Below, piece after piece: positions 1-64,000 of a DNA stretch of 64,000 nt. How positions within the stretch are numbered: the stretch's first letter is position 1; the number at the start of each line of letters is the position of its first letter. Source of the DNA: a virus (taxonomy: Duplodnaviria > Heunggongvirae > Uroviricota > Caudoviricetes); the IMG/VR virus record IMGVR_UViG_3300028797_000106; one strand, given 5' to 3'. The position numbers were made by a program, and so were the translations under genes. The notes beneath the pieces are model-generated. The model had not been told where the DNA came from, made no database searches, and was given only the letters and a program-made list of their open reading frames with translations.

Positions 1-152
1 TGTGTAAGTATTCACAATCAATGAATTCTGACCCAGATTTTCTCAGGTATTTCATCAAGACAATGTTTGGTGAGACTGAGGATCTCGAGGGTCTTTCCGT
101 TGAACAACTTAAAGACTTTATCAAAGAAAAGTATGCCATAAGGGAGGCAAGA
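1..152 (+). CDS. 3' end of upstream hypothetical protein (partial, open to window edge)
   Basis: Open frame from window start to TGA at 150-152, overlapping the ATG of the next gene (ATGA). Confidence 0.3.
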
Positions 153-1234
153 TGATTTACTACTACGGCGGAGCTTTTGACCCGTTCACAAATGCACATC
201 GTCAAATCGTCAAATGTTTGATGAACCGTAAGGGCGAAGATGACATTGTAGTCATCGGAGTCACGGAAAACGATGAGAAGGAATTTAAGGTCAGTCAACA
301 CAACAGAATGAGCCTTGTGCGCCGATCGTTGGACGAAGAATGGTTCAAGAACGGACTTTCCGTCATGCCTCAGAATGAACGGACTTGGCGCCATTTGCAG
401 ACAAATTTCCCCAGAGACGCGGAAATAACTCTGGTTATGGGCGAGGATGAATTTCAGGCGCTCGTAGAGGGTAAGTGGGTGCATTCCGATAAGTTGATAC
501 GGGATTACCAATTTAAGGTCTTCAGCCGCCCAAAAACAGGGGTTCCAAGCATCTTGAAAAACCCGAATTATGCGCATATCAAATATCAGGTGCATGAGTT
601 TACGGACGCAAAATATGAAGGAATTTCGAGCACTAATGTTCGAGACATCTTCTACAGAAATCCTGCGACCACTTACAAGGAAGTTCAGAATTACATAACG
701 ATTGGAGCTTTCAAGTGCATCAAGGACCGCGGACTTTATTGGCAGAACGGTGAAGAATATGCTAAGGAAGAAGCGGAATTCTTGAAGGAATATGCGAAAA
801 AGAAGGTGGAAAACAACTGGGGAGAACCGTCGGTCACAACCGATACGATTGCCTACAACGGCGATAAGATTCTTCTCATCCGTCGTCTGAAACCTCCTTA
901 CAAAAATTATTGGGCTCTCCCCGGAGGATTCTTCGAGAAGACCGACGAGGACCTAGATGCTGGTGCAGCAAGAGAATTGCTGGAAGAAACTAGCATGCGT
1001 CTTGATGCTCGCAAGTTCCATCAAGTTAAGACTTACGGACACAACTTTGACCCTCGCATGAAGATCGTTGATGTTGCGTTCTCGGTAAGAGTCCCACATT
1101 CGGAAATGAAACGAGCGAAGGCCGATGATGATGCTGCTGCGCTGCATTGGTTCAACCTTGACGATTTACCTAATCTTGCATTCCATCACGCAAGAATTAT
1201 TGCCGATTGGCAAGCACAAAGAAACGAGGAATAA
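152..1234 (+). CDS. Bifunctional NMN adenylyltransferase / Nudix hydrolase (NatV/NadM-Nudix-like)
   Basis: N-terminal GGAFDPFTNAH nucleotidyltransferase HxGH-type motif. C-terminal Nudix box GGFFEKTDEDLDAGAARELLEETS. Confidence 0.75.
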   Translation: MIYYYGGAFDPFTNAHRQIVKCLMNRKGEDDIVVIGVTENDEKEFKVSQHNRMSLVRRSLDEEWFKNGLSVMPQNERTWRHLQTNFPRDAEITLVMGEDEFQALVEGKWVHSDKLIRDYQFKVFSRPKTGVPSILKNPNYAHIKYQVHEFTDAKYEGISSTNVRDIFYRNPATTYKEVQNYITIGAFKCIKDRGLYWQNGEEYAKEEAEFLKEYAKKKVENNWGEPSVTTDTIAYNGDKILLIRRLKPPYKNYWALPGGFFEKTDEDLDAGAARELLEETSMRLDARKFHQVKTYGHNFDPRMKIVDVAFSVRVPHSEMKRAKADDDAAALHWFNLDDLPNLAFHHARIIADWQAQRNEE

Positions 1235-1280
1235 ACTTCCTCGTTTTTCTGTTTTATCCATTTACATTCAACCCAAAAAT

Positions 1281-1310
1281 TGTTAAATTTATAACATAAT
1301 CAAAACGGAG
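1281..1310 (+). promoter_or_regulatory. Conserved upstream motif TTAAATTTataaCATAATCAAA; first copy
   Basis: Same 22-nt box as at 4937-4966, upstream of the nicotinamidase gene. Confidence 0.4.
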
Positions 1311-1317
1311 ATTCCCA

Positions 1318-1908
1318 ATGAGCAAAAAGCTACTTATTCTGATTGACTGCCAAAACGACTTTATCACCGGCAGCCTCCACAATTCTCGCGCCGAAGCAAA
1401 GGTACCTAACATCGTAAAGAAGGTTCAGGAATGGGACGGCGAAATCATCGCTACACATGACACTCACTTCACTAAGCTTCAGGTGGAATCTAACTGGCCG
1501 CCTGCAGAAGGTAAGGCTTATGAAGACACAATGGAAGGTCAAAAGCTGCCTGTGCCGCACTGCATCAAGTTAGAAGAAGGCTGGGAAATTCAAAAGGACA
1601 TTCTTGCCGCATGTAAAGCAAAGAACGGTGACGGTCCGACGAAGTTCTTCTGCATTGACAAGTATACCTTTGGCTGGGACGGCTGGAAGGAATACCTCAA
1701 GCAGTTTGATTTTGACGAAGTGGAAATCTGTGGCTTTGTCGCTGGCATCTGCGTGGATTCCAATGCAACCATTCTTCGTGCTTTGTTCCCGAACATGCCT
1801 ATTACCGTGGACGCTGCTTGCACTGCCGGCTTTGCTCCCGAAGACGAAAAGGCTGCTTACACCTGCATGAAGATGAAGCAGATTGATGTGATTAACGAGG
1901 ATGTATAA
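1318..1908 (+). CDS. Isochorismatase-family nicotinamidase (PncA-like)
   Basis: LILIDCQNDF N-terminal motif and catalytic Cys in ICGFVAGICVDS. Sits between the NMNAT and NadE genes. Confidence 0.65.
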   Translation: MSKKLLILIDCQNDFITGSLHNSRAEAKVPNIVKKVQEWDGEIIATHDTHFTKLQVESNWPPAEGKAYEDTMEGQKLPVPHCIKLEEGWEIQKDILAACKAKNGDGPTKFFCIDKYTFGWDGWKEYLKQFDFDEVEICGFVAGICVDSNATILRALFPNMPITVDAACTAGFAPEDEKAAYTCMKMKQIDVINEDV

Positions 1909-2360
1909 TGAAACTCTACAACCCATTCAAACGGGTTGGAGTTCCTTACATCTACGAAGAACTTATTGAGATTGCTAATGAATACGGCCTCGTGAATGAC
2001 CATGTCGGTCCCGATAGATTGGACTTTTGCTTTCCAGAACATTGGGACAAAGACATCTTCAGACTGTGCATTTGGAAGAACGGTTCAACAGATCACACTG
2101 TCACTTTAATTCCTAAGAGGATTTACATTGCTAAGGACCTTAGCTTGAAGTGGAATGAATACGGCGACTTCTCATTAAGGACTGGAGATTATTGGGAACT
2201 CTCAAACGGAAAGAGAATGTTTCTTTGGGATTGGAATTTTTACAAGAAGCAACTCAAAGAGCGACTTGATAAGATTTCAAAAATCATAAGAGAAAACACA
2301 AAGCTCTCTAAGAAAATTGAACTTCATTTAGAAAGGTTTAAGAATGCTAGGTCTATTTAA
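1908..2360 (+). CDS. hypothetical protein
   Basis: 150 aa ORF; start overlaps previous stop (TAATG). Confidence 0.55.
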   Translation: MKLYNPFKRVGVPYIYEELIEIANEYGLVNDHVGPDRLDFCFPEHWDKDIFRLCIWKNGSTDHTVTLIPKRIYIAKDLSLKWNEYGDFSLRTGDYWELSNGKRMFLWDWNFYKKQLKERLDKISKIIRENTKLSKKIELHLERFKNARSI

Positions 2361-2859
2361 GACTGTCACAATAACAGATGCAGTTGGCGACTTGCTTGCG
2401 CTTGCGTCTGCATTGGGATGCGTGAAAGGACGCCTTCATAAATCTGGGCATGCGGAATATCGTGAAGAGAAATTCTACATAAATTTCGGCCAAGGCTTGA
2501 ATGGACAGAACTCCGATGATTATCTTTTCTCCATTGAGTTCAATGCGACGAACGCCGGAGTCACGGTTCCTAAGCGCATATCGGTGCCAGAAAAGGTTGC
2601 CATCCGTGAAAACGGAAAGGTGTGGGTTTATCATAAGTCTATCATGACCGATGGCTTGACAACCAAATACTTGAAGTTTTTCTGGGACAGGAAACTTAAA
2701 CATATCAGCAAGCTTGCCGACAAGGCACTTAAGCAACATGCTGAATTTCAGAAGGCCGCAAAGATTACTGCATTGAAACTTGAACAGTTCAGCGGCATAG
2801 AAACTATTAACTTAGAACAACAACCACCTGAGAAACCCCATCGTTTTTGGATGGAATAA
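2344..2859 (+). CDS. hypothetical protein
   Basis: 171 aa ORF in the co-directional gene array. Confidence 0.5.
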   Translation: MLGLFKTVTITDAVGDLLALASALGCVKGRLHKSGHAEYREEKFYINFGQGLNGQNSDDYLFSIEFNATNAGVTVPKRISVPEKVAIRENGKVWVYHKSIMTDGLTTKYLKFFWDRKLKHISKLADKALKQHAEFQKAAKITALKLEQFSGIETINLEQQPPEKPHRFWME

Positions 2860-2870
2860 GGAAAACAACA

Positions 2871-3320
2871 ATGTTTGAAAACTTCTTCAAGAAAATCACT
2901 TTCGCAGATGTTACGAAAGAACTCTATGACATTGTCAGAGAATATGACATGATAGAGACAGAAAACAAGGACAAGGACAGCGGTTCTTGTTCGCATGCTT
3001 ACACGCTCAACCCAGGTCAGACATACTGGTTCATCAACATCTTCACTAAGAAAAGTGAGATTGGTGAAGTGCCGTTTAAGATTGCTTACATTGAAGAAGG
3101 TTCTTGGCAGATCCCGAAGGATCAGCTGGAATTCGTTGCTCCCAGTGATAAGATTCACATGATGAGCTCGGACAACTTGCTTTCAACAATGCCTTTAAGA
3201 AAATGGAATAACATGAAGGAACATCTTCGTGCCTTGCTTTTGAGGGCAAGAAAAGAATACACATCCATCACAAAGTGTGTCAAAACAAATAACATTATTG
3301 CAGAAGCTGCAAGAGGGTAA
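2871..3320 (+). CDS. hypothetical protein
   Basis: ATG at 2871 preceded by aaggaaaacaaca; longer 2847 start would overlap the previous gene. Confidence 0.5.
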   Translation: MFENFFKKITFADVTKELYDIVREYDMIETENKDKDSGSCSHAYTLNPGQTYWFINIFTKKSEIGEVPFKIAYIEEGSWQIPKDQLEFVAPSDKIHMMSSDNLLSTMPLRKWNNMKEHLRALLLRARKEYTSITKCVKTNNIIAEAARG

Positions 3321-3322
3321 CT

Positions 3323-3775
3323 ATGTTCAAATCAGAAATCACTTTTGAAGAATTATGCTATGAAGTAGCAGGGCTCATTAAAGAATACGGTCTTGAACCT
3401 TTGAAAGGAGGCGACTGGGACAGGAATTCATCCCGTGTGTATTACGCTTTCCCAGAAAGACCGGGTATCTCGTCTGGCGCCCTCATTACTGTTGCTTACA
3501 GTGAAATTCTTAATGCAAGAGTGCCGACTTACATTGCTCTTGCCACAAGTTGTTCTTTTGGTTTGAACAACGGAAAGTTCAGCATTAACATTAACAACAG
3601 TAGAAGCTGGGACGGCGTCTACAATGAAAAAATGGATCTTAAGAAATGGAAAGAGAACAAGACCTGTCTTGTTTCCATTCTTGACAAAGTGAAAGACGAA
3701 ACCCAAAACGTTCAGAAGAAACTCAAGCAGTTCTCTCTAAAATTTGACCAAATGTTGGCAGATGTCAACGCATAA
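3323..3775 (+). CDS. hypothetical protein
   Basis: 150 aa ORF tightly packed after the previous gene. Confidence 0.5.
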   Translation: MFKSEITFEELCYEVAGLIKEYGLEPLKGGDWDRNSSRVYYAFPERPGISSGALITVAYSEILNARVPTYIALATSCSFGLNNGKFSININNSRSWDGVYNEKMDLKKWKENKTCLVSILDKVKDETQNVQKKLKQFSLKFDQMLADVNA

Positions 3776-3789
3776 CCCAAGAGGATATT

Positions 3790-4566
3790 ATGAATAAACT
3801 TACACAAGATTGCATCAATTGGGTCCGCGATTACTTCAAGGATCACAACCAAACAAAGGCTATCGTTGGTATCAGCGGTGGTAAGGATTCGTCGGTAGTT
3901 GCCGCTGTCTGCGTTGCTGCCCTCGGAAAGGAAAATGTTTTTGGCTTGCTTATGCCGAACGGTATTCAGGCTGACATCGCGGATTCGTACCGTGTTGTTG
4001 ACCACCTTGGCATTCAGCATGACCTCGTTGACATTGAAGTGCCGTTCAAGGAAATCGGTGCAGCAATTCCTGGGTTCTTTGACTCGGATGCAGCTCGCAC
4101 AAATCTCCCTGCTCGCTTGCGTATGTGCTGCTTGTATGCTTACGGACAAGCACACGGCATGATGGTTGCCAACACTTGTAATGCTTCGGAAGACGCCGTC
4201 GGATATGCTACCCTTTACGGTGACAGCGCCGGCAGCTTTGCGCCTGTCTCGAAGTTGACCACAGAAGAAATTATTGAAATGGGCAAGGACTTAGGTCTTC
4301 CACATGACCTTGTTGAAAAGACTCCGATTGACGGACTTCAGCCTCTCAGCGATGAACAGAAACTTGGCTTCACATATCACGAAGTCAATGAGCTCATTCG
4401 TAAGGGCGTCCGCGGCGAGAACTTTGACAAGATTCAGGCGATGTATCTCGCTAACAAGTTCAAGACTGACATCATTCAGATCCCTGCTTTTGACCCAGGT
4501 CTGCCTAATACACTAACCGGCGAGCATGCCTTCAGCGATGATGAAGACATTGCCTGCACAGACTAA
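3790..4566 (+). CDS. nadE: NH3-dependent NAD+ synthetase
   Basis: PP-loop ATP pyrophosphatase motif GISGGKDSSVVAAV; length and layout typical of NadE. Confidence 0.8.
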   Translation: MNKLTQDCINWVRDYFKDHNQTKAIVGISGGKDSSVVAAVCVAALGKENVFGLLMPNGIQADIADSYRVVDHLGIQHDLVDIEVPFKEIGAAIPGFFDSDAARTNLPARLRMCCLYAYGQAHGMMVANTCNASEDAVGYATLYGDSAGSFAPVSKLTTEEIIEMGKDLGLPHDLVEKTPIDGLQPLSDEQKLGFTYHEVNELIRKGVRGENFDKIQAMYLANKFKTDIIQIPAFDPGLPNTLTGEHAFSDDEDIACTD

Positions 4567-4577
4567 TAGGTAATGAC

Positions 4578-4886
4578 ATGAATACAAAGTTCAGGCAACT
4601 AACAGACGCAGTAAACGATCTTCGCTTGGGAGACATCGGATATGGCGACGAAAAGACATGGGACGAATCCCCATGTGGTCGCTACTTAAAGATGCAACTT
4701 CAGTTAGACATTGATGAAGGGAACTACCAAGAATACTCTATCATACGTCTTGACGATGTGATAGACGGTGCGGAGTTCAACTTTGAGATAACTGAAGGTC
4801 GTGAACTCACACAAGAGGAACGCGATGTATGGTATGACTGGGCTTTGTCTTGTCCTGTCAAAGCCTTCAAGCTGGAAAGAGAATAG
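4578..4886 (+). CDS. hypothetical protein
   Basis: 102 aa ORF. Confidence 0.45.
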   Translation: MNTKFRQLTDAVNDLRLGDIGYGDEKTWDESPCGRYLKMQLQLDIDEGNYQEYSIIRLDDVIDGAEFNFEITEGRELTQEERDVWYDWALSCPVKAFKLERE

Positions 4887-4936
4887 AAACCTCACGGATT
4901 TTATTTTGTTTTCAACTATTGCCAGTTCGGCAAAAA

Positions 4937-4966
4937 GTTATTAAATTTTAATCATAATCAAACAAC
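4937..4966 (+). promoter_or_regulatory. Conserved upstream motif TTAAATTTtaatCATAATCAAA; second copy of the box at 1281-1310
   Basis: Near-identical 22-nt sequence sits 30-60 nt upstream of the start codons at 1318 and 4999. Confidence 0.4.
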
Positions 4967-4998
4967 ACAACAGCCAAATAACCGAATAAGGAAAAACT

Positions 4999-6207
4999 AT
5001 GGCCTCTTCTGACAACAAATATACTTTTGACGGCGATGAACTTGGTATCGTCCCGTTGTCCACTCAAATTTCTGAACAGGTGCCGGCAGGTACTTACACC
5101 TTCTCATTCAACCAGATGACTGGCTTGCATGTGAACAAGTGTGAAGATGTTCCTGCTGTGCCACACAAGGTCTACGGCGACCAGACAAAGCGTGTAGAGA
5201 AGGTCTACCGCGCATTTGACCGCCGCACCCGCAACACAGGCGTCCTTCTTTCCGGTGAACCCGGTATGGGTAAGTCGCTGTTCATCCGTATGATGGCGGC
5301 GGAAGCTAAGAAGCGCGGACTTCCGGTCTTTGTGGTTTCGCAGAATTGCCCAGGCCTCATCGCTTGGCTGAAGCGTTGTCATACTGACTGTTTGGTCATT
5401 ATGGATGAATTTGAAAAGATCTTCGCTTGCGGAAACGACAATGATGGCGAAGGTCCAGCCCAGGAGCAGTTCCTTTCCTTGCTTGACGGTATGTGTGATA
5501 GCAAGAAACTGTTCGTGGCTGCTATTAACGATACATGGAAGTTGAACAAGTTCATGCTGAACCGCCCAGGTCGCTTCTTGTATCACTATCGCTTCGGTTG
5601 CTTGAACCAGCACGACATCGTCGCCTACTTGGAAGACGAACTTGCTGACAAGACCAAGCTTGACTACTTGTCTTCAATTCTTTTGGGACATCAGGTCAAC
5701 TACGACTCTCTGGCATGCATTGTGTCGGAAGTCAATGCTGGTGAAGATGTTGATGAAACTATGCAGGACCTCAACCTTGACGGTCACGAACAGAAGTCGT
5801 ATGACGCTTCCGTCACCATTGACGGCTTGCTTTACACAGGCAAGTTTGACATCGGCTTTGGCGCTGCAATTCAGTGCGTCACTCTCCAGTGGCGCCCGGG
5901 ATTCGGCGAAGCAGTTGGCGACAACTATGCTCGCTCTGTGGAAGTTCGCTTCAAGACCGAGGACATTCTCAGGGCATCTACTGACAAGTACTGCTCTTCT
6001 ATGAAGGTCCTCAAGGATAAGTTGGAACTTTCTCGCCACGGTAAGCCGAAGCAGGTTCGCCTGCACATGAGCTCTGACTCTGATAAGTTCGCTCCAGTTA
6101 ACATCTGGTCGGACCTCAAGTTGTCGGAACACTATGAATACTCTGGCAGCGGCTACTACGCCAAGGGCAAGGGTGTCGCTGCTGAAACCGACTACTGCGA
6201 CCTTTAA
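4999..6207 (+). CDS. AAA+ ATPase
   Basis: Walker A GEPGMGKS and Walker B CLVIMDEFEK; 402 aa. Confidence 0.7.
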   Translation: MASSDNKYTFDGDELGIVPLSTQISEQVPAGTYTFSFNQMTGLHVNKCEDVPAVPHKVYGDQTKRVEKVYRAFDRRTRNTGVLLSGEPGMGKSLFIRMMAAEAKKRGLPVFVVSQNCPGLIAWLKRCHTDCLVIMDEFEKIFACGNDNDGEGPAQEQFLSLLDGMCDSKKLFVAAINDTWKLNKFMLNRPGRFLYHYRFGCLNQHDIVAYLEDELADKTKLDYLSSILLGHQVNYDSLACIVSEVNAGEDVDETMQDLNLDGHEQKSYDASVTIDGLLYTGKFDIGFGAAIQCVTLQWRPGFGEAVGDNYARSVEVRFKTEDILRASTDKYCSSMKVLKDKLELSRHGKPKQVRLHMSSDSDKFAPVNIWSDLKLSEHYEYSGSGYYAKGKGVAAETDYCDL

Positions 6208-6477
6208 TCTAAGGATTTTCAAAGGGAAGGAAAAATATATAAAAAACAACGAAAAGATGGATACTGCAAACAACCACTTCTTAATGACACATGGGTACAT
6301 ACCATCGCCGCAAGGCCGCTCGACCGTATATTGCGTGAAATACGGCAAGCCGTTTGCCGGGTAGATACGGCTTCCATCTTGTGTTGCTTTTTGATTTTAC
6401 ATATTCTCTAAAGATTCATACAGCAAGGTATGATCTTTCGCACAAAGGAAAAAACGAATCTTGTAAGGAGAAACATT

Positions 6478-8019
6478 ATGATTAACTTCTATGATGAAGT
6501 GAAGAAGGTGCTCGACGATCGTCGTGCAATGACAGAAAACGGTGCCGTTGGTTATGCAACCACAGGAAAGGCACTTTTGGACATGAATTTCAAGGTCCCA
6601 TCTTACCGCAACGCATCGGAAGATGAAATTGTTTCAGATTTTATTAAGGCTTACGCCGAAGATCCTACATTAGCCATCAAGTGGATGTTCTATGTAGGCG
6701 ACATCCGTCAGGGATTGGGTGAACGCCGTTTGTTCCGTATCTTGATGAAGCATGTGATGGCTCAGAACCCTGGGTTCATCCGTTTCGTCGGCGAATATAA
6801 CCGCTTTGACTCACTCTTTGAACTCTTCGGAACAGAAGCTGAAGAAGAAATGGTCAACTTTGTGTTGAAGCAGTTGACTAAGGACATGATTGCGACACAC
6901 GAAAACAAGCCATGTTCTTTGTTGGCTAAGTGGATGCCAAGTATCAACACATCTTCAAAGAAGACCCGTGAATTGGCAAAGAAGTTCATCAAGGAAATGA
7001 ACATCTCAGACGGCGAATACCGTAAGATGTTGTCCAAGCTCCGTGCTAACATCGATGTCACAGAACGCAAGTTGTGTGCCGGTGAATGGGACAAGGTGAA
7101 CTACAACACAGTGCCTTCTAAGGCTAACCTCAAGTATAACAATGCCTTCTTGGCACACGATGAAGCACGCCGTCGTGAATTCTTGGGTAAGTTGGCAAAG
7201 GGCGACAAGGATGTAAAGATTAACGCAGGTGCGGTCTTCCCTCACGACATCGTGGTCAAGTACCGTGAACCTGGTTGGTCTAGCCACTTGAAGGACTTTG
7301 ACGGAACACTTGAAGCAATGTGGAAGGCTTTGCCTAACACACTTGGTGATAAGCCAATGATTGTGGTCCGTGACGGTTCTGGCTCCATGACTGTGACAGT
7401 GCAGCGTGGTGGACAAGTTCAGGCTTTGGATGTGGCTACTGCCCTCGCTATCTACTGTGCAGAAAGACTGCCAGCAGGTTTCAAGGACAAGTTCATCACA
7501 TTCTCTGAACAGCCAAAGTTGGTTAACCTTGCCAATGTGAACAGCCTGCGTGATAAGCTCCGTGTGGCATACAACGAAGCAGAATGTGCCAACACAAACA
7601 TTGAAGCGGTGTTTGATTTGATTCTTAAGACTGCAGTGCAGGGCGGCTTGAAGCAGAATGATATTCCGGACATCCTGATTATCTCCGACATGGAATTTGA
7701 CGGATGTGCTTGTGATAACTCACATGCTCGCGGCTCTTGGGGTCGTGGCCTCAGCCCAACTTTGTTCCAAGTAATTGGACAGAAGTATGCAGCTCATGGC
7801 TACAAGTTGCCTAAGATGATCTTCTGGAATGTGAACTCCAGAACAAACACAATTCCTGTAAAGGAAAATGACAAGGGCGTTGTCCTGATGTCAGGTTTCT
7901 CTCAGAATACTGTGAAGATGGCGATGAGCAACAAGCTTGACCCATATCAGGCTCTGAAGGAAACACTCAACGTCAACCGTTATGCCTTCGTTGAAGACGT
8001 AATGATGGCGGGTGAATAA
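6478..8019 (+). CDS. von Willebrand factor A (vWA/MIDAS) domain protein, Ro60/DUF2828-like
   Basis: MIDAS-like DGSGSMT motif in the C-terminal half. ATG at 6478 with aaggagaaacatt RBS. Lies directly downstream of the AAA+ ATPase. Confidence 0.6.
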   Translation: MINFYDEVKKVLDDRRAMTENGAVGYATTGKALLDMNFKVPSYRNASEDEIVSDFIKAYAEDPTLAIKWMFYVGDIRQGLGERRLFRILMKHVMAQNPGFIRFVGEYNRFDSLFELFGTEAEEEMVNFVLKQLTKDMIATHENKPCSLLAKWMPSINTSSKKTRELAKKFIKEMNISDGEYRKMLSKLRANIDVTERKLCAGEWDKVNYNTVPSKANLKYNNAFLAHDEARRREFLGKLAKGDKDVKINAGAVFPHDIVVKYREPGWSSHLKDFDGTLEAMWKALPNTLGDKPMIVVRDGSGSMTVTVQRGGQVQALDVATALAIYCAERLPAGFKDKFITFSEQPKLVNLANVNSLRDKLRVAYNEAECANTNIEAVFDLILKTAVQGGLKQNDIPDILIISDMEFDGCACDNSHARGSWGRGLSPTLFQVIGQKYAAHGYKLPKMIFWNVNSRTNTIPVKENDKGVVLMSGFSQNTVKMAMSNKLDPYQALKETLNVNRYAFVEDVMMAGE

Positions 8020-8026
8020 ATAAACA

Positions 8027-8062
8027 AACCGGGAGGGATGCTTCCCCTCCCGATTTACTTTT
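8027..8062 (+). terminator. Rho-independent terminator
   Basis: cgggaggg-loop-ccctcccg hairpin followed by atttactttttt. Confidence 0.6.
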
Positions 8063-8129
8063 TTACCGAATGGGAAAGAGGTTTCGTGATGAAGCGTTTG
8101 TGTTACGTTTGAACACAAAGGATGTAAAA

Positions 8130-8639
8130 ATGCAAAGACATGATGAAGATGAACAGCTATCATTTAGCGACATTGTAGACGATTTTCAGAAGGGCGCTGA
8201 ATTGCTTTTCGGCAAGAACCGCAAGGAACTTGCTAAGACAGCACAGGCAGCAGTTGAACTCTGCCAGTCCGCTTTGGACGCAGACGCCAATATCCCGTTG
8301 AATGTGTTCTTGAATGCTGATGGCTCTAAGACTTGGGAACTCGCTATCCCGGGTAAGACAAAGGAAAATGTGACTATCTCGCAGGGTACGAAAAACGGCC
8401 AGCGTGTTATCACAGTGGAAGTCAAGGCAACTGAATTGACAGATGAACAGAAGAAGGAACTTGAAGGACGCACACTGATCCTTCAGAAGATTAAGGGTAT
8501 GAACGGAATCAAGTTCTCCGCCTTCGTTCCGGCCATCTTTGATTTGGACAACCTGAAGGCTAAGGTTGAAAACGGTCTTTTGACTGTCACCGTGCCGAAG
8601 GTGCCTGAAGAACAGCCTCGCACATTCACGGTTGAATAA
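8130..8639 (+). CDS. Small heat shock protein (Hsp20/alpha-crystallin family)
   Basis: C-terminal AKVENGLLTVTVPK, classic Hsp20 signature. ATG at 8130 lies downstream of the terminator. Confidence 0.7.
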   Translation: MQRHDEDEQLSFSDIVDDFQKGAELLFGKNRKELAKTAQAAVELCQSALDADANIPLNVFLNADGSKTWELAIPGKTKENVTISQGTKNGQRVITVEVKATELTDEQKKELEGRTLILQKIKGMNGIKFSAFVPAIFDLDNLKAKVENGLLTVTVPKVPEEQPRTFTVE

Positions 8640-8664
8640 CTTGTTGTTGAAGAGGAAGAGGAGG

Positions 8665-8700
8665 GACGCGGTTAACCACACCGCGTCCTTTTTTACTTTG
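8665..8700 (+). terminator. Rho-independent terminator
   Basis: ggacgcggt-taaccaca-ccgcgtcc hairpin followed by a T tract. Confidence 0.6.
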
Positions 8701-8711
8701 CGGGAGGTTTC

Positions 8712-9119
8712 ATGGGTGAGATGATAAACAATGTGCTGCTTGATGATAGATACCTAGCCGAAGTTCAGGATTTAGGTTATATGTACATGCATGACATTGT
8801 TCCTTTATATGAATTGGTTAAGAAAGACTTCGTGATGACAAGCCATAACATGGCAGTTACCGCTACTCGGTATATGATTACGGAGATCATTGTCTTTTGT
8901 GATCCTGTTGCTCCAGAGACCGGCTACATAATGATTGAAGATACCTTTTGTAAAGGTACTATCATAAGATTTAGAGCGGGTAACCGCAAATCATTTTTAG
9001 AAGCAGTTGATGCACTGAAAACAATACGAGAACGAAACCGTGTAGAATACAAGAAGATGGTTGCTAAGCAACGCATTCTTGACGAACAGAGGATTGGTAA
9101 AGCTGAGCTAGGATTGTAA
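8712..9119 (+). CDS. hypothetical protein
   Basis: gggagg RBS before the ATG; 135 aa. Confidence 0.5.
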   Translation: MGEMINNVLLDDRYLAEVQDLGYMYMHDIVPLYELVKKDFVMTSHNMAVTATRYMITEIIVFCDPVAPETGYIMIEDTFCKGTIIRFRAGNRKSFLEAVDALKTIRERNRVEYKKMVAKQRILDEQRIGKAELGL

Positions 9120-9129
9120 ATAAATCACT

Positions 9130-9717
9130 ATGGCAGACGAGAAGAAAAAATTCAAAAAGTGGTATGATGATGCGGTCATGAACATGGCTGCACAGATGGC
9201 TCAGTACTGCAAGAAGAGTACTGACAACATGCTCAAGCGTCAAGCCGAGGAAAGAGAATCAGAATGGGAAGCTGCTGAACGAGACCGCCGAATAATGGAT
9301 AAGACAAAGCAGTTCTTTGATGAGAAGTGCTTCCCAGGTCTACAGAATGAAGGCTATAAGCTTGCCGTTGAACCAGCATCCGCAATTCAGCATGTACCGC
9401 CTAACATCCGTATCATCTGTAATTTTGGTGCTAAGACATGGAAAGATGGACGAGCACGCATTGACGAAAACAACGGTGAGTTTATCATTCAAGAATATGT
9501 AAATATGCCGTATGCCTTTACGGCACGAGGCGTTGTAGGTCAATCTTGGAATACGGTTAAGACGATTAAGTTCGTCAAGCCAACGGCATCGGGTTCATGG
9601 GATGATTTCAACAAAGCCATGAATGAATGCAATGAGTTTACAAAACAACGAATTAAGGAAGCTAAGATTGCTGCCTTGAAGGCTGAAAGAGAAAAGGGTT
9701 TATCAGATGAAGTATGA
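9130..9717 (+). CDS. hypothetical protein
   Basis: 195 aa ORF. Confidence 0.5.
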   Translation: MADEKKKFKKWYDDAVMNMAAQMAQYCKKSTDNMLKRQAEERESEWEAAERDRRIMDKTKQFFDEKCFPGLQNEGYKLAVEPASAIQHVPPNIRIICNFGAKTWKDGRARIDENNGEFIIQEYVNMPYAFTARGVVGQSWNTVKTIKFVKPTASGSWDDFNKAMNECNEFTKQRIKEAKIAALKAEREKGLSDEV

Positions 9718-10387
9718 TGTGATTGTTTCTTTGACAACATGGAAGGGCAGGATAAATGATCCTCGCTTACCTAAGGTTATTTTCAGACTGTTGCAGCAAG
9801 AAACCAAATTCAAGTATAAGGTCGTTCTTGTTCTTAGCCGCGAGGAGTTCGGCGACAATTATGAAGTGCCTGAACGAATTGCTTTGATGACTGAAGATGA
9901 ACGCTTTGAAATTCTTTGGACTGACAAGAATACAAAAGCATTGAAGAAACTTGACCCGACGATGGAGAAATATCCTGACACACCGATCATAACAACAGAC
10001 GATGACATATTGTTGAAGAAGCACGCTGTAGATATGATGATACAGGCCCACCAAATGCATCCTGAGGCCATCTTGGGGACTGTTTGTGGCGCATTTTATC
10101 CACCTATCTGCAGGGTTGGAAATCTTCGTTTATTTCCTCCTCACTCCCTTGCGGATTTACCAACTGAATACTTCTCAACCTATTTTCAGAACTTACATGA
10201 TGATGAATGGAATGGTATCCGCGCGATGGTCAAAGGCACTAAGATGCTGAAGGTTGCCGATAAGCTCATTGAAAACATTTCATATTACGGACAAGACAAT
10301 TCTTTCCGCAAAGAATACAACAAGTTCAGGTTCAAACCTGCATACGATAAGTTTAAGAAAGAACATCCAGAATATAACCTAAAGTAG
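9707..10387 (+). CDS. Putative glycosyltransferase, GT25-like (LPS glycosyltransferase family)
   Basis: N-terminal VIVSLTTWKGRI resembles the GT25 VISLxSAxERRxHI motif. Candidate DxD at ITTDDDILL. Paralog of 13211-13903 and 14811-15644. Confidence 0.45.
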   Translation: MKYDVIVSLTTWKGRINDPRLPKVIFRLLQQETKFKYKVVLVLSREEFGDNYEVPERIALMTEDERFEILWTDKNTKALKKLDPTMEKYPDTPIITTDDDILLKKHAVDMMIQAHQMHPEAILGTVCGAFYPPICRVGNLRLFPPHSLADLPTEYFSTYFQNLHDDEWNGIRAMVKGTKMLKVADKLIENISYYGQDNSFRKEYNKFRFKPAYDKFKKEHPEYNLK

Positions 10388-10393
10388 GAACTT

Positions 10394-11065
10394 ATGGATA
10401 TTGAACAAGCACTTGAACAGCAAGCACTTGCTGCTGATATGGCATTTGTGCATACGGATCCCTTGTTAGGCTCAATACAGCGTGAGATTGATGCTGAGAT
10501 CATTCAGCGATGTAAAGTCATCTGTGCAGCAAAATCACGAAACCCTGCTGACTATGCATTTGATACACCAGAAGAAGCAATTCGTGCATGCGGTTGGGAT
10601 CCTAATGAAGAAGGCGTTGAGTTTCAGATCTTGGGTGACAATGACCCTAATGCAAAGAACCCCGGTGGTGCGACATTGACATATCATGGCAAGATGGTCA
10701 TGTCTTTGCTGCAGGAACCGGAATACAATTATAAGTGGTTCTTCAACAGTATGACTATGTTTCACCTTACGATTGAAACCAGACCTATTTTTGATGTCCG
10801 TATTCCTGTCATGTCTTTAGGCTCGTATGACTTGCTACCATGGGGAAGCACTGAGAACATACTCGGGCAGACCACGCCTGAACGGTATAAAGAATATCAA
10901 GAGATAATGAAAAAGGCTAAGCAGGACACCAAGGATACGATTGACCTTCATGAAAGCTGGCTAGTTGAACATAAAGCAAACACAGAACGGTACCTCCGCG
11001 CTCAGGAAAAACTTTCTAAGAAGACGAACCTCAAATACGAACAAATGAAAGGACTAGAAAAATGA
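10394..11065 (+). CDS. hypothetical protein
   Basis: 223 aa ORF. Confidence 0.5.
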   Translation: MDIEQALEQQALAADMAFVHTDPLLGSIQREIDAEIIQRCKVICAAKSRNPADYAFDTPEEAIRACGWDPNEEGVEFQILGDNDPNAKNPGGATLTYHGKMVMSLLQEPEYNYKWFFNSMTMFHLTIETRPIFDVRIPVMSLGSYDLLPWGSTENILGQTTPERYKEYQEIMKKAKQDTKDTIDLHESWLVEHKANTERYLRAQEKLSKKTNLKYEQMKGLEK

Positions 11066-11376
11066 TCATAACACAAAAACAGACCGTATGGCTTCTTAAG
11101 CACAACACAAACAAGTACATCAAGGTCACCTGTAATCCGAGCTCAATTACTGACTGCGTGACCGATGACCCGTTGGACGCGATGCGTTTTCACTCAAAGG
11201 AACAAGCAGTCTTGATGATTGAAATGGCTAAGGTGAACACGAAGACGGCACGCTGGCCTGCTGAACGCGCTAACATGTTCTCTATGGCTGAAAGCACACC
11301 TGTGCGTATGACGATCACAACGGAAGCTGTGATTGATGATGAACTTGAAACCGAATATGATGAGGACTACCTATGA
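11062..11376 (+). CDS. hypothetical protein
   Basis: 104 aa; ATGA overlap with the previous gene. Confidence 0.5.
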   Translation: MIITQKQTVWLLKHNTNKYIKVTCNPSSITDCVTDDPLDAMRFHSKEQAVLMIEMAKVNTKTARWPAERANMFSMAESTPVRMTITTEAVIDDELETEYDEDYL

Positions 11377-11480
11377 CAAATAAACAAGTACTTAAAGAAG
11401 CAGCACCGTGGTGTGTTGTTGGCGCAGCAATTCCTGCTGGCTTTCTAACCGTGTTCTTTCTCGTCTTAATGGCGCTTTAG
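11373..11480 (+). CDS. hypothetical small membrane peptide (35 aa)
   Basis: ATGA overlap with the upstream stop; hydrophobic AAIPAGFLTVFFLVLMAL segment. Confidence 0.3.
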   Translation: MTNKQVLKEAAPWCVVGAAIPAGFLTVFFLVLMAL

Positions 11481-11488
11481 GAGGCATC

Positions 11489-11746
11489 ATGACCGACCAG
11501 CAAGACGCAGCAGTATTGCTTCAGGCATTGGCAGCAGTCGCCTTCCGAAAGAAGATGCCAGAGATTGACCCGAATGACATTAAGGTCACCGAAGACAAGA
11601 TCTTGTTCAACGCTTGTAAGACACTTGAACATCTTGAAATTGGCATTGACGAATTCAAGAAGCGACTGAATGACGCATTCTGTATCTATTCATTCAAACC
11701 GGAGACAAAGAAAGATGACGGAAAAAGAATTCAGACAACTGTGTGA
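11489..11746 (+). CDS. hypothetical protein
   Basis: aggagg RBS then ATG at 11489; 85 aa. Confidence 0.45.
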   Translation: MTDQQDAAVLLQALAAVAFRKKMPEIDPNDIKVTEDKILFNACKTLEHLEIGIDEFKKRLNDAFCIYSFKPETKKDDGKRIQTTV

Positions 11747-11948
11747 ATGGTATCTCCCAGGATGCACATTTAAAGACAATGGCACATGCGGTCTTTGTTG
11801 CTATCACGGCGGCGAAGAAATCACCGACATTCAAGTAGCGCTTTTGCCTAGAGGTGAATATGCAGTTTATGACCAGTGGCGTGACTGCACAATTACCGCT
11901 GACAAAGATTACATGATTGACTTTCTGAGGAGAAGAAATGCAAGATAG
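11715..11948 (+). CDS. hypothetical Cys-rich protein
   Basis: 77 aa with CxxxxxxC...CGLCC cluster; overlaps the previous gene end. Confidence 0.4.
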   Translation: MTEKEFRQLCEWYLPGCTFKDNGTCGLCCYHGGEEITDIQVALLPRGEYAVYDQWRDCTITADKDYMIDFLRRRNAR

Positions 11949-12087
11949 AAATGACATCAAGCTCGCACTGAATGAAGAAAGCATGGAACGCATTCGTAAG
12001 TGCTTCGGCGCAGCTGTTCCATTTGAACACGATAAAAAGAAGGAAGACGATGAGTTATTCACAGACGCTAGAGGTGAGTTCGAGTAA
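11938..12087 (+). CDS. hypothetical small protein (49 aa)
   Basis: gaggagaag RBS then ATG; below the ORF-track size cutoff. Confidence 0.35.
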   Translation: MQDRNDIKLALNEESMERIRKCFGAAVPFEHDKKKEDDELFTDARGEFE

Positions 12088-12340
12088 GGCCGAAGAATTC
12101 TTGGTGCATTGGAAGCGACTTGCTGACGGCACTTGGATTGTCGTTGACTGCAAGCCAAAGTCACAGCTGTCGCATGAACAGCAAAGGTTTTATCGGAAAA
12201 CGCAAAAGGAATTTTACGCTGACCAAGAAATGAAACTTCAGGACGGTAAGATCTTGGGTTATCCTTGTGCACCTTACAGAGATTTGCCTTGTGATCCTAT
12301 TTGCGGTGCACCTCATCTATTAAAGGACAAGAAACGATGA
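12050..12340 (+). CDS. hypothetical protein
   Basis: Internal ATG of ORF 11972-12340 chosen to minimise overlap. Confidence 0.4.
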   Translation: MSYSQTLEVSSSKAEEFLVHWKRLADGTWIVVDCKPKSQLSHEQQRFYRKTQKEFYADQEMKLQDGKILGYPCAPYRDLPCDPICGAPHLLKDKKR

Positions 12341-12603
12341 ACGGAATAGAAGCAGCAAAACTCTATTTAGACGGAGAACCGAAAATGTTACCAAAAGAAT
12401 GTTCGTTGGAATATAAGGCAAGGGAAGCATACATCAAGCAAGTTCTACAGGACTGTTGTGTTCTGAATAACTTGATGGAACGCTTAAAATGCGAAAAGGA
12501 AATTCACTTACTTGACTGTGAACTTGAAGTCGTGATGCGTTTCAGTCCACTTTTCAATGACTTACATATTGATGTTGAAGACGGCTTCTTGAGGAGAGCA
12601 TAA
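12336..12603 (+). CDS. hypothetical protein
   Basis: 88 aa; ATGA overlap. Confidence 0.45.
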
Positions 12604-12929
12604 TGACAACTTATGTAGTTTCAGAAATTGAGTATTGGGCCATGGCACCGCGCATCAAAATTCATTATGCCGGCGAAGACCGTGATGAAGCTCTTAAAAT
12701 CTTTGAAAAGCATTTTAGACGAAATACATGGAATACAGACGAAAAGAAGTTCTTTATGCTCCCGCCTGAAGTCACTAAAGACCTTGGCAAGGATCCATTG
12801 TTTGAACAAGTAGTGACTTGGTGTGTTCGTAAAGTCGAAGAAACAGGTAAGCTTGAGATTGACGATGAATGGGACGATGGCGAAGGCGACTATCCGCTTT
12901 ACTTACAGTTCACGGTGAGGAGAGAATAA
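12603..12929 (+). CDS. hypothetical protein
   Basis: 108 aa; TAATG overlap. Confidence 0.5.
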   Translation: MTTYVVSEIEYWAMAPRIKIHYAGEDRDEALKIFEKHFRRNTWNTDEKKFFMLPPEVTKDLGKDPLFEQVVTWCVRKVEETGKLEIDDEWDDGEGDYPLYLQFTVRRE

Positions 12930-12982
12930 TGTCACTAGCAAATTGGCAAAAGATGAACAGTTTCTTTGCGAGCAATTAGGCT

Positions 12983-13174
12983 ATGAAAAATCTGGCAATG
13001 CGAACAGAACCGCATTCGCTGGGTAAAGCACTTGGCAAGATCCGAAAGAAATACGCTGAGGTGCGAGCATTGCATAAATGCCAACAGCAACTGAATGCGG
13101 ACGCCGCTGCCATATCCAAATGGTTTGCGAACATGACAGCGGCTGAAATTGAACGCGTCTACGAATTGGATTAG
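12983..13174 (+). CDS. hypothetical protein
   Basis: 63 aa ORF followed by a terminator. Confidence 0.4.
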   Translation: MKNLAMRTEPHSLGKALGKIRKKYAEVRALHKCQQQLNADAAAISKWFANMTAAEIERVYELD

Positions 13175-13177
13175 ATT

Positions 13178-13207
13178 GGAGCTGCCTTAACCGGCAGCTC
13201 TTTTTAT
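13178..13207. terminator. Bidirectional intrinsic terminator between convergent genes
   Basis: gagctgcc-ttaacc-ggcagctc hairpin with T tract; flanked by convergent CDS. Confidence 0.6.
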
Positions 13208-13210
13208 GTC

Positions 13211-13903
13211 TTATAGCGGTTCGCAGATTTTCTTTAATCGCGGAATGATTGTATCTGAATAACAGTGCCTACGGTTCATGCTTGACGAAATACCGTCGCG
13301 TGTTTCTTTTGCGATTTGATAGTACCTAAATGGACAGTTATCATTCTGAAGAACCTTTATGCCAAATTTGGCTGCAAGGACACCATACAAAGCATCATCG
13401 TGATTTGTGTTTAAGACTTCATCAAGCTCTATTGCTTTTAGACCTGCATCTTTAAATGCGTTCGGCGGATAGATTGTTCCCCAACCGCCGGCACCCCAAG
13501 AAATGTTATATCCGTGATGCACTTCATTAACGAAAATACAGTCTTGGTTTCTTAACCAGCGGGTATATAAAATTTCAGCGAAATTGCGAATGTAGACTAT
13601 ACCGTCATCTGCGCTGATGATTGGTACATTTGGATATTTTGCCATTGTAGGAATGATCTTTTTGAAGACCTTGTAATTTCGTTTTGTCCAGATTACCTCA
13701 ATGACATCATATTTAATTTGTTCACGAAGTTTATCAGGAAGATCCGCTTCTTTATTTGGGAACTCATTTTCTGAAAGAACAAGGACAATATGAAAGCCAG
13801 GATTGTGCTTGATGATACTGAAGATTGTCGCATACACGGAGTTTATTCTAGCTTTCCAAGATGTAAGAGAAATGATTGCTTTTTCGCCGTTATACTGTTT
13901 CAT
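13211..13903 (-). CDS. Putative glycosyltransferase, GT25-like
   Basis: AIISLTSWKARI N-terminal motif and IISADDG; clear paralog of 9707-10387 (shared VLVLS.EEF, PTM.KYP, PII..DD blocks). Confidence 0.5.
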   Translation of the reverse strand: MKQYNGEKAIISLTSWKARINSVYATIFSIIKHNPGFHIVLVLSENEFPNKEADLPDKLREQIKYDVIEVIWTKRNYKVFKKIIPTMAKYPNVPIISADDGIVYIRNFAEILYTRWLRNQDCIFVNEVHHGYNISWGAGGWGTIYPPNAFKDAGLKAIELDEVLNTNHDDALYGVLAAKFGIKVLQNDNCPFRYYQIAKETRDGISSSMNRRHCYSDTIIPRLKKICEPL

Positions 13904-13923
13904 GTGGTATTTATAAATACAAC

Positions 13924-14814
13924 ATGAGTAAGATTAATAGTGAACCTATAGATATTGTTGTGCCGTGGGTAAATCCTAATGATGAACAATGGTTTAGAAT
14001 ACTTAGCCATTTTAGAAAAACAACATCCGGTGAAAAAGATGATATTCGTTTTAGGGATTTAGATGTTTTTAGATATTGGTTTAGGGGTATAGATAATTAT
14101 ATGCCTTGGGTTAGGTATGTATTTTTGATTTTAGCATCGCCATCACAAATACCTGCCTGGTTGAATACTGAACATTCAAAATTAAAAATTATATACCATA
14201 AAGATTTTATTCCTGCATCGGAATTACCGACTTTTAATAGCTCTGTAATAAATTGTTATGTTCCTTACATTGAAGAATTAAGTGATAATTATATTCTTTT
14301 TAATGATGACATGTTTATTATGAAGCCACAGTTGGAAGAAAATTGGTTTAAGAATGATTTGCCTGTTTATTTTTTAATGCATGAACGGTATCAACGAAAT
14401 GGAAAGTGGTCTGAAAACATTGTAAACTCAAAGACGCTTGCGTCAGCATATACAGGAATTACATGTGACTCAAATCCAGAACATGGACCTATAGCTAATA
14501 AGAAAATGATGAATATGTTTTTCTTTGAACGTTATAAAGCAAACTTTCAAAATGCATTGGGCAATTCTAGGTTTAGAACTGCAAAAAACGTCACGGATTG
14601 GATTTATTTTTTCTTTTGTGTTCCGTTAAATAAATTTTATGAAAATAAGACTTCCAGGGTTTTATATTGGTCAAATGAAAAAGAACCAAAACAAATAAAA
14701 GATGTAGTGTGTTTTAATGATTCTTCACTTATTAAGAATTTTGATGCATTTAAAGTAATGGTTAGAAATTTTCTAAATAATAGATTTCCAAATAAATGTA
14801 GGTTTGAAAAATGA
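13924..14814 (+). CDS. Stealth-family protein (capsule-type hexose-1-phosphate transferase homolog)
   Basis: CR1-like IDIVVPWVNPND. CR2-like RFRDLDVFRYWFRGI...MPWVRYVFLILASPSQIPAWL. NDDMFIM block. ATG at 13924 avoids overlap with the divergent gene. Confidence 0.7.
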   Translation: MSKINSEPIDIVVPWVNPNDEQWFRILSHFRKTTSGEKDDIRFRDLDVFRYWFRGIDNYMPWVRYVFLILASPSQIPAWLNTEHSKLKIIYHKDFIPASELPTFNSSVINCYVPYIEELSDNYILFNDDMFIMKPQLEENWFKNDLPVYFLMHERYQRNGKWSENIVNSKTLASAYTGITCDSNPEHGPIANKKMMNMFFFERYKANFQNALGNSRFRTAKNVTDWIYFFFCVPLNKFYENKTSRVLYWSNEKEPKQIKDVVCFNDSSLIKNFDAFKVMVRNFLNNRFPNKCRFEK

Positions 14815-15644
14815 AAATTGTAGTAACGATGACATCCTATCCAAAAAGAATAAAAGAAGTCGGAAAGTTCATATATCGTTTTTTTAAGACACAGACTGAA
14901 CGTCCTGATTATTTTTATTTATGGTTATCCTCTGTAAATTTTCCAAATAAAGAGAAAGATTTGCCACAAGATTTATTATATGTTTGCGATGCATTCGGCG
15001 TAATTATATCATGGGTTGATTATGATGATGGCTGCACTAAACGATGGAATGTATATCCTAAACATTATGAAGACTGTGTGGTTGCTGTTGATGAAGATAA
15101 TGAATATGATTATCATTTAATTGAAACTATGCGTAAATTTAATTATAGTCCAAAAACGATTTATGCAGTTTGGGAAAGTTTAACAAATTATTTAGTACTA
15201 AATGAAGGCATAGATTTTAGATATATACATTATAAGAAATTAAAACTTGCCGATCATTCGTTAAGAATGAAAATATCTGGTAATAGTGTTATACCACCAA
15301 GAACATTTCCGCTTGAAGCATTAAATCCTGAATACTTACCATTACGATTAAAGTATTGTAAGAAATGCGATGAAAGCTGGCTTCAGCCATTTTATAGATG
15401 TGCAGGAATAGAGTCTTCTGTGCTTCATTTGAAAAAATATGCATGTGATGATAAAATGAATGCAACTGGAATAAATGCACAAGGACGGCGCATCAATGGT
15501 GTTTGGTGGAAGAATTTACAGATGTATTTGGTTTTAAGATTATTTCCTAAAATGATGGAACGATGGAAAGAATTATTTCCATCATACAATGATGATAAAT
15601 TTAAAGATATGTCAATAGATGAATTAGCAAAGTTGCTGGGATAA
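14811..15644 (+). CDS. Putative glycosyltransferase, GT25-like
   Basis: IVVTMTSYPKRI N-terminal motif, third member of the local paralog family; VAVDEDNEY acidic motif. Confidence 0.45.
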   Translation: MKIVVTMTSYPKRIKEVGKFIYRFFKTQTERPDYFYLWLSSVNFPNKEKDLPQDLLYVCDAFGVIISWVDYDDGCTKRWNVYPKHYEDCVVAVDEDNEYDYHLIETMRKFNYSPKTIYAVWESLTNYLVLNEGIDFRYIHYKKLKLADHSLRMKISGNSVIPPRTFPLEALNPEYLPLRLKYCKKCDESWLQPFYRCAGIESSVLHLKKYACDDKMNATGINAQGRRINGVWWKNLQMYLVLRLFPKMMERWKELFPSYNDDKFKDMSIDELAKLLG

Positions 15645-15648
15645 AAAT

Positions 15649-16491
15649 ATGGATTTTCGTAATTATCAAGATTTTAATTATATGAATGCATTGTGTTTTC
15701 ATTCTATGAATAGAATACCCAATGACATTGATTTAATTGTGTGTATTCCGCGTAGCGGTTTAATTTTTGGCACTTTGATTGGTGAATATAAATCATTGCC
15801 AACTATATCTTTATTTGAGTTTTTATCTGGTGTTAATACATTCAAAATACGAGGTGCGTCTCGTTCGCCTTTATTTGAAAAACAGCCTAAACATATTTTA
15901 TTGTTTGATGATGCAATGGGATTGGGTGAAAGCATGCAAACAGCTAAAACAAAAATTTTAGAAAAGTTTCCAGATCTAAAAATAACTACTTGTGTGATGT
16001 TTGTTGAGCCTTATTCAGTTAATAAAGTAGATATTGCATTTAAAGTTTTTAAAGATCAGCTGCTTCCGTGGAATATCATGAAGCGCGGCATAGGTTGCGG
16101 CTGTGTAGACATGGATGGTTTTTTATGTGTAGATCCAACGTCAAATGATACAAAAACCGAAGAAGCATATTTGAATTTCATAAAGAATGCAAAACAAAAA
16201 TATGTTCCTGACCATAAAATCAAATACATAGTTTCAGGACGTTTGGAAAAATACAGAAAAGAGACAGAGGAATGGCTTAAATGCCATAACATACAATATG
16301 AAAACCTTATATTGTGTCCAGCAAAAAATAATGAAGAACGCCGTAAAATGACGCCTGAGAAATATAAAGCTGACTTTTATAAGAAATCTAAATGTTTAAT
16401 TTTTATTGAAAGCAATTATGGTGAAGCAAAGGCTATTGCTAAAATGACAAATATGCCTGTTTACTGTACCGATGTATGTGAACTTTTATGA
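15649..16491 (+). CDS. hypothetical protein with PRTase-like N-terminus and HAD-like DxDG motif
   Basis: DLIVCIPRSGLIFGTLIG resembles a type I PRTase loop; VDMDGFLCVD resembles HAD motif I; function unknown. Confidence 0.4.
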   Translation: MDFRNYQDFNYMNALCFHSMNRIPNDIDLIVCIPRSGLIFGTLIGEYKSLPTISLFEFLSGVNTFKIRGASRSPLFEKQPKHILLFDDAMGLGESMQTAKTKILEKFPDLKITTCVMFVEPYSVNKVDIAFKVFKDQLLPWNIMKRGIGCGCVDMDGFLCVDPTSNDTKTEEAYLNFIKNAKQKYVPDHKIKYIVSGRLEKYRKETEEWLKCHNIQYENLILCPAKNNEERRKMTPEKYKADFYKKSKCLIFIESNYGEAKAIAKMTNMPVYCTDVCELL

Positions 16492-16502
16492 AGAACATAA
16501 AA

Positions 16503-16535
16503 AGACCGGTGCTTAGCCGGTCTTTTATTTTATTA
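16503..16535. terminator. Bidirectional intrinsic terminator
   Basis: agaccgg-tgcttag-ccggtct hairpin flanked by A tract and T tract between convergent genes. Confidence 0.6.
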
Positions 16536-16898
16536 TAAGTGATTGTGTGCCCTGTGTTCTGCGATGTCGTGAATTCTTTTGCCGATTTCTTTGACCTTCT
16601 CAACCGGCACATCTTTATCCAGTTCTTCTGTATAGTTAGCACCTGAATTCATTCCCTTGATGAAAACGACGATCTTGCCTTTGTCATAATCATACTCGAT
16701 ATTAGCGAGTGTCTGATTATGGTTCATCAGCCTTACCCAATATGCAGAGCCAGGCATCTTGCTGAAAACGATTTCATCGCCGCTGACAAAGCCACAGCAA
16801 TTTGAAAGATCTTCAATGAATTCATCTAAGCCGGTTGCTGACCATTCACATATCAGTCCGGCTTTGCCTAATTCTTTAAATGCTTCGTGTAATTCCAT
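16533..16898 (-). CDS. hypothetical protein (shares N-terminal L.KAGLI.E motif family)
   Basis: 121 aa; N-terminus MELHEAFKELGKAGLICE. Confidence 0.5.
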   Translation of the reverse strand: MELHEAFKELGKAGLICEWSATGLDEFIEDLSNCCGFVSGDEIVFSKMPGSAYWVRLMNHNQTLANIEYDYDKGKIVVFIKGMNSGANYTEELDKDVPVEKVKEIGKRIHDIAEHRAHNHL

Positions 16899-17069
16899 TA
16901 CTTACTCCGTAAAGCATTGGCGAACTTATGTAATGAAACGCAAAAGTCGCCGTGCTTCAAATTTTTGCATTCCTTAACTTCTATCAGTTGTTCAATGTTT
17001 TGAACTTCTGGATAGTCTTTCTTAAGTACTGCAACTAGCTGTTCTTTAATTATTTCTTTGTAGTTCATG
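16896..17069 (-). CDS. hypothetical small protein (57 aa)
   Basis: Minus-strand ORF MNYKEIIKEQLVAVLKKDYPEVQNIEQLIEVKECKNLKHGDFCVSLHKFANALRSK; stop overlaps the start of 16533-16898 (TAATG). Confidence 0.3.
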
Positions 17070-17114
17070 TTCTATTTATTCTTGTTTTTCTTCCATTCAT
17101 TATATTCTTGAAAA

Positions 17115-18023
17115 TCAAACAAATTCAGGTATGTAGGTTTTATACCAATAGAAGACAATTTCATATTTCTTTGCCGCGCCTTGTGCAACCAAAGTAAAGC
17201 TATTTTCACCATCCAAATTATTGTCTTTAAGTAATAGGTTTGCGTCAGATTCACGAGCATCATTTCCTTGCTTAAGCGTGATTACGGAACCTTGTTTTGC
17301 TGAAATGTTCTGTGCTGGAATTTCATTATTTAGAATTGTCACAGTTTCAGGAAATGTCATTTTAATCTGATAAAATACATCAGCTGAAAGATTATAGTCA
17401 ATGTCAAATCTTACGCCATCAATCGTTGTATGTTTCTTACCAGCTTTTGCTGAGAAACACATATAGTGTGCATTGAAATCGGTCCAAATTTGTAATATGA
17501 AATCAGGTGCAGCAATGTGAAGCTCAGATTCTTGCATGATATCACGACTGATTTGAATACCGCCGCTTATTGAAAAATACTGTTCGTATTTTGACCCTTT
17601 GACTTTTATACCATTTCCAAAAGCATCACCGCCGATGTATAAATGGTCAAGCGCATCATTTGGATATTCCTGTAGAAGTAATACTTGCAATACTTCTGAG
17701 TTTTCATCATTAACCAAAAATATAGCGTGCTCATCAAATGAATATGCATTAGGAAATACACGAATTATGTCATTTGCTATAACAGCGGCCTGTTGTGCAG
17801 GTATTGTTTCTAAAGTGCTTAAACGAGATTGAATGTTTGTAAGTGAACTCTCAAGCGCAGATAGACGAGGTTCACATTCACATTCTTTAATGATTGTTGT
17901 GGTACTTCCTGTGTTAGATGATGAAGATGAGCTGCTTGAACTCTGACTAGGCATTGAGGTAGAAGGTGTGTATGAATATGTATATGTTGACCCTGATTTA
18001 GGTCTTGCATTTAGACGACGCAT
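17115..18023 (-). CDS. hypothetical protein with Ser/Thr-rich N-terminal region
   Basis: 302 aa; poly-Ser tract SSSSSSSSSNTGSTTT followed by a short coiled segment and a beta-rich C-terminus. Confidence 0.5.
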   Translation of the reverse strand: MRRLNARPKSGSTYTYSYTPSTSMPSQSSSSSSSSSNTGSTTTIIKECECEPRLSALESSLTNIQSRLSTLETIPAQQAAVIANDIIRVFPNAYSFDEHAIFLVNDENSEVLQVLLLQEYPNDALDHLYIGGDAFGNGIKVKGSKYEQYFSISGGIQISRDIMQESELHIAAPDFILQIWTDFNAHYMCFSAKAGKKHTTIDGVRFDIDYNLSADVFYQIKMTFPETVTILNNEIPAQNISAKQGSVITLKQGNDARESDANLLLKDNNLDGENSFTLVAQGAAKKYEIVFYWYKTYIPEFV

Positions 18024-18043
18024 AATTTACCTCCCCTTTTTAT

Positions 18044-18781
18044 TTACGGATTGAACTGATACCATGTTTCAAAGTAGTCAGGTTCATTTCTGGTGTATTG
18101 CATATACACGCCCAAGATTGACCTGCCCATCAGCTGAGAATGATGCAACATATACCAAATCACTTCCGCAACTTCATACGGGCTGATTGGACTGTCGCCG
18201 CCTTCTTCCAATACTTCAGCGATTTGCGGTTCAAATTCAGCGACATGCTTTTCTGCGTATGAACGGCCAGCGTCATCGCTGTCATAGCAGTTATCGTAAA
18301 TCTGAGCGAGCTTCTTTGTTACGATTTCACGGTAGTTGTCGGTGCTTTCGTTGACTGATTCGCTCTGAATTGCCTTGACCTTTTTCATGTAAGCATGCAA
18401 CTGAGTTAAGCTAAATGCTATCTGAACAAAGCCGCCGTTGTTATTTCTGATAATGCGCCAAGGATAGCTGTTTCCTCTCCAATAGAAAGCACCGTGTCTA
18501 CGGAACTGGACTTCCCATGTAGCATTTTCCATCACAATTTCAAATTGCTGTGTGACGCCCTTGTCATCAGGGTCTACTTCATAGTAGTTTTTTACAGGTC
18601 TAACTTTCTCAATCTCTTCAACGATTTCTTCAACGATTGCTTCGTTGCTATTTGCAGCAATTCGTGCAAGAGCATCTTCAGTTGTTTCCTCAGCAATAAG
18701 ACCTGCTTTATTCAAAATCTGTTGTGCCTCAGAAAGCTCCATGTAAACCTCCAGAATAATTTTTAGTTGACCTGCCGTCAA
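18044..18781 (-). CDS. hypothetical protein (N-terminal LNKAGLIAEE motif family)
   Basis: 245 aa. Confidence 0.5.
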   Translation of the reverse strand: MTAGQLKIILEVYMELSEAQQILNKAGLIAEETTEDALARIAANSNEAIVEEIVEEIEKVRPVKNYYEVDPDDKGVTQQFEIVMENATWEVQFRRHGAFYWRGNSYPWRIIRNNNGGFVQIAFSLTQLHAYMKKVKAIQSESVNESTDNYREIVTKKLAQIYDNCYDSDDAGRSYAEKHVAEFEPQIAEVLEEGGDSPISPYEVAEVIWYMLHHSQLMGRSILGVYMQYTRNEPDYFETWYQFNP

Positions 18782-18826
18782 CCTATGAAAAATTTTTTAT
18801 ATTTTATTTATTCAAGGAGTAGACTT

Positions 18827-19204
18827 ATGCACTATAACATTGTCAAAATTGGAAAGGACGAAGGCCCTAGAGAAGTGCTTTGGACAGGAACCAACGAGGA
18901 AGATGCCTATCATGAGTTCGCCCGCATACTGATGAAAGAGTATGGTAAAGATTATTGCTTTGACATTAAGCACATTGAAGATGTCTCATTGCTTTATGAT
19001 ATGTTCATTATTGACAAGGATCATCACGGCGTCATTGAAATGAAAGACTATTTTCGTGTAGTTCGTCGTTCTTGCCGTAAATTCGCAAAATGGCACGGAG
19101 ATCCTAAGCATATCTTCTATGTTCATTGGTATAAAGACTTTGACGAGAACCGTCACTGGCATGAGTCGCTTTCAATTCAGACAGAGGACGATGATGCGGA
19201 ATAG
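18827..19204 (+). CDS. hypothetical protein
   Basis: aaggag RBS then ATG at 18827. Confidence 0.5.
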   Translation: MHYNIVKIGKDEGPREVLWTGTNEEDAYHEFARILMKEYGKDYCFDIKHIEDVSLLYDMFIIDKDHHGVIEMKDYFRVVRRSCRKFAKWHGDPKHIFYVHWYKDFDENRHWHESLSIQTEDDDAE

Positions 19205-19424
19205 ATTCGTATTGAAATGCAATGATTGGGAAGATCATAACAACCCAGTTTACGTCAAACATGTTGATTGGGAAAAAGACTGTTTATTTGGCTATGACGT
19301 AACTGAGGACATAACAAAAGCACAAAGATTTTCACAGAAAATGGCTTATAGGATGTCCGATGAAATTTACGATTCTTACTGTGATGATTTTGAGGTTATA
19401 AATACTTCGTATGAAGCAGATTAA
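19191..19424 (+). CDS. hypothetical protein
   Basis: Internal ATG minimising overlap with the previous gene. Confidence 0.4.
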   Translation: MMRNRFVLKCNDWEDHNNPVYVKHVDWEKDCLFGYDVTEDITKAQRFSQKMAYRMSDEIYDSYCDDFEVINTSYEAD

Positions 19425-20541
19425 CCGTTTTTGGAATGTTGCGGTACCGGGTATCGCCATTCCTACATGTATCGGTTCCGTCTATTGCTGGTCTCAGTTC
19501 TCAGCTGCACTTGCTGCAACATTCGGAATCTCTATTTTCGCAACCAACATCGGTTTCACCTTAATCATTTTCTTCCTTGGTGTCTTTGCGGCACTGTTTG
19601 GAAGGACGATTGAGGTCAACCCTAAGATTGGTGCCATTCTTTCAACCATCATTTTTGTTTCAGGCTTCTTGCTGTTGGGCCTTTCGGTCTATACAGGCTG
19701 CCTTCCGCTCTTTTACGCAGCGACTGCGACGATTGGCGCGGGCACAGGAATAGGATATGTCACACCGATTAAGACCTTGATGGCGTATTTTGCAGATCAT
19801 AAGGGTCTCGCAAGCGGTTTGGCTATCACAGGGTTCGGGCTGGCTAAGTTTATTGCCTCTCCGGCTATCGCTTTTTTGATTGCTGCTGTTCCTTTACATC
19901 AGGTTTTCATAATTCTTGGGCTCGTTTATGCAGTCATCATGACCATTTCAACGGTCTTGCTAAAGAAATATGATTTTGGACCTGAAATCCAGCACCCATT
20001 CAAGTATGGCGACATATTGAAGAGCAAAGAATGGTGGGCAATTTGGTTTATGTTCATGGTGAACATATCTTGTGGCCTATCTATCATCGCTCAGGAAGCA
20101 GCATTGCTTGGAATTATGGGCATTCCGTTCATCGCAGGCATTCTAGCGATGACAGCACTTGCCAATTCAGGTGGTCGCCTTGGTTTTTCAACATTGTCAG
20201 ATAAGATTGGCAGAAAGGCATCATACCATTTCGTTTGTTCATTTGGAATGCTCGGTGCTTTATTCTGTATCACGGGCAACCCTATCATGGCAGTAATCGG
20301 TATCTTCCTTTGTGAAGCAGCATACGGCGGAAATTTCTCTTGTTTGCCATCCTTGCTCGCAAAACGCTTTGGAATTTACAATTCTAGCAAGGTTCATGCT
20401 ATGACATTGACTGGCTGGAGCATTGGAGGCATCTTCGGACCGCTTCTAGCTGCGACATTTGTCGGCACCAACCTTTATATTGTGCTTGCTATCCTTTATT
20501 TCATTGCATTTACGGTAATGGAAATTTTCGTTCGGAAATAA
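19411..20541 (+). CDS. Major facilitator superfamily (MFS) transporter
   Basis: 376 aa, about 12 hydrophobic segments; MFS motif A-like GRLGFSTLSDKIGRK. Confidence 0.65.
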   Translation: MKQINRFWNVAVPGIAIPTCIGSVYCWSQFSAALAATFGISIFATNIGFTLIIFFLGVFAALFGRTIEVNPKIGAILSTIIFVSGFLLLGLSVYTGCLPLFYAATATIGAGTGIGYVTPIKTLMAYFADHKGLASGLAITGFGLAKFIASPAIAFLIAAVPLHQVFIILGLVYAVIMTISTVLLKKYDFGPEIQHPFKYGDILKSKEWWAIWFMFMVNISCGLSIIAQEAALLGIMGIPFIAGILAMTALANSGGRLGFSTLSDKIGRKASYHFVCSFGMLGALFCITGNPIMAVIGIFLCEAAYGGNFSCLPSLLAKRFGIYNSSKVHAMTLTGWSIGGIFGPLLAATFVGTNLYIVLAILYFIAFTVMEIFVRK

Positions 20542-20562
20542 ATACTGTATAAGGAGATTAAA

Positions 20563-20973
20563 ATGAAGATGACGCTAGATGAAGCTCTTGAAACATTGAA
20601 AAAGGCAGGCATGATTGCCGAAGGTTCAATGAGCCTTGAAGATAAGATTGCCAATGCAAAGAAATTCAATAAGCCATCAAAAGCCGATGTTCTCGAAATG
20701 GTTAAGGATCTTAACAACGGTCAGTGCGGAAGTTGGAAATTCAGACTCGACGGCAGCGCATCTGACTATTTCTCAATCATTGGCGAAAATGATGACTGGT
20801 ATGATGATGAAGAACGCATTGACCAGATTGAATGGGTATGGTATCTTGAAGATTGCCAGATTGACATTTACTATGGCAAGCAAAAGTATGGTGATGCTCT
20901 TGACAACGATACGGCAGAAGCCTTTACCGTGCAAGAACTAATGGATGTTATTAGAGACGATAAATACGTATAA
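20563..20973 (+). CDS. hypothetical protein (N-terminal LKKAGMIAE motif family)
   Basis: 136 aa. Confidence 0.5.
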   Translation: MKMTLDEALETLKKAGMIAEGSMSLEDKIANAKKFNKPSKADVLEMVKDLNNGQCGSWKFRLDGSASDYFSIIGENDDWYDDEERIDQIEWVWYLEDCQIDIYYGKQKYGDALDNDTAEAFTVQELMDVIRDDKYV

Positions 20974-21587
20974 TGCTTTTAGAACACGCAATGAAAGTTT
21001 TAGCTAAGAACGGCCTTATCTCAGAGGCCGAATTTAGCGACTTTATGAGAGGCGAGAAGGGCGGAGAACCGTTCTATGACCTGCCGAATGACTATTCTTA
21101 TACAGATGCTAAGAAATACTTCGCTGGAGCATTTGATAGCCGCATAACACCTGACGCAGATGAAGACTTGCTTGATAGAGTTTGGTTTACCAGAGTAAAG
21201 TCAGTAGACAAGGTAAGGTTTGAAAGAACATATAAGCAATTTGTTAAGTATCAGGATGGCGAGCCGCTCAAGCTCTACCGTGGCATTGTAATGTATGATG
21301 GAAAAGAACTTGACTTGGAAGACTCAGGGGTTTGCTGGACATTCAATCCGAAGAAAGCAAAAGAATGGGCAGAAGATGCATTTGAAAAGGCAGTGACTGT
21401 TTATCATAAAGACCCCGACCAAGCAGAAATGTATGTGCTGACTGCAATTACCGATATTGACAATGCAAGATTGCCTTATTCATTCTGGCTAGCTGGCAGA
21501 TTTGAAAGATCGGAATACGAAGTCAGATTGAAACACAGCATTCCCAAAGAGAAAATTAAATATAAGAGAATACCGAAAGAAGAATAA
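20973..21587 (+). CDS. hypothetical protein (N-terminal LAKNGLISE motif family)
   Basis: 204 aa; TAATG overlap. Confidence 0.5.
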   Translation: MLLEHAMKVLAKNGLISEAEFSDFMRGEKGGEPFYDLPNDYSYTDAKKYFAGAFDSRITPDADEDLLDRVWFTRVKSVDKVRFERTYKQFVKYQDGEPLKLYRGIVMYDGKELDLEDSGVCWTFNPKKAKEWAEDAFEKAVTVYHKDPDQAEMYVLTAITDIDNARLPYSFWLAGRFERSEYEVRLKHSIPKEKIKYKRIPKEE

Positions 21588-21611
21588 AGAACATTCACGG
21601 AAAATTTTTAG

Positions 21612-21641
21612 GTTCAGCGTCAAAAAGCGCTGAACTTTTTT
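21612..21641 (+). terminator. Rho-independent terminator followed by TATATTTT promoter-like box
   Basis: gttcagcg-tcaaaaag-cgctgaac hairpin with tttttt; preceded by gaaaattttt. Confidence 0.65.
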
Positions 21642-21689
21642 ATATTTTGAAAGGTTGATAAATATCCAAACATTTCAACAGGAGATAAT

Positions 21690-22187
21690 ATGATAGAAAA
21701 AAGAAAGATGACCAAGTTCCAGCTTAAGACAGCCTTTGAATACTTCAATGACTTGTTCATGAAGCCCGGTAAGAAGCCTGCATTCTCTGCGTTCGTTTTT
21801 GAAAACCATGAACGCCTCGTTCCGCATTACATTGCTTTGCAGAATGCTTGCTACGATGAACGCCGCGATGCTCAGTTCATTGAATATAATCAGCGTCTTC
21901 AGCAGTTGAAGGCAAAGTATGCCGTTATGGTTGATGGCAAGCCTGTCCTTCAGGAATCTGGTGATGTTCAACTCGATGTTAAGCGTGCCGATGAATTCCG
22001 CGGCGAACTTGAAAAGCTGAACGAAGAATTTAAGGACTTGATGAACCGCCTACAGAACAAGCAGAAGACAAACGGCGAAATCTATAACCAGGTCATTGAA
22101 ATTGAAGTGTCCACTCTCGGAATTACCTCCTTCATTGATGAATGCCCTCCGTTCATCGTTGGTCTCTTCCGCACAGGAGCTATCTAA
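21690..22187 (+). CDS. hypothetical protein
   Basis: ggagataat RBS; 165 aa. Confidence 0.5.
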   Translation: MIEKRKMTKFQLKTAFEYFNDLFMKPGKKPAFSAFVFENHERLVPHYIALQNACYDERRDAQFIEYNQRLQQLKAKYAVMVDGKPVLQESGDVQLDVKRADEFRGELEKLNEEFKDLMNRLQNKQKTNGEIYNQVIEIEVSTLGITSFIDECPPFIVGLFRTGAI

Positions 22188-22516
22188 TGAAATACTTTAT
22201 CACTGAGGGCGACTTTAACTGGGCTGATGAAATCAGCTTGGACGGTTTTGACCTTTGGACCGAAGAAGAACTGAATGAAGCCCGTAAAGATTTTGACAAG
22301 GGCGGAACTTTTTATGGCAAGAGCGTAAATGTTTACGTCGGTTCAAATGAAGATCAAGACATTGAAGCTGAAGATGTATTAGGCGAACTGCGCTACCCGC
22401 GTGAAATCACCGAAGCACAGTATAACGCTATTAAGGCCGTTTTCGGAACCTCTTACGGCAAGACATACTTCAATGAGTTCACAAACTATTTCTGTGACGA
22501 GGATGAAGATGACTGA
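22187..22516 (+). CDS. hypothetical acidic protein
   Basis: ATG overlapping the upstream stop (TAATGA). Confidence 0.45.
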   Translation: MKYFITEGDFNWADEISLDGFDLWTEEELNEARKDFDKGGTFYGKSVNVYVGSNEDQDIEAEDVLGELRYPREITEAQYNAIKAVFGTSYGKTYFNEFTNYFCDEDEDD

Positions 22517-22718
22517 TTCCTTTTACGTCATTTATGACAAAGTCAATAAAGATTATTTTATTGACAAGAATACAAGCACAGAAGATCCAATGGAAGCAAA
22601 GGTATTCTACGATGTTGAGTCAGCCAAGAAAAAGATTGATAAGCTTTACAACGGCGATGACTGCGCAGTTTACCGTGTTGATGTTGAATATACTCTAACG
22701 GAGGAAACAGATGGCTAG
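22503..22718 (+). CDS. hypothetical protein
   Basis: ATG at 22503 overlapping the previous stop. Confidence 0.45.
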   Translation: MKMTDSFYVIYDKVNKDYFIDKNTSTEDPMEAKVFYDVESAKKKIDKLYNGDDCAVYRVDVEYTLTEETDG

Positions 22719-22887
22719 GTATACGATTGAGTATTCAGACTGCGTAGAAGTTGAAGCAAGCTCTGAAGACGAAGCGATGTCAAAGGCTTGGGACAGGATG
22801 TTCTGCGACGGCCCTAAAGATTACCGTATGTGGTGCAGCTCTGTAGAAGGAGAAGATGAAGATGGCAACGACGAAGACGAAGACTAA
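22711..22887 (+). CDS. hypothetical small acidic protein (58 aa)
   Basis: ggaggaaacag RBS then ATG; below ORF-track cutoff. Confidence 0.35.
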   Translation: MARYTIEYSDCVEVEASSEDEAMSKAWDRMFCDGPKDYRMWCSSVEGEDEDGNDEDED

Positions 22888-23003
22888 CGAAGAACAGGTT
22901 GAAGCAAAACCAACCGATCCTTCGCAGTGGGATGTGAAAGATACCAAAGAACAACGTAAACATAATATGTGGGGCTCGCTGTCACAGGCGCTAGCCGACG
23001 CAT

Positions 23004-23555
23004 TTGAGGAACCAAACAATGTGTAATGAAAAAGAAGAAAGAGTAAAGCGCGAAATTGGCGCTCTCATGAACATGGCAGCACCGTCTGCAACATACCAGT
23101 TCAAAGTGGAATTTGAATTTCTAGAGGATTATGCCTGCTTGAACAAATTCTCCGAAGATCTCAGCCGTTGTGTTGCTGTGGTCAAGCCTCCGATGTACTC
23201 CTTCACAGATGGACGCTATTCCGAACTGCAGATTCAGTTCCAGGAAAAGGAAAACCGTTTCATCACGAAGTTCTTGAACTTGGTTATGGCCCAGCCGAAG
23301 TACCATCGCCCGCGTGTCAACGTTAAGATCATTGGACTTAACAATGATATGGAACATATCATGCATACAGATGTTTATACCGTGACATTCAATTCTGTTG
23401 ACATGCCGGCATTCGTCTACAAGCGTGGTGAAGCACCTGAACAGTTCGTTCTTGTGAATGCACAGGTTGAAGGACACTATGGCGATGCACACAAGGTTGA
23501 ATTTGTTGAAAAGAAACAGTACCAAACAGATGGAGCAATTCTCGATGGACAGTAA
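23004..23555 (+). CDS. hypothetical protein
   Basis: 183 aa. Confidence 0.5.
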   Translation: MRNQTMCNEKEERVKREIGALMNMAAPSATYQFKVEFEFLEDYACLNKFSEDLSRCVAVVKPPMYSFTDGRYSELQIQFQEKENRFITKFLNLVMAQPKYHRPRVNVKIIGLNNDMEHIMHTDVYTVTFNSVDMPAFVYKRGEAPEQFVLVNAQVEGHYGDAHKVEFVEKKQYQTDGAILDGQ

Positions 23556-23736
23556 TGAAAAAGGTTTCGTGACCGAAGTTCCGCTTACGGTAACGATCAG
23601 AACAACTACCAAGCCGTCTGCCGAGCAAATCAAGACGGTGTCAACCCTACTTAGCAAGCTGGCTCAGGAAATGGTGGTCAACACCGTTTATGAGATGGCC
23701 TTACAGGAAAAAGCAGCTAAAGAAGGAAACGCTTAA
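23545..23736 (+). CDS. hypothetical protein
   Basis: Internal ATG overlapping the upstream stop. Confidence 0.4.
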   Translation: MDSNEKGFVTEVPLTVTIRTTTKPSAEQIKTVSTLLSKLAQEMVVNTVYEMALQEKAAKEGNA

Positions 23737-24278
23737 TGGAAGATATCAAAGTAGAAGTTCTTCGCCACCCGACAGAAGAAGACTGGCAGTGGGTTAAGAA
23801 GCTTGCCCTCAACACGATGGGCAAGAACTACTTGATGGATAAAGAAATGTCTCTGGACTTGAAGAAGAAATATCTTCGTTCAGAGCATTCACCGATCCGC
23901 ACTTTGACCTTTATCATCCAGATGGAAATTCCTTACTGCAACTCGGTACATTTTGTTAGACACAAACTAGGTGTTGAACATTTTGTTCAGACGCAGAGAA
24001 ATGACCGTCAAAGCAATTATGACAGAAAGAAGGCACCACAAGACGCTCCGGTTTCGCATATCATGTATGTGAATGCTCAGGAACTCATGTTCATGGCTCG
24101 TAAGCGTCTATGCGGTAAGGCAGATCCAGATACTCAGAGAATCATGCGTGCTATCGTAAAAGAAGTACTCAAGACCAACCCTGAATTTGAAGATGTGCTT
24201 GTTCCGCAGTGCAAGTACTTACATGAATGCCCAGAATTCCAATCTTGTGGAAGATATCCTAAACATGATAACACTTGA
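23736..24278 (+). CDS. hypothetical protein
   Basis: 180 aa; weak FVRHK...QTQR resemblance to the ThyX RHR motif, considered insufficient. Confidence 0.45.
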   Translation: MEDIKVEVLRHPTEEDWQWVKKLALNTMGKNYLMDKEMSLDLKKKYLRSEHSPIRTLTFIIQMEIPYCNSVHFVRHKLGVEHFVQTQRNDRQSNYDRKKAPQDAPVSHIMYVNAQELMFMARKRLCGKADPDTQRIMRAIVKEVLKTNPEFEDVLVPQCKYLHECPEFQSCGRYPKHDNT

Positions 24279-24672
24279 AGACATTAAAAAATGGACGCCT
24301 GAGCCTGTTATGACAAAGAAGCAGGTTCAGGCTCTTCTTAACTCTCATCCTTTGATTTTGGAAACAGACTCAAAGCAGTACTATCACTTCAAAGATGCAC
24401 CAGATCTTAAGGTATGTCGCCTGACAAATGACTATCTTTATTTCAGCACGAACTGGCAAGCAAGATCTTGGGAATACGGTCAGAGACAAGAGTGGTACAT
24501 GGCTGAAACTGGTTATATGACACTGAATAAACATGATTGGCAAATCAGCACTATTAACATGATGATTGCCGGCTTGTGGAATCTTGCGCAGAATCATGAC
24601 CAGATGGCGGTTCAAGCAACAAAAGAAATCAAGAAAGCACAGCTGAAAATTGAAGCAGCGAAGATAAAATAA
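24265..24672 (+). CDS. hypothetical protein
   Basis: Start chosen to limit overlap; alternative ATG at 24223. Confidence 0.4.
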   Translation: MITLEDIKKWTPEPVMTKKQVQALLNSHPLILETDSKQYYHFKDAPDLKVCRLTNDYLYFSTNWQARSWEYGQRQEWYMAETGYMTLNKHDWQISTINMMIAGLWNLAQNHDQMAVQATKEIKKAQLKIEAAKIK

Positions 24673-24673
24673 C

Positions 24674-25495
24674 ATGCTCACATTGATATGTCTTACAAAG
24701 TCATATCGGATAGAGGATTTTGCAGCCTGGTTTGATTACCATTCATCACTGGGCTGCAATTTGTGTATATTAGATAATGACTCAACGGTAGATATTCATA
24801 CATATGTTTCAGAACACATGCGTGAAGGAATTTACTACCGACACATTTCAGGTTTCGCCGACCAGTGGAACCTATTCCGAGATATTCTTAACAGTAGGAC
24901 TGAAATTCAGTTCAAGGACGATGAACTTGTAATGTTCCTTGATGACGACGAATTCTTGTGGTTTGACGATAGCAAGTATTCGTCCTTAGAATGCGCATTA
25001 AGGGCTCAGTTCAGACAGTTGAGTTGTCTATTATTGCCTGAAATTTTATTGTCCACGCATCATTTAACGGAGGGTAGAAGCCAGATCCTACCCCTTGCCT
25101 CGTATTACCGAAGAAATGATCTGGCAACACAAGGTAAAGCGTGCATCTTGTGGGATCATTGGTCAAAGTATTCATATAACCTGAAAGATTTTGAAATCGG
25201 ACATGTGCCTTGGATAAACAAAATCAGGATGTCAGATGTAGTTGGGTCAGATGTTTCAAAATCCACTTATGGGTTGTGTAAATATGATGCTCCTGTAAGA
25301 CTGTATCATTATCACATCAAGTCTGCGGAGGATTGGAAAATCAAGATTGAGCGCGGAAGTGCAGCAACAGCGGCAGAACCCGGAAAAAATGGATCATATG
25401 ATTCGGACATCTTAAAGAATAAGAAGTATGGAGGGTATGATATCCCGGATTTTACTATGAAGAGAAAGATGGAAACTTTGTTAGGAAAATCCTGA
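24674..25495 (+). CDS. Putative GT-A-fold glycosyltransferase
   Basis: Acidic DxD-like motifs LDNDSTV and FLDDDEFLWFDD; 273 aa. Confidence 0.35.
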   Translation: MLTLICLTKSYRIEDFAAWFDYHSSLGCNLCILDNDSTVDIHTYVSEHMREGIYYRHISGFADQWNLFRDILNSRTEIQFKDDELVMFLDDDEFLWFDDSKYSSLECALRAQFRQLSCLLLPEILLSTHHLTEGRSQILPLASYYRRNDLATQGKACILWDHWSKYSYNLKDFEIGHVPWINKIRMSDVVGSDVSKSTYGLCKYDAPVRLYHYHIKSAEDWKIKIERGSAATAAEPGKNGSYDSDILKNKKYGGYDIPDFTMKRKMETLLGKS

Positions 25496-25565
25496 CATAG
25501 GGGTTTACAGGACGGGCAAAAATTGTTATATTTTAACTGTAAACAACAAACAAAAAGGAAACAAC

Positions 25566-25841
25566 ATGCCGAATTTGAACATCACTGAACCCGACTATTA
25601 CAAAATGGCAATGCAGGACTTGATGAAGCGTCAAGGACTTCAGTTTGAAGGTGTCCGAAATGACACTAGCCGTCCGTTTCCCATTGAAATGGACCGCAAT
25701 GCTCCGGGCATGAGCCTTGTTGTGAAATTGAATGATCCTGCCGCGGGAATCCCGATAAGAAAGATTTCGGATTTTGGCTCTCGCCGCATGGTTGAGAAAT
25801 TCAAATTTAACTCTGCCACAGGAAAGTGGGAGGAAGCATAA
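25566..25841 (+). CDS. hypothetical protein
   Basis: Preceded by the TTATATTTT box; 91 aa. Confidence 0.45.
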   Translation: MPNLNITEPDYYKMAMQDLMKRQGLQFEGVRNDTSRPFPIEMDRNAPGMSLVVKLNDPAAGIPIRKISDFGSRRMVEKFKFNSATGKWEEA

Positions 25842-26008
25842 TGACTGTTTGGTTTATCAAGAGCGCTAACGGAATTTGGCTGGAAAAGACATTCTTTTCC
25901 TACAATGACGCTGTGAAGAAAATCACCGCATTTGGGAAGGGCTCGGAAATTTACGAAGTGGACCTTGATACTCTTTCCAAGAAGCATCTTTGCTACACTT
26001 TCAGATAA
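25841..26008 (+). CDS. hypothetical small protein
   Basis: ggagg RBS then ATG at 25841. Confidence 0.4.
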   Translation: MTVWFIKSANGIWLEKTFFSYNDAVKKITAFGKGSEIYEVDLDTLSKKHLCYTFR

Positions 26009-26020
26009 GGAAAATTGAAA

Positions 26021-26449
26021 ATGAAGACACTTTACATCGTAAGAGGACCTGCGGGTTCTGGAAAGTCAACCTACTGCCGCAATGTGCTGCTTCCCAAGAT
26101 CTTTGAGGAAACAGGTGCGAAGATTGAAAACCGTGAAAATGATGCCTTCTTCACTGACGCTTGTGGAAACTACAATTGGGATCCCAAGAAGATGTGGCTC
26201 GCTATCAAGATCTGTCGCGGACAGGTTCAGCGTGACTTGGAGAAGTATGGCGTTGCCGTTGTTTCCAACACCTTCATTGACATGAGTTCTATGAAGGACT
26301 ACTTCAAGCTCGCGGAAGACATGGGCGCTGAGGTCAAGGTAATCCGAATGGGTAACTGGTATGGTTCAATTCATGGTGTTCCTGAGGACAAGATTCAACA
26401 GATGAAGGACAACATGGTTGATGTGCCGGGCGAGGAAATTGTAAAGTAA
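26021..26449 (+). CDS. Polynucleotide 5'-kinase (T4 Pnk kinase-domain-like P-loop kinase)
   Basis: LYIVRGPAGSGKST Walker A comparable to T4 Pnk ILTIGCPGSGKST; about 142 aa. Confidence 0.6.
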   Translation: MKTLYIVRGPAGSGKSTYCRNVLLPKIFEETGAKIENRENDAFFTDACGNYNWDPKKMWLAIKICRGQVQRDLEKYGVAVVSNTFIDMSSMKDYFKLAEDMGAEVKVIRMGNWYGSIHGVPEDKIQQMKDNMVDVPGEEIVK

Positions 26450-26457
26450 GGTAACTT

Positions 26458-26910
26458 ATGACAAAACAACAACATGCAAAGAAGCTTTATTGGGACTTGA
26501 TTAGAAAGGCGATTGCCCGTGAAAATGGACCAGGAAAATTGACAAAGAAAGACTTCGTGGAATATCATCATGCTATTCCGAAGTACTTGTTGAAGGACAA
26601 AGGACCTGTCCCATATAATGAAGTCGCATTAAGACCTCGTGAGCATGTTCTTGCGCATAAGTTGCTTGTCCGTGCTGGGATTGAAACGGTTCCTACATTC
26701 AAGAACAGCAAGAATACTGTTTATCTGGCTGCTATTCGGACGATGAATAAGAAGGGCGGTTGGTCAACCATCTTCGGAAAGGAACAGAAGGCAGTTGATA
26801 ACATTATGGGCATTCTTGGCTCAATGGGATTTGATAAAGAAAAAGGCAAAAAGATTGTTAAGAAATTATTAGAAGAAGGAATTTTACATGTTGATAAGAA
26901 ACGACTCTAA
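26458..26910 (+). CDS. HNH endonuclease-like protein (possible homing endonuclease)
   Basis: EYHHAIPKYL ... NEVALRPREHVLAHK His-rich HNH-like spacing; inserted between the kinase and phosphatase genes. Confidence 0.45.
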   Translation: MTKQQHAKKLYWDLIRKAIARENGPGKLTKKDFVEYHHAIPKYLLKDKGPVPYNEVALRPREHVLAHKLLVRAGIETVPTFKNSKNTVYLAAIRTMNKKGGWSTIFGKEQKAVDNIMGILGSMGFDKEKGKKIVKKLLEEGILHVDKKRL

Positions 26911-27664
26911 CACGCTGAAGGTTGCTGACGATAAGCGTCTTTGGTTTGTGTCAGACTTGCATCTGAACCACAAGAAGTTGTGTCATTCTTATCCAGATCA
27001 TTTTGAACAGACTCGCAAGTATGCAACTGTTGAGGAAATGAACGAGGATCTTATCAAGAATTGGAACGAAACCGTCGGAAAGGACGATGTCGTGATTTTC
27101 TTGGGTGATTTTTCCTTGGGAACCCCTCATGCACAACTTGCTCAGTTGTTCTTAACCACAATGGATAAGTTGAACGGACAGATTTATTGTATCCTGGGAA
27201 ACCACGATTATGAATTAAGAAGAAGACTTGAAAAGATAGGAGAAGACTCGGTCTTTGTTAAGTACTTGGTGATTGATTACAAGGGCAGACAGTACCTTGC
27301 ACAACATCATGACTTTGATGAAGTCAGGGAAAACGCATTTGACGCATTTGCTCATCACTTGTTTACTTATGATAAGGAACTTGTGTTTGTTCACGGACAT
27401 ACACATTCTACTCGTCAGATTTCAACATTCAACGAAAACTCCTGCATTCAGAACTGTGTATGCGTGGATATAAGATATGCTCCTATTCCGGCAAATCTTC
27501 TTCTGGGAAACAGTATAGATATTGAAAACACAAACATATCTGTAGAAGTGTTGGACTCAACAACCGCACAGAGTGAATTAGAAGAAGATGTGCTGCATCA
27601 TTGCTTTGAGGAAGGAGAAATAAATGGAGAAGTGGCTGGACAAGGTAATAAACAAGATAGCTGA
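26888..27664 (+). CDS. Calcineurin-like metallophosphoesterase (polynucleotide 3'-phosphatase candidate)
   Basis: Motifs WFVSDLHLNH, FLGDF, GNHD, HGHTH. Confidence 0.7.
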   Translation: MLIRNDSNTLKVADDKRLWFVSDLHLNHKKLCHSYPDHFEQTRKYATVEEMNEDLIKNWNETVGKDDVVIFLGDFSLGTPHAQLAQLFLTTMDKLNGQIYCILGNHDYELRRRLEKIGEDSVFVKYLVIDYKGRQYLAQHHDFDEVRENAFDAFAHHLFTYDKELVFVHGHTHSTRQISTFNENSCIQNCVCVDIRYAPIPANLLLGNSIDIENTNISVEVLDSTTAQSELEEDVLHHCFEEGEINGEVAGQGNKQDS

Positions 27665-27779
27665 CGCTTTTGGCGCCGACCCGATAACCGTGGTGACGCG
27701 GATTTTTGAAGGAGGCGTAATTGCCGGCATCCTGCTTTTCTTCGTTTTGATTTTCAGACTTTTCATTTAAGAGGTTTAT

Positions 27780-28142
27780 ATGAGCCGTTCATACCGTAAA
27801 GTTTCTAAGACTCCCGTTTGCTGCGTTGGACAGCGCGGCATCAAGGAATGGAAGCGCTACTCCGCAAAGCAGCGCCGCACCCACGAAAAGCAGCAGATGC
27901 TTGGCATTCATGAAGATGAAGAAGGATGGGACGAAGAAACATGCTTTGAAATCAAGTACCAAAAGGAAAGAAACACCAATGACTGGACTGGCCCGCATGA
28001 CGGCTGGAACACCATCGGTCCAAAGACCTGTGAACGCTGCATTGAGGAAAACCTCAAAGATTTTGAAGAAAACGGCCCGAACGGATTTTTCCATACCAAA
28101 CACGATATTGAAAAGTACCGTTGGCACTGCTTTGACAAATAA
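27780..28142 (+). CDS. hypothetical protein
   Basis: 120 aa, several Cys/His (CC...C..C...H..C). Confidence 0.45.
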   Translation: MSRSYRKVSKTPVCCVGQRGIKEWKRYSAKQRRTHEKQQMLGIHEDEEGWDEETCFEIKYQKERNTNDWTGPHDGWNTIGPKTCERCIEENLKDFEENGPNGFFHTKHDIEKYRWHCFDK

Positions 28143-28265
28143 GTATGCCGCAGAGTAATGAAGCTTTATTGGAATTAATGAACACTATATGGAAAGAACT
28201 TGAAAAACAACAAGACGCAAAGGAAAACCTCTGCGCCACAAAAACAACAGAAGAGGACAACTACG

Positions 28266-29408
28266 ATGTATTTGCCTAAGTTAGAAGATTACATGGAGAA
28301 GTTAGAAGAAAACGAAATCTTCTCCTGCGAAGACGAACATTTCATTGGGTTCAAGTATAATGCACCCACCACATACTTCCACTACTGGAATGATGTGACG
28401 CTGAATGCTCGCGGTATTGTCTTTGACAAGCAGACTGGTGAAATCGTTGCTCGTCCTTTCTACAAGTTCTTCAACTACCAGGAACTTATCAACGGTGAAG
28501 GACAGAGAACCGACATCCTAGATAAGGTTGAAGCATGCGGTTGGCGTCTTGACGCAACACAGTCTTTCCGTGTCATGGACAAGTTGGACGGTTCCTTGGG
28601 AATCGTCTTCTATGACAAGTATGCAGATAAGTGGCGTGTAAAGACAGGTGGTTCCTTCTCCTCTGACCAAGCAGTCTGGGGACAGAAGTGGTTTGACGAA
28701 AATGTGAACCTTTCTGAACTTGTGAAGGGATTTACTTACTGCTTTGAAATTATCTACAACGAAGATGTTCACCCAATCTCTTACGAAAAGGAAGAAATGG
28801 TATTGCTTGGCATCTGTGAAAACCAGACAGGTGTTGAATTGACTTTATCAGCTCTTCAAGACGCAGGAAAGGCATTGGGCGTTCGTGTTGCAGACATCAT
28901 CGAGTTCAAGAACTTTGATGAAGTTCTCCCTTATGCAACAAACCTTCCAAACACAAAGGAAGGCGTTGTGGTGACCTTCAAGAATGGGTTCAAGGTAAAG
29001 ATTAAGGGCAAGGAATTTTTGGAACTTCAAAGAAAGTTCCATAACATGACCGAAGACTTTATCTGGCAGAACTTTGACATCCACACTGGCAAGGTCCCAT
29101 TAGATATCATGGAAGCAATTCCTGAAGAAATGCCCGACTTAAAGCGCTATGCTGAAAACTTGGAAACAAGATACTTCGGCGGATGTGGAATGTCCTTCAC
29201 ACTGGCACATATCATGCGTGAAACCCACCAGGGCGACCGTCGCAAGATTTATGAAGAAGTGTCAAAGGGCATGGAAGCTATGCACATGAAGGGATTAACA
29301 GCAGCAGTAATGCGCTGTGTCACATTATTAGAACATGGAGAAACTCTTACTGACGAAACTTTGCCGGACTCCGTTCGCGAAATTGTCTACAAGACATTAA
29401 AGCCATAG
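28266..29408 (+). CDS. RNA ligase, Rnl1 family
   Basis: Motif I KLDGSL (T4 Rnl1 KEDGSL). RGIVFD...VARPFYKFFN matches T4 Rnl1 RGIMFE...IASRPMEKFFN. ATG at 28266; the ORF-track start at 28200 is TTG. Confidence 0.75.
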   Translation: MYLPKLEDYMEKLEENEIFSCEDEHFIGFKYNAPTTYFHYWNDVTLNARGIVFDKQTGEIVARPFYKFFNYQELINGEGQRTDILDKVEACGWRLDATQSFRVMDKLDGSLGIVFYDKYADKWRVKTGGSFSSDQAVWGQKWFDENVNLSELVKGFTYCFEIIYNEDVHPISYEKEEMVLLGICENQTGVELTLSALQDAGKALGVRVADIIEFKNFDEVLPYATNLPNTKEGVVVTFKNGFKVKIKGKEFLELQRKFHNMTEDFIWQNFDIHTGKVPLDIMEAIPEEMPDLKRYAENLETRYFGGCGMSFTLAHIMRETHQGDRRKIYEEVSKGMEAMHMKGLTAAVMRCVTLLEHGETLTDETLPDSVREIVYKTLKP

Positions 29409-29416
29409 GAGGCAAA

Positions 29417-29692
29417 ATGAATCAGACAGATGAAATCTATAACCGCATAAAGTTGGCGTTCATCAACCTATCGGAAGATGGCGCTTACTTTACTGAAAAC
29501 CCTGAAACGAAGACATTGTGTCTAAGTCTTAAAGACGGAATGGACACTTTGTCTATCTATCATATTTGGGGCAACAACCCAATTTCCATTTTATGTGGGG
29601 ATGAAGTCAAGACGATAAGCAATAACCCGCCAGATATTGCGGCATGTCTTGCACCTTACATTGAAAGCTGGCGAAAGAACAAGACCATCTAA
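29417..29692 (+). CDS. hypothetical protein
   Basis: 91 aa. Confidence 0.45.
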   Translation: MNQTDEIYNRIKLAFINLSEDGAYFTENPETKTLCLSLKDGMDTLSIYHIWGNNPISILCGDEVKTISNNPPDIAACLAPYIESWRKNKTI

Positions 29693-30447
29693 TGAACTTC
29701 AGACAAGCACTTAGACGATTTAACAGGAAACATCGTCAAATCGTCAACTTGACCATTACCGCAATCTTTCTTGCGGTCACTTGCTGCATAATCATGCAGT
29801 ATCAAACTCACTTATCCAATATGCAGCGTGTAGAGGCTGAAAAGGCCAACGCTGCATTACACGATGCTATCTTGGCAAGACAGGACTCACTTATTGCCGA
29901 AATTGAACATCTGAAAATTGGAATAAGCGATGCAACAAACAGAACATACAAGGTTACCCAAGCTGCCAATGAAATCAAAGAGATAAGGCAGATATCTGAG
30001 CCGGAAGCGATTAAACTTGCTTCTTTGCTTTATGATGAAAGTGAAAGGTCAGGCGTTGACTTTTCTTATGTTCTTGCTATCATTCATGCGGAAAGCCGCT
30101 TTAATCATAAGGTGACTTCAAATGTCGGGGCGCAAGGCATTATGCAGATCATGCCCATGACATTCATTTCAGTAGCTAAGATTTACGGATATGATTATCT
30201 GGAAACGGATATTACCGACCTCAAGAAGAATGTGAGAATTGGAACGCTGTTCCTCCACAGACTTAAGTCAAAGGTTGGCTCATACGACTTAGCATCCGCG
30301 GCCTATAACGGAGGCCCAAAAGCAGCCGCAAATTATAAAAGGCTAATGGCTGGTGACACGACTGCATTCGTCCCCGCGGAAACACAAAAGTATGTAGTGA
30401 CTGTGAATACTTACCGCAATCATTACAGAAAAATCCTAGGAGAATAA
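29692..30447 (+). CDS. Membrane-anchored lytic transglycosylase (SLT domain)
   Basis: N-terminal TM LTITAIFLAVTCCIIM; SLT motif HAESRFNHKVTSNVGAQGIMQI. Confidence 0.65.
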   Translation: MNFRQALRRFNRKHRQIVNLTITAIFLAVTCCIIMQYQTHLSNMQRVEAEKANAALHDAILARQDSLIAEIEHLKIGISDATNRTYKVTQAANEIKEIRQISEPEAIKLASLLYDESERSGVDFSYVLAIIHAESRFNHKVTSNVGAQGIMQIMPMTFISVAKIYGYDYLETDITDLKKNVRIGTLFLHRLKSKVGSYDLASAAYNGGPKAAANYKRLMAGDTTAFVPAETQKYVVTVNTYRNHYRKILGE

Positions 30448-30449
30448 TC

Positions 30450-30776
30450 ATGAGAATAGTCGTTAAATGTAATTACCATACCAAGGCAAGTCCGACAAAC
30501 GAACTTGTTGTGAATTACTTGGTTGGACATCTTGACGGCGTAAACGTTAAGACAAGATGCGTGGATGAAAATGTGACATTCACGGACATCTTCTTCATAA
30601 TCAACGGACATGAAATCAACGGGAAGGACATTGTCTCGTTAAAGATGTATGACAGAAGCGGATGGCATGATATTGCTATTGAGTCTGCCCGTGTCGCGAT
30701 TGACATATCATCATCATACTCTTACGAAGATTTTGCTATCTATGTAGGAAACATGCTTGTTGACCCGCAGGAATAA
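30450..30776 (+). CDS. hypothetical protein
   Basis: 108 aa. Confidence 0.45.
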   Translation: MRIVVKCNYHTKASPTNELVVNYLVGHLDGVNVKTRCVDENVTFTDIFFIINGHEINGKDIVSLKMYDRSGWHDIAIESARVAIDISSSYSYEDFAIYVGNMLVDPQE

Positions 30777-30872
30777 TACTTCATTTGTTTCCTTTTTATC
30801 CATTGCCAACTACATCAATAATTTTTATATTTTAATTGTTGAAACAATAACGGCAAACAAAAGGAAACAACA

Positions 30873-31238
30873 ATGACAAAAACTCACTACATCATCGCCA
30901 TCGCAATTTTGGTCGGCCTCGCATTCCTCGCCGGCGGAATGGTCGGAACTCATATTGAAAGAACCCATCACGAGAATTGGTTCGGACGATATGACAAGAG
31001 CTACATCAAGTACCTTGAAGCTCAGAACAAGAAGGTCTCTGAGCATTGGAAAGAGTGCCACGATGAACTTACGGAAGTTCAACGCCCGACCATTTATGTG
31101 CCAAAGAACATGCAAGACTCAATGCTTAATGTGATGGCTCAAACGGTCAAAGAAAAGGAACGCCTTGAAAAACAGTTTGAGGCGGAAAAGGCTGCTGCGC
31201 TTGAAAGACTTCGCAAGATGCTTAAAGACGCGGAATAA
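30873..31238 (+). CDS. hypothetical membrane protein with C-terminal coiled coil
   Basis: N-terminal TM IIAIAILVGLAFLAGGMVG; helical EKERLEKQFEAEKAAALERLRKM. Confidence 0.5.
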   Translation: MTKTHYIIAIAILVGLAFLAGGMVGTHIERTHHENWFGRYDKSYIKYLEAQNKKVSEHWKECHDELTEVQRPTIYVPKNMQDSMLNVMAQTVKEKERLEKQFEAEKAAALERLRKMLKDAE

Positions 31239-31384
31239 TTTATCTGACCCAACCATTGCCAAACCCAACAAAATTTTTTAATTTTCAACTGTAAATTTCA
31301 ATTACACAAACTGCATCTCAAATCTCATCTGCGCAGATGCGACATGGGATGTAAAACACAAAACCTCCAAAAAGGAAAAACAAT

Positions 31385-32650
31385 ATGTCAAAAACTGGTA
31401 TCTTCGGCATCGCCGCTGCTGCTATTCTCATCATCCTTGGTATCTTCGCGGGCAAGCTCGTCGGATATAACCAAGCAACCCAATTGCTCGTGAAACAGTC
31501 GCCGTTTGGCACGCTTTCTTGCGTGGACGAACCGGGCTTCTATTTCAAGGGCTTCGCTTCCATCTTCAAGTATGACCGCACCAAGGACTTCTACTTCAAC
31601 TCTTCAACAGAAAAGGTTAAGGGTGAAGGCTGGGAAGGTGACGACAGCGATGAAGACGACATCTCCGTCACGCTGAGCCGAAACGCTAACGCTGACATCT
31701 CAGGATATTTGAAATATCAGCTGCCTACAAACTGTGATGCGTTAATTAAAATCCATCGTGATCAGCAAAGCGATAAGAAGGTTAAGCATGAGCTTGTAAG
31801 AAATACCGTGCTATCCGCTGTCCGAAAGACTGCACCTATCTTTACGGCTGAAGAAGCTAAGGTTACCCGAATTGCTGAATTCCGTAAGTTGGCAGAAGAC
31901 ATGCTAACTGAAGGTGAATATGCCACAACCATTGAGGTTCTGAAGGAAAAGGCTGGTGAGGACGAAGTTGACTCAAACGGCAAGGTCATTAAGAAGGCAG
32001 AAACTCAGGAATACCGCATTACTAAGTTGAAGCTGGACAAGGACGGCAACCGCGTGCTTACGAAGAAATCTGCGTTGAAGCAGTATGGAATATCTGTGCT
32101 TCAGTTTGAAATTCAGAATGTTAAGCTTGATGAAAAGGCACAGAAGCAGTTGGATATTGTGAAGGAAAGAGAAATGCAGCGAGTCGCCAATGCAACTGCA
32201 GCAGAAACTGCTAAGCAGAAGGCAATTACCGCAAAGGCAGAAGGTGACGCAAAGATTGCAGAAGCCAAGGCAGCACAGGAAGTTATTAAGATGACTGAAG
32301 TTACCCAGGCTCAAAAGGAACGCGATGTTGCTATCCTTCAGGCTGAAAAGGAAAAGGAAGTTGCTCGCCTAAATGCTTTGAAGGCACTTGAAGATGCTAA
32401 GAGAATTCGTGCTGAAGGTGAAGCAGAAGCTGCCGCAAACCGTGCTAAGGTTATTGCAGGTTTGACCCCGCAGGAAAAAGCTGAATGGGATTACAAGACC
32501 CGCGTCGGCGTGGCTGAAGCTCTTGCCAAATCTTCTCACCCGCTCGTTCCTGAAATCATGATGGGCGGCAATGGTGGTAAGGACGGCAATGCGATGGACG
32601 CCGTTGGCTTGAAGATGCTCATGGACATCACGGAAAAGCTTTCCAAGTGA
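31385..32650 (+). CDS. SPFH/band-7-like membrane protein
   Basis: N-terminal TM, central globular region, long Ala/Glu/Lys-rich coiled coil typical of HflK/flotillin-type proteins. Confidence 0.45.
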   Translation: MSKTGIFGIAAAAILIILGIFAGKLVGYNQATQLLVKQSPFGTLSCVDEPGFYFKGFASIFKYDRTKDFYFNSSTEKVKGEGWEGDDSDEDDISVTLSRNANADISGYLKYQLPTNCDALIKIHRDQQSDKKVKHELVRNTVLSAVRKTAPIFTAEEAKVTRIAEFRKLAEDMLTEGEYATTIEVLKEKAGEDEVDSNGKVIKKAETQEYRITKLKLDKDGNRVLTKKSALKQYGISVLQFEIQNVKLDEKAQKQLDIVKEREMQRVANATAAETAKQKAITAKAEGDAKIAEAKAAQEVIKMTEVTQAQKERDVAILQAEKEKEVARLNALKALEDAKRIRAEGEAEAAANRAKVIAGLTPQEKAEWDYKTRVGVAEALAKSSHPLVPEIMMGGNGGKDGNAMDAVGLKMLMDITEKLSK

Positions 32651-32767
32651 GACCGAAAGCCAGTCGTGGTTCCATCTCGTTCCACGACTTGGGAACCACC
32701 CGTCTCTGACCCGTCGGCTATGGTGTTGAAACAGAACGCCGCACCGATGGTATTCAAATAACTTTAG

Positions 32768-32800
32768 CGGGTGCATCTGCACCCGCTTTTCTTTTTCTCT
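32768..32800 (+). terminator. Rho-independent terminator
   Basis: gcgggtgca-tc-tgcacccgc hairpin followed by ttttctttttctc. Confidence 0.6.
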
Positions 32801-32818
32801 CAACAAGGAAACACAAAA

Positions 32819-33259
32819 ATGAAAAAAGGATTTACACTTGTAGAATTGATGGTCGTGATCACAATCATGGGCATCTTAGCGGCAGTAGCCGTTCCAAAAG
32901 CATTCGGACTTGTATGTCTGAATAACCTTGACCGTTGTGAAGCCGAGATGCCGTCTACTTATAAAGAAATTTGCATCAACGGCGACATTCATTCCAGCGA
33001 CCGTCAAGACAGAATTTGTAGGGAACATCTGGCAAAGAAGGTTAAGAAGAATAAGGCACCTGATGTTATCGCCGCACAGCCAGAACCTACCGGCGCCTCT
33101 TCAGTTAAGACCGATACAGTTGTCGTGATTAAGCATGATACGGTCTTCGTCACTGTAAATGAATTACCACTTGATGTATGCATTGAAAACTGTAAGGCGG
33201 AGAACAAATCGGAAAGCCTTATTAAGTTCTGCATCAAAGAAAAGTGCATGAAGGAGTAA
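32819..33259 (+). CDS. Type IV pilin-like protein (prepilin-type N-terminal methylation/cleavage domain)
   Basis: MKKGFTLVELMVVITIMGILAAVAVP is a textbook class III signal peptide with the G-F-T-L-V-E motif. ATG at 32819. Confidence 0.6.
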   Translation: MKKGFTLVELMVVITIMGILAAVAVPKAFGLVCLNNLDRCEAEMPSTYKEICINGDIHSSDRQDRICREHLAKKVKKNKAPDVIAAQPEPTGASSVKTDTVVVIKHDTVFVTVNELPLDVCIENCKAENKSESLIKFCIKEKCMKE

Positions 33260-33261
33260 GT

Positions 33262-33690
33262 ATGCATAAGATGATTGACAAGTTTTTGGTTTTCCTCGTT
33301 GCCTTCTTGCTCTTGGCGATATTCGGATATTACCTTGACCAAAAGGCATTTGACGATGCAGCAGACAAGATCATCAGAACTCCGGTGATTGTCCGCGACA
33401 CAATTCGAGACACGACTGTGGTGCATGACACAACTATCAAGGAGATTAACAAGTACATCACATCTGTCTCATACAGCAACGCTTACCCACCGCGTCTTGA
33501 TACATTTGAAGTTCATCAAGGCAAGACGGAATTAGACATCGTCTTCCAAGACGGTGAACTTCCGATTGACAATGCAGTCGGCTATAAGGTATTATGCAAC
33601 GGGCGTCTCTATGAAAAGAAAGACGATCCTGAAGCTGATCCTTACCGCGACTGTGCAGGCGAATGGGTAATCATAGTAAAGGTAGAATAA
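33262..33690 (+). CDS. hypothetical membrane protein (N-terminal TM)
   Basis: aaggag RBS; FLVFLVAFLLLAIFGYY TM. Confidence 0.5.
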   Translation: MHKMIDKFLVFLVAFLLLAIFGYYLDQKAFDDAADKIIRTPVIVRDTIRDTTVVHDTTIKEINKYITSVSYSNAYPPRLDTFEVHQGKTELDIVFQDGELPIDNAVGYKVLCNGRLYEKKDDPEADPYRDCAGEWVIIVKVE

Positions 33691-33953
33691 TGAAGAAACT
33701 GATTTTGATTATCGCCGTGCTCTTGCTTGTAGGATGTAAATGCCAAAACGGCGGTCCTGCACAGACACGAGGCGGCACGAAGTATTATCCGATTAAGATT
33801 TGCTCTATCGGAGACATGGACGGTTCATCTTGCGTGGAATACAAAGCAAAGGATTACGACTTAACATCTGACTGGCTTTATGTCACTACGCTTGATGACC
33901 ATGAATATGTGTTCAACATGCATGGTTGGGCAATAATAAGAACAAGAAAATAG
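33690..33953 (+). CDS. Putative lipoprotein
   Basis: MKKLILIIAVLLLVGC signal peptide with L-V-G-C lipobox; ATG overlaps the upstream stop. Confidence 0.5.
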   Translation: MKKLILIIAVLLLVGCKCQNGGPAQTRGGTKYYPIKICSIGDMDGSSCVEYKAKDYDLTSDWLYVTTLDDHEYVFNMHGWAIIRTRK

Positions 33954-33963
33954 GAAATGAAAA

Positions 33964-34623
33964 ATGACAGACAATTTTGAACAGATCCGCGGCATACTTA
34001 AGTTTGACCTGCCTGAACACTTCTACTATGTTCAACTGCTCAAAAGACAGTCTGACGATCCGTTAGTTGATGGTAAGAAGGATCCGGCATATCACGGAAA
34101 CATGCACTCCCGTTCGCTTAAGAACTACTACTTCCGTGACTTGAAAACTTTTGATGCTAAGCGAGCCGAAATCATCAAGTACTGTGATGCAAACAATGTT
34201 CGTGCATACATCCGTCTTAATCGCCGTTCAAACAAGGCGGTTGACATGGAAATGTATGAACATATCTACTCATGCTTAAAGAACGGAACATTTAAGAGTC
34301 CTGAGTACCTACTTGCTTCGGCATGTGGTAAGGTAAATTCGGAACCGAAGGCTACCCGCTCATGGCTAATTGATGTTGACGCTGAATACATGCCTTACCT
34401 AAAAGACATTAAAGAAGCTGCCAACATCGCCCGTTCATCTTACTCTGGAACAGCAGTGCTGCATGAAATTCCTTCTAAGCACGGTATGCACTTAATCACG
34501 CATCCGTTCAATAAACAGGATTACATGTATTATTGGAAGGCCTTTACTAGTGGGGCAGCGGACATCCCTCGGGAACCTGCTGCAGTTCACCAGGACAACC
34601 CGACAATACTTTATGCACCGTAG
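33964..34623 (+). CDS. hypothetical protein
   Basis: 219 aa. Confidence 0.5.
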   Translation: MTDNFEQIRGILKFDLPEHFYYVQLLKRQSDDPLVDGKKDPAYHGNMHSRSLKNYYFRDLKTFDAKRAEIIKYCDANNVRAYIRLNRRSNKAVDMEMYEHIYSCLKNGTFKSPEYLLASACGKVNSEPKATRSWLIDVDAEYMPYLKDIKEAANIARSSYSGTAVLHEIPSKHGMHLITHPFNKQDYMYYWKAFTSGAADIPREPAAVHQDNPTILYAP

Positions 34624-34631
34624 GAGTAAGA

Positions 34632-35291
34632 ATGAGCATATTAAACGCATTTAAGAAACAGTACCCATCACCCTGTGCGCCGTCTAGCAACGCTGGACTT
34701 AATTCATGTTCTAGCTTTGGCTCTGGCTTGGTGTCAGCTGCTTGGGCTGCGTGTCCTCCCTTTTCAGGATTCGTTGGCACAACGGCTAGCAACAGCTGGG
34801 ATGAATATCAACCAGAAGATACATACGGCGGCGATGAAGAACATATTCTCAAGCCACAGGATGAAGCGAACTATCCTTTCTTCAAAAAGGAAATGGAAGA
34901 GCTTTGCCCTGAGATTGAGATTAACAAAAGTCAAGGCTGTTATGGAACAATGCAGTTCATATTCTATCCGAATGGGAAAGCAGCAGCTGAGCAAGAACAA
35001 GCCGATGATGACGATTTCTTTTCAAAACTCAACGGCTATGATAACCCAGTAAAGGTGATGTTTACAGGCGGTGACATCATTGGAACTTGTTTGCCTGATG
35101 GACGCTTGACACTTTGCGATGAAGGCGGACATAACACAAACTTCATCCCGCACTGCATTGAAGACTATCGCCGTTATGCAAAGGCTATGCGAATTGAACT
35201 TGATGACCGAAAGGAAAAGCAAGCTCTTCGTGAGAAAATGGAAGCACTTTCAAAGAAGCGTGACAGCAAGATCCGCGCTGCATTGGGGTAA
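34632..35291 (+). CDS. hypothetical protein
   Basis: 219 aa. Confidence 0.5.
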   Translation: MSILNAFKKQYPSPCAPSSNAGLNSCSSFGSGLVSAAWAACPPFSGFVGTTASNSWDEYQPEDTYGGDEEHILKPQDEANYPFFKKEMEELCPEIEINKSQGCYGTMQFIFYPNGKAAAEQEQADDDDFFSKLNGYDNPVKVMFTGGDIIGTCLPDGRLTLCDEGGHNTNFIPHCIEDYRRYAKAMRIELDDRKEKQALREKMEALSKKRDSKIRAALG

Positions 35292-35293
35292 AG

Positions 35294-35938
35294 ATGGACG
35301 AAATAGACGCAGATATGAAAAGCATAGGCGTAGATTATGCTATGAAAAGAGCTAAGTCAGTTCTTGTTGATTCACAATCATCTGACTCATCAGCAACCTG
35401 TCTTTATAGCATTGCGGATAAATCTGCATTAACTGTATCGGATAATACAGCAGCCACATGGAAGATAGATGATTCCATAGGATCTTACTATCCGATAAAA
35501 ATTCCACTAGACACAAGGATATCTACAATGAACTCTTATGACGCTTTACTCTTTGGAGTAATGAAAAGCAAGTATGAACCGTTTATCCGAAATGGCGTAG
35601 GCGGTCCACTTTATGACAAGTTGAAAGAAGTCCTGCAAGAAAAATGCCCGGACATACTTTCAATACAGATAACACGAAACGAAGGTGAAGCAGTCATTTC
35701 ATTGCGAAAGCCGGTCAACGGTGGCGTCTTACCTGTCATCGCCACGATTGAACACAACCTCGTGATTTATCACATGCCTGACCAAACATCAAATCGTTAC
35801 ACATTTGTGGAACATGAATGTGACTTGCACAAGGTTGTGAAGGCGATTGAGATAATTGTCAACTACTACAATGAACTCGAAGCACGTCAAACAAAACTAG
35901 CCCACCAGTTTGACATCCTTGATACGCAAGAAAAATAA
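35294..35938 (+). CDS. hypothetical protein
   Basis: 214 aa. Confidence 0.5.
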   Translation: MDEIDADMKSIGVDYAMKRAKSVLVDSQSSDSSATCLYSIADKSALTVSDNTAATWKIDDSIGSYYPIKIPLDTRISTMNSYDALLFGVMKSKYEPFIRNGVGGPLYDKLKEVLQEKCPDILSIQITRNEGEAVISLRKPVNGGVLPVIATIEHNLVIYHMPDQTSNRYTFVEHECDLHKVVKAIEIIVNYYNELEARQTKLAHQFDILDTQEK

Positions 35939-35958
35939 ATAAATCAAGGAGAACGGAA

Positions 35959-36339
35959 ATGCAATACGAGATTACATTTGCTAGAGACATTGATGCTAAT
36001 GACGCATTTGATGCATTGGTTTCTGAACAGGGTTTTGAACATGTGACAGAAGAAGGATGGTTTGAAAATGACAAAGGCCTTGGCATTAAGAATGTTGGCG
36101 GAAGACTTATAATTCAGGGTGATGACTTTGAAGAGCTTAAGGACATGATCCAGCTTATCGTTGTCTCTTACCGTGATTACTCACCGTCAATTCAACAAGT
36201 CAAGAACGAATCATACAAGCCGCAGAAGAACTTTGCCCAAGCATTCCGTGCTATGACAAAGGGTGGCTTGAAGAAACATCAGATATCTGAAGCAGTTAAG
36301 ACCCTTGAAAATGTTGGAGCCATCATCCAGAATGGGTAA
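35959..36339 (+). CDS. hypothetical protein
   Basis: 126 aa. Confidence 0.5.
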   Translation: MQYEITFARDIDANDAFDALVSEQGFEHVTEEGWFENDKGLGIKNVGGRLIIQGDDFEELKDMIQLIVVSYRDYSPSIQQVKNESYKPQKNFAQAFRAMTKGGLKKHQISEAVKTLENVGAIIQNG

Positions 36340-36363
36340 TGTAGCTTATAGAAAATTTTTATG

Positions 36364-36400
36364 CAGCGCCGCAAAGCGCTGCCTTTTTTTGTTATATTTT
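36364..36400 (+). terminator. Rho-independent terminator with adjoining GTTATATTTT promoter-like box
   Basis: gcagcgc-cgcaaa-gcgctgc hairpin then ctttttttgttatatttt; preceded by gaaaattttt. Confidence 0.65.
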
Positions 36401-36426
36401 ATTCAAATAGAAGTTGGAGTTACGAA

Positions 36427-36732
36427 ATGACTGTAGATACATTTGCTTTATGGAAGTTCAAGACCATTGAAGGAATACTCAAGAATTGTCACCCAGCTGA
36501 CTTTTTGACAACCGTATTCACAAAAGGTTTTGAGACATACACAGTGCACTATGACCTTAAGACAAACACATGTGTTATTGAGGACGCTATTAAATTAGAT
36601 GACCAGCAAACACAGTGTTCATTCAAAGATCTTCCAAAGAAGCTCGCTGAAATGGGACTCTATGAAAGAAAAAATCCTGAGGATTGTCACTCAAATGCTC
36701 TCATACCGTTCATTGGCAATTTGGAGAATTAA
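36427..36732 (+). CDS. hypothetical protein
   Basis: ATG at 36427; the 36361 start in the ORF track lies inside the terminator hairpin. Confidence 0.45.
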   Translation: MTVDTFALWKFKTIEGILKNCHPADFLTTVFTKGFETYTVHYDLKTNTCVIEDAIKLDDQQTQCSFKDLPKKLAEMGLYERKNPEDCHSNALIPFIGNLEN

Positions 36733-37055
36733 TGATTGCTATCATAGCTAATATCTTTGGTTTCTTAGGTGCTATTCTTTTCGCATTAAAGACCGGCCCA
36801 CAAATTTGGGAGTGTTGGAAAAACAAATCTACCAAAGGAATAAGCAAGAAAATGCTCTTGATGGATCTTGGAGGTAATATCTTCAGTTTCATCTATATCT
36901 TTTGGTTAAGCTGGGTAGGCGGCATCTGGGCTATCTCAAATCTTCTGAATTATACGGTAGCAACGATCTTCCTACTTATTTTATTCTGGCTCATGTGGAA
37001 ATTCAAAAAAGACAAAAATACCCAGCAGAACGAATCTACTGGGGAAGAAGGTTAA
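36732..37055 (+). CDS. PQ-loop / SemiSWEET-like 3-TM membrane protein
   Basis: 107 aa, three hydrophobic helices; TGPQIWECWKNKSTKGIS resembles the PQ-loop motif. Confidence 0.45.
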   Translation: MIAIIANIFGFLGAILFALKTGPQIWECWKNKSTKGISKKMLLMDLGGNIFSFIYIFWLSWVGGIWAISNLLNYTVATIFLLILFWLMWKFKKDKNTQQNESTGEEG

Positions 37056-37531
37056 GCTAACTTTTTGATTGAGAAGCTGAACAATGAATTCTTGACATTA
37101 TCAAGATCATCATCGCCCCAGTGCTTTGGGCTAGAAGCGAACCATTCAATGCACTTATCTGCGACTCCCGCTTTGAAACGAGAATAGCCGGCAACACGCA
37201 CTCCACCGCGGAAGAAATCATCGCATTCCTCTCGGGTGAAGGTTCCCTTAACGCCTTTTGCTGAGTAGAGACAGTCGTGAATGATTGCTGCACAGTTGTA
37301 TGTCATGTTGTCCTTGTCCCACTTAGGGAGGAACCATGTGAATAGGCTCGGCACGCTTGCACCGTCAGTTCTAAACCCAGATTTCAGCTTCAAAGTCAAC
37401 ATGAACTTCTGATCATTCTTGGTATAAGTTGCGTGTATCATTCCGATGTTGTCCTTCAGTGTCCACACCTTTTTCTTCTCTTCAGCAAAAGTTAGGTTTC
37501 TGAATGCCAATTCTTTCAACGTAACTGCCAT
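37052..37531 (-). CDS. hypothetical protein, DUF1353-like
   Basis: FRTDGASVP and IHDCLY motifs. aggagg RBS before the ATG at 37531 (minus strand); the longer ORF-track start was rejected. Confidence 0.5.
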   Translation of the reverse strand: MAVTLKELAFRNLTFAEEKKKVWTLKDNIGMIHATYTKNDQKFMLTLKLKSGFRTDGASVPSLFTWFLPKWDKDNMTYNCAAIIHDCLYSAKGVKGTFTREECDDFFRGGVRVAGYSRFKAGVADKCIEWFASSPKHWGDDDLDNVKNSLFSFSIKKLA

Positions 37532-37612
37532 AATATACCTCCTATTGTATTTACAAAAATTCTTAAAAAATTGGGCACATAAATAATCCAAATACATTTC
37601 ATAGAGGAAATC

Positions 37613-38866
37613 ATGAACATTCTAATTACAAAGATGATGACTGCCCGCTTCACAACTATTACGGATAGAGAACGCCTTTGCGGTGGGTTTGATGCAATAT
37701 CATATCTCTTCCAGCGCATCGCCGAATCTTACCCGGAACATACATTCTACTATATTGGAGCATCTGATCTGAACGGAACCCGTATTGCTACCGCACCGAA
37801 TTTAATTGACCTCTACACGCCTATAAAGGCGTTTGCGAAGGCCAATGGATATGACCCGATTGCTCAAGATCTTGATAAGACAGGAAAACCTTTCTATCAA
37901 GCAGCGGTAGACTACTGTAAGGAAAACGGCCTGAAATTTGATTTGGCACTCTTCCAGTATGAACAAACATTCCCTATCGCTCATTATGCCGATGGGTACA
38001 TTTCAGAAAGAACAGGCAAGCCACTTCGCACGCTTGTTTCACACCGTCATTCAGCACATGCATTTGTTGTCGCTTCTGACCTCAATGTGCCGCTTTACTT
38101 GATGGTAGATGATCCTAGACAAATTGACCATTTGCCGGCTGACATTAAGCCACCTGTTAAGATCTTCGCTCAATGCAAGGGAACTGACCGCACACGCTAT
38201 TACATCAACAAAAAGGATAAGAAAGAGATCACAACTGAAATGGAATATGCGGAGCTTGAAAAATTTTATCTCTTGAAGAAAGAACGCATCAACTTTACCG
38301 ATCCGAAGAATGTCTGCCCAACACCGCTTGAACACTATGAAAAGGACATTGAATTTACAATGACATTGAACGGCAACAACATTGACCGTTATAACTTTGT
38401 AAAGGATTGGGTTCTCCCATATCGTCCTGACCAAATCGTTTATGGTAAGTGGACTGAAGGTCCAGTGGGCGAAGCAGTTAAGAAAGACGGACTGGAGAAA
38501 AACTTCGTTCGCCGCGGAATGAGCGAAATGGAAGACATCATGTGGCGCTCTAAGTACACGCTTGTCGCACCGCCTTCAGCTAAGACTGCGAACTTCGTGA
38601 CACAAAAGGTTTACTCGATGCTCTATTACGGCATCTTGCCTTTCTGGGTTAAGGGCACTTACGATGTTGACAACTTCTATACTGACATCAGCGACTTTTT
38701 GAAGGTTGACTCGCCTGAACAACTGTGGGAACGCATTGACTTTCTTGAAAAGAACCCTGCTGAATATCAGAAGCAACTGAACCTTGCCTATGAAGCGTTG
38801 CGTCCTGAATACTTTGAAAATGATTTCGTTCACCGTATTTTTGACTGCATCTTGAAAAAGAAATAA
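37613..38866 (+). CDS. Putative DNA glycosyltransferase, T4 beta-glucosyltransferase-like
   Basis: C-terminal VTQKVYSMLYYGILPF...FLKVDSPEQLWERIDFLEKNPAEYQKQL resembles T4 Bgt ITLRVWETMASDAVMLI...FYVNNRAELIDRVNELKHSDVLRKEML by recall. N-terminus is Rossmann-like. Confidence 0.4.
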   Translation: MNILITKMMTARFTTITDRERLCGGFDAISYLFQRIAESYPEHTFYYIGASDLNGTRIATAPNLIDLYTPIKAFAKANGYDPIAQDLDKTGKPFYQAAVDYCKENGLKFDLALFQYEQTFPIAHYADGYISERTGKPLRTLVSHRHSAHAFVVASDLNVPLYLMVDDPRQIDHLPADIKPPVKIFAQCKGTDRTRYYINKKDKKEITTEMEYAELEKFYLLKKERINFTDPKNVCPTPLEHYEKDIEFTMTLNGNNIDRYNFVKDWVLPYRPDQIVYGKWTEGPVGEAVKKDGLEKNFVRRGMSEMEDIMWRSKYTLVAPPSAKTANFVTQKVYSMLYYGILPFWVKGTYDVDNFYTDISDFLKVDSPEQLWERIDFLEKNPAEYQKQLNLAYEALRPEYFENDFVHRIFDCILKKK

Positions 38867-38906
38867 AACATCATACATAAATAAAACACGAATAATTTGT
38901 TAAATT

Positions 38907-39416
38907 TTGACTATGGATAAGAAATATACATTTGTTTTAGATTGTGACGGCGTATTTACCGATGGGACCTTTCATTACAATTCCGAAGGAAAATGTGAGA
39001 AGGTTTTCGGACCTGATGACGCCGATGCTTTAAAGTTGATTAAAGACAAGGTCAACATTGTCATTTGCTCAGCGGATCATAGAGGATTTCCGATTACGAA
39101 AAAGCGCATAAATGACATGGGTTTTGAACTGACACAAGTCAAGTCAAAAGACCGTCTTCAGTGGATAAAAGATAACTGCAAAGACACGACTGTCGCATAC
39201 ATGGGTGACTCATTCCAAGATGCACCGATCTTCAAAGGCGTAGATGTTCCGATCTGCACTTCTGACTCATCTATTGTCGCAAAGGCTTATGCGAAGTATG
39301 TCACACAAAGTAAGGGTGGAAACCGCGCCGTTGCAGAAGCAGTCTTCTATCTAGCTTGGGAATGGTTCAAACAGTCACCAGAAGAATTGATGAAGGAGAA
39401 TGGTTATGACATATAA
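38907..39416 (+). CDS. HAD-superfamily sugar-phosphate phosphatase, KdsC-like
   Basis: VLDCDGVFTDG motif I, GDSFQDAP, C-terminal SKGGNRAVAE, typical of the KdsC subfamily. Confidence 0.65.
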   Translation: MTMDKKYTFVLDCDGVFTDGTFHYNSEGKCEKVFGPDDADALKLIKDKVNIVICSADHRGFPITKKRINDMGFELTQVKSKDRLQWIKDNCKDTTVAYMGDSFQDAPIFKGVDVPICTSDSSIVAKAYAKYVTQSKGGNRAVAEAVFYLAWEWFKQSPEELMKENGYDI

Positions 39417-39984
39417 TGAAATGAAAGATAAGGTGCTTGCTGAATTGAACGAATCATTGAGTTCGTTTGATGAAAGAATGGTTGACCAGTTTGCTGAAGA
39501 ATTGGCCCACAAGCGCTGCGCTAACATTGTCGCATACGGTGCTGGAAGAATGGGTTATGGTATCAGAGCTTTCATTATGAGGCTCATGCATTTGGGTTTC
39601 CATGCTTATTGGTATGGTGACACGACCATCCCACATCTTGGACCGAACGATATGTTCTTGTTCGCATCTGCATCTGGCAAGACACAGTCTATCGTCAAGA
39701 TTGCTGAAATTGCGAAGGAAAAGACAGGTGTTCGCATCGCATCTTTGACAGGTGATGAAGAGTCACCGCTTGCCAAGCTTTCTGACTTGGTGATTAAATT
39801 TAAGGGATGCAACAACGGATTGAACTCCGAAAACTCTCCAGACAAGATTAACTCTATCCAGCCGATGACAACATTGAATGAACAGTCTGCGTTCATTTTC
39901 TTTGATTTGGTCTCTTTGAAGTTGATGGAAAAACTCAATGAAGACAACAAGACAATGAGCTTTAGACATAACCAGATTGAATGA
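39400..39984 (+). CDS. SIS-domain sugar-phosphate isomerase (6-phospho-3-hexuloisomerase / arabinose-5-P isomerase-like)
   Basis: VAYGAGRMGYGIRAFIMRLMHLGF...ASASGKTQSIV SIS signature, close to PHI/HxlB-type sequences. Confidence 0.65.
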   Translation: MVMTYNEMKDKVLAELNESLSSFDERMVDQFAEELAHKRCANIVAYGAGRMGYGIRAFIMRLMHLGFHAYWYGDTTIPHLGPNDMFLFASASGKTQSIVKIAEIAKEKTGVRIASLTGDEESPLAKLSDLVIKFKGCNNGLNSENSPDKINSIQPMTTLNEQSAFIFFDLVSLKLMEKLNEDNKTMSFRHNQIE

Positions 39985-40699
39985 TTTAGAAGGACAAGAA
40001 GATATGAATATAAGCACATCATTGATTTGTATGAACATGTCTCAGGTTGACAGGGACATAGAACGCATATTAAAGGCAGCAAATGGCGACCAAAGATTTA
40101 GCTGGTTTCATGCGGATGCGATGGACGGTCACTTCGTTCCGCGCCTTGGAATTTCACCAGAACTAATTCGTGACATTAAGACAACATTTCCGCAGATTCA
40201 CATTGACTCTCACTTGATGATTGCCGATCCGTTCACTTATGTGGATGTGATTGCTCCTTATTCTGATTGGGTTGTCTTCCATTATGAAGCAGTAACTGAC
40301 CCGATTAGAACATTGCAGAAGATGCGTAAGACATGGCCGAATGTTAAGGTGGGTCTCGCAATAAATTTGGCAACCGTCTTTAATCCTGAAATCATTAAGC
40401 TCTTTGACGGCGTGATGTTCATGGGAATCTCTCCAGGCGTTCTTGGAACGAATTCTTATCCAGAAATTGTGAAAGGCAAAATCGCAATGACGCCGAACCA
40501 TAAACATTACTTTGTAGATGGTTCTGTGAATTTCAACACAATTAAGGATTACCGTTTGATTAACCCGAACGGAACACTTGTTTGCGGTTCATCAACAATG
40601 TTTAAGAAAGATGAATTTACAGAAAATCTAAATCGTGAAGATTTGGTTGCTTACAACATCAACAGAATAAAGGACGCTATCGGATGCGAAAGACAGTAG
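39977..40699 (+). CDS. Ribulose-phosphate 3-epimerase family protein (Rpe/AlsE-like)
   Basis: FHADAMDGHFVPRLG, DSHLMI, HYEA, GLAINLATV, MGISPGVLGT align with Rpe catalytic motifs. Alternative ATG at 40004. Confidence 0.6.
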   Translation: MNDLEGQEDMNISTSLICMNMSQVDRDIERILKAANGDQRFSWFHADAMDGHFVPRLGISPELIRDIKTTFPQIHIDSHLMIADPFTYVDVIAPYSDWVVFHYEAVTDPIRTLQKMRKTWPNVKVGLAINLATVFNPEIIKLFDGVMFMGISPGVLGTNSYPEIVKGKIAMTPNHKHYFVDGSVNFNTIKDYRLINPNGTLVCGSSTMFKKDEFTENLNREDLVAYNINRIKDAIGCERQ

Positions 40700-42336
40700 T
40701 TATTCCCGCTGCGGGTCTTGGCTCACGCCTTGATGAATTCACAAAGAATTACAACAAAGCGATGTGCACACTTGGCCCTAAGCCAGTAATTTCTTACATC
40801 ATTGAAAAATTTACGAAGGACGATGAAATCATCATCTTGTTGGGATACAAAGGTGACTTGCTGAAACAGGTCGTGAAAGCGTGTTATCCTGACTGGAATA
40901 TCACATTTGTGAATGTTGATGTATTCCAGGGTCCGGGTTCGGGATTGGGATATTCATTGTCTTGTGCTAAGGAACTTTTGCAGAAGCCTTTCATGTTCTG
41001 GTCTAATGACTCACTGATTGATGAAAACATTGATGAATTTGATTATGACCATAACTTTATGGTTTTGTCAACATTCAGACCGACAAAGGCAGATTCTTAT
41101 CGTCATGCTCGCATCGGTAAGTATCAGGTTCAGAGCATTTTACCGAAGGGAGAATATGATCCTGAAGGTAAGACAACATTGCCTTACATCGGTATCTCTT
41201 ATGTCAAGGACTATAAACAGTTCTGGCAAGTTCAAGAAGACATGTATGAATTGTTCGTCAATGCCGGTGAAAGTGCTGGCTTGAATAACTTGAAGGACAT
41301 GAGATATGTTGTCACCAAAACTTGGACAGATACAGGCAACAAGGAAGAACTGATTGCTGCGAAGGAACGCTTCTCGAAGAACATGGAAGCAACAATTTTG
41401 GAAAAGCCTGAAGAAGCAATTTGGTTCATTGACAATAAAGTTGTGAAATTCCACATTGACCCGAAGTTCATTGAAGGTCGTGTGAAACGCTTCCATACAT
41501 TCATCAATGATGAGATGAAGAACCGCAACATCTTGATGCCGAAGCTTTTGAGCAATTCAGCGAATGTGTATGTGTATGAAAAGGCAGAAGGTAAGGTTAT
41601 GTCAACTGATGTAACTCCGTCTTCATTTGGCCTATTCATTCAGTTGTTCTTTGACAGCGTTAAAGAAAGAAGCGTCTCTGACGAATACAAGTTGAACATC
41701 TATAACGACTTCTATAAAGACAAGACTCTCAAAAGAATTCAGAAGTATTGTGAAGGATGGGAAGAACTTGATGGCGACTGTATTATTAACGGTTGTGTAT
41801 GTAATTCAGCCAGAAAGGTGATTGAAAACATTGACTGGGAAATGATCTCAAGAAGAGCCGTTATCACCGACAACTATCATGGAGACTTCCACTTGGAAAA
41901 CATTTTGGTTGACCGTCGTGAAAAGGGCAACACAAAGTGGATCATGCTTGACTGGAGACAAAACTTCGGAAAGACATACGATGGCGACATTTATTATGAC
42001 TTCGCTAAAATGTGGCATTCGTTGATTGTTAACCATCACATGGTGAAGGACAACTTGTTCAGCTTCCGTCAAAAGAATAACGGTGAATATGAAATTGACA
42101 TTCATCGCTCATTCATTGACACTGAATGTGAAGAAAAATTCAAGGATTTCTTGGTTCACTCTAAGTATGACGCCGACTTGGCAGAATTCTTGACAGCAGT
42201 CATCTTCTTGAACATCGCTGCTTGTCATGTGGGCGTTTATTCAACTTTCTTGTTCTATTTAGGTAAGTACCTGATAAACAAGTTTATTAAGAAACATCCT
42301 GATTACTTGAAACCTGATAGCGGTTTAATCTACTAA
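40684..42336 (+). CDS. Bifunctional sugar-1-phosphate nucleotidyltransferase / APH-fold sugar kinase
   Basis: N-terminal VVIPAAGLGSRL NTP-sugar pyrophosphorylase motif. C-terminal HGDFHLENILV...MLDWRQ Brenner-type kinase motif as in choline/aminoglycoside/N-acetylhexosamine kinases. Confidence 0.6.
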   Translation: MRKTVVIPAAGLGSRLDEFTKNYNKAMCTLGPKPVISYIIEKFTKDDEIIILLGYKGDLLKQVVKACYPDWNITFVNVDVFQGPGSGLGYSLSCAKELLQKPFMFWSNDSLIDENIDEFDYDHNFMVLSTFRPTKADSYRHARIGKYQVQSILPKGEYDPEGKTTLPYIGISYVKDYKQFWQVQEDMYELFVNAGESAGLNNLKDMRYVVTKTWTDTGNKEELIAAKERFSKNMEATILEKPEEAIWFIDNKVVKFHIDPKFIEGRVKRFHTFINDEMKNRNILMPKLLSNSANVYVYEKAEGKVMSTDVTPSSFGLFIQLFFDSVKERSVSDEYKLNIYNDFYKDKTLKRIQKYCEGWEELDGDCIINGCVCNSARKVIENIDWEMISRRAVITDNYHGDFHLENILVDRREKGNTKWIMLDWRQNFGKTYDGDIYYDFAKMWHSLIVNHHMVKDNLFSFRQKNNGEYEIDIHRSFIDTECEEKFKDFLVHSKYDADLAEFLTAVIFLNIAACHVGVYSTFLFYLGKYLINKFIKKHPDYLKPDSGLIY

Positions 42337-42349
42337 TCAGAAAATTTTT

Positions 42350-42380
42350 GGGCGGCTCTTCGGGGCGCCCATTTCTTTTA
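42350..42380 (+). terminator. Intrinsic terminator (imperfect hairpin) followed by TAAATTTG box
   Basis: gggcggctcttcggggcgccc hairpin then atttctttta; preceded by gaaaattttt. Confidence 0.5.
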
Positions 42381-42430
42381 TAAATTTGTATTAAGGTTCA
42401 TAACATAAATGTTGAAAAGGAGGAACCTAA

Positions 42431-45115
42431 ATGGATGATAAGATCCAGCGTGCTTATAAGCACATCTTTTATGATAATTGGTCAAAGCAAATTTGTGTCC
42501 GATATGTTGGTGATACCGAGTTCACTAAAATTCCGTATAAGAAAGATTATTGGGTAAAAGATCCGACTGGTAAGTCTGAATGGAAGGACTTACACGGAAC
42601 ACCAATGATTAAGAAGCCTCTTACTGATAAAGAAATTGTTAAGACTTTGAAACAGTCAGGCGTTACTGTCGCCGAATCCGATTTGAAGGAAGAAGTTAAG
42701 TGGGCGCATGATGTATATGACAATGTTGAACTGACTGCGAACGTCAATGACTTCAACATTGGCTTTTATGATATTGAAGTTGCGGTACCGGAAGATGGTG
42801 GTTTTCCAAAGCCTGAAGAAGCTCGTTTTCCGATTAACTTGATTACATTTTATTCTACAAAGACCAAGACAACATATACTTGGGCTCTCAATCTAAACCT
42901 GCAAGAAGATGACATTGTTAAGAATGTAAGGAACTTCACAAATGAAGTTGATATGTTGAAGGACTGGCTGACTTGGTTCGCAAATGAGCACTTTGACATT
43001 ATCACAGGTTGGAACTCCGTTCTGTTTGACTTGCCTTACATCATTAACCGAATTAAGAACTTACGCATTCAACATGGCATCAAAAAGGAATTGGAAAGAG
43101 CATTGTCACCGTTAGGCAAGATGCCTGAAGCAAAGGATATCTCTGATAAAAAGCAGGGAAATGCCTTGGGTTCATCGTATGAAATACCAGCCTTGCTGCA
43201 TATTGACTACATGGACTTGTATAAGACATTTGCCAAACATGACCCGTTGCCATCATACTCACTGAACTATGTTTCAAAGTTGGTGACTGGCAAAGGTAAG
43301 TTGGAATATGAAGGAACCATCAATACGATTTGGCAGACTGACGGTCAGAAGTTCGGTCAGTATAACGTCGTTGACGTTCTTGACTTTGTTGAGATAGAAG
43401 AAGTTTGCCAGCTGTTCCCACTTATCATTGAATATGCGTATGATTGCTTGGTGACATTGGACAAGATTTACAACAAGGTGCCGACTACTGAAGGTTATAT
43501 CTTGAGATACATTCATGGCCGTCACATTGTTATGAATGACCGACCTGACCATCACGAAGACTGGTGGCGAGCCGAAGAATGTTTCAAAATCAGAAAACCT
43601 GATGGTTCAGATTACTTCCAGAACTGTGAATGGGAAAACGGTAAATATGAATTTGAAGAGTTCCATGTTAAAGCGGGTTACTGTTATGACTTCCCTGGCC
43701 GTTATGATGACTGTATGTCTTTTGACATTACTTCGTCATACCCTCACCATATCATGCAGTTCAACATCTCGCCAGAAGTTAAAATCAGACACCCGAAGAA
43801 AGAAGATATTCTGAGCGGAAAGGTCATAGCATCTGATGTGAACGAAGTCGGGTTCTTGAGAACCGATGATGCAATTCTTCCAAGTATCGTTAAGAAGGTA
43901 TTTGATGAAAGAAAGCATTATAAAGATCTGATGAAGGAAGCCAAGAAGAAGGGTGATAAACACATGGCGGCTATTTATGATAACCGTCAGGGCATCAAGA
44001 AGATCATTATTAACTCGATGTATGGTGTCTGCTTGGCACCGGGCTTCCACATGTATGACATTGACTGTGCAAGATCCATCACTCGCTGTGCCCGTGTCAC
44101 TTTGAGAGACTGGCTGAAGAAATCACTTGACGCATACTATGTGTCAACTGCATTGTTGTCAGATGTTCAGAAGTACTTTAACATCAAGTTGAAGAACACA
44201 AAGCCGCTTGAAATCAAGAACCGTGAATGCGTCTGCGTTCATGCTGATACTGACTCACTGTATTTCTGCATTAATGAATTGAAGATCAGACTTCGTCAAG
44301 AAGGAATGCATATCCAGACTGAAGAAGAACATCGTCAGTTCTATGCTACTGCTGAACAAATGTTCCAAGACTTCTTCGTGAAGGTTCTTGAAATCAGAGC
44401 AAAGAAGAGCCAGACGACAAACAAGATCAAGTATAACAGAGAAAACATTTTCTCTAACATGTTCTGCTTCGCAAAGAAACTTTATATCGGAAACGTCATT
44501 GACGCTGAAGGAACGCCGTATCCGTTTGACGCTGCAAAGCACAAGATAATGGGTGTTGGTATTAAGCGTTCTGATATGCCGGAATTCTGTAAGCAGGCTG
44601 CTGAAAAACTCGCATTTGATATCTGTGCTGGACAGGATTACGAAAAGTCACTTGAATTCATTCATAACACTTACGATGAATTCTGTGCTGCTGGACCTGA
44701 TGCAGTGTCAGCGAAGAAATCGGTTTCGGAATACACGAAGTATGTCACTGAACCAATTGACTCGTATGTCAAGAATGGTCTGCACTTTGATAAAGGACAA
44801 CCGTTCAATGCGAAGTGTGCACTGGCATATAACTATGTGATTACCAAACATAAGTTGCCGCTCATGCCGATTATGAACGGAAACAAATTTAACTATGTGT
44901 ATGTCAAGCCGACTAACCGATATAGAATTGAAGCGACTGCGTTCGTCGGAGCATGGCCGAAAGAATTCTATAAGATCTTTGAGGTTGACTATGAAACAAT
45001 GTTCTCGAAAACATTCTTGCCGTTGTTTGAGTCAATGTTCAAGGTAAAGAAATGGATAGGAGAAAAGGAAAGCATCTCACTGGAAAGAGGCGGTCTCGCA
45101 GCTTTCTTTGGATAG
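42431..45115 (+). CDS. DNA polymerase, family B (T4 gp43-like)
   Basis: Exo I FYDIEV; motif A DITSSYPHHIM; motif B KKIIINSMYGV; motif C VHADTDSLY; 894 aa. Confidence 0.9.
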   Translation: MDDKIQRAYKHIFYDNWSKQICVRYVGDTEFTKIPYKKDYWVKDPTGKSEWKDLHGTPMIKKPLTDKEIVKTLKQSGVTVAESDLKEEVKWAHDVYDNVELTANVNDFNIGFYDIEVAVPEDGGFPKPEEARFPINLITFYSTKTKTTYTWALNLNLQEDDIVKNVRNFTNEVDMLKDWLTWFANEHFDIITGWNSVLFDLPYIINRIKNLRIQHGIKKELERALSPLGKMPEAKDISDKKQGNALGSSYEIPALLHIDYMDLYKTFAKHDPLPSYSLNYVSKLVTGKGKLEYEGTINTIWQTDGQKFGQYNVVDVLDFVEIEEVCQLFPLIIEYAYDCLVTLDKIYNKVPTTEGYILRYIHGRHIVMNDRPDHHEDWWRAEECFKIRKPDGSDYFQNCEWENGKYEFEEFHVKAGYCYDFPGRYDDCMSFDITSSYPHHIMQFNISPEVKIRHPKKEDILSGKVIASDVNEVGFLRTDDAILPSIVKKVFDERKHYKDLMKEAKKKGDKHMAAIYDNRQGIKKIIINSMYGVCLAPGFHMYDIDCARSITRCARVTLRDWLKKSLDAYYVSTALLSDVQKYFNIKLKNTKPLEIKNRECVCVHADTDSLYFCINELKIRLRQEGMHIQTEEEHRQFYATAEQMFQDFFVKVLEIRAKKSQTTNKIKYNRENIFSNMFCFAKKLYIGNVIDAEGTPYPFDAAKHKIMGVGIKRSDMPEFCKQAAEKLAFDICAGQDYEKSLEFIHNTYDEFCAAGPDAVSAKKSVSEYTKYVTEPIDSYVKNGLHFDKGQPFNAKCALAYNYVITKHKLPLMPIMNGNKFNYVYVKPTNRYRIEATAFVGAWPKEFYKIFEVDYETMFSKTFLPLFESMFKVKKWIGEKESISLERGGLAAFFG

Positions 45116-45125
45116 GAGCAACTAA

Positions 45126-45866
45126 ATGAATAACTTTGAAGTAATGAAAGAGTGGAAAGAAATCTGCAACGGAGTATGCGACTACATCTCAACTGAACGA
45201 TGTCAAAAGTTCGGTATGCAGGTTGGTCGCATAACCGAAACTAGCATGATAAATGGCCGTCGCACGATGCCGATGATATTGAAAGACGACGACGAATACC
45301 GAAAGGAATTTGGCAATAGGGTCAGAAGCCACATTCAATTCTGGCTTGACGATTCTATTACCATTCGTTGTAAGGATCCGATCTTTTGCAGAAACACAGG
45401 TAAAGATTCCCTTGAACTTTGGAACTACATGCTTTTGACTGACCAAGAAACTGGAAAGAAGTATCTCGGCGCGGACCGTATTATCGTAACTCCTTGGGGC
45501 GGTCGCCTTAAGGATATGATTGGGACACCGTTCAACATTGTTGAGACAGTCGGCAAATGTGTGTATGTTGGCGAGCATCATGAACCGCCCGAGGCCAGCC
45601 TTGCTCGTGTAAAGTGTTTTCTTGAGTTGCAGATGGATCTTATTCCTATTCATGAAGCACACTGGAAAGTATATGATTCGTATAAAATGCGTAAGGCAGC
45701 AATAGACGCAGAATATGAAAAGCAGATGCAAGAACTTAACGATGAACTGAGAGCAAATGCGACAAAGACAATAAATAAACAACACATCTTATGCGAAAGG
45801 ACTTTATGTTGCGTTGACCGACAAAAGATCCTTGACGGTGAGAAATTTCAATATAAGGAGCTCTAA
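45126..45866 (+). CDS. hypothetical protein
   Basis: 246 aa. Confidence 0.5.
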   Translation: MNNFEVMKEWKEICNGVCDYISTERCQKFGMQVGRITETSMINGRRTMPMILKDDDEYRKEFGNRVRSHIQFWLDDSITIRCKDPIFCRNTGKDSLELWNYMLLTDQETGKKYLGADRIIVTPWGGRLKDMIGTPFNIVETVGKCVYVGEHHEPPEASLARVKCFLELQMDLIPIHEAHWKVYDSYKMRKAAIDAEYEKQMQELNDELRANATKTINKQHILCERTLCCVDRQKILDGEKFQYKEL

Positions 45867-45867
45867 C

Positions 45868-46065
45868 ATGAAAATCATTCTTGAAGGAAAGGCTCAGCAG
45901 TGCCCAGCAGTAATTGGCATGTTGACCGAAGAAGTTTTGCTTGACCCAAATCAGGCAAATGTGAAACTCAATGCTATGAATCTTGCGATTGACCGCATTG
46001 AGAAAGTTAACGGTGAAACAGTAGTTTTCATCAAGGAAAATATCTCTAACCTATTGTGTGGATAA
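45868..46065 (+). CDS. hypothetical small protein
   Basis: aaggag RBS then ATG at 45868. Confidence 0.45.
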   Translation: MKIILEGKAQQCPAVIGMLTEEVLLDPNQANVKLNAMNLAIDRIEKVNGETVVFIKENISNLLCG

Positions 46066-46066
46066 T

Positions 46067-46525
46067 ATGGCAGACATTCTATTCTCAGGTAAGATGACAT
46101 CCTTCGCGGCAAATGTACCGCAGAAGGAAAGCGCTATCACCAAGTTCACTGTTGTGGTTACTGAAGACACATCAGTCAGAACTTTCCCAGGACAGTTCAA
46201 GACACCGAAACTTGATGTCTTTGACTCAATGGCAGCTAATGATCTTTTTGACAAGATTTCAATTCCGCTTAAGGACTATCTTGTTGAATATGACATGAAG
46301 TTCGGTGATACAGAATTTACCGCAAAGATTGAAAACCTTTCGGCATCTATCAAACATACAAAGGACGGAACCGCATATACCGTCTATACTCTCCGTTTCG
46401 TCAAGGAAGTTGAAAAGGACATTGACTGGCAGCTTTCTTGCTATGTGAAAATTAAGGAAGAAACTGAAGAAGGTAAGAAGGTTGACAAGCTCTTTACCGT
46501 TGAGATGACTGAAAAAGATAACTAG
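46067..46525 (+). CDS. hypothetical protein
   Basis: ATG at 46067 directly after the upstream stop. Confidence 0.5.
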   Translation: MADILFSGKMTSFAANVPQKESAITKFTVVVTEDTSVRTFPGQFKTPKLDVFDSMAANDLFDKISIPLKDYLVEYDMKFGDTEFTAKIENLSASIKHTKDGTAYTVYTLRFVKEVEKDIDWQLSCYVKIKEETEEGKKVDKLFTVEMTEKDN

Positions 46526-46548
46526 GAAACATAGTTACGGTGTTCAAA

Positions 46549-46585
46549 TGACGCTTCGCTGCTTGCGAGGCGTTTTTCTTATCTT
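46549..46585 (+). terminator. Rho-independent terminator
   Basis: acgcttcg-ctgcttg-cgaggcgt hairpin (one G-U pair) then ttttt. Confidence 0.55.
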
Positions 46586-46802
46586 AAATTTACGAAATTT
46601 GGGCTGTTTTATTACAGTTTTGAGCAGAAATCGTCAAATTTTATGATAAATTCGGTAAATACGGATAATTGCCAACAAAATCTTAAAAACATGCTTTTTG
46701 CGGATTTTACCCGCTTACATCTTTAGATTTTATTTACCTTCAAATTGTGCACGGTCGCCCAAAATTTAATTATATTTTTATTGAATAGTGGAGGTAAAAC
46801 TT

Positions 46803-47330
46803 ATGTATGAAGCACTGTTTCAAAGGATTAAATCAACCGACTTCCCTCTGGCCTGCCGCGGAATGTATTACTTCTCGAAAGGCAGACACGCACATCAAGA
46901 AAGGAAAGGATCTGGCATGCCTTACTTTGTTCACCCTCGCGGCGTTGCATACATCGTGATGGAACATGGCGGCACAGTTGACCAGATAAATGCAGCGCTT
47001 GCACATGACCTGCTTGAAGATACGGAAACATCCTATCTTGAAATCAAGGCAGTTGCCAATTCAAATCATTGTGCGGAACTCTGCGCTGAATTAAGAAACA
47101 ATGAATTTAAGAAAGAAGAACTCGGCAAGGAAAAATACATCACGGAAAAATTGCTCGGCATGAGCAATGACGCCCTTTTGATTAAACTTGCGGATATGGT
47201 TTACAATTCTTATGACATGCCTGGTGAAAAAGCATTGAACCGTATGTATAAGAATGTTTGTGAACTGCTTCTTAAGAGAGAATTATCGCCAATCTGCAAA
47301 GAACTTGCGGATTTGGTAATTTTGGCTTAA
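46803..47330 (+). CDS. Small (p)ppGpp hydrolase, HD-domain (SpoT/Mesh1-like)
   Basis: HAHQERKGSGMPYFVHPRGVAYIV...INAALAHDLLEDTETS matches the RelA/SpoT hydrolase-domain consensus. gtggaggtaaaac RBS. Confidence 0.6.
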   Translation: MYEALFQRIKSTDFPLACRGMYYFSKGRHAHQERKGSGMPYFVHPRGVAYIVMEHGGTVDQINAALAHDLLEDTETSYLEIKAVANSNHCAELCAELRNNEFKKEELGKEKYITEKLLGMSNDALLIKLADMVYNSYDMPGEKALNRMYKNVCELLLKRELSPICKELADLVILA

Positions 47331-47331
47331 T

Positions 47332-47541
47332 ATGACACAACCATTAAACATTAACGATTTTGCTGAACTCGGTCGTATGCTTAAGTATATTGACAGACAC
47401 GATGAAGAAGAAATTCGTGCGACCATCAAATATGAAGGCGAACGAGAAATGGCAAATGCAGAAAAGAACCTTGAACTGGCTGATGAAATCATCGCCGACA
47501 CAACTGGAGAAACCAATGAAAACTTACAAAGCAACAATTAA
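47332..47541 (+). CDS. hypothetical protein
   Basis: 69 aa. Confidence 0.4.
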   Translation: MTQPLNINDFAELGRMLKYIDRHDEEEIRATIKYEGEREMANAEKNLELADEIIADTTGETNENLQSNN

Positions 47542-47962
47542 CTGGCAATGGATAGACAAAGCCGGTAATAATCAAGTCACTTCTGAAACGATTGAACTTT
47601 CAGAAGCAAGACTGAAACAACTTCTTATTGACGCCTATGACGGATGGTATTCCGATGAAGGCTTTGTGGACTGGTGTTCACTTCAGCCGGAAACCTTGGA
47701 AGAATCCTTTGAAAGGGTCTTCAAAGAAAACCCGTTTGAGTCACTTGAAATTCATGACCATTTTGACCAAGTGCCGTATCCTGCTGACATCATCATTGAT
47801 GATTTCTATTCCGTGTGGCGAACATACGAGGATAGGGAAAATGATTATGATTATGCAGAAGACGACGAAGAATTTAACTCACCCAGACGCGTAGCAGAAT
47901 TCATTGATGAAGTGCTTGACGCGGTTGAAGAAAACAAGGCAGAAGCCGAAGGAGAAAACTAA
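47516..47962 (+). CDS. hypothetical protein
   Basis: ATG at 47516 after ggagaaacc RBS. Confidence 0.45.
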   Translation: MKTYKATINWQWIDKAGNNQVTSETIELSEARLKQLLIDAYDGWYSDEGFVDWCSLQPETLEESFERVFKENPFESLEIHDHFDQVPYPADIIIDDFYSVWRTYEDRENDYDYAEDDEEFNSPRRVAEFIDEVLDAVEENKAEAEGEN

Positions 47963-48408
47963 TGAAGGTATCTGAATTTATCAAAGGCTTGGATCTTACC
48001 AAGTATACTGACATCACCGTTATGGATTGGGATGAAGGCATGGACGGCGGCGACGTTGTGAAAGGCGGCGTCTTGAAAGAAAAGGCTCTTAAACCGTATC
48101 TTGACGATGAAGTTGACCCGAGGGTATTTTCGGAAAACAAAGGTGAACTTCATAAGGGCATCTATAACACTTATGTGCTGCCCGTTGTGATTGACGACGA
48201 AACCGCACAAGAATATGAAGCAATGTGCGAGGCTGCTGAAAAGGCTTGTGAAGAAGAGGACCCAGAGTTTGATAAGAACTTTGACGAAGTCTACAAGCAG
48301 TATGACGCAGAAAATAACGCAAACATGAAGGCTGGGAAACCTGGCATCGGCTTTGACGAATGGATGGAAGGCCACCCAGAACTCTTTGACAAACTTATGG
48401 CGGACTAA
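47962..48408 (+). CDS. hypothetical acidic protein
   Basis: 148 aa; TAATG overlap. Confidence 0.45.
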   Translation: MKVSEFIKGLDLTKYTDITVMDWDEGMDGGDVVKGGVLKEKALKPYLDDEVDPRVFSENKGELHKGIYNTYVLPVVIDDETAQEYEAMCEAAEKACEEEDPEFDKNFDEVYKQYDAENNANMKAGKPGIGFDEWMEGHPELFDKLMAD

Positions 48409-48564
48409 ATGAAAAAGAAATACATCAAACCCGAAATGGAAATCCTTGATACAGGCGTTCAGTCACAGTTGCTGGCAGGCTCCAGCGACCCTTGGTGGAA
48501 AGAACCTGACCCTCCTGAAGAAGGCTGCGAAAGCTCATGGCATTGCGGCGGTTGGGGGAACTAA
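48409..48564 (+). CDS. hypothetical small Cys/Trp-rich peptide (51 aa)
   Basis: MKKKYIKPEMEILDTGVQSQLLAGSSDPWWKEPDPPEEGCESSWHCGGWGN; starts right after the upstream stop and ends at the GIY-YIG start. Confidence 0.25.
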   Translation: MKKKYIKPEMEILDTGVQSQLLAGSSDPWWKEPDPPEEGCESSWHCGGWGN

Positions 48565-49208
48565 TGACTAACATTAAGAACTGTGTTTACTTGGTTCGCT
48601 GTGACGGACATGATAGAGGCGTGTATAAGATTGGTTTGACAACTGACCTTGATACACGCATCAAGTCTTTAAGTTCAGCAACAGAAGCGCCCGGCCCATT
48701 TTATCCGTTGGCTGTTATTGAAACTGATAAGTATCGCTTATTGGAATCATACATGCATAGCAGATATACGGACGAACGCATGTTTCCTAATAAAGAATTT
48801 TTCAAATTCATTGATGAAGAAGGAAACGAATATGTTGATGATGTCATTGATGAAATGCAACGCCTTGCAGAATTAATGAATGCAAAGATTACTGTTTTTG
48901 ATGACAACATTGAAAAGGATGAAAAGAAAGGTCGAGCAAAGCGTTTCTATTTCAAGAACATTGGATTGAAAGGCGGAGACGAAGTTATCCTTGACATTCC
49001 TAAAAATGAAAACACGCCGCATACTTATTATGTTGCAGCTGACGGCAGACATATTGTTGAAGACGCGGCTGACATAAACAATAAAGAAGTTTGGTTGTCG
49101 GTTTCTAAACTGATGCAAGAATACACTGATACCCGTCAGTGGTCAGTTCATCCTGAATGGTGGTATCACGACGGAGTAAGTTGTGCGTCAAAAATCCAAA
49201 ATAACTAA
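48564..49208 (+). CDS. GIY-YIG homing endonuclease-like protein
   Basis: VYLVRCDGHDRGVYKIGLTTDLDTRIKSL is a GIY-YIG motif; C-terminal basic region. Confidence 0.55.
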   Translation: MTNIKNCVYLVRCDGHDRGVYKIGLTTDLDTRIKSLSSATEAPGPFYPLAVIETDKYRLLESYMHSRYTDERMFPNKEFFKFIDEEGNEYVDDVIDEMQRLAELMNAKITVFDDNIEKDEKKGRAKRFYFKNIGLKGGDEVILDIPKNENTPHTYYVAADGRHIVEDAADINNKEVWLSVSKLMQEYTDTRQWSVHPEWWYHDGVSCASKIQNN

Positions 49209-49227
49209 GAAGAACTGGAGAAAACAA

Positions 49228-49872
49228 GTGAAGAAGGTTACGGTTCTTAATCGCTTCGCTGCTTTCTGCGCAGCGACAGGTTGGACAGAGATATCAGAAT
49301 GGGACGATGTAGGCGAAAAATATGACGGCATGGTCTATACCGTTGATGAGCTTGATGTTCGCAATGATTATATGTCATTCAAATTGGTAGTGGGACATGC
49401 AGGCTTGATGAAAAAAGATTTTGTCCCGTATGCATCGGATTTTACCGTATACATTGCTGGTGAATTTCATGAAGATCCTAAACTTGACATTTTGAAAATC
49501 ACCTGGGAATACATGCCTTCCATTTTGGTAGGAAAAAGCCTAGATGAAAGTTTCACTGCTATCTGCGAAAAGGATGATCTGCCTTATGAGTCTGACATCA
49601 CGGAATTCATTAAGGTTGATTCTTCTGCAAGAATTGACATCAGAAAAACAAGAATGCTTAAGGATGAAGATCGTGAAACAGCAGCGCAAGCAGTTTTTGC
49701 GAAAACGACTTGGGCGAAGATGCGTGATATGATTGACGCCCGTTTTAATGGCGTTGCCAATTTCCTTAATGAAGCACAAGCGCAGATGACTAAGGTGAGA
49801 AAGATCATTCTTTTGAAACTTGAACGAACAATGGCAACGATGGCAACAATAAATACCGCAAAGGAGGATTAA
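49228..49872 (+). CDS. hypothetical protein
   Basis: GTG start with ctggag RBS just after the upstream stop; start uncertain. Confidence 0.4.
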   Translation: MKKVTVLNRFAAFCAATGWTEISEWDDVGEKYDGMVYTVDELDVRNDYMSFKLVVGHAGLMKKDFVPYASDFTVYIAGEFHEDPKLDILKITWEYMPSILVGKSLDESFTAICEKDDLPYESDITEFIKVDSSARIDIRKTRMLKDEDRETAAQAVFAKTTWAKMRDMIDARFNGVANFLNEAQAQMTKVRKIILLKLERTMATMATINTAKED

Positions 49873-50052
49873 ATGGCTACACGCGGAGATAATAAATCGC
49901 TTTTACTTGAAAAGGCAGAAGATGGTTTCATTGATTGGGAAGACATTGCTCGTGAATGTATTGCTCAAATGTCAAATGATGACTGTTATGATGTCTGTGA
50001 TATGTTAGGACTTTTTGACCAAGACGGCGAAGAAGATTTAGAAGATGAATAA
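49873..50052 (+). CDS. hypothetical small acidic protein (59 aa)
   Basis: Strong aaaggagg RBS then ATG; below ORF-track cutoff. Confidence 0.45.
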   Translation: MATRGDNKSLLLEKAEDGFIDWEDIARECIAQMSNDDCYDVCDMLGLFDQDGEEDLEDE

Positions 50053-50284
50053 CAACCTAACACCAAGTGCGCTGATATTCATACTCATTGTGTGCATTGT
50101 TGCTCTACTTGGACTCGACTTTCTATGCTGGGCAGGCCTAATCTATTTGGCTTGCTGGATATTTGGTTTGCAGTTTCAGTGGACAGGCGCACTATGGATG
50201 TGGGTTATCGGAACAATTCTTATAACATTATTCAATGGAAATCCTAAAAAGGAAGCAAAAGATGAGCAAAGCGATAAAAACTGA
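50045..50284 (+). CDS. hypothetical small membrane protein
   Basis: 79 aa with 2-3 hydrophobic helices. Confidence 0.45.
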   Translation: MNNNLTPSALIFILIVCIVALLGLDFLCWAGLIYLACWIFGLQFQWTGALWMWVIGTILITLFNGNPKKEAKDEQSDKN

Positions 50285-50834
50285 AACAGTATCGGGAATG
50301 AATAACTCCCCGGAATATATCCTAACTTCAGATCCCACAAACTCGCTGAAACTCGAGGATGAATTCCCTTATACTGCGACAAGAGAACATCCGACTGATG
50401 AAAGCAAGATTATCTTTGAGACAACCTACAAAGGCTATCATATCATCATCAAGTCAATATGTGGTATGTTCCCGACTGCCTATGTTGATGTGAAAATGAA
50501 AGAACTTTTGAATGTTCGCTGGAACGAACGCCGTAATGTGCCGTTTGAAGTCACTTATGAAGGTGATATGATACACGGATCTACTACGTTGCTTCCTGAG
50601 ACTGGTAAATACGCAACAGGTGATGACCGCAAAGGTAAATTCATCGGTTGGGACTATGGTCACTTCGGTGATTATAACGCTATGATGCCTGAACTCGGCG
50701 GAACTCGCTATTCTATCGCAATGATCTGTCACGATGCGATTAAATTCATTGATAATTGTGTCATTCCTGAAAGGGAGGCTATAAATGAAGTCAAAAGAGC
50801 TAATAGAGCTACTTCAAAGAAATCCGGAAAGTGA
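50262..50834 (+). CDS. hypothetical protein
   Basis: ATG at 50262 after aaggaagcaaaag. Confidence 0.5.
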   Translation: MSKAIKTETVSGMNNSPEYILTSDPTNSLKLEDEFPYTATREHPTDESKIIFETTYKGYHIIIKSICGMFPTAYVDVKMKELLNVRWNERRNVPFEVTYEGDMIHGSTTLLPETGKYATGDDRKGKFIGWDYGHFGDYNAMMPELGGTRYSIAMICHDAIKFIDNCVIPEREAINEVKRANRATSKKSGK

Positions 50835-50964
50835 AATCCAAATCCGTGTTAAGGTCCTAACGGAAGAAAACGGATACAAAAGAGAAGTCACCGCTTGGGT
50901 TCCGCTTGAAGAAAAGCACATACAGCAAGCCAAATACGGTGGAAATACAATTTTCATCGGTTAG
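50785..50964 (+). CDS. hypothetical small protein (59 aa)
   Basis: aagggagg RBS then ATG; overlaps the 3' end of the previous gene by about 50 nt. Confidence 0.3.
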   Translation: MKSKELIELLQRNPESEIQIRVKVLTEENGYKREVTAWVPLEEKHIQQAKYGGNTIFIG

Positions 50965-50996
50965 ACATACATAATCTCTTAATTGCAGATTTATTT

Positions 50997-51039
50997 CCTC
51001 GCCAAATGCAGGCGAGGATTTTTTTGTTATATTTTTACC
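50997..51039 (+). terminator. Rho-independent terminator with adjoining GTTATATTTT box
   Basis: cctcgcc-aaatgca-ggcgagg hairpin then atttttttgttatattttt. Confidence 0.65.
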
Positions 51040-51106
51040 TAATAAATAATGTGCCGACGCCTGAAGGCGAGGTAAATAGACACATTATTGCATATTAGGA
51101 GAAACC

Positions 51107-52246
51107 ATGGCAAATAAATTAGTCGCTAAATTTAAGAGAGAAAAAGTATTCGCCGATATCTTGGCAGCAGACAATGTAGAAGATGAATATCTGTCTACCA
51201 ACTGTGCGCCTGTTAACTTGTTATTTAGTGGAAAACTTCTTGGTGGAATTAAAAAGGGTAAGATGAGCACCATCTGTGCTGACTCCGGTTGGGGTAAGTC
51301 ATTGATTGGCTTGAACTGTCTGGCTGCTGCATATAAGTCGGGCATGACATGCGTTGTCATTGACACAGAAAACGCTTTCAATGTTGAACTTGCTGCATCG
51401 CTTGGCATTGACGTTGACGATATCTTGATTTTCAAGACTTCGCGCATTCCTGAAATCAAACAGATTTACGGTCGCATTAACCACGGCCTAACACGAGCCG
51501 AATCTCGTGAGATTTTCGTGCTTCTTGACTCTTGGGGTCCGATTGTTGAAGCACAGGTTATGGAAAAGGCAGAAGAAGCATCATCTGCTGTGAACATGTC
51601 AGCAGCTAAGTTCAAGAACGAACTTGCTAACATCATCAACGCTTGCGGAAACACATCGCTGATTGTCAACCATGTGTATGAATCGTTGCAGATGTATGGT
51701 GAAAAGTTCGCTGTCCCAGGTGGTAAGAGATTGTTCTTCAACTCTGACGCTATCGTTCTTGCTTCGTCAGCAGCTAAGGCTAAGGACAAGGAAGGAAACA
51801 TCTACGGTAAGGTCATTACAGCAGGTGTTAAGAAAGGTCGTGCTGCTAAGGAATTCTCTAAGACCAAGTTCTTGATTGAACATTCTGGTGGTATCAACCC
51901 TTACTTCGGTTTGTTGGAAGATGCTATTGACTCCGGTGCGGTTATCAAGGTAAAGCAGGGCGTCTCTGTTGTTTACCAGCGTGTTGGAATTGACGAAGAC
52001 GGAAAAACATGGAAGGAAGCAGACCTTTACTGCGCTGCATTCTGGATTCCTCTTTACAAGAGCGAAGTATTCAACCACTATGTGGAAAAGAAATACGCTT
52101 TTGAAGATGCAACTCTTGTTGCTTCCGTTGAAAACATTATGGACCTTTTGAATGCTGACCCGTCAACTTTGTCTACTCAGTCTATCGGCGCTAAACGCAA
52201 TGAAGACGATGACGATGACGAAGACTACGATGTGGACGCTGAATAA
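51107..52246 (+). CDS. uvsX: UvsX/RecA-like recombinase
   Basis: RecA-fold Walker A ADSGWGKS; overall layout like T4 UvsX; acidic C-terminal tail. Confidence 0.8.
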   Translation: MANKLVAKFKREKVFADILAADNVEDEYLSTNCAPVNLLFSGKLLGGIKKGKMSTICADSGWGKSLIGLNCLAAAYKSGMTCVVIDTENAFNVELAASLGIDVDDILIFKTSRIPEIKQIYGRINHGLTRAESREIFVLLDSWGPIVEAQVMEKAEEASSAVNMSAAKFKNELANIINACGNTSLIVNHVYESLQMYGEKFAVPGGKRLFFNSDAIVLASSAAKAKDKEGNIYGKVITAGVKKGRAAKEFSKTKFLIEHSGGINPYFGLLEDAIDSGAVIKVKQGVSVVYQRVGIDEDGKTWKEADLYCAAFWIPLYKSEVFNHYVEKKYAFEDATLVASVENIMDLLNADPSTLSTQSIGAKRNEDDDDDEDYDVDAE

Positions 52247-52269
52247 TCGTCAATAATTCTTAAGAGAGT

Positions 52270-52300
52270 GGGCAGAAAATTTTTGCCCATTCTTTTTTTC
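52270..52300 (+). terminator. Weak intrinsic terminator followed by TTTATATTTT box
   Basis: gggca-gaaaattttt-gccc hairpin then ttctttttttc. Confidence 0.4.
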
Positions 52301-52349
52301 TTAAAAAATGTTTTTATATTTTATTCAAACATTTTAGGAGTATCTTTAT

Positions 52350-52913
52350 ATGTCAGTTGTTATCATGTGTGGTTTGGACCGATGCGGGAAATCTACACAA
52401 ATAGAAAAGATCAAGAATTATTTCAAAGAAAAAGGCAGAGACTCGACAGTAATTCACTATTCCGGCATTGATGTTCCAGAAAGTGGACCATTCAAGCAGG
52501 GTGCACAATTCGTTGCATCAAGAGCAAGATATGATGACATGCTTCACCTTGCTGATGAAATGACTGACGCTGAACAAGTTCTGATTTTTGACCGAGCACA
52601 CCTCGGGGAAATGGTTTACTCTCCGCTTTATAGAAAGTATAATGGGGAATATGTTTTTGAACTCGAACAGAAGTATCCGAACTTACTTGAGAAGGCACTT
52701 CTATTTGTTGTCATTGACACTCCAGAGCATCTACTTGCTCGTGAAGACGGTATGAGTTTCTCTAACAAGATTGAAGATAAGCAGAAAGAGATTGAATGTT
52801 TTAAGAAGGCATTCGGTATGAGCAACATCAAGAATAAAGAGCTTATTGACATATCTGACAAGAGCATTGAAGATGTTTGGAATATCATTAAACAAAAATT
52901 GGAGAATGTATGA
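52350..52913 (+). CDS. Deoxynucleoside monophosphate kinase (thymidylate-kinase-like)
   Basis: IMCGLDRCGKSTQ P-loop like Tmk GxDGxGKST; sits directly upstream of the hydroxymethylase. Confidence 0.6.
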   Translation: MSVVIMCGLDRCGKSTQIEKIKNYFKEKGRDSTVIHYSGIDVPESGPFKQGAQFVASRARYDDMLHLADEMTDAEQVLIFDRAHLGEMVYSPLYRKYNGEYVFELEQKYPNLLEKALLFVVIDTPEHLLAREDGMSFSNKIEDKQKEIECFKKAFGMSNIKNKELIDISDKSIEDVWNIIKQKLENV

Positions 52914-53659
52914 TTGAAAATTTTGAAATGAAAGAAGATTTGGAAATGCGTCCTGACATGGCTCGAAATGACGCAGTTCTTAATGAAATTCATCAGATGC
53001 TTGCTTATAAGTATCTGTCCGGCGACAAGGTTGGAAATACATGGGAACTGATTGACCAGCATTTGACTCTCAACCCGCTTCAGCCTTATGTGAATGTTCT
53101 TGGCCGTCCGTTCAAACACGACTACCTTGAAAAAGAACATAAGTGGTATATGTCGCAGGATCTGTCTATTAAGGGATGGATGGACGACATCAAGATTTGG
53201 CAGTGGTGTGCATCTAAGGATGACAAGCAGCTCATCAACTCGAATTATGGTTGGTGCGTGTTCTCTGAAGAAAACGGTTCTCAATATGAAAACTGCATTG
53301 AGAAGATGAAGGCCGATGTGAACACAAGAGAAGCATTGATGATTTACACAAGACCGTCAATGCACAAGGACGCTGTTGAAAATGGTAAGCATGATTTCAT
53401 GTGTACTGTCTCTGCACAGGCGATGATTCGTGACGGCAAGCTTTATTACATTGTGACTCAAAGATCTTGTGACTTGGTGACTGGCTTCTCGTTTGACTTC
53501 CCATGGCACTGCTTCGTTTATCAGATGATGTTCCAAGAATTGAAGAAGACATACCCTGAATTGGAAGTGGGTAGCATCTTCTATAACATCGGGTCTTTGC
53601 ATGTTTATGAAAGACACGAAAATCTCTTGAAGAAATGGGCAGCATATAACGAAGTATAA
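52910..53659 (+). CDS. Deoxycytidylate (pyrimidine) 5-hydroxymethyltransferase, T4 gp42-like
   Basis: KIWQWCASKDDKQLINSNYGWCVF, ALMIYTRPSMHKD, HDFMCTVSAQAMIRDGK and YNIGSLHVYERH closely track T4 gp42 blocks (KIWQQVASSKGEINSNYGWAIW, GIMIYTRPSMQFD, SDFMCTNTVQYLIRDKK, WNVGSLHVYSRH) by recall. ThyA-fold active-site Cys present. Confidence 0.8.
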   Translation: MIENFEMKEDLEMRPDMARNDAVLNEIHQMLAYKYLSGDKVGNTWELIDQHLTLNPLQPYVNVLGRPFKHDYLEKEHKWYMSQDLSIKGWMDDIKIWQWCASKDDKQLINSNYGWCVFSEENGSQYENCIEKMKADVNTREALMIYTRPSMHKDAVENGKHDFMCTVSAQAMIRDGKLYYIVTQRSCDLVTGFSFDFPWHCFVYQMMFQELKKTYPELEVGSIFYNIGSLHVYERHENLLKKWAAYNEV

Positions 53660-55095
53660 TGAAAGCAACGGATTTTGAAAGAATCATCATTAAAGCACTC
53701 TTCGTGAATGAAGGGGTAAGATCTAAAGTCTTACCCATGCTTTCCGTTGATTGGTTCTTTGATGTTGATGACAAGTTTATTGTAGACCGCATTTTGGATT
53801 ACAATACTCGCTTCGGACGATTGCCCAATGTCATTGAAATGAAGCGTCTTATCACTGATGAACAGACGCTGAAAATCTTTGATGAAGTGATGGGTATCGC
53901 TGACGAGGAAGTCAATACAGAATTCATTCTTGAAGAAATTGAAGAATATGTTCGTAAGCGACTTCTGTATAATCAGGCGGTTAAGATTACATCTTATGTG
54001 ACCGGAGGAGATAAGACACAGCCGGGCAGTTCTTCAAGTGAGAGCTTTGCTGATAATGTGTCCGATGCAGAATCGTTCTCCTTTGACACGAACATTGGTT
54101 TTGACTTCTTCAATGATCCTCAGAGATTGTATGAAGATGCCAACATTCATGAGAAGATTTACAACTGTGGCATTGAAACACTCAATGACATGATTGGAGG
54201 TGGGTTCCATGAAAAGTCGCTGACACTTATCATGGCAGGAACGAACGTAGGTAAGACACTTATTATGTGCTCACTTGCGAACAACTTCGTCATGAATGGA
54301 CATAACGTATTGTATGTGACATTTGAAGACCCGGAAAACAAGATTGCATCTCGTGTTGCTCAAAATATGTTTGACATCACGCAGCAGCAATATCGTCAAA
54401 TGTCAAAGGAAGATTTCGGAAAGGCGTTCGCAAAAGCGAAGTCACATCTTCGTGGCAACCGTTTGGTTATTAAGGAATTTCCAGAATACTCGACGAATGC
54501 GATGAAGATCCGTTCACTTATCAAGGAACTTGACGAAAAGCAAGGTTTCAAACCTGATGTCTTGTTCATTGACTATATCGGATGTATGGTTCCGAACGGA
54601 CGCTTCAACCCGAACATGAACTCAAACACACTCTTGCTCACTGTTGCTATGCAGGTAAGAGCATTGGGTATGGAATTGGGTATTCCTGTCATATCTGCTT
54701 CACAGGCAAACCGTGGCGGTAACGGCGTTGCTGAAATCGCATTGACGGACGTAGCCGACTCATTCGGTCAGAACATGAAGGCAGACGCTGTCTTCGGTGT
54801 CACACAACCGGAAGAAATGGCTGAACAGAACCTTTACATTGTGAAGTTGTTGAAGACAAGATACGGTGCACCATTGAATGGAAGGCCGATATTGACCCGT
54901 ATTGGCGTGGATAAGGAAAAGCAGCGCATATTTGATATAGATATTGCAGCAACATCACAAAGCGCCGCAAACATCTTTACGCAGCCTTCACCGACACCGC
55001 GTAAGAAGACATTGAAAAACACAGAGGAAGACGAGCCGTATGAATTTGACGAGGGTTCTTCCGAAACACCGATTGATGAAATAGACTTTGTATAG
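53659..55095 (+). CDS. Replicative DNA helicase, DnaB family (T4 gp41-like)
   Basis: Walker A MAGTNVGKT, Walker B VLFIDYIG, arginine finger region SQANRGG; 478 aa. Confidence 0.85.
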   Translation: MKATDFERIIIKALFVNEGVRSKVLPMLSVDWFFDVDDKFIVDRILDYNTRFGRLPNVIEMKRLITDEQTLKIFDEVMGIADEEVNTEFILEEIEEYVRKRLLYNQAVKITSYVTGGDKTQPGSSSSESFADNVSDAESFSFDTNIGFDFFNDPQRLYEDANIHEKIYNCGIETLNDMIGGGFHEKSLTLIMAGTNVGKTLIMCSLANNFVMNGHNVLYVTFEDPENKIASRVAQNMFDITQQQYRQMSKEDFGKAFAKAKSHLRGNRLVIKEFPEYSTNAMKIRSLIKELDEKQGFKPDVLFIDYIGCMVPNGRFNPNMNSNTLLLTVAMQVRALGMELGIPVISASQANRGGNGVAEIALTDVADSFGQNMKADAVFGVTQPEEMAEQNLYIVKLLKTRYGAPLNGRPILTRIGVDKEKQRIFDIDIAATSQSAANIFTQPSPTPRKKTLKNTEEDEPYEFDEGSSETPIDEIDFV

Positions 55096-55099
55096 GAGG

Positions 55100-55519
55100 A
55101 TGACGATGGACTACTTTGATACATTGTTAACCGATTGGGATGACCGACAGTCACTTGAACGAAAGCAGAACAAGACAAAGTTCTACAACCTGATGAAGGA
55201 AAGAGGATTTGACTTGACTGACATTGATGATGCGTCAAGGTTGCCGAAGTCGCTCATTCCAGTCATACAGAATAACACTGATGCTTTTGCGGCATTTAAC
55301 CAAGCATTGGCAGATCTTAATAGGAAGAAACTTGTTCCTGTTGCGGACTCTGTCACATACTTGATTACTGACTTCTTGGAAGTTCCTATCGCTTTGAAGT
55401 GTCTTGACGAACTGAATTACTATGCAGTTAAGACAGAGCTTTTGAAGAGATACCGCATACAGCTAGACAAACAGCCGAAAGGCACAACATTATTGGATTT
55501 TCTCGATGCAGACGACTAG
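55100..55519 (+). CDS. hypothetical protein
   Basis: taggagg RBS then ATG at 55100. Confidence 0.5.
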   Translation: MTMDYFDTLLTDWDDRQSLERKQNKTKFYNLMKERGFDLTDIDDASRLPKSLIPVIQNNTDAFAAFNQALADLNRKKLVPVADSVTYLITDFLEVPIALKCLDELNYYAVKTELLKRYRIQLDKQPKGTTLLDFLDADD

Positions 55520-56111
55520 TAGAGAATTATACCACTTTTGGACGGAGTTCAGCAAGCTTGTCAAGAAAGACACGCCTGCTGCCTTCCGCAAATTTTCAAA
55601 GAAGACTTTTGAACAAGTCCTTAAGGAAGATTTCTTTGAGACGCCTCGTATGAAGAATGCGTTCCCTGACTTCATTGACATGGCTAACGCAATTAACTCG
55701 AAAGAGGTTGACTTTAAGGAATGGGTTCTTGCAATGATAGGAGAATCCATCACAGGGAAGCTTAAGAAAAAAAACATCTTAAATCCCAACTATGTGAAAA
55801 ATGTTGTTAAATTTTATACCGTAAAAGAGATAAATCGTCAGCGTGACCTTATAAATAAATTGTCAGAGGAAGCTGCAGGCGATAATCCGTTTACGGACTT
55901 TTCTGACGCAAAATTTGACCTATATCAAGTCAATGAACAGCAGAAAAATAAACTTTATGAATTGGTAAGGAAAGGTGAATTAAACTTCTGGTTCTACATT
56001 GAGGCACTTGACAACAAATGCTTTAAGGTAGATGAAAGCAAGATTATTGACCAATCATTTAATCAGTTCTTAAGGTTGTTGCATATAGTAAGACAAAACA
56101 TAAAGGAGTAA
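55506..56111 (+). CDS. hypothetical protein (positional analog of T4 helicase loader gp59)
   Basis: 201 aa immediately upstream of the gp32-like gene; no convincing sequence match. Confidence 0.4.
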   Translation: MQTTSRELYHFWTEFSKLVKKDTPAAFRKFSKKTFEQVLKEDFFETPRMKNAFPDFIDMANAINSKEVDFKEWVLAMIGESITGKLKKKNILNPNYVKNVVKFYTVKEINRQRDLINKLSEEAAGDNPFTDFSDAKFDLYQVNEQQKNKLYELVRKGELNFWFYIEALDNKCFKVDESKIIDQSFNQFLRLLHIVRQNIKE

Positions 56112-56115
56112 TATC

Positions 56116-57102
56116 ATGCCAGTAAAAAGAGACCTAAGTGGTTATTTCGCAGAAATCAAGCAAGCAGCAGAACCGGCTGCTCAGACACGCAAATCTTATA
56201 AGGTTGAGGACGCATTTACGCCGACCTATAAGGACAATAAATTTAGCTGTGTCATTCGTTTCCTCCCATCACATCCTGAAGAATTTAAGCCTTTCATTGA
56301 GAACCGCACCCACATGTTTAAGGTGAACGGTGACCAGTGGTTTGGATGCGACTGTCTTGGCAAGTTCGGCAAGCCTTGTCCGATTTGCGAATACAACAGA
56401 AAGCAGTTCCAGATCTACAAGAACAAGGAAGAAGCTAAGCAGCATTCCTTCGGAAAGGCTCGTTCAAGATATGTATGTAATATCTTGGTGGTTCGTAACC
56501 CGAACAACACTGAACAGGAAGGAAAGGTCTATCGCTTTGAATTTGGTGCTCAGATCATGAAGCTCATCTCTGAAGCCATGACTGACAAGGACGATGGAAT
56601 TGAAGTTAAGAAGGGTATCAACCCGTTTGATTGGTTTGACGGCGCTAACTTCGTTTACGAAGGCGTTAAGACTGCAAACGGACCTAAGCTTGATGCTTCT
56701 CACTTCGGCCCACAACAGCAGATTAACAAGTGGACTGGAAAGAAGTATGAAGACTTGACTGAAAAGGAAATCGACGAAGTTGAAAGCAAGCTTTATCGTC
56801 TCGACGAATGCTACCACAAGGAAGAAGATGTTGCTGATTACAACGGAATTCTTGAACGTTACGAAAAGAAGACCGGTAAGACACTGTTTGACGGTATTCC
56901 TGTCGCAGGAACAGCAGCCGCTTCAAATTCCATCGCATCAACCAATCCGTTCGCTGCACCTGCCGCACCCGCAGCAGCTCCTGCAGTAGAATCATTTGAC
57001 TTTGATGCGCCAGCCGCTGAACCTGTAAAGGCTGCACCGGCTGCTGCTGAAACACTTGACGACGCTGCCTTCTGGGCACAAGTCAATGACCAGCAGGGTT
57101 AA
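56116..57102 (+). CDS. Single-stranded DNA-binding protein, T4 gp32-like
   Basis: CVIRFLPS, zinc ligands C..C...C.C, YVCNILVVRNPNNTEQEGKVYRFEFG and FDGANFV match T4 gp32 blocks; Ala/Pro-rich acidic C-tail. Confidence 0.85.
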   Translation: MPVKRDLSGYFAEIKQAAEPAAQTRKSYKVEDAFTPTYKDNKFSCVIRFLPSHPEEFKPFIENRTHMFKVNGDQWFGCDCLGKFGKPCPICEYNRKQFQIYKNKEEAKQHSFGKARSRYVCNILVVRNPNNTEQEGKVYRFEFGAQIMKLISEAMTDKDDGIEVKKGINPFDWFDGANFVYEGVKTANGPKLDASHFGPQQQINKWTGKKYEDLTEKEIDEVESKLYRLDECYHKEEDVADYNGILERYEKKTGKTLFDGIPVAGTAAASNSIASTNPFAAPAAPAAAPAVESFDFDAPAAEPVKAAPAAAETLDDAAFWAQVNDQQG

Positions 57103-57127
57103 TTCCTTGATGGAATAATTTTTCAAT

Positions 57128-57165
57128 GGGAGCCCTACAAGGCTCCCATTTTTTATTATATTTTG
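57128..57165 (+). terminator. Rho-independent terminator with adjoining TTATATTTT box
   Basis: gggagcc-ctacaa-ggctccc hairpin then attttttattatatttt. Confidence 0.65.
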
Positions 57166-57179
57166 TTTGAGGAAACGGT

Positions 57180-58103
57180 ATGATTGATTTTTATAATGAA
57201 AACCTTCGCATTCTGAATTTCACACACATTGACTTTGACGGAGCTGTCTCCGCTGTCGTGATTAAGAATTACTACAAGAATGTGATTACGGAACAAACGA
57301 ATTACGGAAGAGAACAGGAAATCATCACAAAGGTGAACATTCACCACGGTAAGTATGATGCCATCATCTTCACTGACTTTACACCGACCGAAGGCGGCCC
57401 AGGAATGCTGAAGAATGCGATAGAAGAAATCGCATTTGTGGCGGGCGTGCCTGTCATGGTTCTTGACCATCATGAGTCTGCGTTGAAGTATCATGACCCA
57501 CAGAAAAATGTTTTCATCAACATAGGCTACTGCGGGGCAATGCTTGCTTACAAGTTCTTCAGCGTTAAGAAGGATCTCTCACACATCAAGGATCTTGTCG
57601 GACTCGCAAATGATTATGACTTGTTCACACTGAAGGATCCTCGTGCTATGCCTTTCAATGCTCTTTATTGGCAGATGGGCTTTCAGTGGTTCATGACCCG
57701 CTTTGGAAAGGGCAACACAAATCTTTACCCAGAAGAAAAGCAGTACTTGCTAGAATACAAACAGGCAGTCCAGACAACCTATGATAATCTTCCGGTATCT
57801 GACTTGCCGCATAATGGCTGCTTCTATGAATGTGAAAGATACATGGCTGAAATGAGTCACCGTCTTTCTAAGGATGGGTATCAGTATCAGATCATTAAGC
57901 ACGGAAATGCATTGTCTATCCGTTCGGCAACTGATAACATCAACCTTGTTGAAGTGTGCCAATACATGGGCAAGGGAGGCGGACACCGAAAGGCTGCCGG
58001 CATTCCTCTTCGTGTAGAGGACGACATCAAGCAACTCGTTCAGCAGATTTGTTTCGCTGTTGAACATCAACTTAACACACATAAAGATGGACTACCATTC
58101 TAA
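57180..58103 (+). CDS. DHH-family phosphoesterase (RecJ/NrnA-like)
   Basis: HIDFDGAVSA (motif I), LDHHES (DHH), GGGHRKAAG (DHHA1). Confidence 0.7.
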   Translation: MIDFYNENLRILNFTHIDFDGAVSAVVIKNYYKNVITEQTNYGREQEIITKVNIHHGKYDAIIFTDFTPTEGGPGMLKNAIEEIAFVAGVPVMVLDHHESALKYHDPQKNVFINIGYCGAMLAYKFFSVKKDLSHIKDLVGLANDYDLFTLKDPRAMPFNALYWQMGFQWFMTRFGKGNTNLYPEEKQYLLEYKQAVQTTYDNLPVSDLPHNGCFYECERYMAEMSHRLSKDGYQYQIIKHGNALSIRSATDNINLVEVCQYMGKGGGHRKAAGIPLRVEDDIKQLVQQICFAVEHQLNTHKDGLPF

Positions 58104-58114
58104 AGGAGAATACT

Positions 58115-58324
58115 ATGAAATTTGAGGTAGCAGTCAACTACTCGACAAAGCGCACATTCGAGATCCCTGAAGGTGCGACTGATGAAGAATACGATGCAAT
58201 GAAGCAGATTATCATTGCAAGTATTGAAGCGGAACCGCTGAGCGGAGCTAACATTAAGGTCACCCGCCTTGATGTACCTGCTGACCCACAGCCTAAGTAT
58301 GAAATCAACAAGGAGTGCGACTAA
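58115..58324 (+). CDS. hypothetical protein
   Basis: 69 aa; ggagaatact RBS. Confidence 0.4.
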   Translation: MKFEVAVNYSTKRTFEIPEGATDEEYDAMKQIIIASIEAEPLSGANIKVTRLDVPADPQPKYEINKECD

Positions 58325-58788
58325 TGAAGTGGCGTGTATCGTGGAAATCACAAATGGACTGCAATGATGCTGACTACGCATACGAAGAAGGCGAGTATGG
58401 CGTCGTTGATGATGAAAAGCTCAAGGACATGCAGGATCTTGCCCTTGAAGTAGTGGCAACAGAATTCTACTGCAGCATGTTTGATGACGGCAGCGCTGAT
58501 TTTGATGATGAAGATCTGATTAACCATCTTAAGGCAGATCGCACAATTCAGCGTTTGATGATCCCATGCGACAAGATTGAAGAATTTGCTGGTGGCTGGG
58601 ACGGTTGGGATTACAAGCCTTCTGACCCGACAGGTTGGGGTGGCGGTCATGACCTGAGCGTTTCTTGGACTCGCTTGCCTGCCGATGCAAAGGAAAAGGA
58701 TATATCTGACAACTGGCTGACAACTCCTATCCGTCTGCAAAAGGCAAAAGAAAAGGAAGCAGCCGAAGCAGCAAAGCAAGCTAAGTAA
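58324..58788 (+). CDS. hypothetical acidic protein
   Basis: ATG overlapping the upstream stop (TAATG). Confidence 0.45.
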   Translation: MKWRVSWKSQMDCNDADYAYEEGEYGVVDDEKLKDMQDLALEVVATEFYCSMFDDGSADFDDEDLINHLKADRTIQRLMIPCDKIEEFAGGWDGWDYKPSDPTGWGGGHDLSVSWTRLPADAKEKDISDNWLTTPIRLQKAKEKEAAEAAKQAK

Positions 58789-58806
58789 TCTTCGGAAAAT
58801 TTTTAA

Positions 58807-58835
58807 GCCGGTCCGCGAGGGCCGGTTTTCTTTGT
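58807..58835 (+). terminator. Intrinsic terminator followed by TTAAATTTG box
   Basis: gccggtcc-gcga-gggccggt hairpin then tttctttgttaaatttg; preceded by ggaaaattttt. Confidence 0.55.
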
Positions 58836-58847
58836 TAAATTTGTAAT

Positions 58848-59081
58848 ATGACAGACGCAGAAATAAAAATTTACGCCGACCACTTTGCAGCAGGTCCGCA
58901 ATGTATCTTACCGTTCAAAGGAAGTGACCATCTCCCAGGTGAGAAACCTGAGACAGGTGTCATCTTTTGCCCGTATGTAAAGCCATCAAGATGGCGCAGG
59001 ATTTGGAACCGCATAACAGGAATTTTAAGAAAGAAGAGTGAGCCGGTTGAGTTGACTTATGAACCTTGTGACGATAAATAA
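58848..59081 (+). CDS. hypothetical protein
   Basis: 77 aa. Confidence 0.4.
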   Translation: MTDAEIKIYADHFAAGPQCILPFKGSDHLPGEKPETGVIFCPYVKPSRWRRIWNRITGILRKKSEPVELTYEPCDDK

Positions 59082-59913
59082 TCAGTTTGATAACACGATG
59101 CAGAGCATAGGAATGAACAAAGATGTCTTTGCACGCATTACCAATCTTATTAAGAATCCTCTCATCGTTCCCGATAAGTCAATGATCCCTCAGTGGAAAT
59201 TCTGTTCCGTGCATGGTGAAAAGCGATGCACCGAAAACATTGGAAGCACTGATATTCTTATTCTTGACTTTGATGATGCAACTTATACCATCCAAGAATT
59301 TGAAAACCGTTTTAAGGAATTTAAGTATATCTTGCATACATCGCATTCTTATGATGGGAAGAACAATAAGTTTCGTGTATTGCTGTTTATGGACAAGGAA
59401 TATGACATCAACCGTCTGTTCTTCAAATGCCATGACAAGACATTCAGCCCGTATCATTACATGCTGAATTACTTCCCGCACATTGACCCAGCATCATTTG
59501 TGAAAGCACAGTTCTTCAAGATGCCTGCTTTGAAGGTGCCAGGCGCACCGTATTATTACAACATGCATAATGGAAAATTGTGGTCTCCGGAAAGCATTGA
59601 AGGTTTCCCTTTTGCTTATGCTTTGTGTGAACAAAAACAGGAAGAATACATAAGAAGCATTGATGCCGAGAATAAGAAGCGCCGTGACCAAAATCAAGAC
59701 ATGACGAAGGCAAAGGAATTCGTCAAGCGTAAACTTGATGAAATGCCAGCAGGTATGCGTCATAATGGCGTGTTCGGACTGGCTGCGTGGTTCTCTGGCA
59801 TTGGCGGAACCTATCAAGAATTCTGTTCTATTCCTCGCCCAGCTTGGGCCGATAGAAAGTATGATAAACAAATTCAACGCCTAGCTAATGAATGGTATAA
59901 GATAGGAAGATAA
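59059..59913 (+). CDS. Putative archaeo-eukaryotic-type primase-like protein (AEP)
   Basis: ILILDFDD acidic motif, TSHSYDG; no DnaG/gp61-type primase seen near the helicase; speculative. Confidence 0.35.
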   Translation: MNLVTINNQFDNTMQSIGMNKDVFARITNLIKNPLIVPDKSMIPQWKFCSVHGEKRCTENIGSTDILILDFDDATYTIQEFENRFKEFKYILHTSHSYDGKNNKFRVLLFMDKEYDINRLFFKCHDKTFSPYHYMLNYFPHIDPASFVKAQFFKMPALKVPGAPYYYNMHNGKLWSPESIEGFPFAYALCEQKQEEYIRSIDAENKKRRDQNQDMTKAKEFVKRKLDEMPAGMRHNGVFGLAAWFSGIGGTYQEFCSIPRPAWADRKYDKQIQRLANEWYKIGR

Positions 59914-59914
59914 G

Positions 59915-60112
59915 ATGGATTTGATACTTAAGACATTTGATGTTTTTATGTACATCCTGTTGGGTTGTGCGATACTTACTGCCATTCTTGGCTTGTTAGG
60001 TATGCCGTTATTACTAGTGGAGTTCAACACATTCTTCATAATAGTAGACTTTGTTGGCATTTTAATTACGAGAGCTTTGATGAAGTTCTGTAAGAAGAAA
60101 GGAATTGTTTGA
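59915..60112 (+). CDS. hypothetical small membrane protein
   Basis: 65 aa, two hydrophobic helices. Confidence 0.4.
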   Translation: MDLILKTFDVFMYILLGCAILTAILGLLGMPLLLVEFNTFFIIVDFVGILITRALMKFCKKKGIV

Positions 60113-60113
60113 A

Positions 60114-60410
60114 ATGGACGATAGCAAGTTAGACAAACTGAAGAATGACTTTGATGCGTGGGTGCATGAACTTTATTCACAAGGTGCAGTCAATGCCAAG
60201 GTAGCAAGTCTTGGACATATTCTTAGCCAGCAGAACATTGTAGCTAAGACACGACCGATTAAGTCTTCTTGGGCTTGGATTAGATGCTCAGACGGCAATC
60301 TTCAAGTTCATGTTGACCTCTTAAAGAAGTGTCCGTTCAAAGAATTTGGCGGCATGACTTGCGATGAAGCAGAACATGTGATTAACCATTTCAGCGAGGA
60401 AAGCAAATAA
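60114..60410 (+). CDS. hypothetical protein
   Basis: ATG at 60114. Confidence 0.45.
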   Translation: MDDSKLDKLKNDFDAWVHELYSQGAVNAKVASLGHILSQQNIVAKTRPIKSSWAWIRCSDGNLQVHVDLLKKCPFKEFGGMTCDEAEHVINHFSEESK

Positions 60411-60437
60411 ATACACTGAACGAAAGTGAGGTGTATT

Positions 60438-61181
60438 ATGAAAATTTGTGGACTTGACCTTTCTTATACTTCGCCCGGTATCTGCATTGAAGAACTTGAT
60501 GATAATCTCGATGTGATATCTTGCGAAGGCTATGGTTTTTCAATTCCTAAGTATGCTGGCGGGAACATCGTAGAATACCGCGGTAAGAAAGATTTCCCTG
60601 ATGATTATGCCAGATTTGAATTCTTGCAGGACCACATTCTTAAGTGGGTTCAGGATTGTGAATATGTTTTCGTTGAAGACTACGCAATTAACGCAAGCGG
60701 CTTGGTCTTTGACCTAGCTGAATTTGAAGGCTACATCAAGCAAGCTCTTTACCGTTCTGGAAAGACTTTGCGATTCTATTCGCCGACTACAAACAAGAAA
60801 TTTTATGCAGCATACGGCGGTGCTGACAAGATCTCAATGTATCAGGCTTTCAATGCCTTTACTGGTAAGAAGCCTAACATTTCAAATTTGCCGGTCGTGA
60901 ACAAAGGCGACGGCGTGAAACCAACATCGGATATTATTGACGCCCACGCCCTCTGCGAAATGGGTAGACAAGAACTTCGTCTTCGCAGAAAAATTGACAA
61001 ACTTGAAGATCTTCCTTCTCATGTTCAGGAGGTCTTTGCCCTCAAACAAGAGAAATCACTGAAGAAAATTGAAAAGAAGATTGCCAAAGGAACTGCAAAG
61101 AAACACGAAAAGGTCACGCTTGGCATTACAGAAACGCCGATGATTGGCAAGAACCTCTCAGATTTGGATAGAGGTGTCTAA
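60438..61181 (+). CDS. RuvC-like Holliday junction resolvase
   Basis: MKICGLDLSYTSPGICI N-terminal catalytic Asp context, VEDYA, IIDAHALCEMG resemble RuvC motifs. Confidence 0.6.
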   Translation: MKICGLDLSYTSPGICIEELDDNLDVISCEGYGFSIPKYAGGNIVEYRGKKDFPDDYARFEFLQDHILKWVQDCEYVFVEDYAINASGLVFDLAEFEGYIKQALYRSGKTLRFYSPTTNKKFYAAYGGADKISMYQAFNAFTGKKPNISNLPVVNKGDGVKPTSDIIDAHALCEMGRQELRLRRKIDKLEDLPSHVQEVFALKQEKSLKKIEKKIAKGTAKKHEKVTLGITETPMIGKNLSDLDRGV

Positions 61182-61711
61182 TGTCAATGTTCGGTGCTGA
61201 TTTTGCGACGGGTGAGTTCATTCCAAGATACCCCGGCAAGTGTCTGAACAAAAACGGCAAAATGCCTGGGGTTCATAGCAAGATTACTTTCCGCTCCAGC
61301 TGGGAGTCAATCTTTGCGAACTGGTGTGACATTGAAGACAATGTAATCGAGTGGGGATCTGAATGTATTGAAATCCCTTACTTCTCGCAGATTGACAACA
61401 GGAAACATAAGTATGTCACTGACTTTATTGTCTTGACGAGGAATAAACACACCGGCAAGATTGAAAAGTGGCTCGTGGAAGTCAAGCCTGCATGTCAGGT
61501 ACCGCAGCTTAATGAATGCGGCGCCATCATCTTTCCAGAGCTGAATAAGAAGAAAAAGTTGACACAAAAGAGAATTGATGCGTGGCAGGAACGCTGTAAT
61601 GTACTACGCAGAAATCACGAAAAATGGACAGAAGCTAGGAAATGGGCTAGCCTGCACGGATATGTCTTCAAGATTATCACCCAGGAAGAGCTTGGCTTAC
61701 TCGCGGAATAA
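61181..61711 (+). CDS. hypothetical protein
   Basis: 176 aa; TAATG overlap. Confidence 0.5.
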   Translation: MSMFGADFATGEFIPRYPGKCLNKNGKMPGVHSKITFRSSWESIFANWCDIEDNVIEWGSECIEIPYFSQIDNRKHKYVTDFIVLTRNKHTGKIEKWLVEVKPACQVPQLNECGAIIFPELNKKKKLTQKRIDAWQERCNVLRRNHEKWTEARKWASLHGYVFKIITQEELGLLAE

Positions 61712-61723
61712 ATAAAATAAAAA

Positions 61724-63178
61724 TTGGAGAATTTTAGCATGAAGTCAGATTTTCAGAAATTTCTTACAGAAGGCACAATGCCCAGCACAGGCAACATTGT
61801 GGTATTCTATGGCAGATATAACCCACCACATGTAGGGCACTTGGGCGTTGTGAAGAAACTCGCTGCGATGGCTAAGGAACAAGGCGGCGAAGCAATTATT
61901 TCACTTTCTGGCTCAGAAGACCCTGAAAAGAACCCGCTTACATTTGAAAAGAAGCGTCATTATGTTGAACTGATGTGTAAGCCTTATGGCGTCACAGTTG
62001 ATGACAAGCCTTGTAATAAGGTCTATGATCTTATCCGTGACTGCGCATTCCTTTCACAGAAGCGCGGCGGCGGCACCGTAACATTGCTTGCTGGTTCTGA
62101 CCGCGTCCCTGCATATCAGGGTTTCGCAAAATCACTTCTGAAGAAATATCAAGGCCGTGGTGAAATTCTCGATGTAAATGTTGTTGTTCAGGAAGCAATG
62201 GCTCGTGATTCGGCAGAAGCATTCTCAGCATCACAGATGCGTGCTTTCATTAAGAATGGCGACATTGAAGGCTTCGTTGAGCATGCTCCGTTTGACAACA
62301 AGGAAGAAGCTGAACAGATGTATCATGACTGCGCTAAGGGCATGAACATTGAAGAACATGCTTATCAGCCAGTTTTGGGTAAGTTGCTCGGTGAAGCACA
62401 CATTTCCCACGATGCAAGCGATGTAAGAGCTGCAGCAATGGAAATGGGTAAGGAAGTTTCCGAACACATCAATGAGCTGACCGGAGAACCTGACCATTTG
62501 TGGTTTATCGGCGGTTGTGTTCGTGATGAAGTTTTGGGCAAGACACCGAACGATTTTGACCTTATCACGACAATGTATTACAAGACCTATGCCGAACTGT
62601 TCAACACAAAGGACATTCGTTTCAGAGGTAAGCAGATCATCGTTGTGCCGATTGTGGCAGGTGAAGAATTTGAAACTGCTTGCTTGCATAAGGGAGAAAA
62701 GATTGAAGACAACCTTCAGTTCCGCGATTTGACAATGAATGCTATGGCTCAGGACCTAGCTACTGGAAAGATTGTTGACCCGTGCGGTGGCTTGAAGGAT
62801 ATGAAGATGAAGAAGCTCAACCTAACGAATTTCATGAAGGAAGCGATGGCAGCAGGCGGTCAGCCGGTTGCAGTTCTTCGTGCCATTCGTTTCTACTCAA
62901 CATACGGTTGGGACTTCACCGCTGACTCGCTAGAGACATTGAAGAAATTTAGCGAAGTAAACAAGGGCGTGCTTAAGGTGACACCTCGTCAGTTTGACAA
63001 GGACTGGCAGAAACTTATTAAGGGTTCAAATGTTCAGGGCGCCTTAGATTTGATTGTGGAACTTGGCTTCCATGATTACCTAATGAAATCACAGCCGCTT
63101 TACGCTGAATACCGCAATAAGGATGCTGAAGAAAAACCAGAGGCAGAAGAACCAGTTGAAGGAGCTGAAGAAGAATAA
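61724..63178 (+). CDS. Fusion protein: NadM-type NMN adenylyltransferase-like domain plus CCA/poly(A)-polymerase-type nucleotidyltransferase domain
   Basis: N-terminal VVFYGRYNPPHVGHLGVVKKLA (archaeal NadM GRFQPFHKGHL type). C-terminal WFIGGCVRDEVLGKTPNDFDLITT (class II CCA head-domain GGxVRDxLLG...DxD). Confidence 0.55.
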   Translation: MENFSMKSDFQKFLTEGTMPSTGNIVVFYGRYNPPHVGHLGVVKKLAAMAKEQGGEAIISLSGSEDPEKNPLTFEKKRHYVELMCKPYGVTVDDKPCNKVYDLIRDCAFLSQKRGGGTVTLLAGSDRVPAYQGFAKSLLKKYQGRGEILDVNVVVQEAMARDSAEAFSASQMRAFIKNGDIEGFVEHAPFDNKEEAEQMYHDCAKGMNIEEHAYQPVLGKLLGEAHISHDASDVRAAAMEMGKEVSEHINELTGEPDHLWFIGGCVRDEVLGKTPNDFDLITTMYYKTYAELFNTKDIRFRGKQIIVVPIVAGEEFETACLHKGEKIEDNLQFRDLTMNAMAQDLATGKIVDPCGGLKDMKMKKLNLTNFMKEAMAAGGQPVAVLRAIRFYSTYGWDFTADSLETLKKFSEVNKGVLKVTPRQFDKDWQKLIKGSNVQGALDLIVELGFHDYLMKSQPLYAEYRNKDAEEKPEAEEPVEGAEEE

Positions 63179-64000
63179 TGAAAAGCGCATTTGATTTGCT
63201 AGCAGAAGGTAAAGCAGATCTTATGCTGCATCTTCTGGAGATTGCATCAAAGGGGAAAAACCTGTCAACCAAAATTGACGGTGCCCCTGCTGTTGTAATG
63301 TGGTCAGAATTCCCTGGGCTAAAAGGACCCGGGGTTTCCTTTAAGCTGATTATTCAGCAGACACAGAAAGGCACACCCGGTGCTTACTTCACTTCTGACG
63401 AAGAGATTGATAAGTTCTTCGCAGAAAAGGATATGGAAGAAGGACCGAAGAGACACCGTATTGCATCATTTAAGAATGCTTTGAAGCTCGCCCGCACAGT
63501 TAAGCCAGGAACCATGGTTTGGGGCGATGTATTCTATGGTGAGCCTTCTGAATTAACAGAGGTTGATGGACAACCAGCCTGCACCCCAAACACGCTAGAA
63601 TATGTGTTTACGAACCCACAATGGGTTGAACAGATTGAAAGATCCAACTTCGGTATCTTCGTTCATACGAAGGTCTCTAAGAATTTTGACATCAGTAGAA
63701 TAAGCGATGCAAGCACTTTGCTTGATAAATCGGCAGCCTTTGTCCTTGACCCGAATGATATTGAGCCGAAGATGAAGAACTTCAACGGACCGGCTATAGG
63801 CCAGATCCGAGCACGCATTAACTCATTGCAGTCTTTGAAGGATCCGAAATTCCAGAAGTTGATGCGTAAGGCATTTAAGACAAAGGACTTCTCAATCCTC
63901 GGACCAGACAGCGATAACATCGCAGATCTTTGCCGTTTGATTGGTGAATGCTTGAATGACATCACTGACCAAATCGGTCTTGCCGGTTTCTATACACGAC
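63178..64000 (+). CDS. Putative ATP-dependent nucleic-acid ligase (partial, runs off window end)
   Basis: ATG at 63178; KIDGAP resembles ligase motif I KxDG; open to the window end. Confidence 0.4.
   Translation, partial: MKSAFDLLAEGKADLMLHLLEIASKGKNLSTKIDGAPAVVMWSEFPGLKGPGVSFKLIIQQTQKGTPGAYFTSDEEIDKFFAEKDMEEGPKRHRIASFKNALKLARTVKPGTMVWGDVFYGEPSELTEVDGQPACTPNTLEYVFTNPQWVEQIERSNFGIFVHTKVSKNFDISRISDASTLLDKSAAFVLDPNDIEPKMKNFNGPAIGQIRARINSLQSLKDPKFQKLMRKAFKTKDFSILGPDSDNIADLCRLIGECLNDITDQIGLAGFYTR

Follow-up and report, generated by a model that had tools for sequence, protein, structure and literature searches.

A stand-alone hydrolase gene in a T4-like replication block

The window, that is, the whole 64-kb stretch of DNA analyzed here, contains an open reading frame (ORF) for a 175-aa protein with a hydrolase domain, which lies in a T4-like replication block (Table 1). 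We refer to it as the small alarmone hydrolase (SAH) gene. Its extent, as given in the earlier note, was confirmed by the ORF coordinates (ATG at 46803-46805, TAA at 47328-47330) and by the GGAGG site preceding the start codon. Shine-Dalgarno-like 5-mers precede 32% of the plus-strand ORF starts in the window, versus 6% of random positions. A longer version of the gene starting with GTG at position 46788 is unlikely, because the homologs comprise 175 to 178 aa and begin with MYE...

In addition to the replication genes listed in Table 1, the block around the SAH gene holds dTMP-kinase-like and thymidylate-synthase-like genes. The window also encodes an Rnl1-type RNA ligase and, 42 to 46 kb from the SAH gene, an NAD+ salvage cluster (NMNAT-Nudix, an isochorismatase/nicotinamidase-like gene, and NadE). 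The immediate neighbors of the SAH gene (246, 65, and 152 aa upstream; 69, 148, and 148 aa downstream) had no Pfam, PHROG, or PADLOC assignment. The sole neighbor that matches a PADLOC candidate system is a T5orf172/MUG113 gene located 1.2 kb downstream. The SAH protein itself had no match in PADLOC, the library of which consists of defence proteins, without anti-defence proteins. The 69-aa ORF is probably cotranscribed with the SAH gene, since its start is only 1 nt away from the SAH stop codon; neither a family match nor conservation beside the SAH gene in distant relatives was found for it.

Several lines of evidence support the view of the earlier note that the gene is phage encoded: the T4-like replication genes (PolB, UvsX, gp32, and DnaB-like helicase), the Rnl1-type RNA ligase, relatives on viral contigs of 210 to 424 kb, and the presence of exactly the same protein on a 264-kb contig. 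No virion gene was recognized within the 64-kb window. When DNA-level relatives of the region from 42.4 to 50 kb were searched for among cultured phages, only a 70-nt PolB stretch was found, which matches T4-like cyanophages. The data support an uncultured jumbo phage of the ruminant gut as the carrier of the SAH gene.

Table 1. Features at the SAH locus, with positions in the 64-kb window
Feature	Position	Strand	Details
Family-B DNA polymerase (PolB)	42431-45115		
Intrinsic-terminator-like hairpin with T-run	46550..46574	+	10-bp stem with 6 G-C pairs, loop of 5, tail TTTCTTATCT
Weak sigma-70-like site TTGAGC-16-TATGAT	46620..46647	+	9/12 match, candidate promoter only; in the 277-nt gap
ATTGCCA box	46668-46674		5' of the SAH gene
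AAAATTTAATTATATTTTTA	46761..46780	+	Degenerate copy (2-nt insertion) of a recurrent intergenic motif, candidate phage promoter element; read directly
Shine-Dalgarno sequence GGAGG	46790..46794	+	8 nt 5' of the SAH ATG
SAH coding sequence	46803..47330	+	175 aa, RSH-family HD_4 domain only; end includes TAA
Codons H29, R34, K35, Y41, H44	46887..46934	+	Basic phosphate-binding motif and first metal histidine (MESH1 H19, R24, K25, Y32, H35); from alignments
Codons H68-D69-L-L-E72-D73	47004..47021	+	HDxxED metal-binding and catalytic motif (MESH1 H61, D62, E65, D66); from alignments
Codons D131 to N135 (KLADMVYN)	47193..47207	+	Last metal ligand and conserved Asn (MESH1 D122, N126); invariant
69-aa acidic ORF	47332..47541	+	Starts 1 nt past the SAH stop (TAAtATG)
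UvsX	51107-52246		
DnaB-like helicase	53659-55095		
gp32	56116-57102		

Domain profiles identify a RelA/SpoT-type hydrolase domain without a synthetase

Pfam analysis revealed that residues 26 to 136 of the SAH protein match HD_4 (PF13328; 38.6 bits, with a gathering cut-off of 27.2 bits; E value, 1.1e-9), the RelA/SpoT-type hydrolase domain. No other significant Pfam domain was found in the 175 aa. The protein was also matched by PHROG 990, "metal-dependent phosphohydrolase" (E value, 8e-18). Furthermore, it covers only positions 2 to 118 of the 687 positions of the NCBIfam model TIGR00691 (spoT_relA), and therefore the hydrolase part alone is present. A precomputed PF13328 annotation is attached to nearly all of the 120 homologs listed. 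Among proteins of solved structure, the best sequence match was human MESH1 (3nr1; E value, 1.3e-10), followed by RelH of Corynebacterium glutamicum, a Leptospira SAH, and Listeria lmo0812; the hydrolase halves of long Rel, RelA, and SpoT proteins ranked after these.

All window ORFs of at least 90 aa were scanned against Pfam as concatenated chunks, and none of them contains a RelA_SpoT synthetase domain. The earlier note had stated that the protein matches the SpoT/RelA hydrolase domain and has no synthetase domain. The former was borne out by the HD_4, TIGR00691, and MESH1 matches, and also by the catalytic residues and predicted fold described below; the latter is correct and holds for every scanned ORF of the window. 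Thus, the protein has the architecture of the SAH class, a hydrolase domain only, with no synthetase, TGS, or ACT domain (175 aa, the first 118 of 687 TIGR00691 positions, a single Pfam domain).

These data also bear on the possibility that the SAH is a type IV antitoxin or immunity protein that protects against a toxic alarmone synthetase of the phage itself, as in a FaRel-ATfaRel module or in MuF-toxSAS immunity. SAH antitoxins of such a kind exist, ATfaRel being an example (PMC7229694), but the partners of toxin-antitoxin modules adjoin each other, and the genes flanking the SAH gene lack a RelA_SpoT domain. Accordingly, the adjacent, co-oriented RelA_SpoT gene by which the ATfaRel-like class is defined was not found, and the assignment to this class was rejected. 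A RelA_SpoT domain was absent from the ORFs of at least 90 aa in the 64 kb, which correspond to approximately one-quarter of the ~264-kb genome, and from the called genes beside the SAH gene in eight related loci. We consider an antitoxin function very improbable.

All metal-binding and catalytic residues of MESH1 have counterparts in the phage protein

For the analysis of the active site, two alignments were used. The first contains 117 rows, in which the window protein and 115 metagenomic relatives (together, the 116 family sequences) are aligned with human MESH1, and the second is a 54-sequence subset spanning 51 to 95% identity. Residues 13 to 129 of the human MESH1 row agree with the alignment from the solved-structure search. 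The metal tetrad His...His-Asp...Asp (MESH1 H35, H61, D62, and D122) is present as H44, H68, D69, and D131, and the Glu-Asp diad of HDxxED, the basic motif R24/K25, and N126 are all matched (E72, D73, R34, K35, and N135). In the 54-sequence alignment, there is no variation at H29, R34, Y41, H44, H68, D69, E72, D73, D131, or N135. Across the 116 family sequences, conservation is 100% for H44, H68, D69, E72, D131, and N135, 98 to 99% for H29, R34, and D73, and 91% for K35.

The earlier note had suggested an alignment to Mesh1 as a check and had named the absence of the metal-binding His and Asp residues from a full alignment as an argument against the assignment. Counterparts of all MESH1 metal and catalytic residues were found, and the His and Asp residues in question are present in the alignment of the 116 sequences with MESH1. 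The description of the metal site as HD...HDxxED has to be corrected in one respect: the second part exists as HDLLED (H68-D69), but this is the single HD dipeptide of the protein, and the sequence around the first metal histidine, H44, is VHP.

The predicted structure resembles MESH1 and bacterial SAHs

An AlphaFold2 model computed from the family alignment is all helical and was predicted with high confidence (pLDDT, 94.8; pTM, 0.91). In a Foldseek search against the PDB, it matched MESH1 over the full length (TM, 0.76; ~175 to 177 columns), then C. glutamicum RelH and the SAHs of Leptospira and Pseudomonas aeruginosa, and then Rel/SpoT hydrolase domains. Among the first 50 PDB matches listed, all were RSH hydrolases, the related Aph1, or lmo0812. 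The protein is thus predicted to adopt the all-alpha Mesh1/Rel-HD fold. In summary, the domain score, the full catalytic set, and the modeled fold support the conclusion that the 175-aa protein is a stand-alone SpoT/RelA-type hydrolase, that is, a small alarmone hydrolase.

The (p)ppApp hydrolase family of Aph1 (Bacteroides caccae; 7smg) was considered and rejected. Aph1 is also an HD-superfamily alarmone hydrolase, but it is a weaker structural match, listed 30th and lower by Foldseek (E value, 3e-3; TMq, 0.61), after MESH1 and the SAHs, and it was absent from the solved-structure sequence matches of the SAH protein. It represents a separate, shorter family of about 142 aa (PMC10083569). In contrast to Aph1, the window protein scores as RSH HD_4 and is a better match to MESH1 and SAHs.

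MESH1 (HDDC3) of humans and Drosophila (PDB 3nr1, 5vxa, and 9chy) is likewise a single-domain RSH hydrolase of ~175 to 180 aa with the same all-alpha fold. Its residues R24, H35, H61, D62, E65, D66, D122, and N126 are identical in the phage SAH, while the overall identity in the structural alignment is ~23%. In the phage clade, there is a conserved N-terminal stretch (K10, F14-P15, C18-R19, and Y22) that has no MESH1 counterpart in the alignment. Moreover, MESH1 is a eukaryotic housekeeping enzyme and a reported NADPH phosphatase, whereas the window SAH is a phage gene. The PDB holds MESH1 with NADPH (5vxa), and MESH1 was also crystallized with PAPS.

This likeness raises the question of whether the phage SAH could be an NADP(H) phosphatase like metazoan MESH1, which would supply the NAD+ economy of the phage by turning NADPH/NADP+ into NADH/NAD+. 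The MESH1-NADPH complex is among the closest solved structures, and the NAD+ salvage cluster is located in the same window. However, the NAD genes do not form one unit with the distant SAH gene, the structural-alignment identity to MESH1 is low, and the same residues serve alarmone hydrolysis. We know of no phage SAH shown to act on NADPH, and we regard this function as improbable.

The bacterial SAHs of C. glutamicum (RelH; 7qoc and 7qod), Leptospira (7qoe), and P. aeruginosa (6yvc and 6z3n) have the fold and motifs of the window SAH but are encoded by chromosomal genes and are 19 to 24% identical to the phage protein in the structural alignment. The P. aeruginosa enzyme is named an SAH in the titles of its PDB entries, and it degrades both (p)ppGpp and (p)ppApp, according to the literature cited in PMC12846349.

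The closest functional precedents are PaSpo of Salmonella phage SSU5 and PbcSpo of Salmonella phage PVP-SE1, which are also stand-alone phage SAHs without an adjacent synthetase. PaSpo is longer (213 aa) and is 34% identical to the window SAH over residues 22 to 136 only (115 aa), and SSU5 and PVP-SE1 have enterobacterial hosts and are not jumbo rumen phages. The isoelectric point of the window SAH (pI 6.1) is close to those of PaSpo and MESH1, and the charge is therefore uninformative as a hint to tRNA binding. In Burkholderia phage BcepSaruman (gp436) and in the Vibrio phages Va1, pv27, and phiKT1024, single-domain SAHs with 34 to 35% identity are encoded amid small hypothetical genes. These SAHs of cultured jumbo or large phages are uncharacterized proteins from phages with hosts and environments unlike those of the rumen phage. 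"HD-alarmone PDEases" of jumbo phages were cataloged and proposed to act as a counter-nucleotide defence by Iyer et al. in 2021 (PMC7824862).

The window SAH contains the HD1-type R-K motif; Ruwe et al. did not find this motif in their representatives of pbcSpo, pbcSpo2, and divSpo (PMC5954133). The SAH clade is possibly a new subfamily of the known hydrolase class, and we made no assignment to one of the subfamilies named by Atkinson (2011) and Jimmy (2020), such as PaSpo, PbcSpo, Mesh1, or Mesh1-L.

Candidate expression signals upstream of the SAH gene

A 277-nt noncoding gap separates the SAH gene from the upstream 152-aa gene. The terminator-like hairpin in this gap is located 25 nt past the stop codon of the 152-aa gene and sets that gene apart from the SAH unit. 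In several related loci, sigma-70-like sites stronger than that of the window were detected directly 5' of the SAH gene. Sites with at least 10 of 12 matching positions are present in 36% of the distinct SAH upstream regions (9 of 25), versus 14% of random 300-nt windows. With this background and with the 9/12 site of the window, a promoter of its own as a universal feature of the SAH gene was supported only in part.

An intergenic motif recurs ahead of other genes of the window. For AAAAATTGTTATATTTTAA, we detected five matches with at most three mismatches in the window (0.03 expected), and for ATTGCCA-N8-20-AAWWTTTWW, there were three matches (0.04 expected). Neither of the two pattern scans matched the copy ahead of the SAH gene. 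In the window, these signals are only suggestive of early or independent SAH transcription. A structured RNA in the 277-nt gap was rejected, because the Rfam E-value scan gave 10 to 16 bits, which is chance level, versus gathering scores of 47 to 50.

An SAH clade of ruminant-gut jumbo phages is under strong purifying selection

Exactly the same SAH protein was found on eight contigs, the longest of which is the 264-kb contig mentioned above, and the closest contigs keep the gene order PolB-246-65-152-gap-SAH-69-148-148-T5orf172. At 50 to 95% identity, there are more than 135 metagenomic clusters. The IMG/VR relatives on large viral contigs are 49 to 89% identical, and the record names of relatives point to the gut of sheep, yak, buffalo, and cattle. 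When 185,579 prokaryotic species genomes (one per species) were searched, three contigs of ruminant metagenome-assembled genomes (MAGs) showed more than 60% identity, and every other match was at or below 41%. One of these three contigs has a flanking gene in common with IMG/VR jumbo-phage contigs. In 50,697 phage records, the best matches from cultured phages had 34 to 35% identity over 83 to 86% of the length. The SAH clade is restricted to phages of the ruminant-gut jumbo type. One related contig was binned in a sheep "Bacteroidaceae" MAG; the frequent Shine-Dalgarno use fits such a host poorly.

Beyond the closest contigs, the surroundings of the gene differ. None of the 12 flanking proteins of the window was found within ±6 to 10 kb of the SAH gene in 40 related loci. 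In a comparison of 22 loci with all window proteins, the SAH was the sole strong match, and the other matches were at 31 to 34%, to two unrelated window genes. A conserved partner was not recognized either, the downstream small ORFs of distant loci (55, 73, 122, 52, and 99 aa) being not alike by eye.

The DNA identity among relatives is 66 to 76% and starts and stops exactly at the borders of the SAH ORF. Synonymous sites are saturated (pS, 0.72 to 0.89), while pN is 0.11 to 0.25, and dN/dS is ~0.06 for the two pairs for which it could be computed. Despite this saturation, the SAH proteins in the clade are 65 to 89% identical. These data show that the clade is under strong purifying selection, i.e., functional constraint. 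They also speak against an inactive relic or a scaffold protein without catalysis: all metal and catalytic residues are kept (invariant in the 54 sequences except for K35, 91%), dN/dS is ~0.06 or lower, and a complete fold is predicted at high confidence. We consider such a relic hardly conceivable.

Recent transfer of a gene cassette was rejected on the basis of the moderate DNA identity ending at the ORF borders and the saturated synonymous sites. Older exchange is likely, because two related loci with SAHs that are 54% (L015) and 61% (L014) identical to the window SAH differ in other genes. L015 encodes a DnaB_C helicase and TROVE proteins of its own, and L014 encodes a separate RNA ligase, but the DnaB and TROVE-like proteins of the window had no match in L015 and its Rnl1 had no match in L014, even at an E value of ≤1. 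This suggests, from sequences in which 12 to 20 kb are seen per relative, an old horizontal exchange of the SAH gene between large phages that are otherwise unrelated.

Fused proteins were revealed when 1.84 billion representatives were searched with a profile, which yielded 94 clusters at an E value of ≤1e-30. In many of the next-closest relatives, the SAH domain is located at the C terminus of proteins of 275 to 945 aa, the N-terminal parts of which consist of repeated short modules. These N-terminal parts had no Pfam match, except for BspA-type leucine-rich repeats in one protein. One of the fused genes is located on a phage-like contig. The fusion of the SAH domain to repeated modules may serve delivery or targeting functions.

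A putative counter-defence role against alarmones and toxSAS

RSH hydrolases remove the 3'-pyrophosphate from (p)ppGpp, and some SAHs also degrade (p)ppApp. The best explanation of our data is that the window SAH is a catalytically competent, single-domain, metal-dependent 3'-pyrophosphohydrolase with a role in counter-defence against alarmones and toxSAS in a ruminant-gut jumbo phage, and we assign this reading a probability of roughly 0.6. By analogy, the metal would be Mn2+. The substrates, the expression timing, and the anti-defence role were inferred from homologs studied by others. During infection, the SAH would strip the 3'-pyrophosphate from (p)ppGpp and (p)ppApp made by RelA/SpoT-type synthetases of the host, and it would also erase the 3'-pyrophosphate that toxSAS such as CapRel, FaRel2, and PhRel put on tRNA at its CCA end. 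Translation and nucleotide synthesis in the host would thus continue, and abortive infection of the stringent-response or toxSAS type would be blunted.

Published data on homologs make the counter-defence role plausible, and such a role of phage SAHs has already been put forward (PMC7229694; PMC7824862). PaSpo of SSU5 and PbcSpo of PVP-SE1 neutralize all five toxSAS tested (PMC7229694), and according to PMC11559606, PaSpo removes the tRNA modification. Furthermore, MESH1 and ATfaRel restore tRNA that was pyrophosphorylated at the CCA end by toxSAS (bioRxiv 10.1101/2021.04.30.441581). The neutralization of toxSAS by PaSpo, PbcSpo, ATfaRel, and MESH1 was observed in heterologous assays (PMC7229694; bioRxiv 10.1101/2021.04.30.441581). 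Antiphage systems include toxSAS such as CapRel (PMC9712102). SAH-family enzymes are promiscuous, and substrate preference is not transferable at ~34 to 35% (SAHs of cultured phages) or ~23% (MESH1) identity. Similarly, in the paper on Pseudomonas phage Adele, the relevant substrate of the SAH of that phage was not decidable from sequence (PMC12846349).

For phage Adele, the view was put forward that the SAH reprograms metabolism (PMC12846349). Applied to the window, this would mean that the SAH merely lowers the housekeeping (p)ppGpp of host Rel/RelA in nutrient-limited rumen cells, so that rRNA, ribosome, and DNA synthesis stay high for a very large phage genome. In favor of this view, the SAH shares its chemistry and residues with (p)ppGpp hydrolases, and its gene lies within a replication and nucleotide block (PolB, UvsX, dTMP kinase, thymidylate-synthase-like, helicase, and gp32). 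Since the chemistry is the same as in the counter-defence role, sequence cannot separate the two. However, the phage SAHs tested neutralize toxSAS whose product is not ppGpp (PMC7229694), and the clade is common to phages with unrelated neighbor genes, which looks like an exchangeable accessory or counter-defence gene rather than a core metabolic one. Metabolic reprogramming is a serious possibility, although not a probable one.

Returning to counter-defence, a more specialized function is also conceivable. The SAH clade of rumen jumbo phages may be a dedicated tRNA 3'-end de-pyrophosphorylase that, together with the Rnl1-type RNA ligase and the CCA-adding enzyme of the phage, would form a toolkit for tRNA repair that counters abortive-infection systems directed at tRNA. 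Its gene would be a portable counter-defence gene, passed horizontally among phages that are not related. This idea, which is speculative and rather unlikely in this specific form, rests on the phage-restricted clade, on the saturated synonymous sites, and on the occurrence of the gene in phages whose helicase, Ro-like, and RNA-ligase genes show no detectable relationship.

Implications

The concept of a phage SAH acting against host defence is not new, as the idea and two experimental precedents were already published. The SAH protein described here is a compact, well-folded candidate for tests of the substrate range, including (p)ppGpp, (p)ppApp, tRNA-3'-PP, and NADPH. It may also be of general use for protecting expression hosts from toxSAS, an application for which PaSpo of SSU5 is employed at present. 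So far, phage biology in the ruminant gut has been connected neither with the hosts nor with their toxSAS or stringent-response defences. Should the proposed role be correct, the clade would add a large, previously uncharacterized, phage-restricted branch to the small alarmone hydrolases, and giant phages of this ecosystem would be under strong selection for the erasure of alarmones or of tRNA pyrophosphates.

RNA-repair-type and possible defence genes in the window

Alongside the small alarmone hydrolase (SAH), the phage encodes RNA/tRNA-repair-type genes, namely those for an RNA ligase, a CCA-adding-type protein, an AAA ATPase and, after the ATPase, a DUF2828/DUF7788 protein. The last of these falls into PHROG 850 ("RNA-binding protein") and is Ro/TROVE-like. 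In related SAH loci, RtcB (L009), TROVE (L015) and an RNA ligase (L014) were found at most 10 kb from the SAH gene.

In PADLOC, the T5orf172/MUG113 protein matched PDC-S57, a model of a candidate defence system (E = 1e-18), as well as C-terminal regions of PD-Lambda-1; possible identities are a homing-type nuclease and an exclusion gene carried by the phage. The DHH/DHHA1 phosphoesterase is either a RecJ/NrnA-like protein or a second nucleotide-signal-degrading enzyme, and degradation of nucleotide signals has been proposed for such phosphoesterases of jumbo phages (PMC7824862).

Coordinates of the features discussed (window positions unless a locus is named)
Feature	Position	Remark
NMNAT, cytidylyltransferase-like	152-1234	fused to Nudix
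Isochorismatase/nicotinamidase-like	1318-1908	
Four small ORFs	1908-3775	no assignment
NAD synthase NadE	3790-4566	
AAA ATPase, then DUF2828/DUF7788	4999-8019	
Stealth-family	13876-14814	capsule phosphotransferase-like
Membrane-related set	19411-20541, 31385-33259, 36684-37055	
ORF with weak ThyX-like match	23736-24278	
RNA ligase	28200-29408	T4 Rnl1-type
DCDGV-motif protein	within 38907-42336	HAD-like, judged by eye
SIS-domain protein	39400-39984	
Ribulose-phosphate-3-epimerase-like	39977-40699	
550-aa protein	40684-42336	weak matches to nucleotidyltransferase and APH-kinase
T5orf172/MUG113	48537-49208	GIY-YIG-related; 1.2 kb downstream of SAH
Thymidylate-kinase-like, then divergent thymidylate-synthase-family gene	52350-53659	
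DHH/DHHA1 phosphoesterase	57180-58103	adjoins gp32
CCA-adding/poly(A)-polymerase head domain	61724-63178	fused to cytidylyltransferase-like domain
AAAAATTGTTATATTTTAA motif	1275-1293, 4933-4951, 18789-18807, 25518-25536, 30817-30835	
ATTGCCA box	4918, 30802, 31255, 46668	
GAAAATTTTT + G+C-rich hairpin + T-run	42337-42430, 21588-21689, 52247-52349, 58789-58850	several other gaps
Fused SAH gene	L130, 1041-2909	phage-like contig

SAH relatives in fused proteins and other loci

Among the relatives recovered by the profile search, P0143-P0158, P0183, P0195 and P0210 are proteins of 275-945 aa in which the SAH-type domain forms the C-terminus. The N-terminal portions consist of repeated short modules in arrays without Pfam matches, and one contains BspA-type leucine-rich repeats. 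In other jumbo-phage contigs, SAH is surrounded by many small genes without assignment. The same loci also hold known or suspected counter-defence/repair genes: NADAR and an intein-containing RtcB in L009, S-AdoMet lyase and PDDEXK_5 in L011/L012, Endonuclease V and DUF1848 in L013, and ClpP with a Dam-type methylase and a metallophosphatase in L014.

Intergenic motifs

The recurrent intergenic motif AAAAATTGTTATATTTTAA was matched five times in the window, against 0.03 matches expected, and ATTGCCA often lies about 10 nt 5' of it. Since the motif sits immediately upstream of + strand genes, it probably represents a phage promoter class.

Metabolic and membrane-related genes

The thymidylate-synthase-family gene matched PF00303 only partially (E = 7e-14) and could encode a dNMP hydroxymethylase or other base-modifying enzyme instead of ThyA. 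The ThyX-like (Thy1) match was weak, below the Pfam cut-off. The window also contains membrane-related genes unusual for a phage; their products are a 376-aa MFS transporter, an SPFH/band-7 protein, one protein carrying the N-methylation motif of type IV pilins, and a PQ-loop protein.

An island of low G+C (0.30-0.36 versus about 0.42 elsewhere) spans about 13200-18000. It holds the Stealth-family gene, flanked by glycosyltransferase-like ORFs, and several minus-strand genes, and is possibly an acquired polysaccharide-modification module. Sugar-phosphate genes, from that of the DCDGV-motif protein to that of the 550-aa protein, occupy 38907-42336, directly 5' of PolB; they are a candidate nucleotide-sugar pathway, e.g., for DNA or surface modification. 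Finally, we observed a cluster for NAD+ salvage/biosynthesis at 152-4566, which agrees with the "NAD-jumbo phages" reported from animal guts (PMC11662467).

Follow-up and report, generated by a model that had tools for sequence, protein, structure and literature searches.

A predicted T4 gp42-type dCMP hydroxymethylase and an overlapping Tmk-like kinase gene in a large uncultured phage, with a putative phage-made sugar for 5-hydroxymethylcytosine DNA

Hypermodifications of phage DNA decide its vulnerability to restriction, CRISPR and type IV systems, and they are a source of enzymes for epigenetic sequencing. The described systems closest to the locus reported here are those of T4, of the phages RB69, DLP3, HY126 and Thanatos with their Afh pathway (PMC13326640), and of the MT/TET-dependent phage glycosyltransferase clusters (Pyle et al., bioRxiv 10.1101/2023.12.21.572611), in which 5hmC carries a hexose, a HexNAc or a heptose. 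In 2025-26 the “gp42-like” enzymes of arabinosylating phages were found to be hydroxylases and not hydroxymethylases, so that annotation by similarity to gp42 is no longer safe. D-arabinosyl-5hmC, wrongly assigned to RB69 in 2018, has since been withdrawn. In RB69 and DLP3, phosphorylation of the modified dCMP was demonstrated for the gp1-type kinase, and the Tmk-like kinase was given no role (PMC13326640). Three positions of the ThyA fold (E. coli ThyA 143, 169 and 177) tell the known chemistries apart. An acidic residue in place of ThyA L143 correlates with water access and a hydroxymethyl (non-methyl) product, and Asp at ThyA D169 separates folate-dependent enzymes from the Asn-bearing 5-hydroxy-dCMP synthases, a D169N rule derived from a single study in which about a dozen enzymes were tested (PMC13326640).

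The window, that is, the whole stretch of DNA analysed, is 64 kb long and represents about a quarter of a genome of roughly 264 kb. It comes from a lineage of large uncultured phages with contigs of 185-266 kb, probably sampled from gut or rumen. A megablast of the region 51-56 kb against 50,697 phage records gave no match, and the window contains no tRNA genes. One partial homolog was binned with a Succinivibrionaceae MAG, which is a hint at the host; cluster names otherwise gave none. The kinase and hydroxymethylase genes, the hairpin preceding them and the DNA polymerase gene are placed as follows:

42431..45115, + strand, family B DNA polymerase (Pfam DNA_pol_B plus exonuclease domain)
52262..52296, + strand, terminator-like hairpin (16-pair stem with 5 G-C pairs, T-run)
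52350..52913, + strand, Tmk-like kinase gene (187 aa, ATG start)
52910..53659, + strand, hydroxymethylase gene (249 aa, ATG start)

The original prediction placed a Tmk-like kinase directly upstream of a gp42-type pyrimidine hydroxymethylase, and both ORFs are present just as described there. The genes share 4 nt (ATGA), with GGAG upstream, and the first ORF matches Pfam Thymidylate_kin. The hydroxymethylase stop overlaps the start of the helicase gene (TAATG). The hairpin lies between uvsX and the kinase gene, with the kinase/hydroxymethylase pair downstream; a new transcription unit starts after it, and AGGAG is found about 8 nt 5' of the kinase ATG at 52350. The translationally coupled pair would head an operon whose further genes include those of the replicative helicase and gp32. 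The polymerase shows 24% identity to RB69 gp43 (E 1.5e-43).

The 249-aa protein matches Pfam Thymidylat_synt (PF00303, 2.2e-14), and the database annotations of its homologs mostly read “thymidylate synthase”. Its closest solved relative is the T4 dCMP hydroxymethylase (1b49, 6l18 and 6a9a, E 5e-41 to 6e-39), aligned over residues 68-244 and with 38-39% identity to T4 gp42; identity to the nearest characterised enzymes is 38-49%. The CMP hydroxymethylase MilA (1e-7) and the best ThyA (about 1e-6) follow in the PDB, which agrees with the earlier assignment to the gp42 type and not to canonical ThyA. Such E-values, and those of the upstream kinase to its Pfam and PHROG families, lie well outside what chance would give. 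The several long blocks said to be shared with the T4 enzyme are indeed present, and are INSNYGW, MIYTRPSM, DFMCT and GSLHVY.RH. RB69 gp48 is more distant (2e-7, 20% identity), with 36 bits against 144 for the T4 enzyme.

The active-site signature of the protein, in ThyA numbering E58, W80, Y94, D143, C146, R166, S167, D169, G173, D177, H207 and Y209, is that of T4 gp42. Positions 143/169/177 read D/D/D in both, whereas they are L/D/N in ThyA, D/D/N in the SPO1 dUMP hydroxymethylase (gp29) and E/N/D in RB69 gp48. The catalytic cysteine is C165 (ThyA C146, T4 C148) and the phosphate-binding residues are R185 and S186 (ThyA R166 and S167), all invariant in the family. D196, in the motif GFSFDFPW, corresponds to T4 D179 and ThyA N177, the contact to cytosine N3/N4 that confers dCMP specificity, and the acidic D162 (HDFMCT) takes the position of T4 D145 and ThyA L143. 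At ThyA D169 (T4 D171) the protein reads RSCD, as compared with RSND in T4 and RSQN in RB69. D/D/D is found in all 117 full-length homologs, and the eight-position signature of the protein recurs in 78 of 80 viral loci. The original prediction had proposed alignment with T4 gp42 and with hydroxymethylases forming hmU, and a decision between dCMP and dUMP by Asp or Asn at the pyrimidine N3/O4 contact. In the alignment with T4 gp42 and SPO1 gp29 the signature is that of T4 gp42, and the contact residue is Asp as in T4 gp42, where ThyA and SPO1 have Asn. This Asp narrows the predicted hydroxymethylpyrimidine to hydroxymethylcytosine, and the D/D/D triad as a whole predicts 5-hydroxymethyl-dCMP as the product, not hmU, dTMP or 5-hydroxy-C. 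By its sequence, the 249-aa protein should be a T4 gp42-type, folate-dependent dCMP hydroxymethylase making 5-hydroxymethyl-dCMP.

The same residues bear on another assignment, in which the ThyA homolog is a flavin/O2-dependent 5-hydroxy-dCMP synthase of the RB69 gp48 / DLP3 gp80 type and the sugar is ether-linked to 5-hydroxycytosine (5hoC) in DNA. Its attraction lies in the neighbourhood: the phrog_761 kinase, the phrog_4098 AfhE-type fusion and the HAD, SIS and GT-B proteins described below resemble the published arabinosyl-5hoC clusters, the gene set is positioned between polymerase and uvsX/helicase as it is there, and all chemically characterised pentosylated phage cytosines to date are 5hoC-linked. 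The protein itself, however, carries Asp in place of the diagnostic Asn at ThyA D169, on which ground a flavin-dependent 5-hydroxy-dCMP synthase like those of arabinosylating phages (PMC13326640) was rejected, and the roughly 200 family members examined all lack Asn at this position. It also retains W80, Y94, G173 and Y209, which are altered in RB69 gp48, and its score favours the T4 enzyme as given above, making a 5hoC-forming enzyme highly improbable.

A dUMP-using enzyme, either an ordinary thymidylate synthase or a SPO1-type dUMP hydroxymethylase giving 5hmU DNA, would suit the membership of the 249-aa protein in the ThyA superfamily and the annotation of most of its homologs. Against it stand the Asp at the ThyA N177 position, a dCMP signature where ThyA and SPO1 gp29 have Asn, the Asp at the L143 position, which predicts a non-methyl product, ThyA matches 35 orders of magnitude weaker than that of T4 dCMP hydroxymethylase, and scores of 27-40 bits to the NCBIfam ThyA equivalogs with cutoffs of 108-427. 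The window also contains, tentatively, a separate ThyX-like ORF:

23736..24278, + strand, ThyX-like ORF, possible flavin-dependent thymidylate synthase, tentative (Pfam Thy1 1.4e-6)

Its Thy1 match (28.7 bits, cutoff 24.8) covers the C-terminal 49 residues only, a PDB search with it gave no match, and a search of the window for the RHRxxS motif did not locate ThyX. If the tentative assignment holds, this ORF would free the ThyA homolog for another role. The chance that the 249-aa protein works on dUMP is close to negligible.

An XP-12-type dCMP methyltransferase, with 5-methyl-dCMP as product, is also a very poor candidate, judged here from an alignment with ThyA, T4 gp42, SPO1 gp29 and RB69 gp48. 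Asp at N177 is expected of any dCMP-using ThyA homolog and so fits this enzyme equally; however, the acidic residue at the L143 position correlates with hydroxymethyl products and water access (PMC13326640), among characterised enzymes the T4 hydroxymethylase is the closest, and the family-linked glycosyltransferase, closest to T4 beta-GT, requires a hydroxyl acceptor.

The 187-aa kinase matches Pfam Thymidylate_kin (PF02223, 5.5e-11, 42.9 bits against a cutoff of 27) and the “thymidylate kinase” family phrog_761 (3.9e-15), to which RB69p045 also belongs. It has the P-loop GLDRCGKST, and in the family alignment R82 and H84 of the D-R-A-H stretch, which supplies the DR(Y/H/F) motif of thymidylate kinases, are invariant and D81 nearly so. 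Its AF2 model (pLDDT 92.8) is closest to the Tmk structures 4s35 and 2pbr (TM 0.66-0.73) and to YorR 3kb2. The protein falls below the cutoff of the NCBIfam dTMP-kinase equivalog TIGR00041 (35.5 against 83.25 bits), and PDB Tmk sequences reach only E 0.05. Judged from these scores, it is a divergent phage branch of the Tmk family and not an orthodox dTMP kinase. A tblastn of the window with RB69 gp1 found no kinase of the gp1 type (1DEK family; best E 1.4), so that the 187-aa kinase is an analogue of gp1 and not its homologue.

The kinase family recurs near the hydroxymethylase: it is present within the flanks (up to 10 kb on each side) of 21 of 80 loci and abuts directly upstream in 11. The gene order is retained in a relative with an 81% identical hydroxymethylase (266-kb contig, GCA_045597865.1, JAZLKX010000052.1), and natural fusions of kinase and hydroxymethylase occur among the homologs in eight cases; their N-domain fits the kinase profile with 97.4% probability (E 1e-11). 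Pairwise BLAST of the kinase to the fusion N-domain and to RB69p045 is marginal (E 3e-3 and 6e-4), the kinship to both being established by profile-profile comparison and PHROGs. The fusions and the repeated overlap or abutment point to successive reactions on one nucleotide. The role proposed in the original prediction, phosphorylation of the modified dNMP, thus finds support in the linkage of the genes, in the fusions and in the family of the kinase, from which the substrate is deduced: most likely the Tmk-like kinase phosphorylates 5-hydroxymethyl-dCMP, and perhaps dTMP too.

The hydroxymethylase call could also be right while hm-dCMP is phosphorylated by a gp1-type kinase encoded elsewhere in the genome or by the host. 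The Tmk-like kinase could then be a plain dTMP kinase, serve UTP/NDP-sugar supply or act on the base in DNA. RB69 and DLP3 carry both kinase types, and since the gp1-type performs this step there, the Tmk-like one may do something else; three quarters of the genome, moreover, lie outside the window. This division of labour is nevertheless unlikely in view of the natural fusions of the kinase family to a hydroxymethylase working at the mononucleotide level and of the genes that repeatedly overlap or abut. Furthermore, the family loci without a Tmk-like kinase are mostly those of T4-like phages using gp1, and one such locus, L036, has a gp1 match.

The hydroxymethylase had also been linked to a glycosyltransferase and sugar pathway at 37613-42336. 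These genes do exist:

37613..38866, + strand, GT-B glycosyltransferase, predicted DNA 5hmC glycosyltransferase (417 aa, AF2 model)
38913..39416, + strand, KdsC-type HAD sugar-phosphate phosphatase (167 aa; TIGR01670 9.2e-18; Pfam Hydrolase_3 weak)
39400..39984, + strand, single-domain SIS isomerase of the 6-phospho-3-hexuloisomerase lineage (194 aa; TIGR03127 HxlB 9.6e-43)
40004..40699, + strand, ribulose-phosphate / allulose-6-phosphate 3-epimerase family enzyme (231 aa; PF00834 1e-24)
40684..42336, + strand, AfhE-type bifunctional enzyme, N-terminal sugar-1-P nucleotidyltransferase and C-terminal APH-like kinase (550 aa; Pfam NTP_transferase plus APH)

The AF2 model of the 417-aa glycosyltransferase (pLDDT 93.1, pTM 0.90) has T4 beta-glucosyltransferase as its top PDB match in Foldseek (1qkj, 1bgt and 1c3j), with T4 alpha-GT 1y6f also found. 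The match to 1qkj has E 1.2e-8, and that to 1bgt a TM of 0.53 or 0.65 when normalised to the length of query or target, respectively; a BFVD match annotated “DNA beta-glucosyltransferase” reaches E 5.5e-20 and TM 0.74. Members of this family adjoin hydroxymethylase genes in the unrelated contigs L048, L082 and L085. Structural proximity to T4 beta-GT and this adjacency elsewhere bear out the proposed link, and the modelled enzyme is predicted to act on 5hmC in DNA.

The HAD phosphatase has no PHROG match and is not of the AfhF type, to which RB69p051 (phrog_1238) belongs. The SIS isomerase is closer to YckF (1m3s, 3e-29) than to the arabinose-5-P isomerase-like 3etn (5e-7); with 4e-4 to the GutQ model, it is not of the arabinose-5-phosphate isomerase type (phrog_5670, KdsD/GutQ/3etn). 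Even so, it could act on ribulose-5-P. The epimerase keeps the motifs H-x-D...MDGHFVP, D-x-H-L-M and VDG, and fits RPE and AlsE alike: the rpe and AlsE NCBIfam models score equally, and so do PDB entries 4nu7 and 3ct7. The sugar may be arabinose, derived from ribulose-5-P, or a hexose, for example allose derived from fructose-6-P; allose could arise through the epimerase, if it works like AlsE, together with a SIS enzyme working like a hexuloisomerase. A reverse ribulose-monophosphate shunt feeding formaldehyde to methylene-THF was set aside, as no hexulose-phosphate synthase (OMPdecase family) was detected in the window.

The N-terminus of the AfhE-type fusion is RmlA/GalU/GlmU-like by NCBIfam, and the protein matches phrog_4098 over residues 3-543 (E 1.6e-12), the phrog of RB69 gp52:53; this match is remote, with no BLAST match to RB69. 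In tblastn against the RB69 cluster, the window proteins that matched were only PolB, UvsX, the helicase, the ThyA homolog (weakly) and the SIS protein (over 41 residues). Orthology of the sugar module to that of RB69 was rejected for want of matches beyond these 41 SIS residues; PHROG family links remain. The AfhE-type fusion aside, the sugar genes have, as far as these searches indicate, no orthologs in the arabinose pathway that has been characterised. In the independent lineage of L070, a Tmk, an alpha-GT-like protein, an AfhE-like protein (43% identical), a HAD and a D/D/D hydroxymethylase are encoded within 6 kb.

The pathway proposed for this phage, to which we give a probability of about 70%, leads from the gp42-type hydroxymethylase through the Tmk-like kinase to 5hmC DNA, to which the glycosyltransferase adds a phage-made sugar. 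Cys165 would attack C6 of dCMP, the one-carbon unit would come from methylene-tetrahydrofolate, and the exocyclic methylene would be resolved by water and not hydride to yield 5-hydroxymethyl-dCMP. The Tmk-fold kinase would convert this (and perhaps dTMP) to the diphosphate, taking the place that gp1, an unrelated kinase, has in T4; the triphosphate would come from host NDP kinase, and the phage family B polymerase would incorporate it to give 5hmC DNA. After replication, the GT-B enzyme would place a sugar from an NDP-sugar donor on the hydroxymethyl group. For the donor, the epimerase and isomerase would provide the sugar phosphate, the kinase domain of the AfhE-type protein a bisphosphate, the HAD phosphatase the sugar-1-phosphate and the nucleotidyltransferase domain the NDP-sugar. 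The pathway is built on the families and folds of the proteins, the active-site signature, the linkage of the genes and the fusions; from these we infer all substrates and products, which sugar is used and how far dC is replaced. No gp56-type dCTPase was found in the 64-kb window, which thus shows nothing for the exclusion of dC from DNA, and MazG, dUTPase and deaminases, including dCMP deaminase, are absent from the best 25 of 27 families in an all-ORF Pfam scan of the window.

Hydroxymethylcytosine DNA with a self-made sugar, which this phage probably has, is a combination so far without a chemical description. A bolder version, with somewhat less than an even chance, is a glycosylated 5hmC new to chemistry (D-arabinosyl-5hmC, or a rare hexose such as allose on 5hmC) together with a dedicated hm-dCMP kinase of the Tmk family that channels the nucleotide. 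If true, the AfhE-type sugar-activation module was combined independently with the hydroxymethylase and the hydroxylase branches of the ThyA superfamily. The locus is a clean counter-example to the arabinosylating phages, in that a genuine hydroxymethylase signature is found alongside an enzyme for sugar activation of the arabinose type and sugar-phosphate enzymes that form a new set. Confirmation would bring a further base, 5hmC with a new sugar, a second way of phosphorylating hm-dCMP that does not use gp1, natural fusion enzymes included, and a GT family whose members seem to differ in their donor from phage to phage.

The predicted system is similar to that of T4 in the gp42 enzyme family and its active-site signature (D/D/D, catalytic Cys, folate-contact Asp169), in modifying the mononucleotide ahead of a kinase step, in a GT-B enzyme structurally closest to T4 beta-GT and in placement within a T4-like replication module (PolB, UvsX, helicase, gp32). 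Unlike in T4, the kinase is of the Tmk family and not gp1, its gene overlaps that of the hydroxymethylase and is fused to it in relatives, and the window has no gp56 dCTPase. T4 uses host UDP-glucose, while here a module of five phage genes apparently makes the sugar donor.

With the Afh systems of RB69, DLP3, HY126 and Thanatos (PMC13326640), the window has in common the Tmk-like kinase of phrog_761, the bifunctional nucleotidyltransferase-kinase of phrog_4098, the HAD, SIS and GT-B proteins and the site beside DNA polymerase and uvsX. The differences are a ThyA homolog of the hydroxymethylase type (Asp169) and not of the flavin hydroxylase type (Asn169), a SIS protein of the HxlB lineage and not of the arabinose-5-P isomerase family, a KdsC-type HAD in place of the GmhB/1xpj-like AfhF type, an extra RPE/AlsE-type 3-epimerase, a glycosyltransferase outside the araGT family (phrog_3891), and a distance of 10 kb between the sugar genes and the kinase and ThyA homolog.

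In the MT/TET clusters, GT-B enzymes related to cell-envelope glycosyltransferases append diverse sugars, likewise on 5hmC (bioRxiv 10.1101/2023.12.21.572611). There, however, 5hmC is made after replication by site-specific methylation and oxidation, whereas in the phage described here it is predicted to be made as a nucleotide before replication, which would allow complete replacement.

The original prediction of a gp42-type pyrimidine hydroxymethylase with a Tmk-like kinase directly upstream holds for both open reading frames, in position and in family. The 249-aa protein belongs to the thymidylate synthase superfamily (Pfam PF00303, 2.2e-14; phrog_160, 2e-37) and is closest to T4 dCMP hydroxymethylase, and the 187-aa protein matches Pfam Thymidylate_kin above threshold as well as phrog_761. 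These Pfam, PHROG and PDB family matches confirm the observation far beyond chance. The reading we favor, with a probability of about 0.7, couples a 5hm-dCMP synthase with a dNMP kinase.

Features around the gene pair
42431-45115, PolB
51107-52246, UvsX
52262-52296, terminator-like hairpin and T-run, after uvsX
52350-52913, plus strand, kinase, 187 aa
52910-53659, plus strand, hydroxymethylase, 249 aa
53659-55095, DnaB-like helicase
56116-57102, gp32

The kinase start is preceded by AGGAG, its stop shares ATGA with the hydroxymethylase start, with GGAG upstream of the overlap, and the hydroxymethylase stop overlaps the helicase start (TAATG). The hairpin and the two overlaps place the pair at the head of a translationally coupled unit within a T4-like replication module. 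Megablast against 50,697 phage records found no DNA-level relative of the 51-56 kb region. An identical kinase protein is present on a 264-kb metagenomic contig, and a 266-kb contig encodes a hydroxymethylase 81% identical to that of the window in unchanged gene order. A DHH/DHHA1 protein (RecJ- or nanoRNase-like, 57180-58103) adjoins gp32, an arrangement kept in the 266-kb relative. The replication module also contains two likely mobile endonuclease genes, encoding a T5orf172/MUG113 protein (48537-49208) and a protein with a TnsA-like endonuclease N-domain (61181-61711); a TnsA-like gene is likewise found nearby in the related viral locus L005.

Among all PDB sequences, the top matches of the hydroxymethylase are T4 deoxycytidylate hydroxymethylase entries (1b49, 6l18 and 6a9a, E 5e-41 to 6e-39, residues 68-244), followed by the MilA CMP hydroxymethylase (1e-7), while the best classical ThyA reaches ~1e-6. 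RB69 and DLP3 encode ‘gp42-like’ ThyA homologs that are flavin-/O2-dependent 5-hydroxy-dCMP synthases (Lee et al., NAR 2026, PMC13326640). The DNA of these phages carries arabinose ether-linked to 5-hydroxycytosine (5hoC), and the earlier RB69 assignment of arabinosyl-5-hydroxymethylcytosine (5hmC) was wrong (PMC13326640). The same work provides residue rules in ThyA numbering: N177D denotes dCMP and not dUMP as the substrate, L143D/E a non-methyl product, and D169N is diagnostic of a hydroxylase, with 9/9 further D169N enzymes tested yielding 5hoC. The query was aligned with E. coli ThyA, T4 gp42, RB69 gp48 and the dUMP hydroxymethylase SPO1 gp29.

Residues at E. coli ThyA positions 143/169/177
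ThyA: L/D/N
SPO1 gp29: D/D/N
T4 gp42: D/D/D
RB69 gp48: E/N/D
Window hydroxymethylase: D/D/D

The Asp/Asn substrate test proposed in the original prediction comes out in favor of dCMP, with Asp at the position of ThyA Asn177, and Asp at position 169 points to a hydroxymethyl rather than a hydroxy product. By these sequence rules, the window enzyme would use dCMP and form the hydroxymethyl nucleotide. It also has the same residues as T4 gp42 at E58, W80, Y94, C146, R166, S167, G173, H207 and Y209, while RB69 gp48, which is 20% identical to it (E 2e-7), differs at positions 80, 94, 173 and 209. D/D/D is present in all 117 full-length homologs from a search of 5.8 billion proteins; among 80 IMG/VR viral loci with a related hydroxymethylase, the eight-position signature is identical in 78 and Asn169 occurs in none. 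Within the gp42 family, the window protein counts as a new and divergent hydroxymethylase, its best relatives in isolated phages being those of Pseudoalteromonas phage XG4 (49.5%) and T4-like phages (~39%).

The kinase contains the P-loop GLDRCGKST, and in its family alignment R82, H84 and a D-G-x-S segment are invariant, and D81 is nearly so (R82, H84 and D81 lie in a D-R-A-H stretch). The AlphaFold model (23 homologs) is confident (pLDDT 92.8), and its closest structures are thymidylate kinases (A. aeolicus 4s35/2pbr, Plasmodium, Thermus) and B. subtilis YorR (3kb2). The RB69p045 and DLP3_078 ‘nucleotide kinases’ have the same structural neighbors (PMC13326640), and RB69p045 shares phrog_761 with the window kinase. 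Assignment as an orthodox Tmk was rejected, the score being 35.5 bits against an NCBIfam equivalog cutoff of 83.

The kinase family is encoded in 21 of the 80 loci within the fetched flanks (≤10 kb per side), directly abutting the hydroxymethylase upstream in 11 of those 21. Natural fusions also exist: eight of the best 120 hydroxymethylase homologs, all metagenomic (P0063, P0065, P0069, P0070, P0072, P0075, P0078, P0082), are 415-424 aa long, with a Tmk-like kinase at the N-terminus and a dCMP hydroxymethylase at the C-terminus, and their P-loop domain matches the kinase family profile with 97.4% probability (E 1e-11). One Tmk-hydroxymethylase locus, L031, additionally encodes a gp56-type dCTPase. 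Gene overlap or abutment, the fusions and this dCTPase tie the kinase to the hydroxymethylase, and as the fusion partner works on a free nucleotide, this argues that the kinase takes the hydroxymethylase product. In RB69, it is gp1 and not the Tmk-like protein that was shown to phosphorylate the modified nucleotide (PMC13326640). No homology to the T4/RB69 gp1 kinase was found for the window kinase, which is a predicted non-homologous gp1 replacement from a phage Tmk-like family.

Searches of the window, which covers about a quarter of the genome, for a dCTPase and a gp1-type kinase came back empty, and a dCMP deaminase was not among the 25 Pfam families listed of the 27 hit. A ThyX-like ORF (23736-24278) scores above the Pfam Thy1 cutoff (28.7 bits) over its C-terminal part only, carries RHK where the canonical motif is RHR, and matched nothing in the PDB; tentatively, it could supply dTMP independently of the ThyA homolog.

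Other genes of the window
152-1234, fusion of an NMN adenylyltransferase with a Nudix domain
1318-1908, isochorismatase/nicotinamidase-like protein
3790-4566, NAD synthase
13924-14814, Stealth-family hexose-1-phosphoryltransferase, in the low-GC island
15649-16491, phosphoribosyltransferase-like protein, in the low-GC island
26021-26449, small P-loop kinase (AAA_33), RNA-repair-like set
26888-27664, metallophosphoesterase, RNA-repair-like set
28266-29408, T4 Rnl1-type RNA ligase, putative placement, assigned by size

The NAD salvage/reconstitution genes (152-4566) may counter NAD-depleting defence systems. The low-GC island spans 13211-16491 (GC 0.30 vs ~0.42); its minus-strand ORF 13211-13903 is 30% identical to 9707-10387 and shares with ORF 14811-15644 an N-terminal TS[YW]..RI motif, recognized by eye only. 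The RNA-repair-like set spans 26021-29408. A RelA/SpoT-type HD hydrolase domain protein at 46803-47330 resembles small alarmone hydrolases (TIGR00691 N-terminus, 2.9e-16). In a 479-aa protein at 61739-63178, a cytidylyltransferase-like domain is fused with the head domain of a CCA-adding/poly(A) polymerase, yet no tRNA genes were found in the window.

The 417-aa protein at 37613-38866 has nearly no family signal, but its model is a GT-B enzyme (pLDDT 93) whose best solved neighbor is T4 beta-glucosyltransferase (1qkj, E 1.2e-8; 1bgt, with a TM of 0.53 by query length and 0.65 by target length); MshA, BshA and T4 alpha-GT come next. Its second-best viral neighbor carries the annotation DNA beta-glucosyltransferase (TM 0.74). 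This glycosyltransferase (GT) family adjoins D/D/D hydroxymethylase genes in the unrelated contigs L048, L082 and L085. In L082 and L085 the GT comes after the hydroxymethylase and a dCMP deaminase; in L048 a GT 35% identical to the window's lies immediately upstream of the hydroxymethylase. L048 has a sugar set quite unlike that of the window: it encodes a xylose-isomerase-like TIM barrel protein, two Zn-dehydrogenases, an RPE and a double nucleotidyltransferase. What stays with the hydroxymethylase is therefore the GT and not one sugar pathway. In L048 (908-8111), the set resembles that for CDP-ribitol (TarI/TarJ-like) synthesis, which hints at a further 5hmC adduct. A further window glycosyltransferase (24674-25495, Pfam Glyco_tranf_2_4, 1.3e-6) has no kinship to this GT-B enzyme.

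The sugar module contains a 550-aa protein (40684-42336) of nucleotidyltransferase and APH-kinase architecture, which matches phrog_4098 from end to end. RB69 gp52:53 belongs to this family too; it is of the type of AfhE, the bifunctional nucleotidyltransferase-kinase of the arabinose-phage pathway. Unlike in that pathway, the SIS, HAD and 3-epimerase proteins of the window are of other families. The SIS protein is of the 6-phospho-3-hexuloisomerase lineage (TIGR03127, 9.6e-43; YckF 3e-29 vs 3etn 5e-7), the HAD is KdsC-type, and the additional 3-epimerase, with intact catalytic motifs, scores equally as ribulose-5-P and allulose-6-P epimerase. A route using all five enzymes could run from xylulose-5-P via ribulose-5-P, arabinose-5-P, the 1,5-bisphosphate and arabinose-1-P to NDP-arabinose. 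Judging by mechanism, the arabino configuration would presumably result if a hexuloisomerase acted on ribulose-5-P. An alternative five-enzyme route would lead from fructose-6-P through allulose-6-P, allose-6-P, the 1,6-bisphosphate and allose-1-P to NDP-allose.

A compact six-gene cluster in L070, an independent lineage (204-kb viral contig, 4706-10675), encodes a Tmk-like kinase, a protein resembling T4 alpha-GT (phrog_2888), an AfhE-like fusion with 43% identity to the one in the window, a small HAD, a 441-aa C5 cytosine-methylase-like protein and a D/D/D hydroxymethylase. The window phage is thus not alone in pairing a T4-type hydroxymethylase with an activating enzyme of AfhE type. The L070 cluster also sets a C5-methylase homolog beside a hydroxymethylase of the nucleotide level.

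The predicted system as a whole comprises pre-replicative 5hmC, a beta-GT-like transferase and an AfhE-type sugar module that the phage itself encodes and that includes an epimerase and a hexuloisomerase-type enzyme; a literature search found no description of pre-replicative 5hmC combined with such a transferase and module. T-even phages carry glucose and gentiobiose on pre-replicative 5hmC. Hexose, HexNAc and heptose are reported on TET-derived 5hmC (Pyle et al., bioRxiv 10.1101/2023.12.21.572611), and arabinose in phage DNA is known on 5hoC (PMC13326640).

Follow-up and report, generated by a model that had tools for sequence, protein, structure and literature searches.

The window analysed here, a 64,000-nucleotide stretch of DNA, derives from an uncultivated T4-like phage, and towards its end a single gene encodes two nucleotidyltransferases that are truly joined in one protein. 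A gene for a DUF6267 protein follows directly. The features of the locus are listed below, all on the plus strand.

61739..63178 (+): fusion gene, HIGH-type nucleotidyltransferase plus class II Pol-beta nucleotidyltransferase head and neck, 479 aa
61796..62350 (+): N-terminal domain, aa 20–204, phage HIGH-nucleotidyltransferase family phrog_3041 'cytidyltransferase', NMNAT-like fold
61811..61840 (+): GRYNPPHVGH, aa 25–34, (H/T)xGH NTP-binding motif; G25, P29 and H34 invariant, H31 nearly so
61919..61939 (+): DPEKNPL; N65-P66-L67 invariant, aligned to the Francisella NadM (2QJT) loop KNPFSFEQR
62093..62104 (+): GSDR, family-specific third motif; G119, D121 and R122 invariant
62225..62242 (+): SASQMR, aa 163–168, SxxxxR motif of HIGH nucleotidyltransferases; S163, M167 and R168 invariant
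62351..62413 (+): inter-domain linker, aa 205–225, variable in length and sequence; pLDDT <50 at aa 206–222
62414..63130 (+): C-terminal domain, aa 226–464, class II (CCA/poly(A)-polymerase type) head and neck only, with no body or tail domains
62510..62560 (+): motif A, GGCVRDEVLGKTPNDFD, aa 258–274; G258, G259, R262, D263, D272 and D274 invariant
62654..62686 (+): VAGEEFETACL strand; E309 and E312 invariant; E312, the third carboxylate, corresponds to the YEVTTF Glu of 1MIV
62717..62743 (+): motif B equivalent, QFRDLTMNA (canonical RRDFTxNA); D330, L331, T332 and N334 invariant
62777..62800 (+): motif C, DPCGGLKD; D347, P348, G351 and D354 invariant
62849..62896 (+): degenerate motif D, AAGGQPVAVLRAIRFY, with the LRAxRF helix retained; R381, R384 and F385 invariant
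63131..63175 (+): C-terminal tail, acidic, low-confidence, not conserved, EKPEAEEPVEGAEEE
63178..64000 (+): DUF6267 (PF19782), truncated at the end of the window; complete protein 331 aa

The longest open reading frame in the ORF listing of the window begins at TTG 61724 and ends with the stop codon at 63176–63178. ATG 61739 is likely the true start of the gene and the TTG merely the longest-ORF start; a GGAG at 61727–61730 has this ATG 8 nt downstream of it, and homologues of the protein start with MKSDF, MQSDF or MLSDF. An assembly or frameshift artefact was ruled out because the identical fusion protein occurs on four contigs and both domains persist in homologues as distant as 42% identity. 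About 20 full-length metagenomic homologues (42–97% identity) retain both domains and both sets of catalytic motifs. Among the 19 that were aligned, spanning the same identity range, G25, P29, H34, S163 and R168 are kept in the N-terminal half, as are G258, G259, R262, D263, D272, D274, E309, E312, D330 and D347 in the C-terminal half. Judged from this alignment, the catalytic motif sets of both halves are complete and under purifying conservation. An AlphaFold2 prediction of the full protein gave a mean pLDDT of 84 and two folded domains with a disordered linker (aa 206–222) between them.

The first-pass annotation had called this architecture non-standard, and its rarity bears that out. The fusion was absent from 50,697 GenBank phage records and from 185,579 species-representative bacterial and archaeal genomes, in which the scan found no relative, and a literature search returned no paper describing it. 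Homologous fusions, which that annotation had proposed to look for in other phage genomes, are thus found among metagenomic sequences but not among the GenBank phages.

Two nucleotidyltransferase halves

The GRxxPxHxGH and GGxVRD...DxD motifs lie where the first-pass annotation had placed them, here at aa 25–34 and aa 258–274, and in domain-wise profile searches both nucleotidyltransferase assignments pass Pfam thresholds. For the N-terminal half, Pfam CTP_transf_like (PF01467) matches aa 22–83 with 23.8 bits against a cut-off of 21 (E 5e-5), and the PHROG family phrog_3041 'cytidyltransferase' matches aa 15–208 (E 4.4e-29). Sequence searches place NadM and NadD among the best matches (E 2.5e-5 to 1e-3), and a Foldseek search against the PDB retrieved NadD/NMNAT structures at E 8e-5 to 1e-3 with target-normalised TM-scores of 0.5–0.63. 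FAD synthetase and TmcAL were also among the Foldseek matches, and the fold is therefore that of the superfamily rather than one specific to NMNATs.

Similarities to NadM (1F9A, 2QJT), NadD (1K4K, 3MLA) and NadR include the GRxxPxHxGH motif, a KNP(L/F)(S/T)F loop, the SxxxxR motif and a length of ~190 aa, with NMN/NaMN adenylyltransferases providing the best PDB fold matches. The counterpart of SxxxxR in NMNAT and PPAT is ISxTxxR. As with NadM-Nudix and NadR, the family of the N-terminal domain occurs fused to a second enzyme. In contrast to the NMNATs, however, sequence alignment is limited to the first 60–70 residues, the family has its own invariant GSDR, and no Nudix or RNK partner is found here. 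NCBIfam NadM/NMNAT models score 13–18 bits against cut-offs of 112–449 (TIGR01527, 12.9 vs 181; NF002243, 16 vs 127; PRK05379, 18.4 vs 403), and the NadM model alignments span only about the first 50–90 residues. Membership of the NadM family was rejected on these scores. The earlier 'NadM-type' label therefore holds as a description of motifs and nearest matches but not as a family assignment; by sequence, this half is closest to the NadM/NadD NMNATs through resemblance rather than membership. A generic cytidylyltransferase, the alternative named in the first-pass annotation, was also rejected: no GCT, CCT or ECT model or structure appeared among the sequence or fold matches, the best of which are NMN/NaMN adenylyltransferases rather than glycerol-3-phosphate cytidylyltransferases.

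From profile comparisons, the N-terminal half is a full-length member of a large phage-only family annotated 'cytidylyltransferase', with 2,227 representatives at E ≤ 1e-3. An HMM of the domain matches proteins of S-RIM2, HTVC008M, SHEFM2K, phage 30-3 and Cr30 end to end (E 1e-16 to 1e-26), and the wider phage family has TxGH in place of HxGH. In the cyanomyovirus, pelagiphage, Rak2-like and PA5oct-like phages of phrog_3041, the domain stands alone (~180 aa) or with DUF5824, P-loop kinases or unknown C-terminal regions, and never with a class II head. The 'cytidyl' name derives from Pfam PF01467 and not from an assay (PMC9146016). The cyanophage 'cytidylyltransferase' is presently classed among auxiliary metabolic genes through an analogy with teichoic-acid enzymes. 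Among 80 long members of the N-domain family, partners comprise AAA_33/Zeta kinases, PolyA_pol heads, DUF6267, HNH, PUA and KH domains; these associations also point to nucleic acids. The C-terminal tails of three proteins (P0083, P0085 and P0117) had no match among the sequences compared.

The C-terminal half is readily placed among class II enzymes. The Pfam PolyA_pol head (PF01743) matches aa 254–360 with 68.3 bits against a cut-off of 23 (E 1e-18) over profile positions 1–125 of 126, and phrog_2244 'tRNA nucleotidyltransferase' matches in PHROG at E 2e-27. Foldseek against the PDB retrieved class II CCA/PAP enzymes at E 1e-13 over ~245 columns, and a profile match to the B. stearothermophilus CCA enzyme 1MIV (E 8e-21) aligns the domain with residues 20–224 of its 404. 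The Pol-beta catalytic aspartates, whose presence the first-pass annotation had left to be checked, are in place: D272 and D274, by alignment the metal carboxylates, are invariant together with E312. In common with class II CCA-adding, CC-adding/A-adding and PcnB enzymes (1MIV, 6QY6, 3AQL, 4WBY), the domain has GGxxRD...DxD and the third carboxylate, DLTxNA (motif B), DPxGGxxD (motif C) and the LRAxRF neck helix.

The differences from these enzymes are nonetheless extensive. The domain is ~240 aa long compared with ~400, consists of head and neck only, and is fused to a HIGH nucleotidyltransferase. Unlike canonical CCA enzymes, it has no match to the body and tail domains PF12627 and PF13735 or to PolyA_pol_RNAbd. 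The EDxxR template positions, occupied by EDALR at motif D of canonical enzymes in the same alignment, are G374-Q375-..-A378 here and vary in the family (Q/H/K/L and A/T/R). In EDxxR, canonical enzymes have an amino-acid template for selecting CTP and ATP, and the body and tail bind the tRNA acceptor and T-arm. About 15 residues before motif B, present in 1MIV and four canonical CCA enzymes, are missing; we take these to be the flexible-loop region, shortening of which distinguishes CC-adding enzymes. The motif B Arg beside the Asp (RRD), which recognises ribose and reads the 2′-OH, is R, S or G across the fusion family. NCBIfam CCA equivalogs score 28–71 bits against cut-offs of 290–624 (best match NF009814, 71 vs 290; PcnB TIGR01942, 55 vs 306), and equivalog membership was rejected with all scores under the cut-offs. 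Lacking body, tail, EDxxR and the segment before motif B, this half is therefore not a canonical CCA-adding enzyme. The first-pass 'CCA/poly(A)-type' assignment is accurate for the class II head, but it does not extend to the parts that would make such an enzyme complete.

The DUF6267 gene and its surroundings

The start codon of the DUF6267 gene overlaps the stop codon of the fusion (TAATG). DUF6267 follows the fusion in eight of the nine lineages with readable downstream sequence (the window, L017, L010, L012, L011, L018, L023 and L004, with two small ORFs intervening in L004), and the wider neighbourhoods of these loci differ. Gene order and overlap show the two genes to be syntenic and translationally coupled. 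A distant relative at 32% identity, L019, has no detectable DUF6267 within 5 kb. In two independent fusions the domains are joined directly: phrog_455 unites the N-domain family with DUF6267, and P0117 combines DUF6267 (E 1e-42) with a CT-like domain. The N-domain family and DUF6267 are also adjacent or within ~2.6 kb in cyanophage S-RIM2, pelagiphage HTVC008M and Tara marine contigs, the last with a Zeta_toxin/AAA_33 (PNK-like) kinase gene between the two. This near-constant position upstream of DUF6267 suggests a phage module, so far undescribed, with a probable action on nucleic-acid ends.

The gene at 63178 had been described as ligase-like, and a ligase-type KxDG motif is indeed present in a protein tightly linked to the fusion. 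Across 125 DUF6267 sequences K32, D34, G35, D117, G159, H163, E283, G284 and K295 are nearly invariant, and the motifs run in the order KxDG (K32-x-D34-G35), G116-D117, GIxxHT (G159..H163), EGxV (E283-G284-x-V286) and K295. Our reading of this pattern is that it may represent ligase motif I followed by III, IV and V, and DUF6267 is possibly weakly ligase-like. Foldseek matches are weak and include the ASFV ligase and human capping enzyme, the ligases matched in structure being DNA ligases. Local hhalign alignments with T7 and T4 ligases are colinear and not significant, and neither an NAD-binding Ia domain nor an OB domain is recognisable in DUF6267. Some forms are accompanied by a ~450-aa 'domain X'. 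PDB sequence searches with DUF6267 and with domain X gave no match. Some strands of domain X may look PARP-like, a reading based on motif shapes for which no tool gave support and which is not used as evidence. DUF6267 is abundant in marine myoviruses and comprises at least 7,600 unnamed clusters. Searches of GenBank phages by tblastn with the short and long forms returned no match, and the cyanophage and pelagiphage homologues surfaced only with a custom HMM.

Around the module, the window lineage encodes DnaB, gp32, DHH, primase-like, RuvC-like and TnsA-like proteins, then PD-(D/E)XK and RNase H, and in marine myoviruses the module directly follows UvsX and gp41. Cyanomyoviruses have no homologue of the gp30 ligase (PMC2984593), yet do carry DUF6267. 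In cyanophage S-SZBM1, the 'cytidylyltransferase' (gp140) and its listed neighbour, the hypothetical protein gp139, were both detected in purified virions (PMC9146016). An ADP-ribosylglycohydrolase gene lies directly upstream of the fusion in L004, a linkage found in that lineage only.

The first-pass annotation had tied the fusion to the RNA-repair cassette of the window. RNA-repair functions encoded in the window are Rnl1, a kinase, a phosphatase and a Ro60-like protein. The cassette lies at 26015–29408, and because it is 33 kb distant it provides no neighbourhood argument. A cluster of NAD genes (adenylyltransferase-Nudix, PncA-like and NadE) at 152–4566 is 57 kb from the fusion; the N-terminal half was rejected as a paralogue of the adenylyltransferase-Nudix protein (BLAST E 0.11). 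ARAGORN detected no tRNA or tmRNA genes in the window or seven related loci, and no Rfam RNA reached gathering thresholds in the window and related loci. One chance-level Rfam match lies near the Ro60-like gene. Scanning for promoters and terminators revealed no enrichment, and the genes for the fusion and DUF6267 have no terminator between them.

Candidate functions of the fusion

The earlier suggestion was that the fusion could couple NAD metabolism to RNA 3′-end repair. We tentatively favour a reading, possible rather than probable, in which the fusion is a bifunctional nucleotidyltransferase and one subunit of a conserved phage module for nucleic-acid end processing, most likely of RNA ends. 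The second subunit would be the DUF6267 protein encoded directly downstream, with or without domain X. The C-terminal half may add nucleotides, untemplated, to a 3′-OH. Without EDxxR, the flexible loop and the tRNA-measuring body and tail, canonical CCA building is not expected of it, and partner domains would be expected to present its substrate. The N-terminal half may take AMP (or another NMP) from an NTP and pass it to a phosphate acceptor, which might be NMN/NaMN, yielding local NAD for an NAD-using partner, or else the terminal phosphate of a nucleic acid. DUF6267, with its KxDG...GD...EGxV...K series, would seal or cap the end as a lysine-nucleotidyl enzyme.

We count in favour of such a module that the phage also carries RNA-repair and NAD genes in other parts of the window. 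Counting against it, we know of no HIGH-type nucleotidyltransferase that acts on polynucleotide ends, DUF6267 is not detectable in L019, and the window and related loci have neither tRNA genes nor Rfam RNAs. Given the replication and recombination neighbours in the window lineage and the non-conserved, ribose-sensing motif B Arg, its target may be either RNA or DNA.

Known repair systems offer a parallel. RlaP-Rnl, T4 Pnk-Rnl1 and Pnkp-Hen1 follow the same logic, a ligase-type protein in RlaP-Rnl being coupled to a template-independent nucleotidyltransferase (PMC7824862). The marine relatives of the module add a PNK-like kinase, as in kinase/phosphatase/ligase repair sets. Coupling of a ligase-type protein to a nucleotidyltransferase, with or without a kinase, suggests that broken ends are first restored and then sealed. 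In contrast to RlaP-Rnl, a class II head takes the part of the nucleotidyltransferase here and the ligase-like partner is DUF6267 rather than Rnl1, Rnl2 or RtcB. The HIGH-type adenylyltransferase is an obligatory extra with no counterpart in any of these three systems, and unlike the kinase/phosphatase/ligase sets, the DUF6267 module has no phosphoesterase.

A more ambitious version, which we regard as unlikely, would make the fusion the local form of a widespread phage 'heal-and-seal' system. DUF6267 would then represent lysine-nucleotidyl ligases of a new family and might be the ligase that T4-like cyanophages are missing; the NMNAT-like enzyme would supply or recycle an NAD-like cofactor or pre-activate the terminal phosphate; and the class II head would rebuild the 3′ end by means of a nucleotide pocket of a new, non-EDxxR type. 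Phage or host nucleic acid would thereby still be repaired while host defences cut RNA or drain NAD+.

It also seems improbable that the halves simply carry two independent housekeeping activities, NMN adenylyltransferase for NAD+ supply and tRNA CCA addition or repair of 3′ ends damaged during infection. The nearest named relatives in sequence and fold (NadM/NadD NMNATs and class II CCA-adding enzymes), the two intact catalytic cores and the RNA-repair cassette and NAD genes of the phage all agree with that interpretation, and CCA-adding enzymes are known phage RNA-repair accessories (PMC7824862). However, the C-terminal half has none of EDxxR, the flexible-loop segment or the tRNA-holding body and tail, both halves score far below the CCA and NadM/NMNAT cut-offs, and an adenylyltransferase-Nudix protein is already present beside PncA-like and NadE. 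Housekeeping roles would also leave the strict DUF6267 linkage without explanation.

Processing of DNA ends is, in our estimate, decidedly unlikely. Under this scheme DUF6267 would be a phage DNA ligase and the class II head a DNA terminal transferase, while the NMNAT-like domain would remake NAD+ from released NMN and ATP, so that sealing survives depletion of host NAD+. Such a role would suit the replication and recombination genes in the window lineage, the position after UvsX and gp41 in marine myoviruses, the cyanomyoviruses that carry DUF6267 without gp30, and the DNA ligases among the structural matches of DUF6267. It would also be consistent with a motif B Arg that is not conserved, given the role of that residue at the 2′-OH, and an NMNAT paired with an NAD-type ligase would close an NMN/NAD cycle. 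To our knowledge, however, all characterised class II enzymes act on RNA, and the PUA and KH partners of the N-domain family likewise indicate RNA. DUF6267 has no recognisable Ia or OB domain, its ligase similarity is not significant, and the presence of gp140 and gp139 in virions would, should gp139 be a DUF6267 homologue, hardly be expected of a replication ligase.

A small-molecule or counter-defence enzyme, making or remodelling a nucleotide metabolite (an NAD or ADP-ribose derivative or an oligonucleotide signal) without repairing a polymer, would accord with the fold that the N-domain family shares with dinucleotide-forming enzymes, its fusions to Zeta-toxin-type kinases, some of which phosphorylate NAD (AvrRxo1), the ADP-ribosylglycohydrolase gene in L004, the possibly PARP-like strands of domain X, and the cyanophage homologue in virions, with which it might be delivered as polyvalent proteins are. 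We consider this very unlikely, since we know of no class II head that makes small molecules, the ADP-ribosylglycohydrolase linkage is confined to one lineage, the PARP-like reading has no tool support, and the KxDG partner is not accounted for.

The annotations 'CCA-adding enzyme' and 'NadM' are corrected here, as the sequence gives no support for either. If the two halves and DUF6267 cooperate as the end-processing module that we favour, they would represent a new pathway whose components, namely a HIGH adenylyltransferase, a minimal class II polymerase head and a KxDG protein, are not known in combination. A class II head without EDxxR and tRNA-binding domains would then provide a test case for other choices of nucleotide and substrate, and the C-terminal half could serve as a compact terminal transferase of practical use. 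Such a module would also give a function to very large 'hypothetical' families of marine phages, DUF6267 and the cyanophage 'cytidylyltransferase'.

The fusion gene and its product

The longest open reading frame of the fusion gene occupies 61724-63178 on the + strand in the ORF listing of the window. An ATG at 61739, 8 nt 3' of a GGAG, is the likely start codon, and the product is taken as 479 aa because all close homologues (473-481 aa) begin MKSDF... at the position of this ATG. The first-pass annotation had proposed a fusion of NadM-type and CCA-type domains, and both motifs are present:

61811-61840, + strand: GRYNPPHVGH, N-half motif (aa 25-34)
62510-62560, + strand: GGCVRDEVLGKTPNDFD, C-half motif (aa 258-274)

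The proposed fusion is confirmed, at a level far beyond chance. Curated Pfam thresholds are passed by CTP_transf_like (23.8 bits; cut-off 21) and a PolyA_pol head (68.3 bits; cut-off 23). PHROGs matches are phrog_3041 'cytidyltransferase' at aa 15-208 (E 4e-29) and phrog_2244 'tRNA nucleotidyltransferase' (E 2e-27). In an AlphaFold2 model computed from 19 homologues (mean pLDDT 84) each half is well folded, with a disordered linker (aa 206-222) between the two, and Foldseek searches of the PDB recovered both enzyme types, with class II CCA-adding enzymes and poly(A) polymerases matching the C-half (E 1e-13) and NaMN/NMN adenylyltransferases the N-half (E 8e-5 to 1e-3). The two-enzyme fusion holds, and the interpretation given with it is supported in part: identification as NadM or CCA-adding is not supported, scores being far under the NCBIfam cut-offs.

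Among 5.8 billion proteins searched, ~20 clusters span the full length of the fusion (42-97% identity); they are metagenomic without exception and none is named, and IMG/VR yielded three further fusion loci. The conserved family has turned up in uncultivated phages only. The architecture is indeed non-standard: nothing covered ≥80% of the fusion among 50,697 GenBank phage genomes, where 718 matches each cover one half, and no relative was encoded in 185,579 species-representative bacterial and archaeal genomes. No such fusion turned up in full-text literature searches; the two reviews that compare phage RNA-repair and NAD systems present CCA-adding enzymes and NadM/NadR as separate proteins only.

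Among 19 aligned members, residues invariant or nearly so comprise G25, P29, H34, N65-P66-L67, G119, D121, R122, S163, M167 and R168 in the N-half, and G258, G259, R262, D263, D272, D274, E309, E312, D330, T332, N334, D347, P348, G351, D354, R381, R384 and F385 in the C-half. Both motif sets are kept while the linker and acidic tail vary, so both halves appear to be under selection to remain active.

Divergence of the two halves from characterized enzymes

Aligned with the B. stearothermophilus CCA enzyme (1MIV, 404 residues), the C-half profile covers residues 20-224, head and neck only. The protein terminates just past the neck, and the Pfam domains of the RNA-binding body and tail found in canonical homologues (PF12627, PF13735) are absent. 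Motif A, the motif-B Asp, motif C and the LRAxRF helix are retained, as is the third carboxylate, E312 opposite the Glu of YEVTTF. In canonical class II enzymes the protein itself, through EDxxR, acts as template for choosing CTP and ATP; the fusion instead has G374-Q375-P-V-A378, and the equivalent positions vary inside the family (Q/H/K/L and A/T/R). Compared with 1MIV and four canonical enzymes it also has a deletion of ~15 residues after the third-carboxylate strand and before motif B, the region of the flexible loop on which the C-to-A switch depends. Where canonical enzymes have Arg beside the Asp of motif B, the family varies between R, S and G. No NCBIfam CCA or PcnB equivalog comes near its cut-off (e.g., 71 bits against 290). 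With catalytic motifs kept and specificity elements lost, we would expect a catalytically competent template-independent nucleotidyltransferase for which canonical rules are no guide to nucleotide or substrate. The class II head motif stands, but lacking EDxxR, loop segment, body and tail this is not a canonical CCA-adding enzyme, and that name should not be used as its annotation.

Further variants emerged when the N-half was run exhaustively against 1.84 billion representatives. P0087 is a 416-aa fusion at ~33% identity and P0083 a fusion with a 540-aa tail of no known family. In two other proteins, P0088 (691 aa) and P0122 (1004 aa), and in locus L022 (6001-8076), the N-domain precedes two class II heads in tandem, neither of which has EDxxR, an arrangement that recalls split CC-adding and A-adding enzymes, here in one chain.

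The N-half resembles NadM-type enzymes in GRxxPxHxGH, a KNPLTFEKK loop and SASQMR; in profile alignment, GRFQPFHKGH...KNPFSFEQR of Francisella NadM (2QJT) aligns with GRFNPPTxGH...KNPLSFEQK of the family. Of the proteins with solved structures, NadM (E 2.5e-5) and MJ0541 (E 3e-4) are closest to the fusion profile in sequence, and NadD structures are the top fold matches. Sequence alignments with NMNATs are confined to the first 60-70 residues, and a broader family profile places TmcAL-like MJ0951 first in the PDB (E 4e-5), with NMNATs dropping to ~1e-3. The signature GRYNPPHVGH is real, but NCBIfam NMNAT models reach only 13-18 bits against cut-offs of 112-449; the N-half is best termed NMNAT-like, and NadM should denote a resemblance, not an annotation.

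The N-half belongs, over its full length, to a large phage family (2,227 representatives at E ≤ 1e-3) with the consensus FGRxNPPTxGH...KKNPL...GSDRV...SASKMR. The family is labelled 'cytidyltransferase', a name taken from the Pfam family, in cyanomyoviruses, pelagiphage HTVC008M, Rak2-like jumbo phages, PA5oct-like phages and Cr30. In cyanophages it has been described explicitly as without known function, and a member was detected in purified virions (PMC9146016). Among 80 long members, recurrent partner domains are DUF5824 (12), Zeta_toxin/AAA_33 kinases (8 and 7), PolyA_pol heads (5), DUF6267 (3), HNH (2), PUA (1) and KH (1).

The window phage is a deep-branching T4-like virus, with gp32, UvsX, a DnaB-type helicase, RNase H and gp13, and a DNA polymerase only ~27% identical to that of any GenBank phage. 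Its genes include an NAD salvage/synthesis cluster (152-4566) and an RNA-repair cassette:

152-1234: adenylyltransferase-Nudix fusion, full-length phrog_395, motif YYGGAFDPFTNAH
1318-1908: isochorismatase/PncA-like gene
3790-4566: NAD synthase NadE
26015-29408: RNA-repair cassette of AAA_33 (PNK-like) kinase, 150-aa unknown gene, calcineurin-like phosphoesterase and T4 Rnl1-type RNA ligase

The adenylyltransferase-Nudix protein has no detectable similarity to the fusion N-half (BLAST E 0.11). Since this separate enzyme lies beside the PncA-like gene and NadE, the fusion is not needed for general NAD+ salvage. The repair cassette to which the fusion had been tied exists, but 33 kb away. At 4999-8019 an ATPase (phrog_2376) adjoins a 529-aa 'RNA-binding protein' (phrog_850, E 4.5e-119; 6430-8019), which we read as Ro60/TROVE-like; a 433-nt gene-free gap (4567-4998) could be the site of a Y-RNA-like partner, and Rfam returned none there. 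A 376-aa product at 19411-20541 matches Pfam MFS_1, a major facilitator transporter unusual in a phage.

Partnership with DUF6267

The fusion stop overlaps the start of the DUF6267 gene (PF19782) in TAATG at 63176-63180. This is the gene at 63178 earlier called ligase-like, and the order is kept in seven further lineages (identity to the window protein):

L017, 86%: fusion then DUF6267
L010, 57%: fusion then DUF6267
L012, 51%: fusion then DUF6267
L004, 49%: fusion, two small ORFs, DUF6267
L011, 47%: fusion then DUF6267
L018, 46%: fusion then DUF6267
L023, 44%: fusion then DUF6267

Genes around the pair vary from locus to locus. The most distant relative, L019 (32% identity), is alone in having no DUF6267 detected within 5 kb of the fusion; the L022 contig stops at the fusion gene. 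DUF6267 has 331 aa in the full-length copies, L001 (the window lineage) and L006. It is fused to a ~430-aa region in L011, L012, L004 and L023, whose counterpart in the window lineage is a separate overlapping 469-aa ORF (BLAST E 8e-61):

L001 12432-13838: domain X, ~430-470 aa, just past the window end

Domain X has no Pfam, PHROG or PDB sequence match. Its conserved strands YTTSK and GNxYGLGIYTT may bear some resemblance to two strands of PARP-type ADP-ribosyltransferases, HGS and GxGIYFA, the His being replaced.

DUF6267 is also tied to the N-half's family by independent 'Rosetta-stone' links. In phrog_455 and in P0117 (full DUF6267, E 1e-42) DUF6267 is followed by a CT-like domain of that family, and ORFs matching the DUF6267 HMM lie just upstream of the 'cytidyltransferase' in S-RIM2 and two genes upstream in HTVC008M. 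From these fusions and shared neighbourhoods, the N-domain and DUF6267 thus form a conserved core, to which the fusion clade has added the class II head. Marine T4-like phages (L024-L027, from Tara and other marine contigs, with L008 and L009) carry a conserved gene string, in the Tara contigs UvsX, gp41, an unknown gene, DUF6267, a Zeta_toxin/AAA_33 kinase and CT-like + DUF5824.

The DUF6267 family comprises at least 7,637 clusters (E ≤ 1e-3), all unnamed. Near-invariant residues among 125 aligned members are, in order, K32-x-D34-G35-A-P-A, G116-D117, P137-N-T..Y142, G159-I..H163-T, E283-G284-x-V286 and K295. In this succession we read a likeness to motifs I, III, IV and V of the ligases and capping enzymes that make up the covalent lysine nucleotidyltransferases. 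The structural evidence, though weak, leans in the same direction: Foldseek found nothing significant for the AF2 model (pLDDT 82), its few weak matches including ASFV DNA ligase and human capping enzyme; hhalign set KIDG/KYDG and MVWGDV/MLDGEL colinear with T7 ligase, not significantly. A ligase-like identity is a plausible lead, not a result. The gp30 DNA ligase is not recognisable in cyanomyoviruses (PMC2984593).

Several features adjoin these genes. Directly 5' of the fusion, 61181-61711 encodes a TnsA-like endonuclease N-terminal domain (Pfam E 3e-17), at odds with its PHROGs label 'head closure'. The region's strongest terminator-like hairpin (58805-58828; 10 bp, 6 G-C pairs, then a T-run), which follows closely on a gene ending at 58788, may be where the transcription unit containing the fusion begins. 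On the 239-kb L004 contig (9222-9992, 16572-19485) an ADP-ribosylglycohydrolase gene lies immediately 5' of the fusion, the DUF6267 copy has VHNS where KxDG is expected, and flagellin-like genes follow ~5 kb downstream. In L018 (5160-8462; IMGVR_UViG_3300032030_000085) in-frame TAG codons (7 counted) are the sole interruptions in the genes for the fusion, DUF6267 and domain X, which indicates a TAG-recoded phage.

A putative end-processing module

The best-supported reading, which we put forward tentatively, makes the fusion one subunit, with two active sites, of a module that processes nucleic-acid ends together with DUF6267. In this scheme the class II head would extend a 3'-OH template-free with non-canonical nucleotide choice, partner domains contributing substrate binding. 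The HIGH domain would make a pyrophosphate-linked adenylate, either converting NMN to NAD for an NAD-using partner or adenylylating a terminal phosphate, and DUF6267 would then seal or cap the end. RNA is favoured as substrate because no characterised class II enzyme is known to act on anything but RNA, because PUA or KH domains occur at times in the N-domain family, and because the window phage invests heavily in RNA repair (Rnl1, kinase, phosphatase, Ro60-like protein).

The literal reading, an NMNAT joined to a CCA-adding enzyme, is unlikely, as it clashes with the absent specificity elements and leaves the DUF6267 linkage unexplained. A module acting on DNA ends is slightly less probable still; in its favour are the placement of the fusion among replication and recombination genes and the loss of the ribose-reading Arg. 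A small-molecule or counter-defence role is improbable, its hints (ADP-ribosylglycohydrolase upstream in one lineage, Zeta-type kinases, virion association) being scattered.

The fusion is not categorically new, because each half falls in a known superfamily. As far as the collections and literature searched show, the architecture, the stripped class II head without EDxxR, the tandem-head variants and the obligatory DUF6267 partnership are undescribed. The chief value of the finding is that a widespread, uncharacterised phage module is brought to light, one directly testable at the bench.
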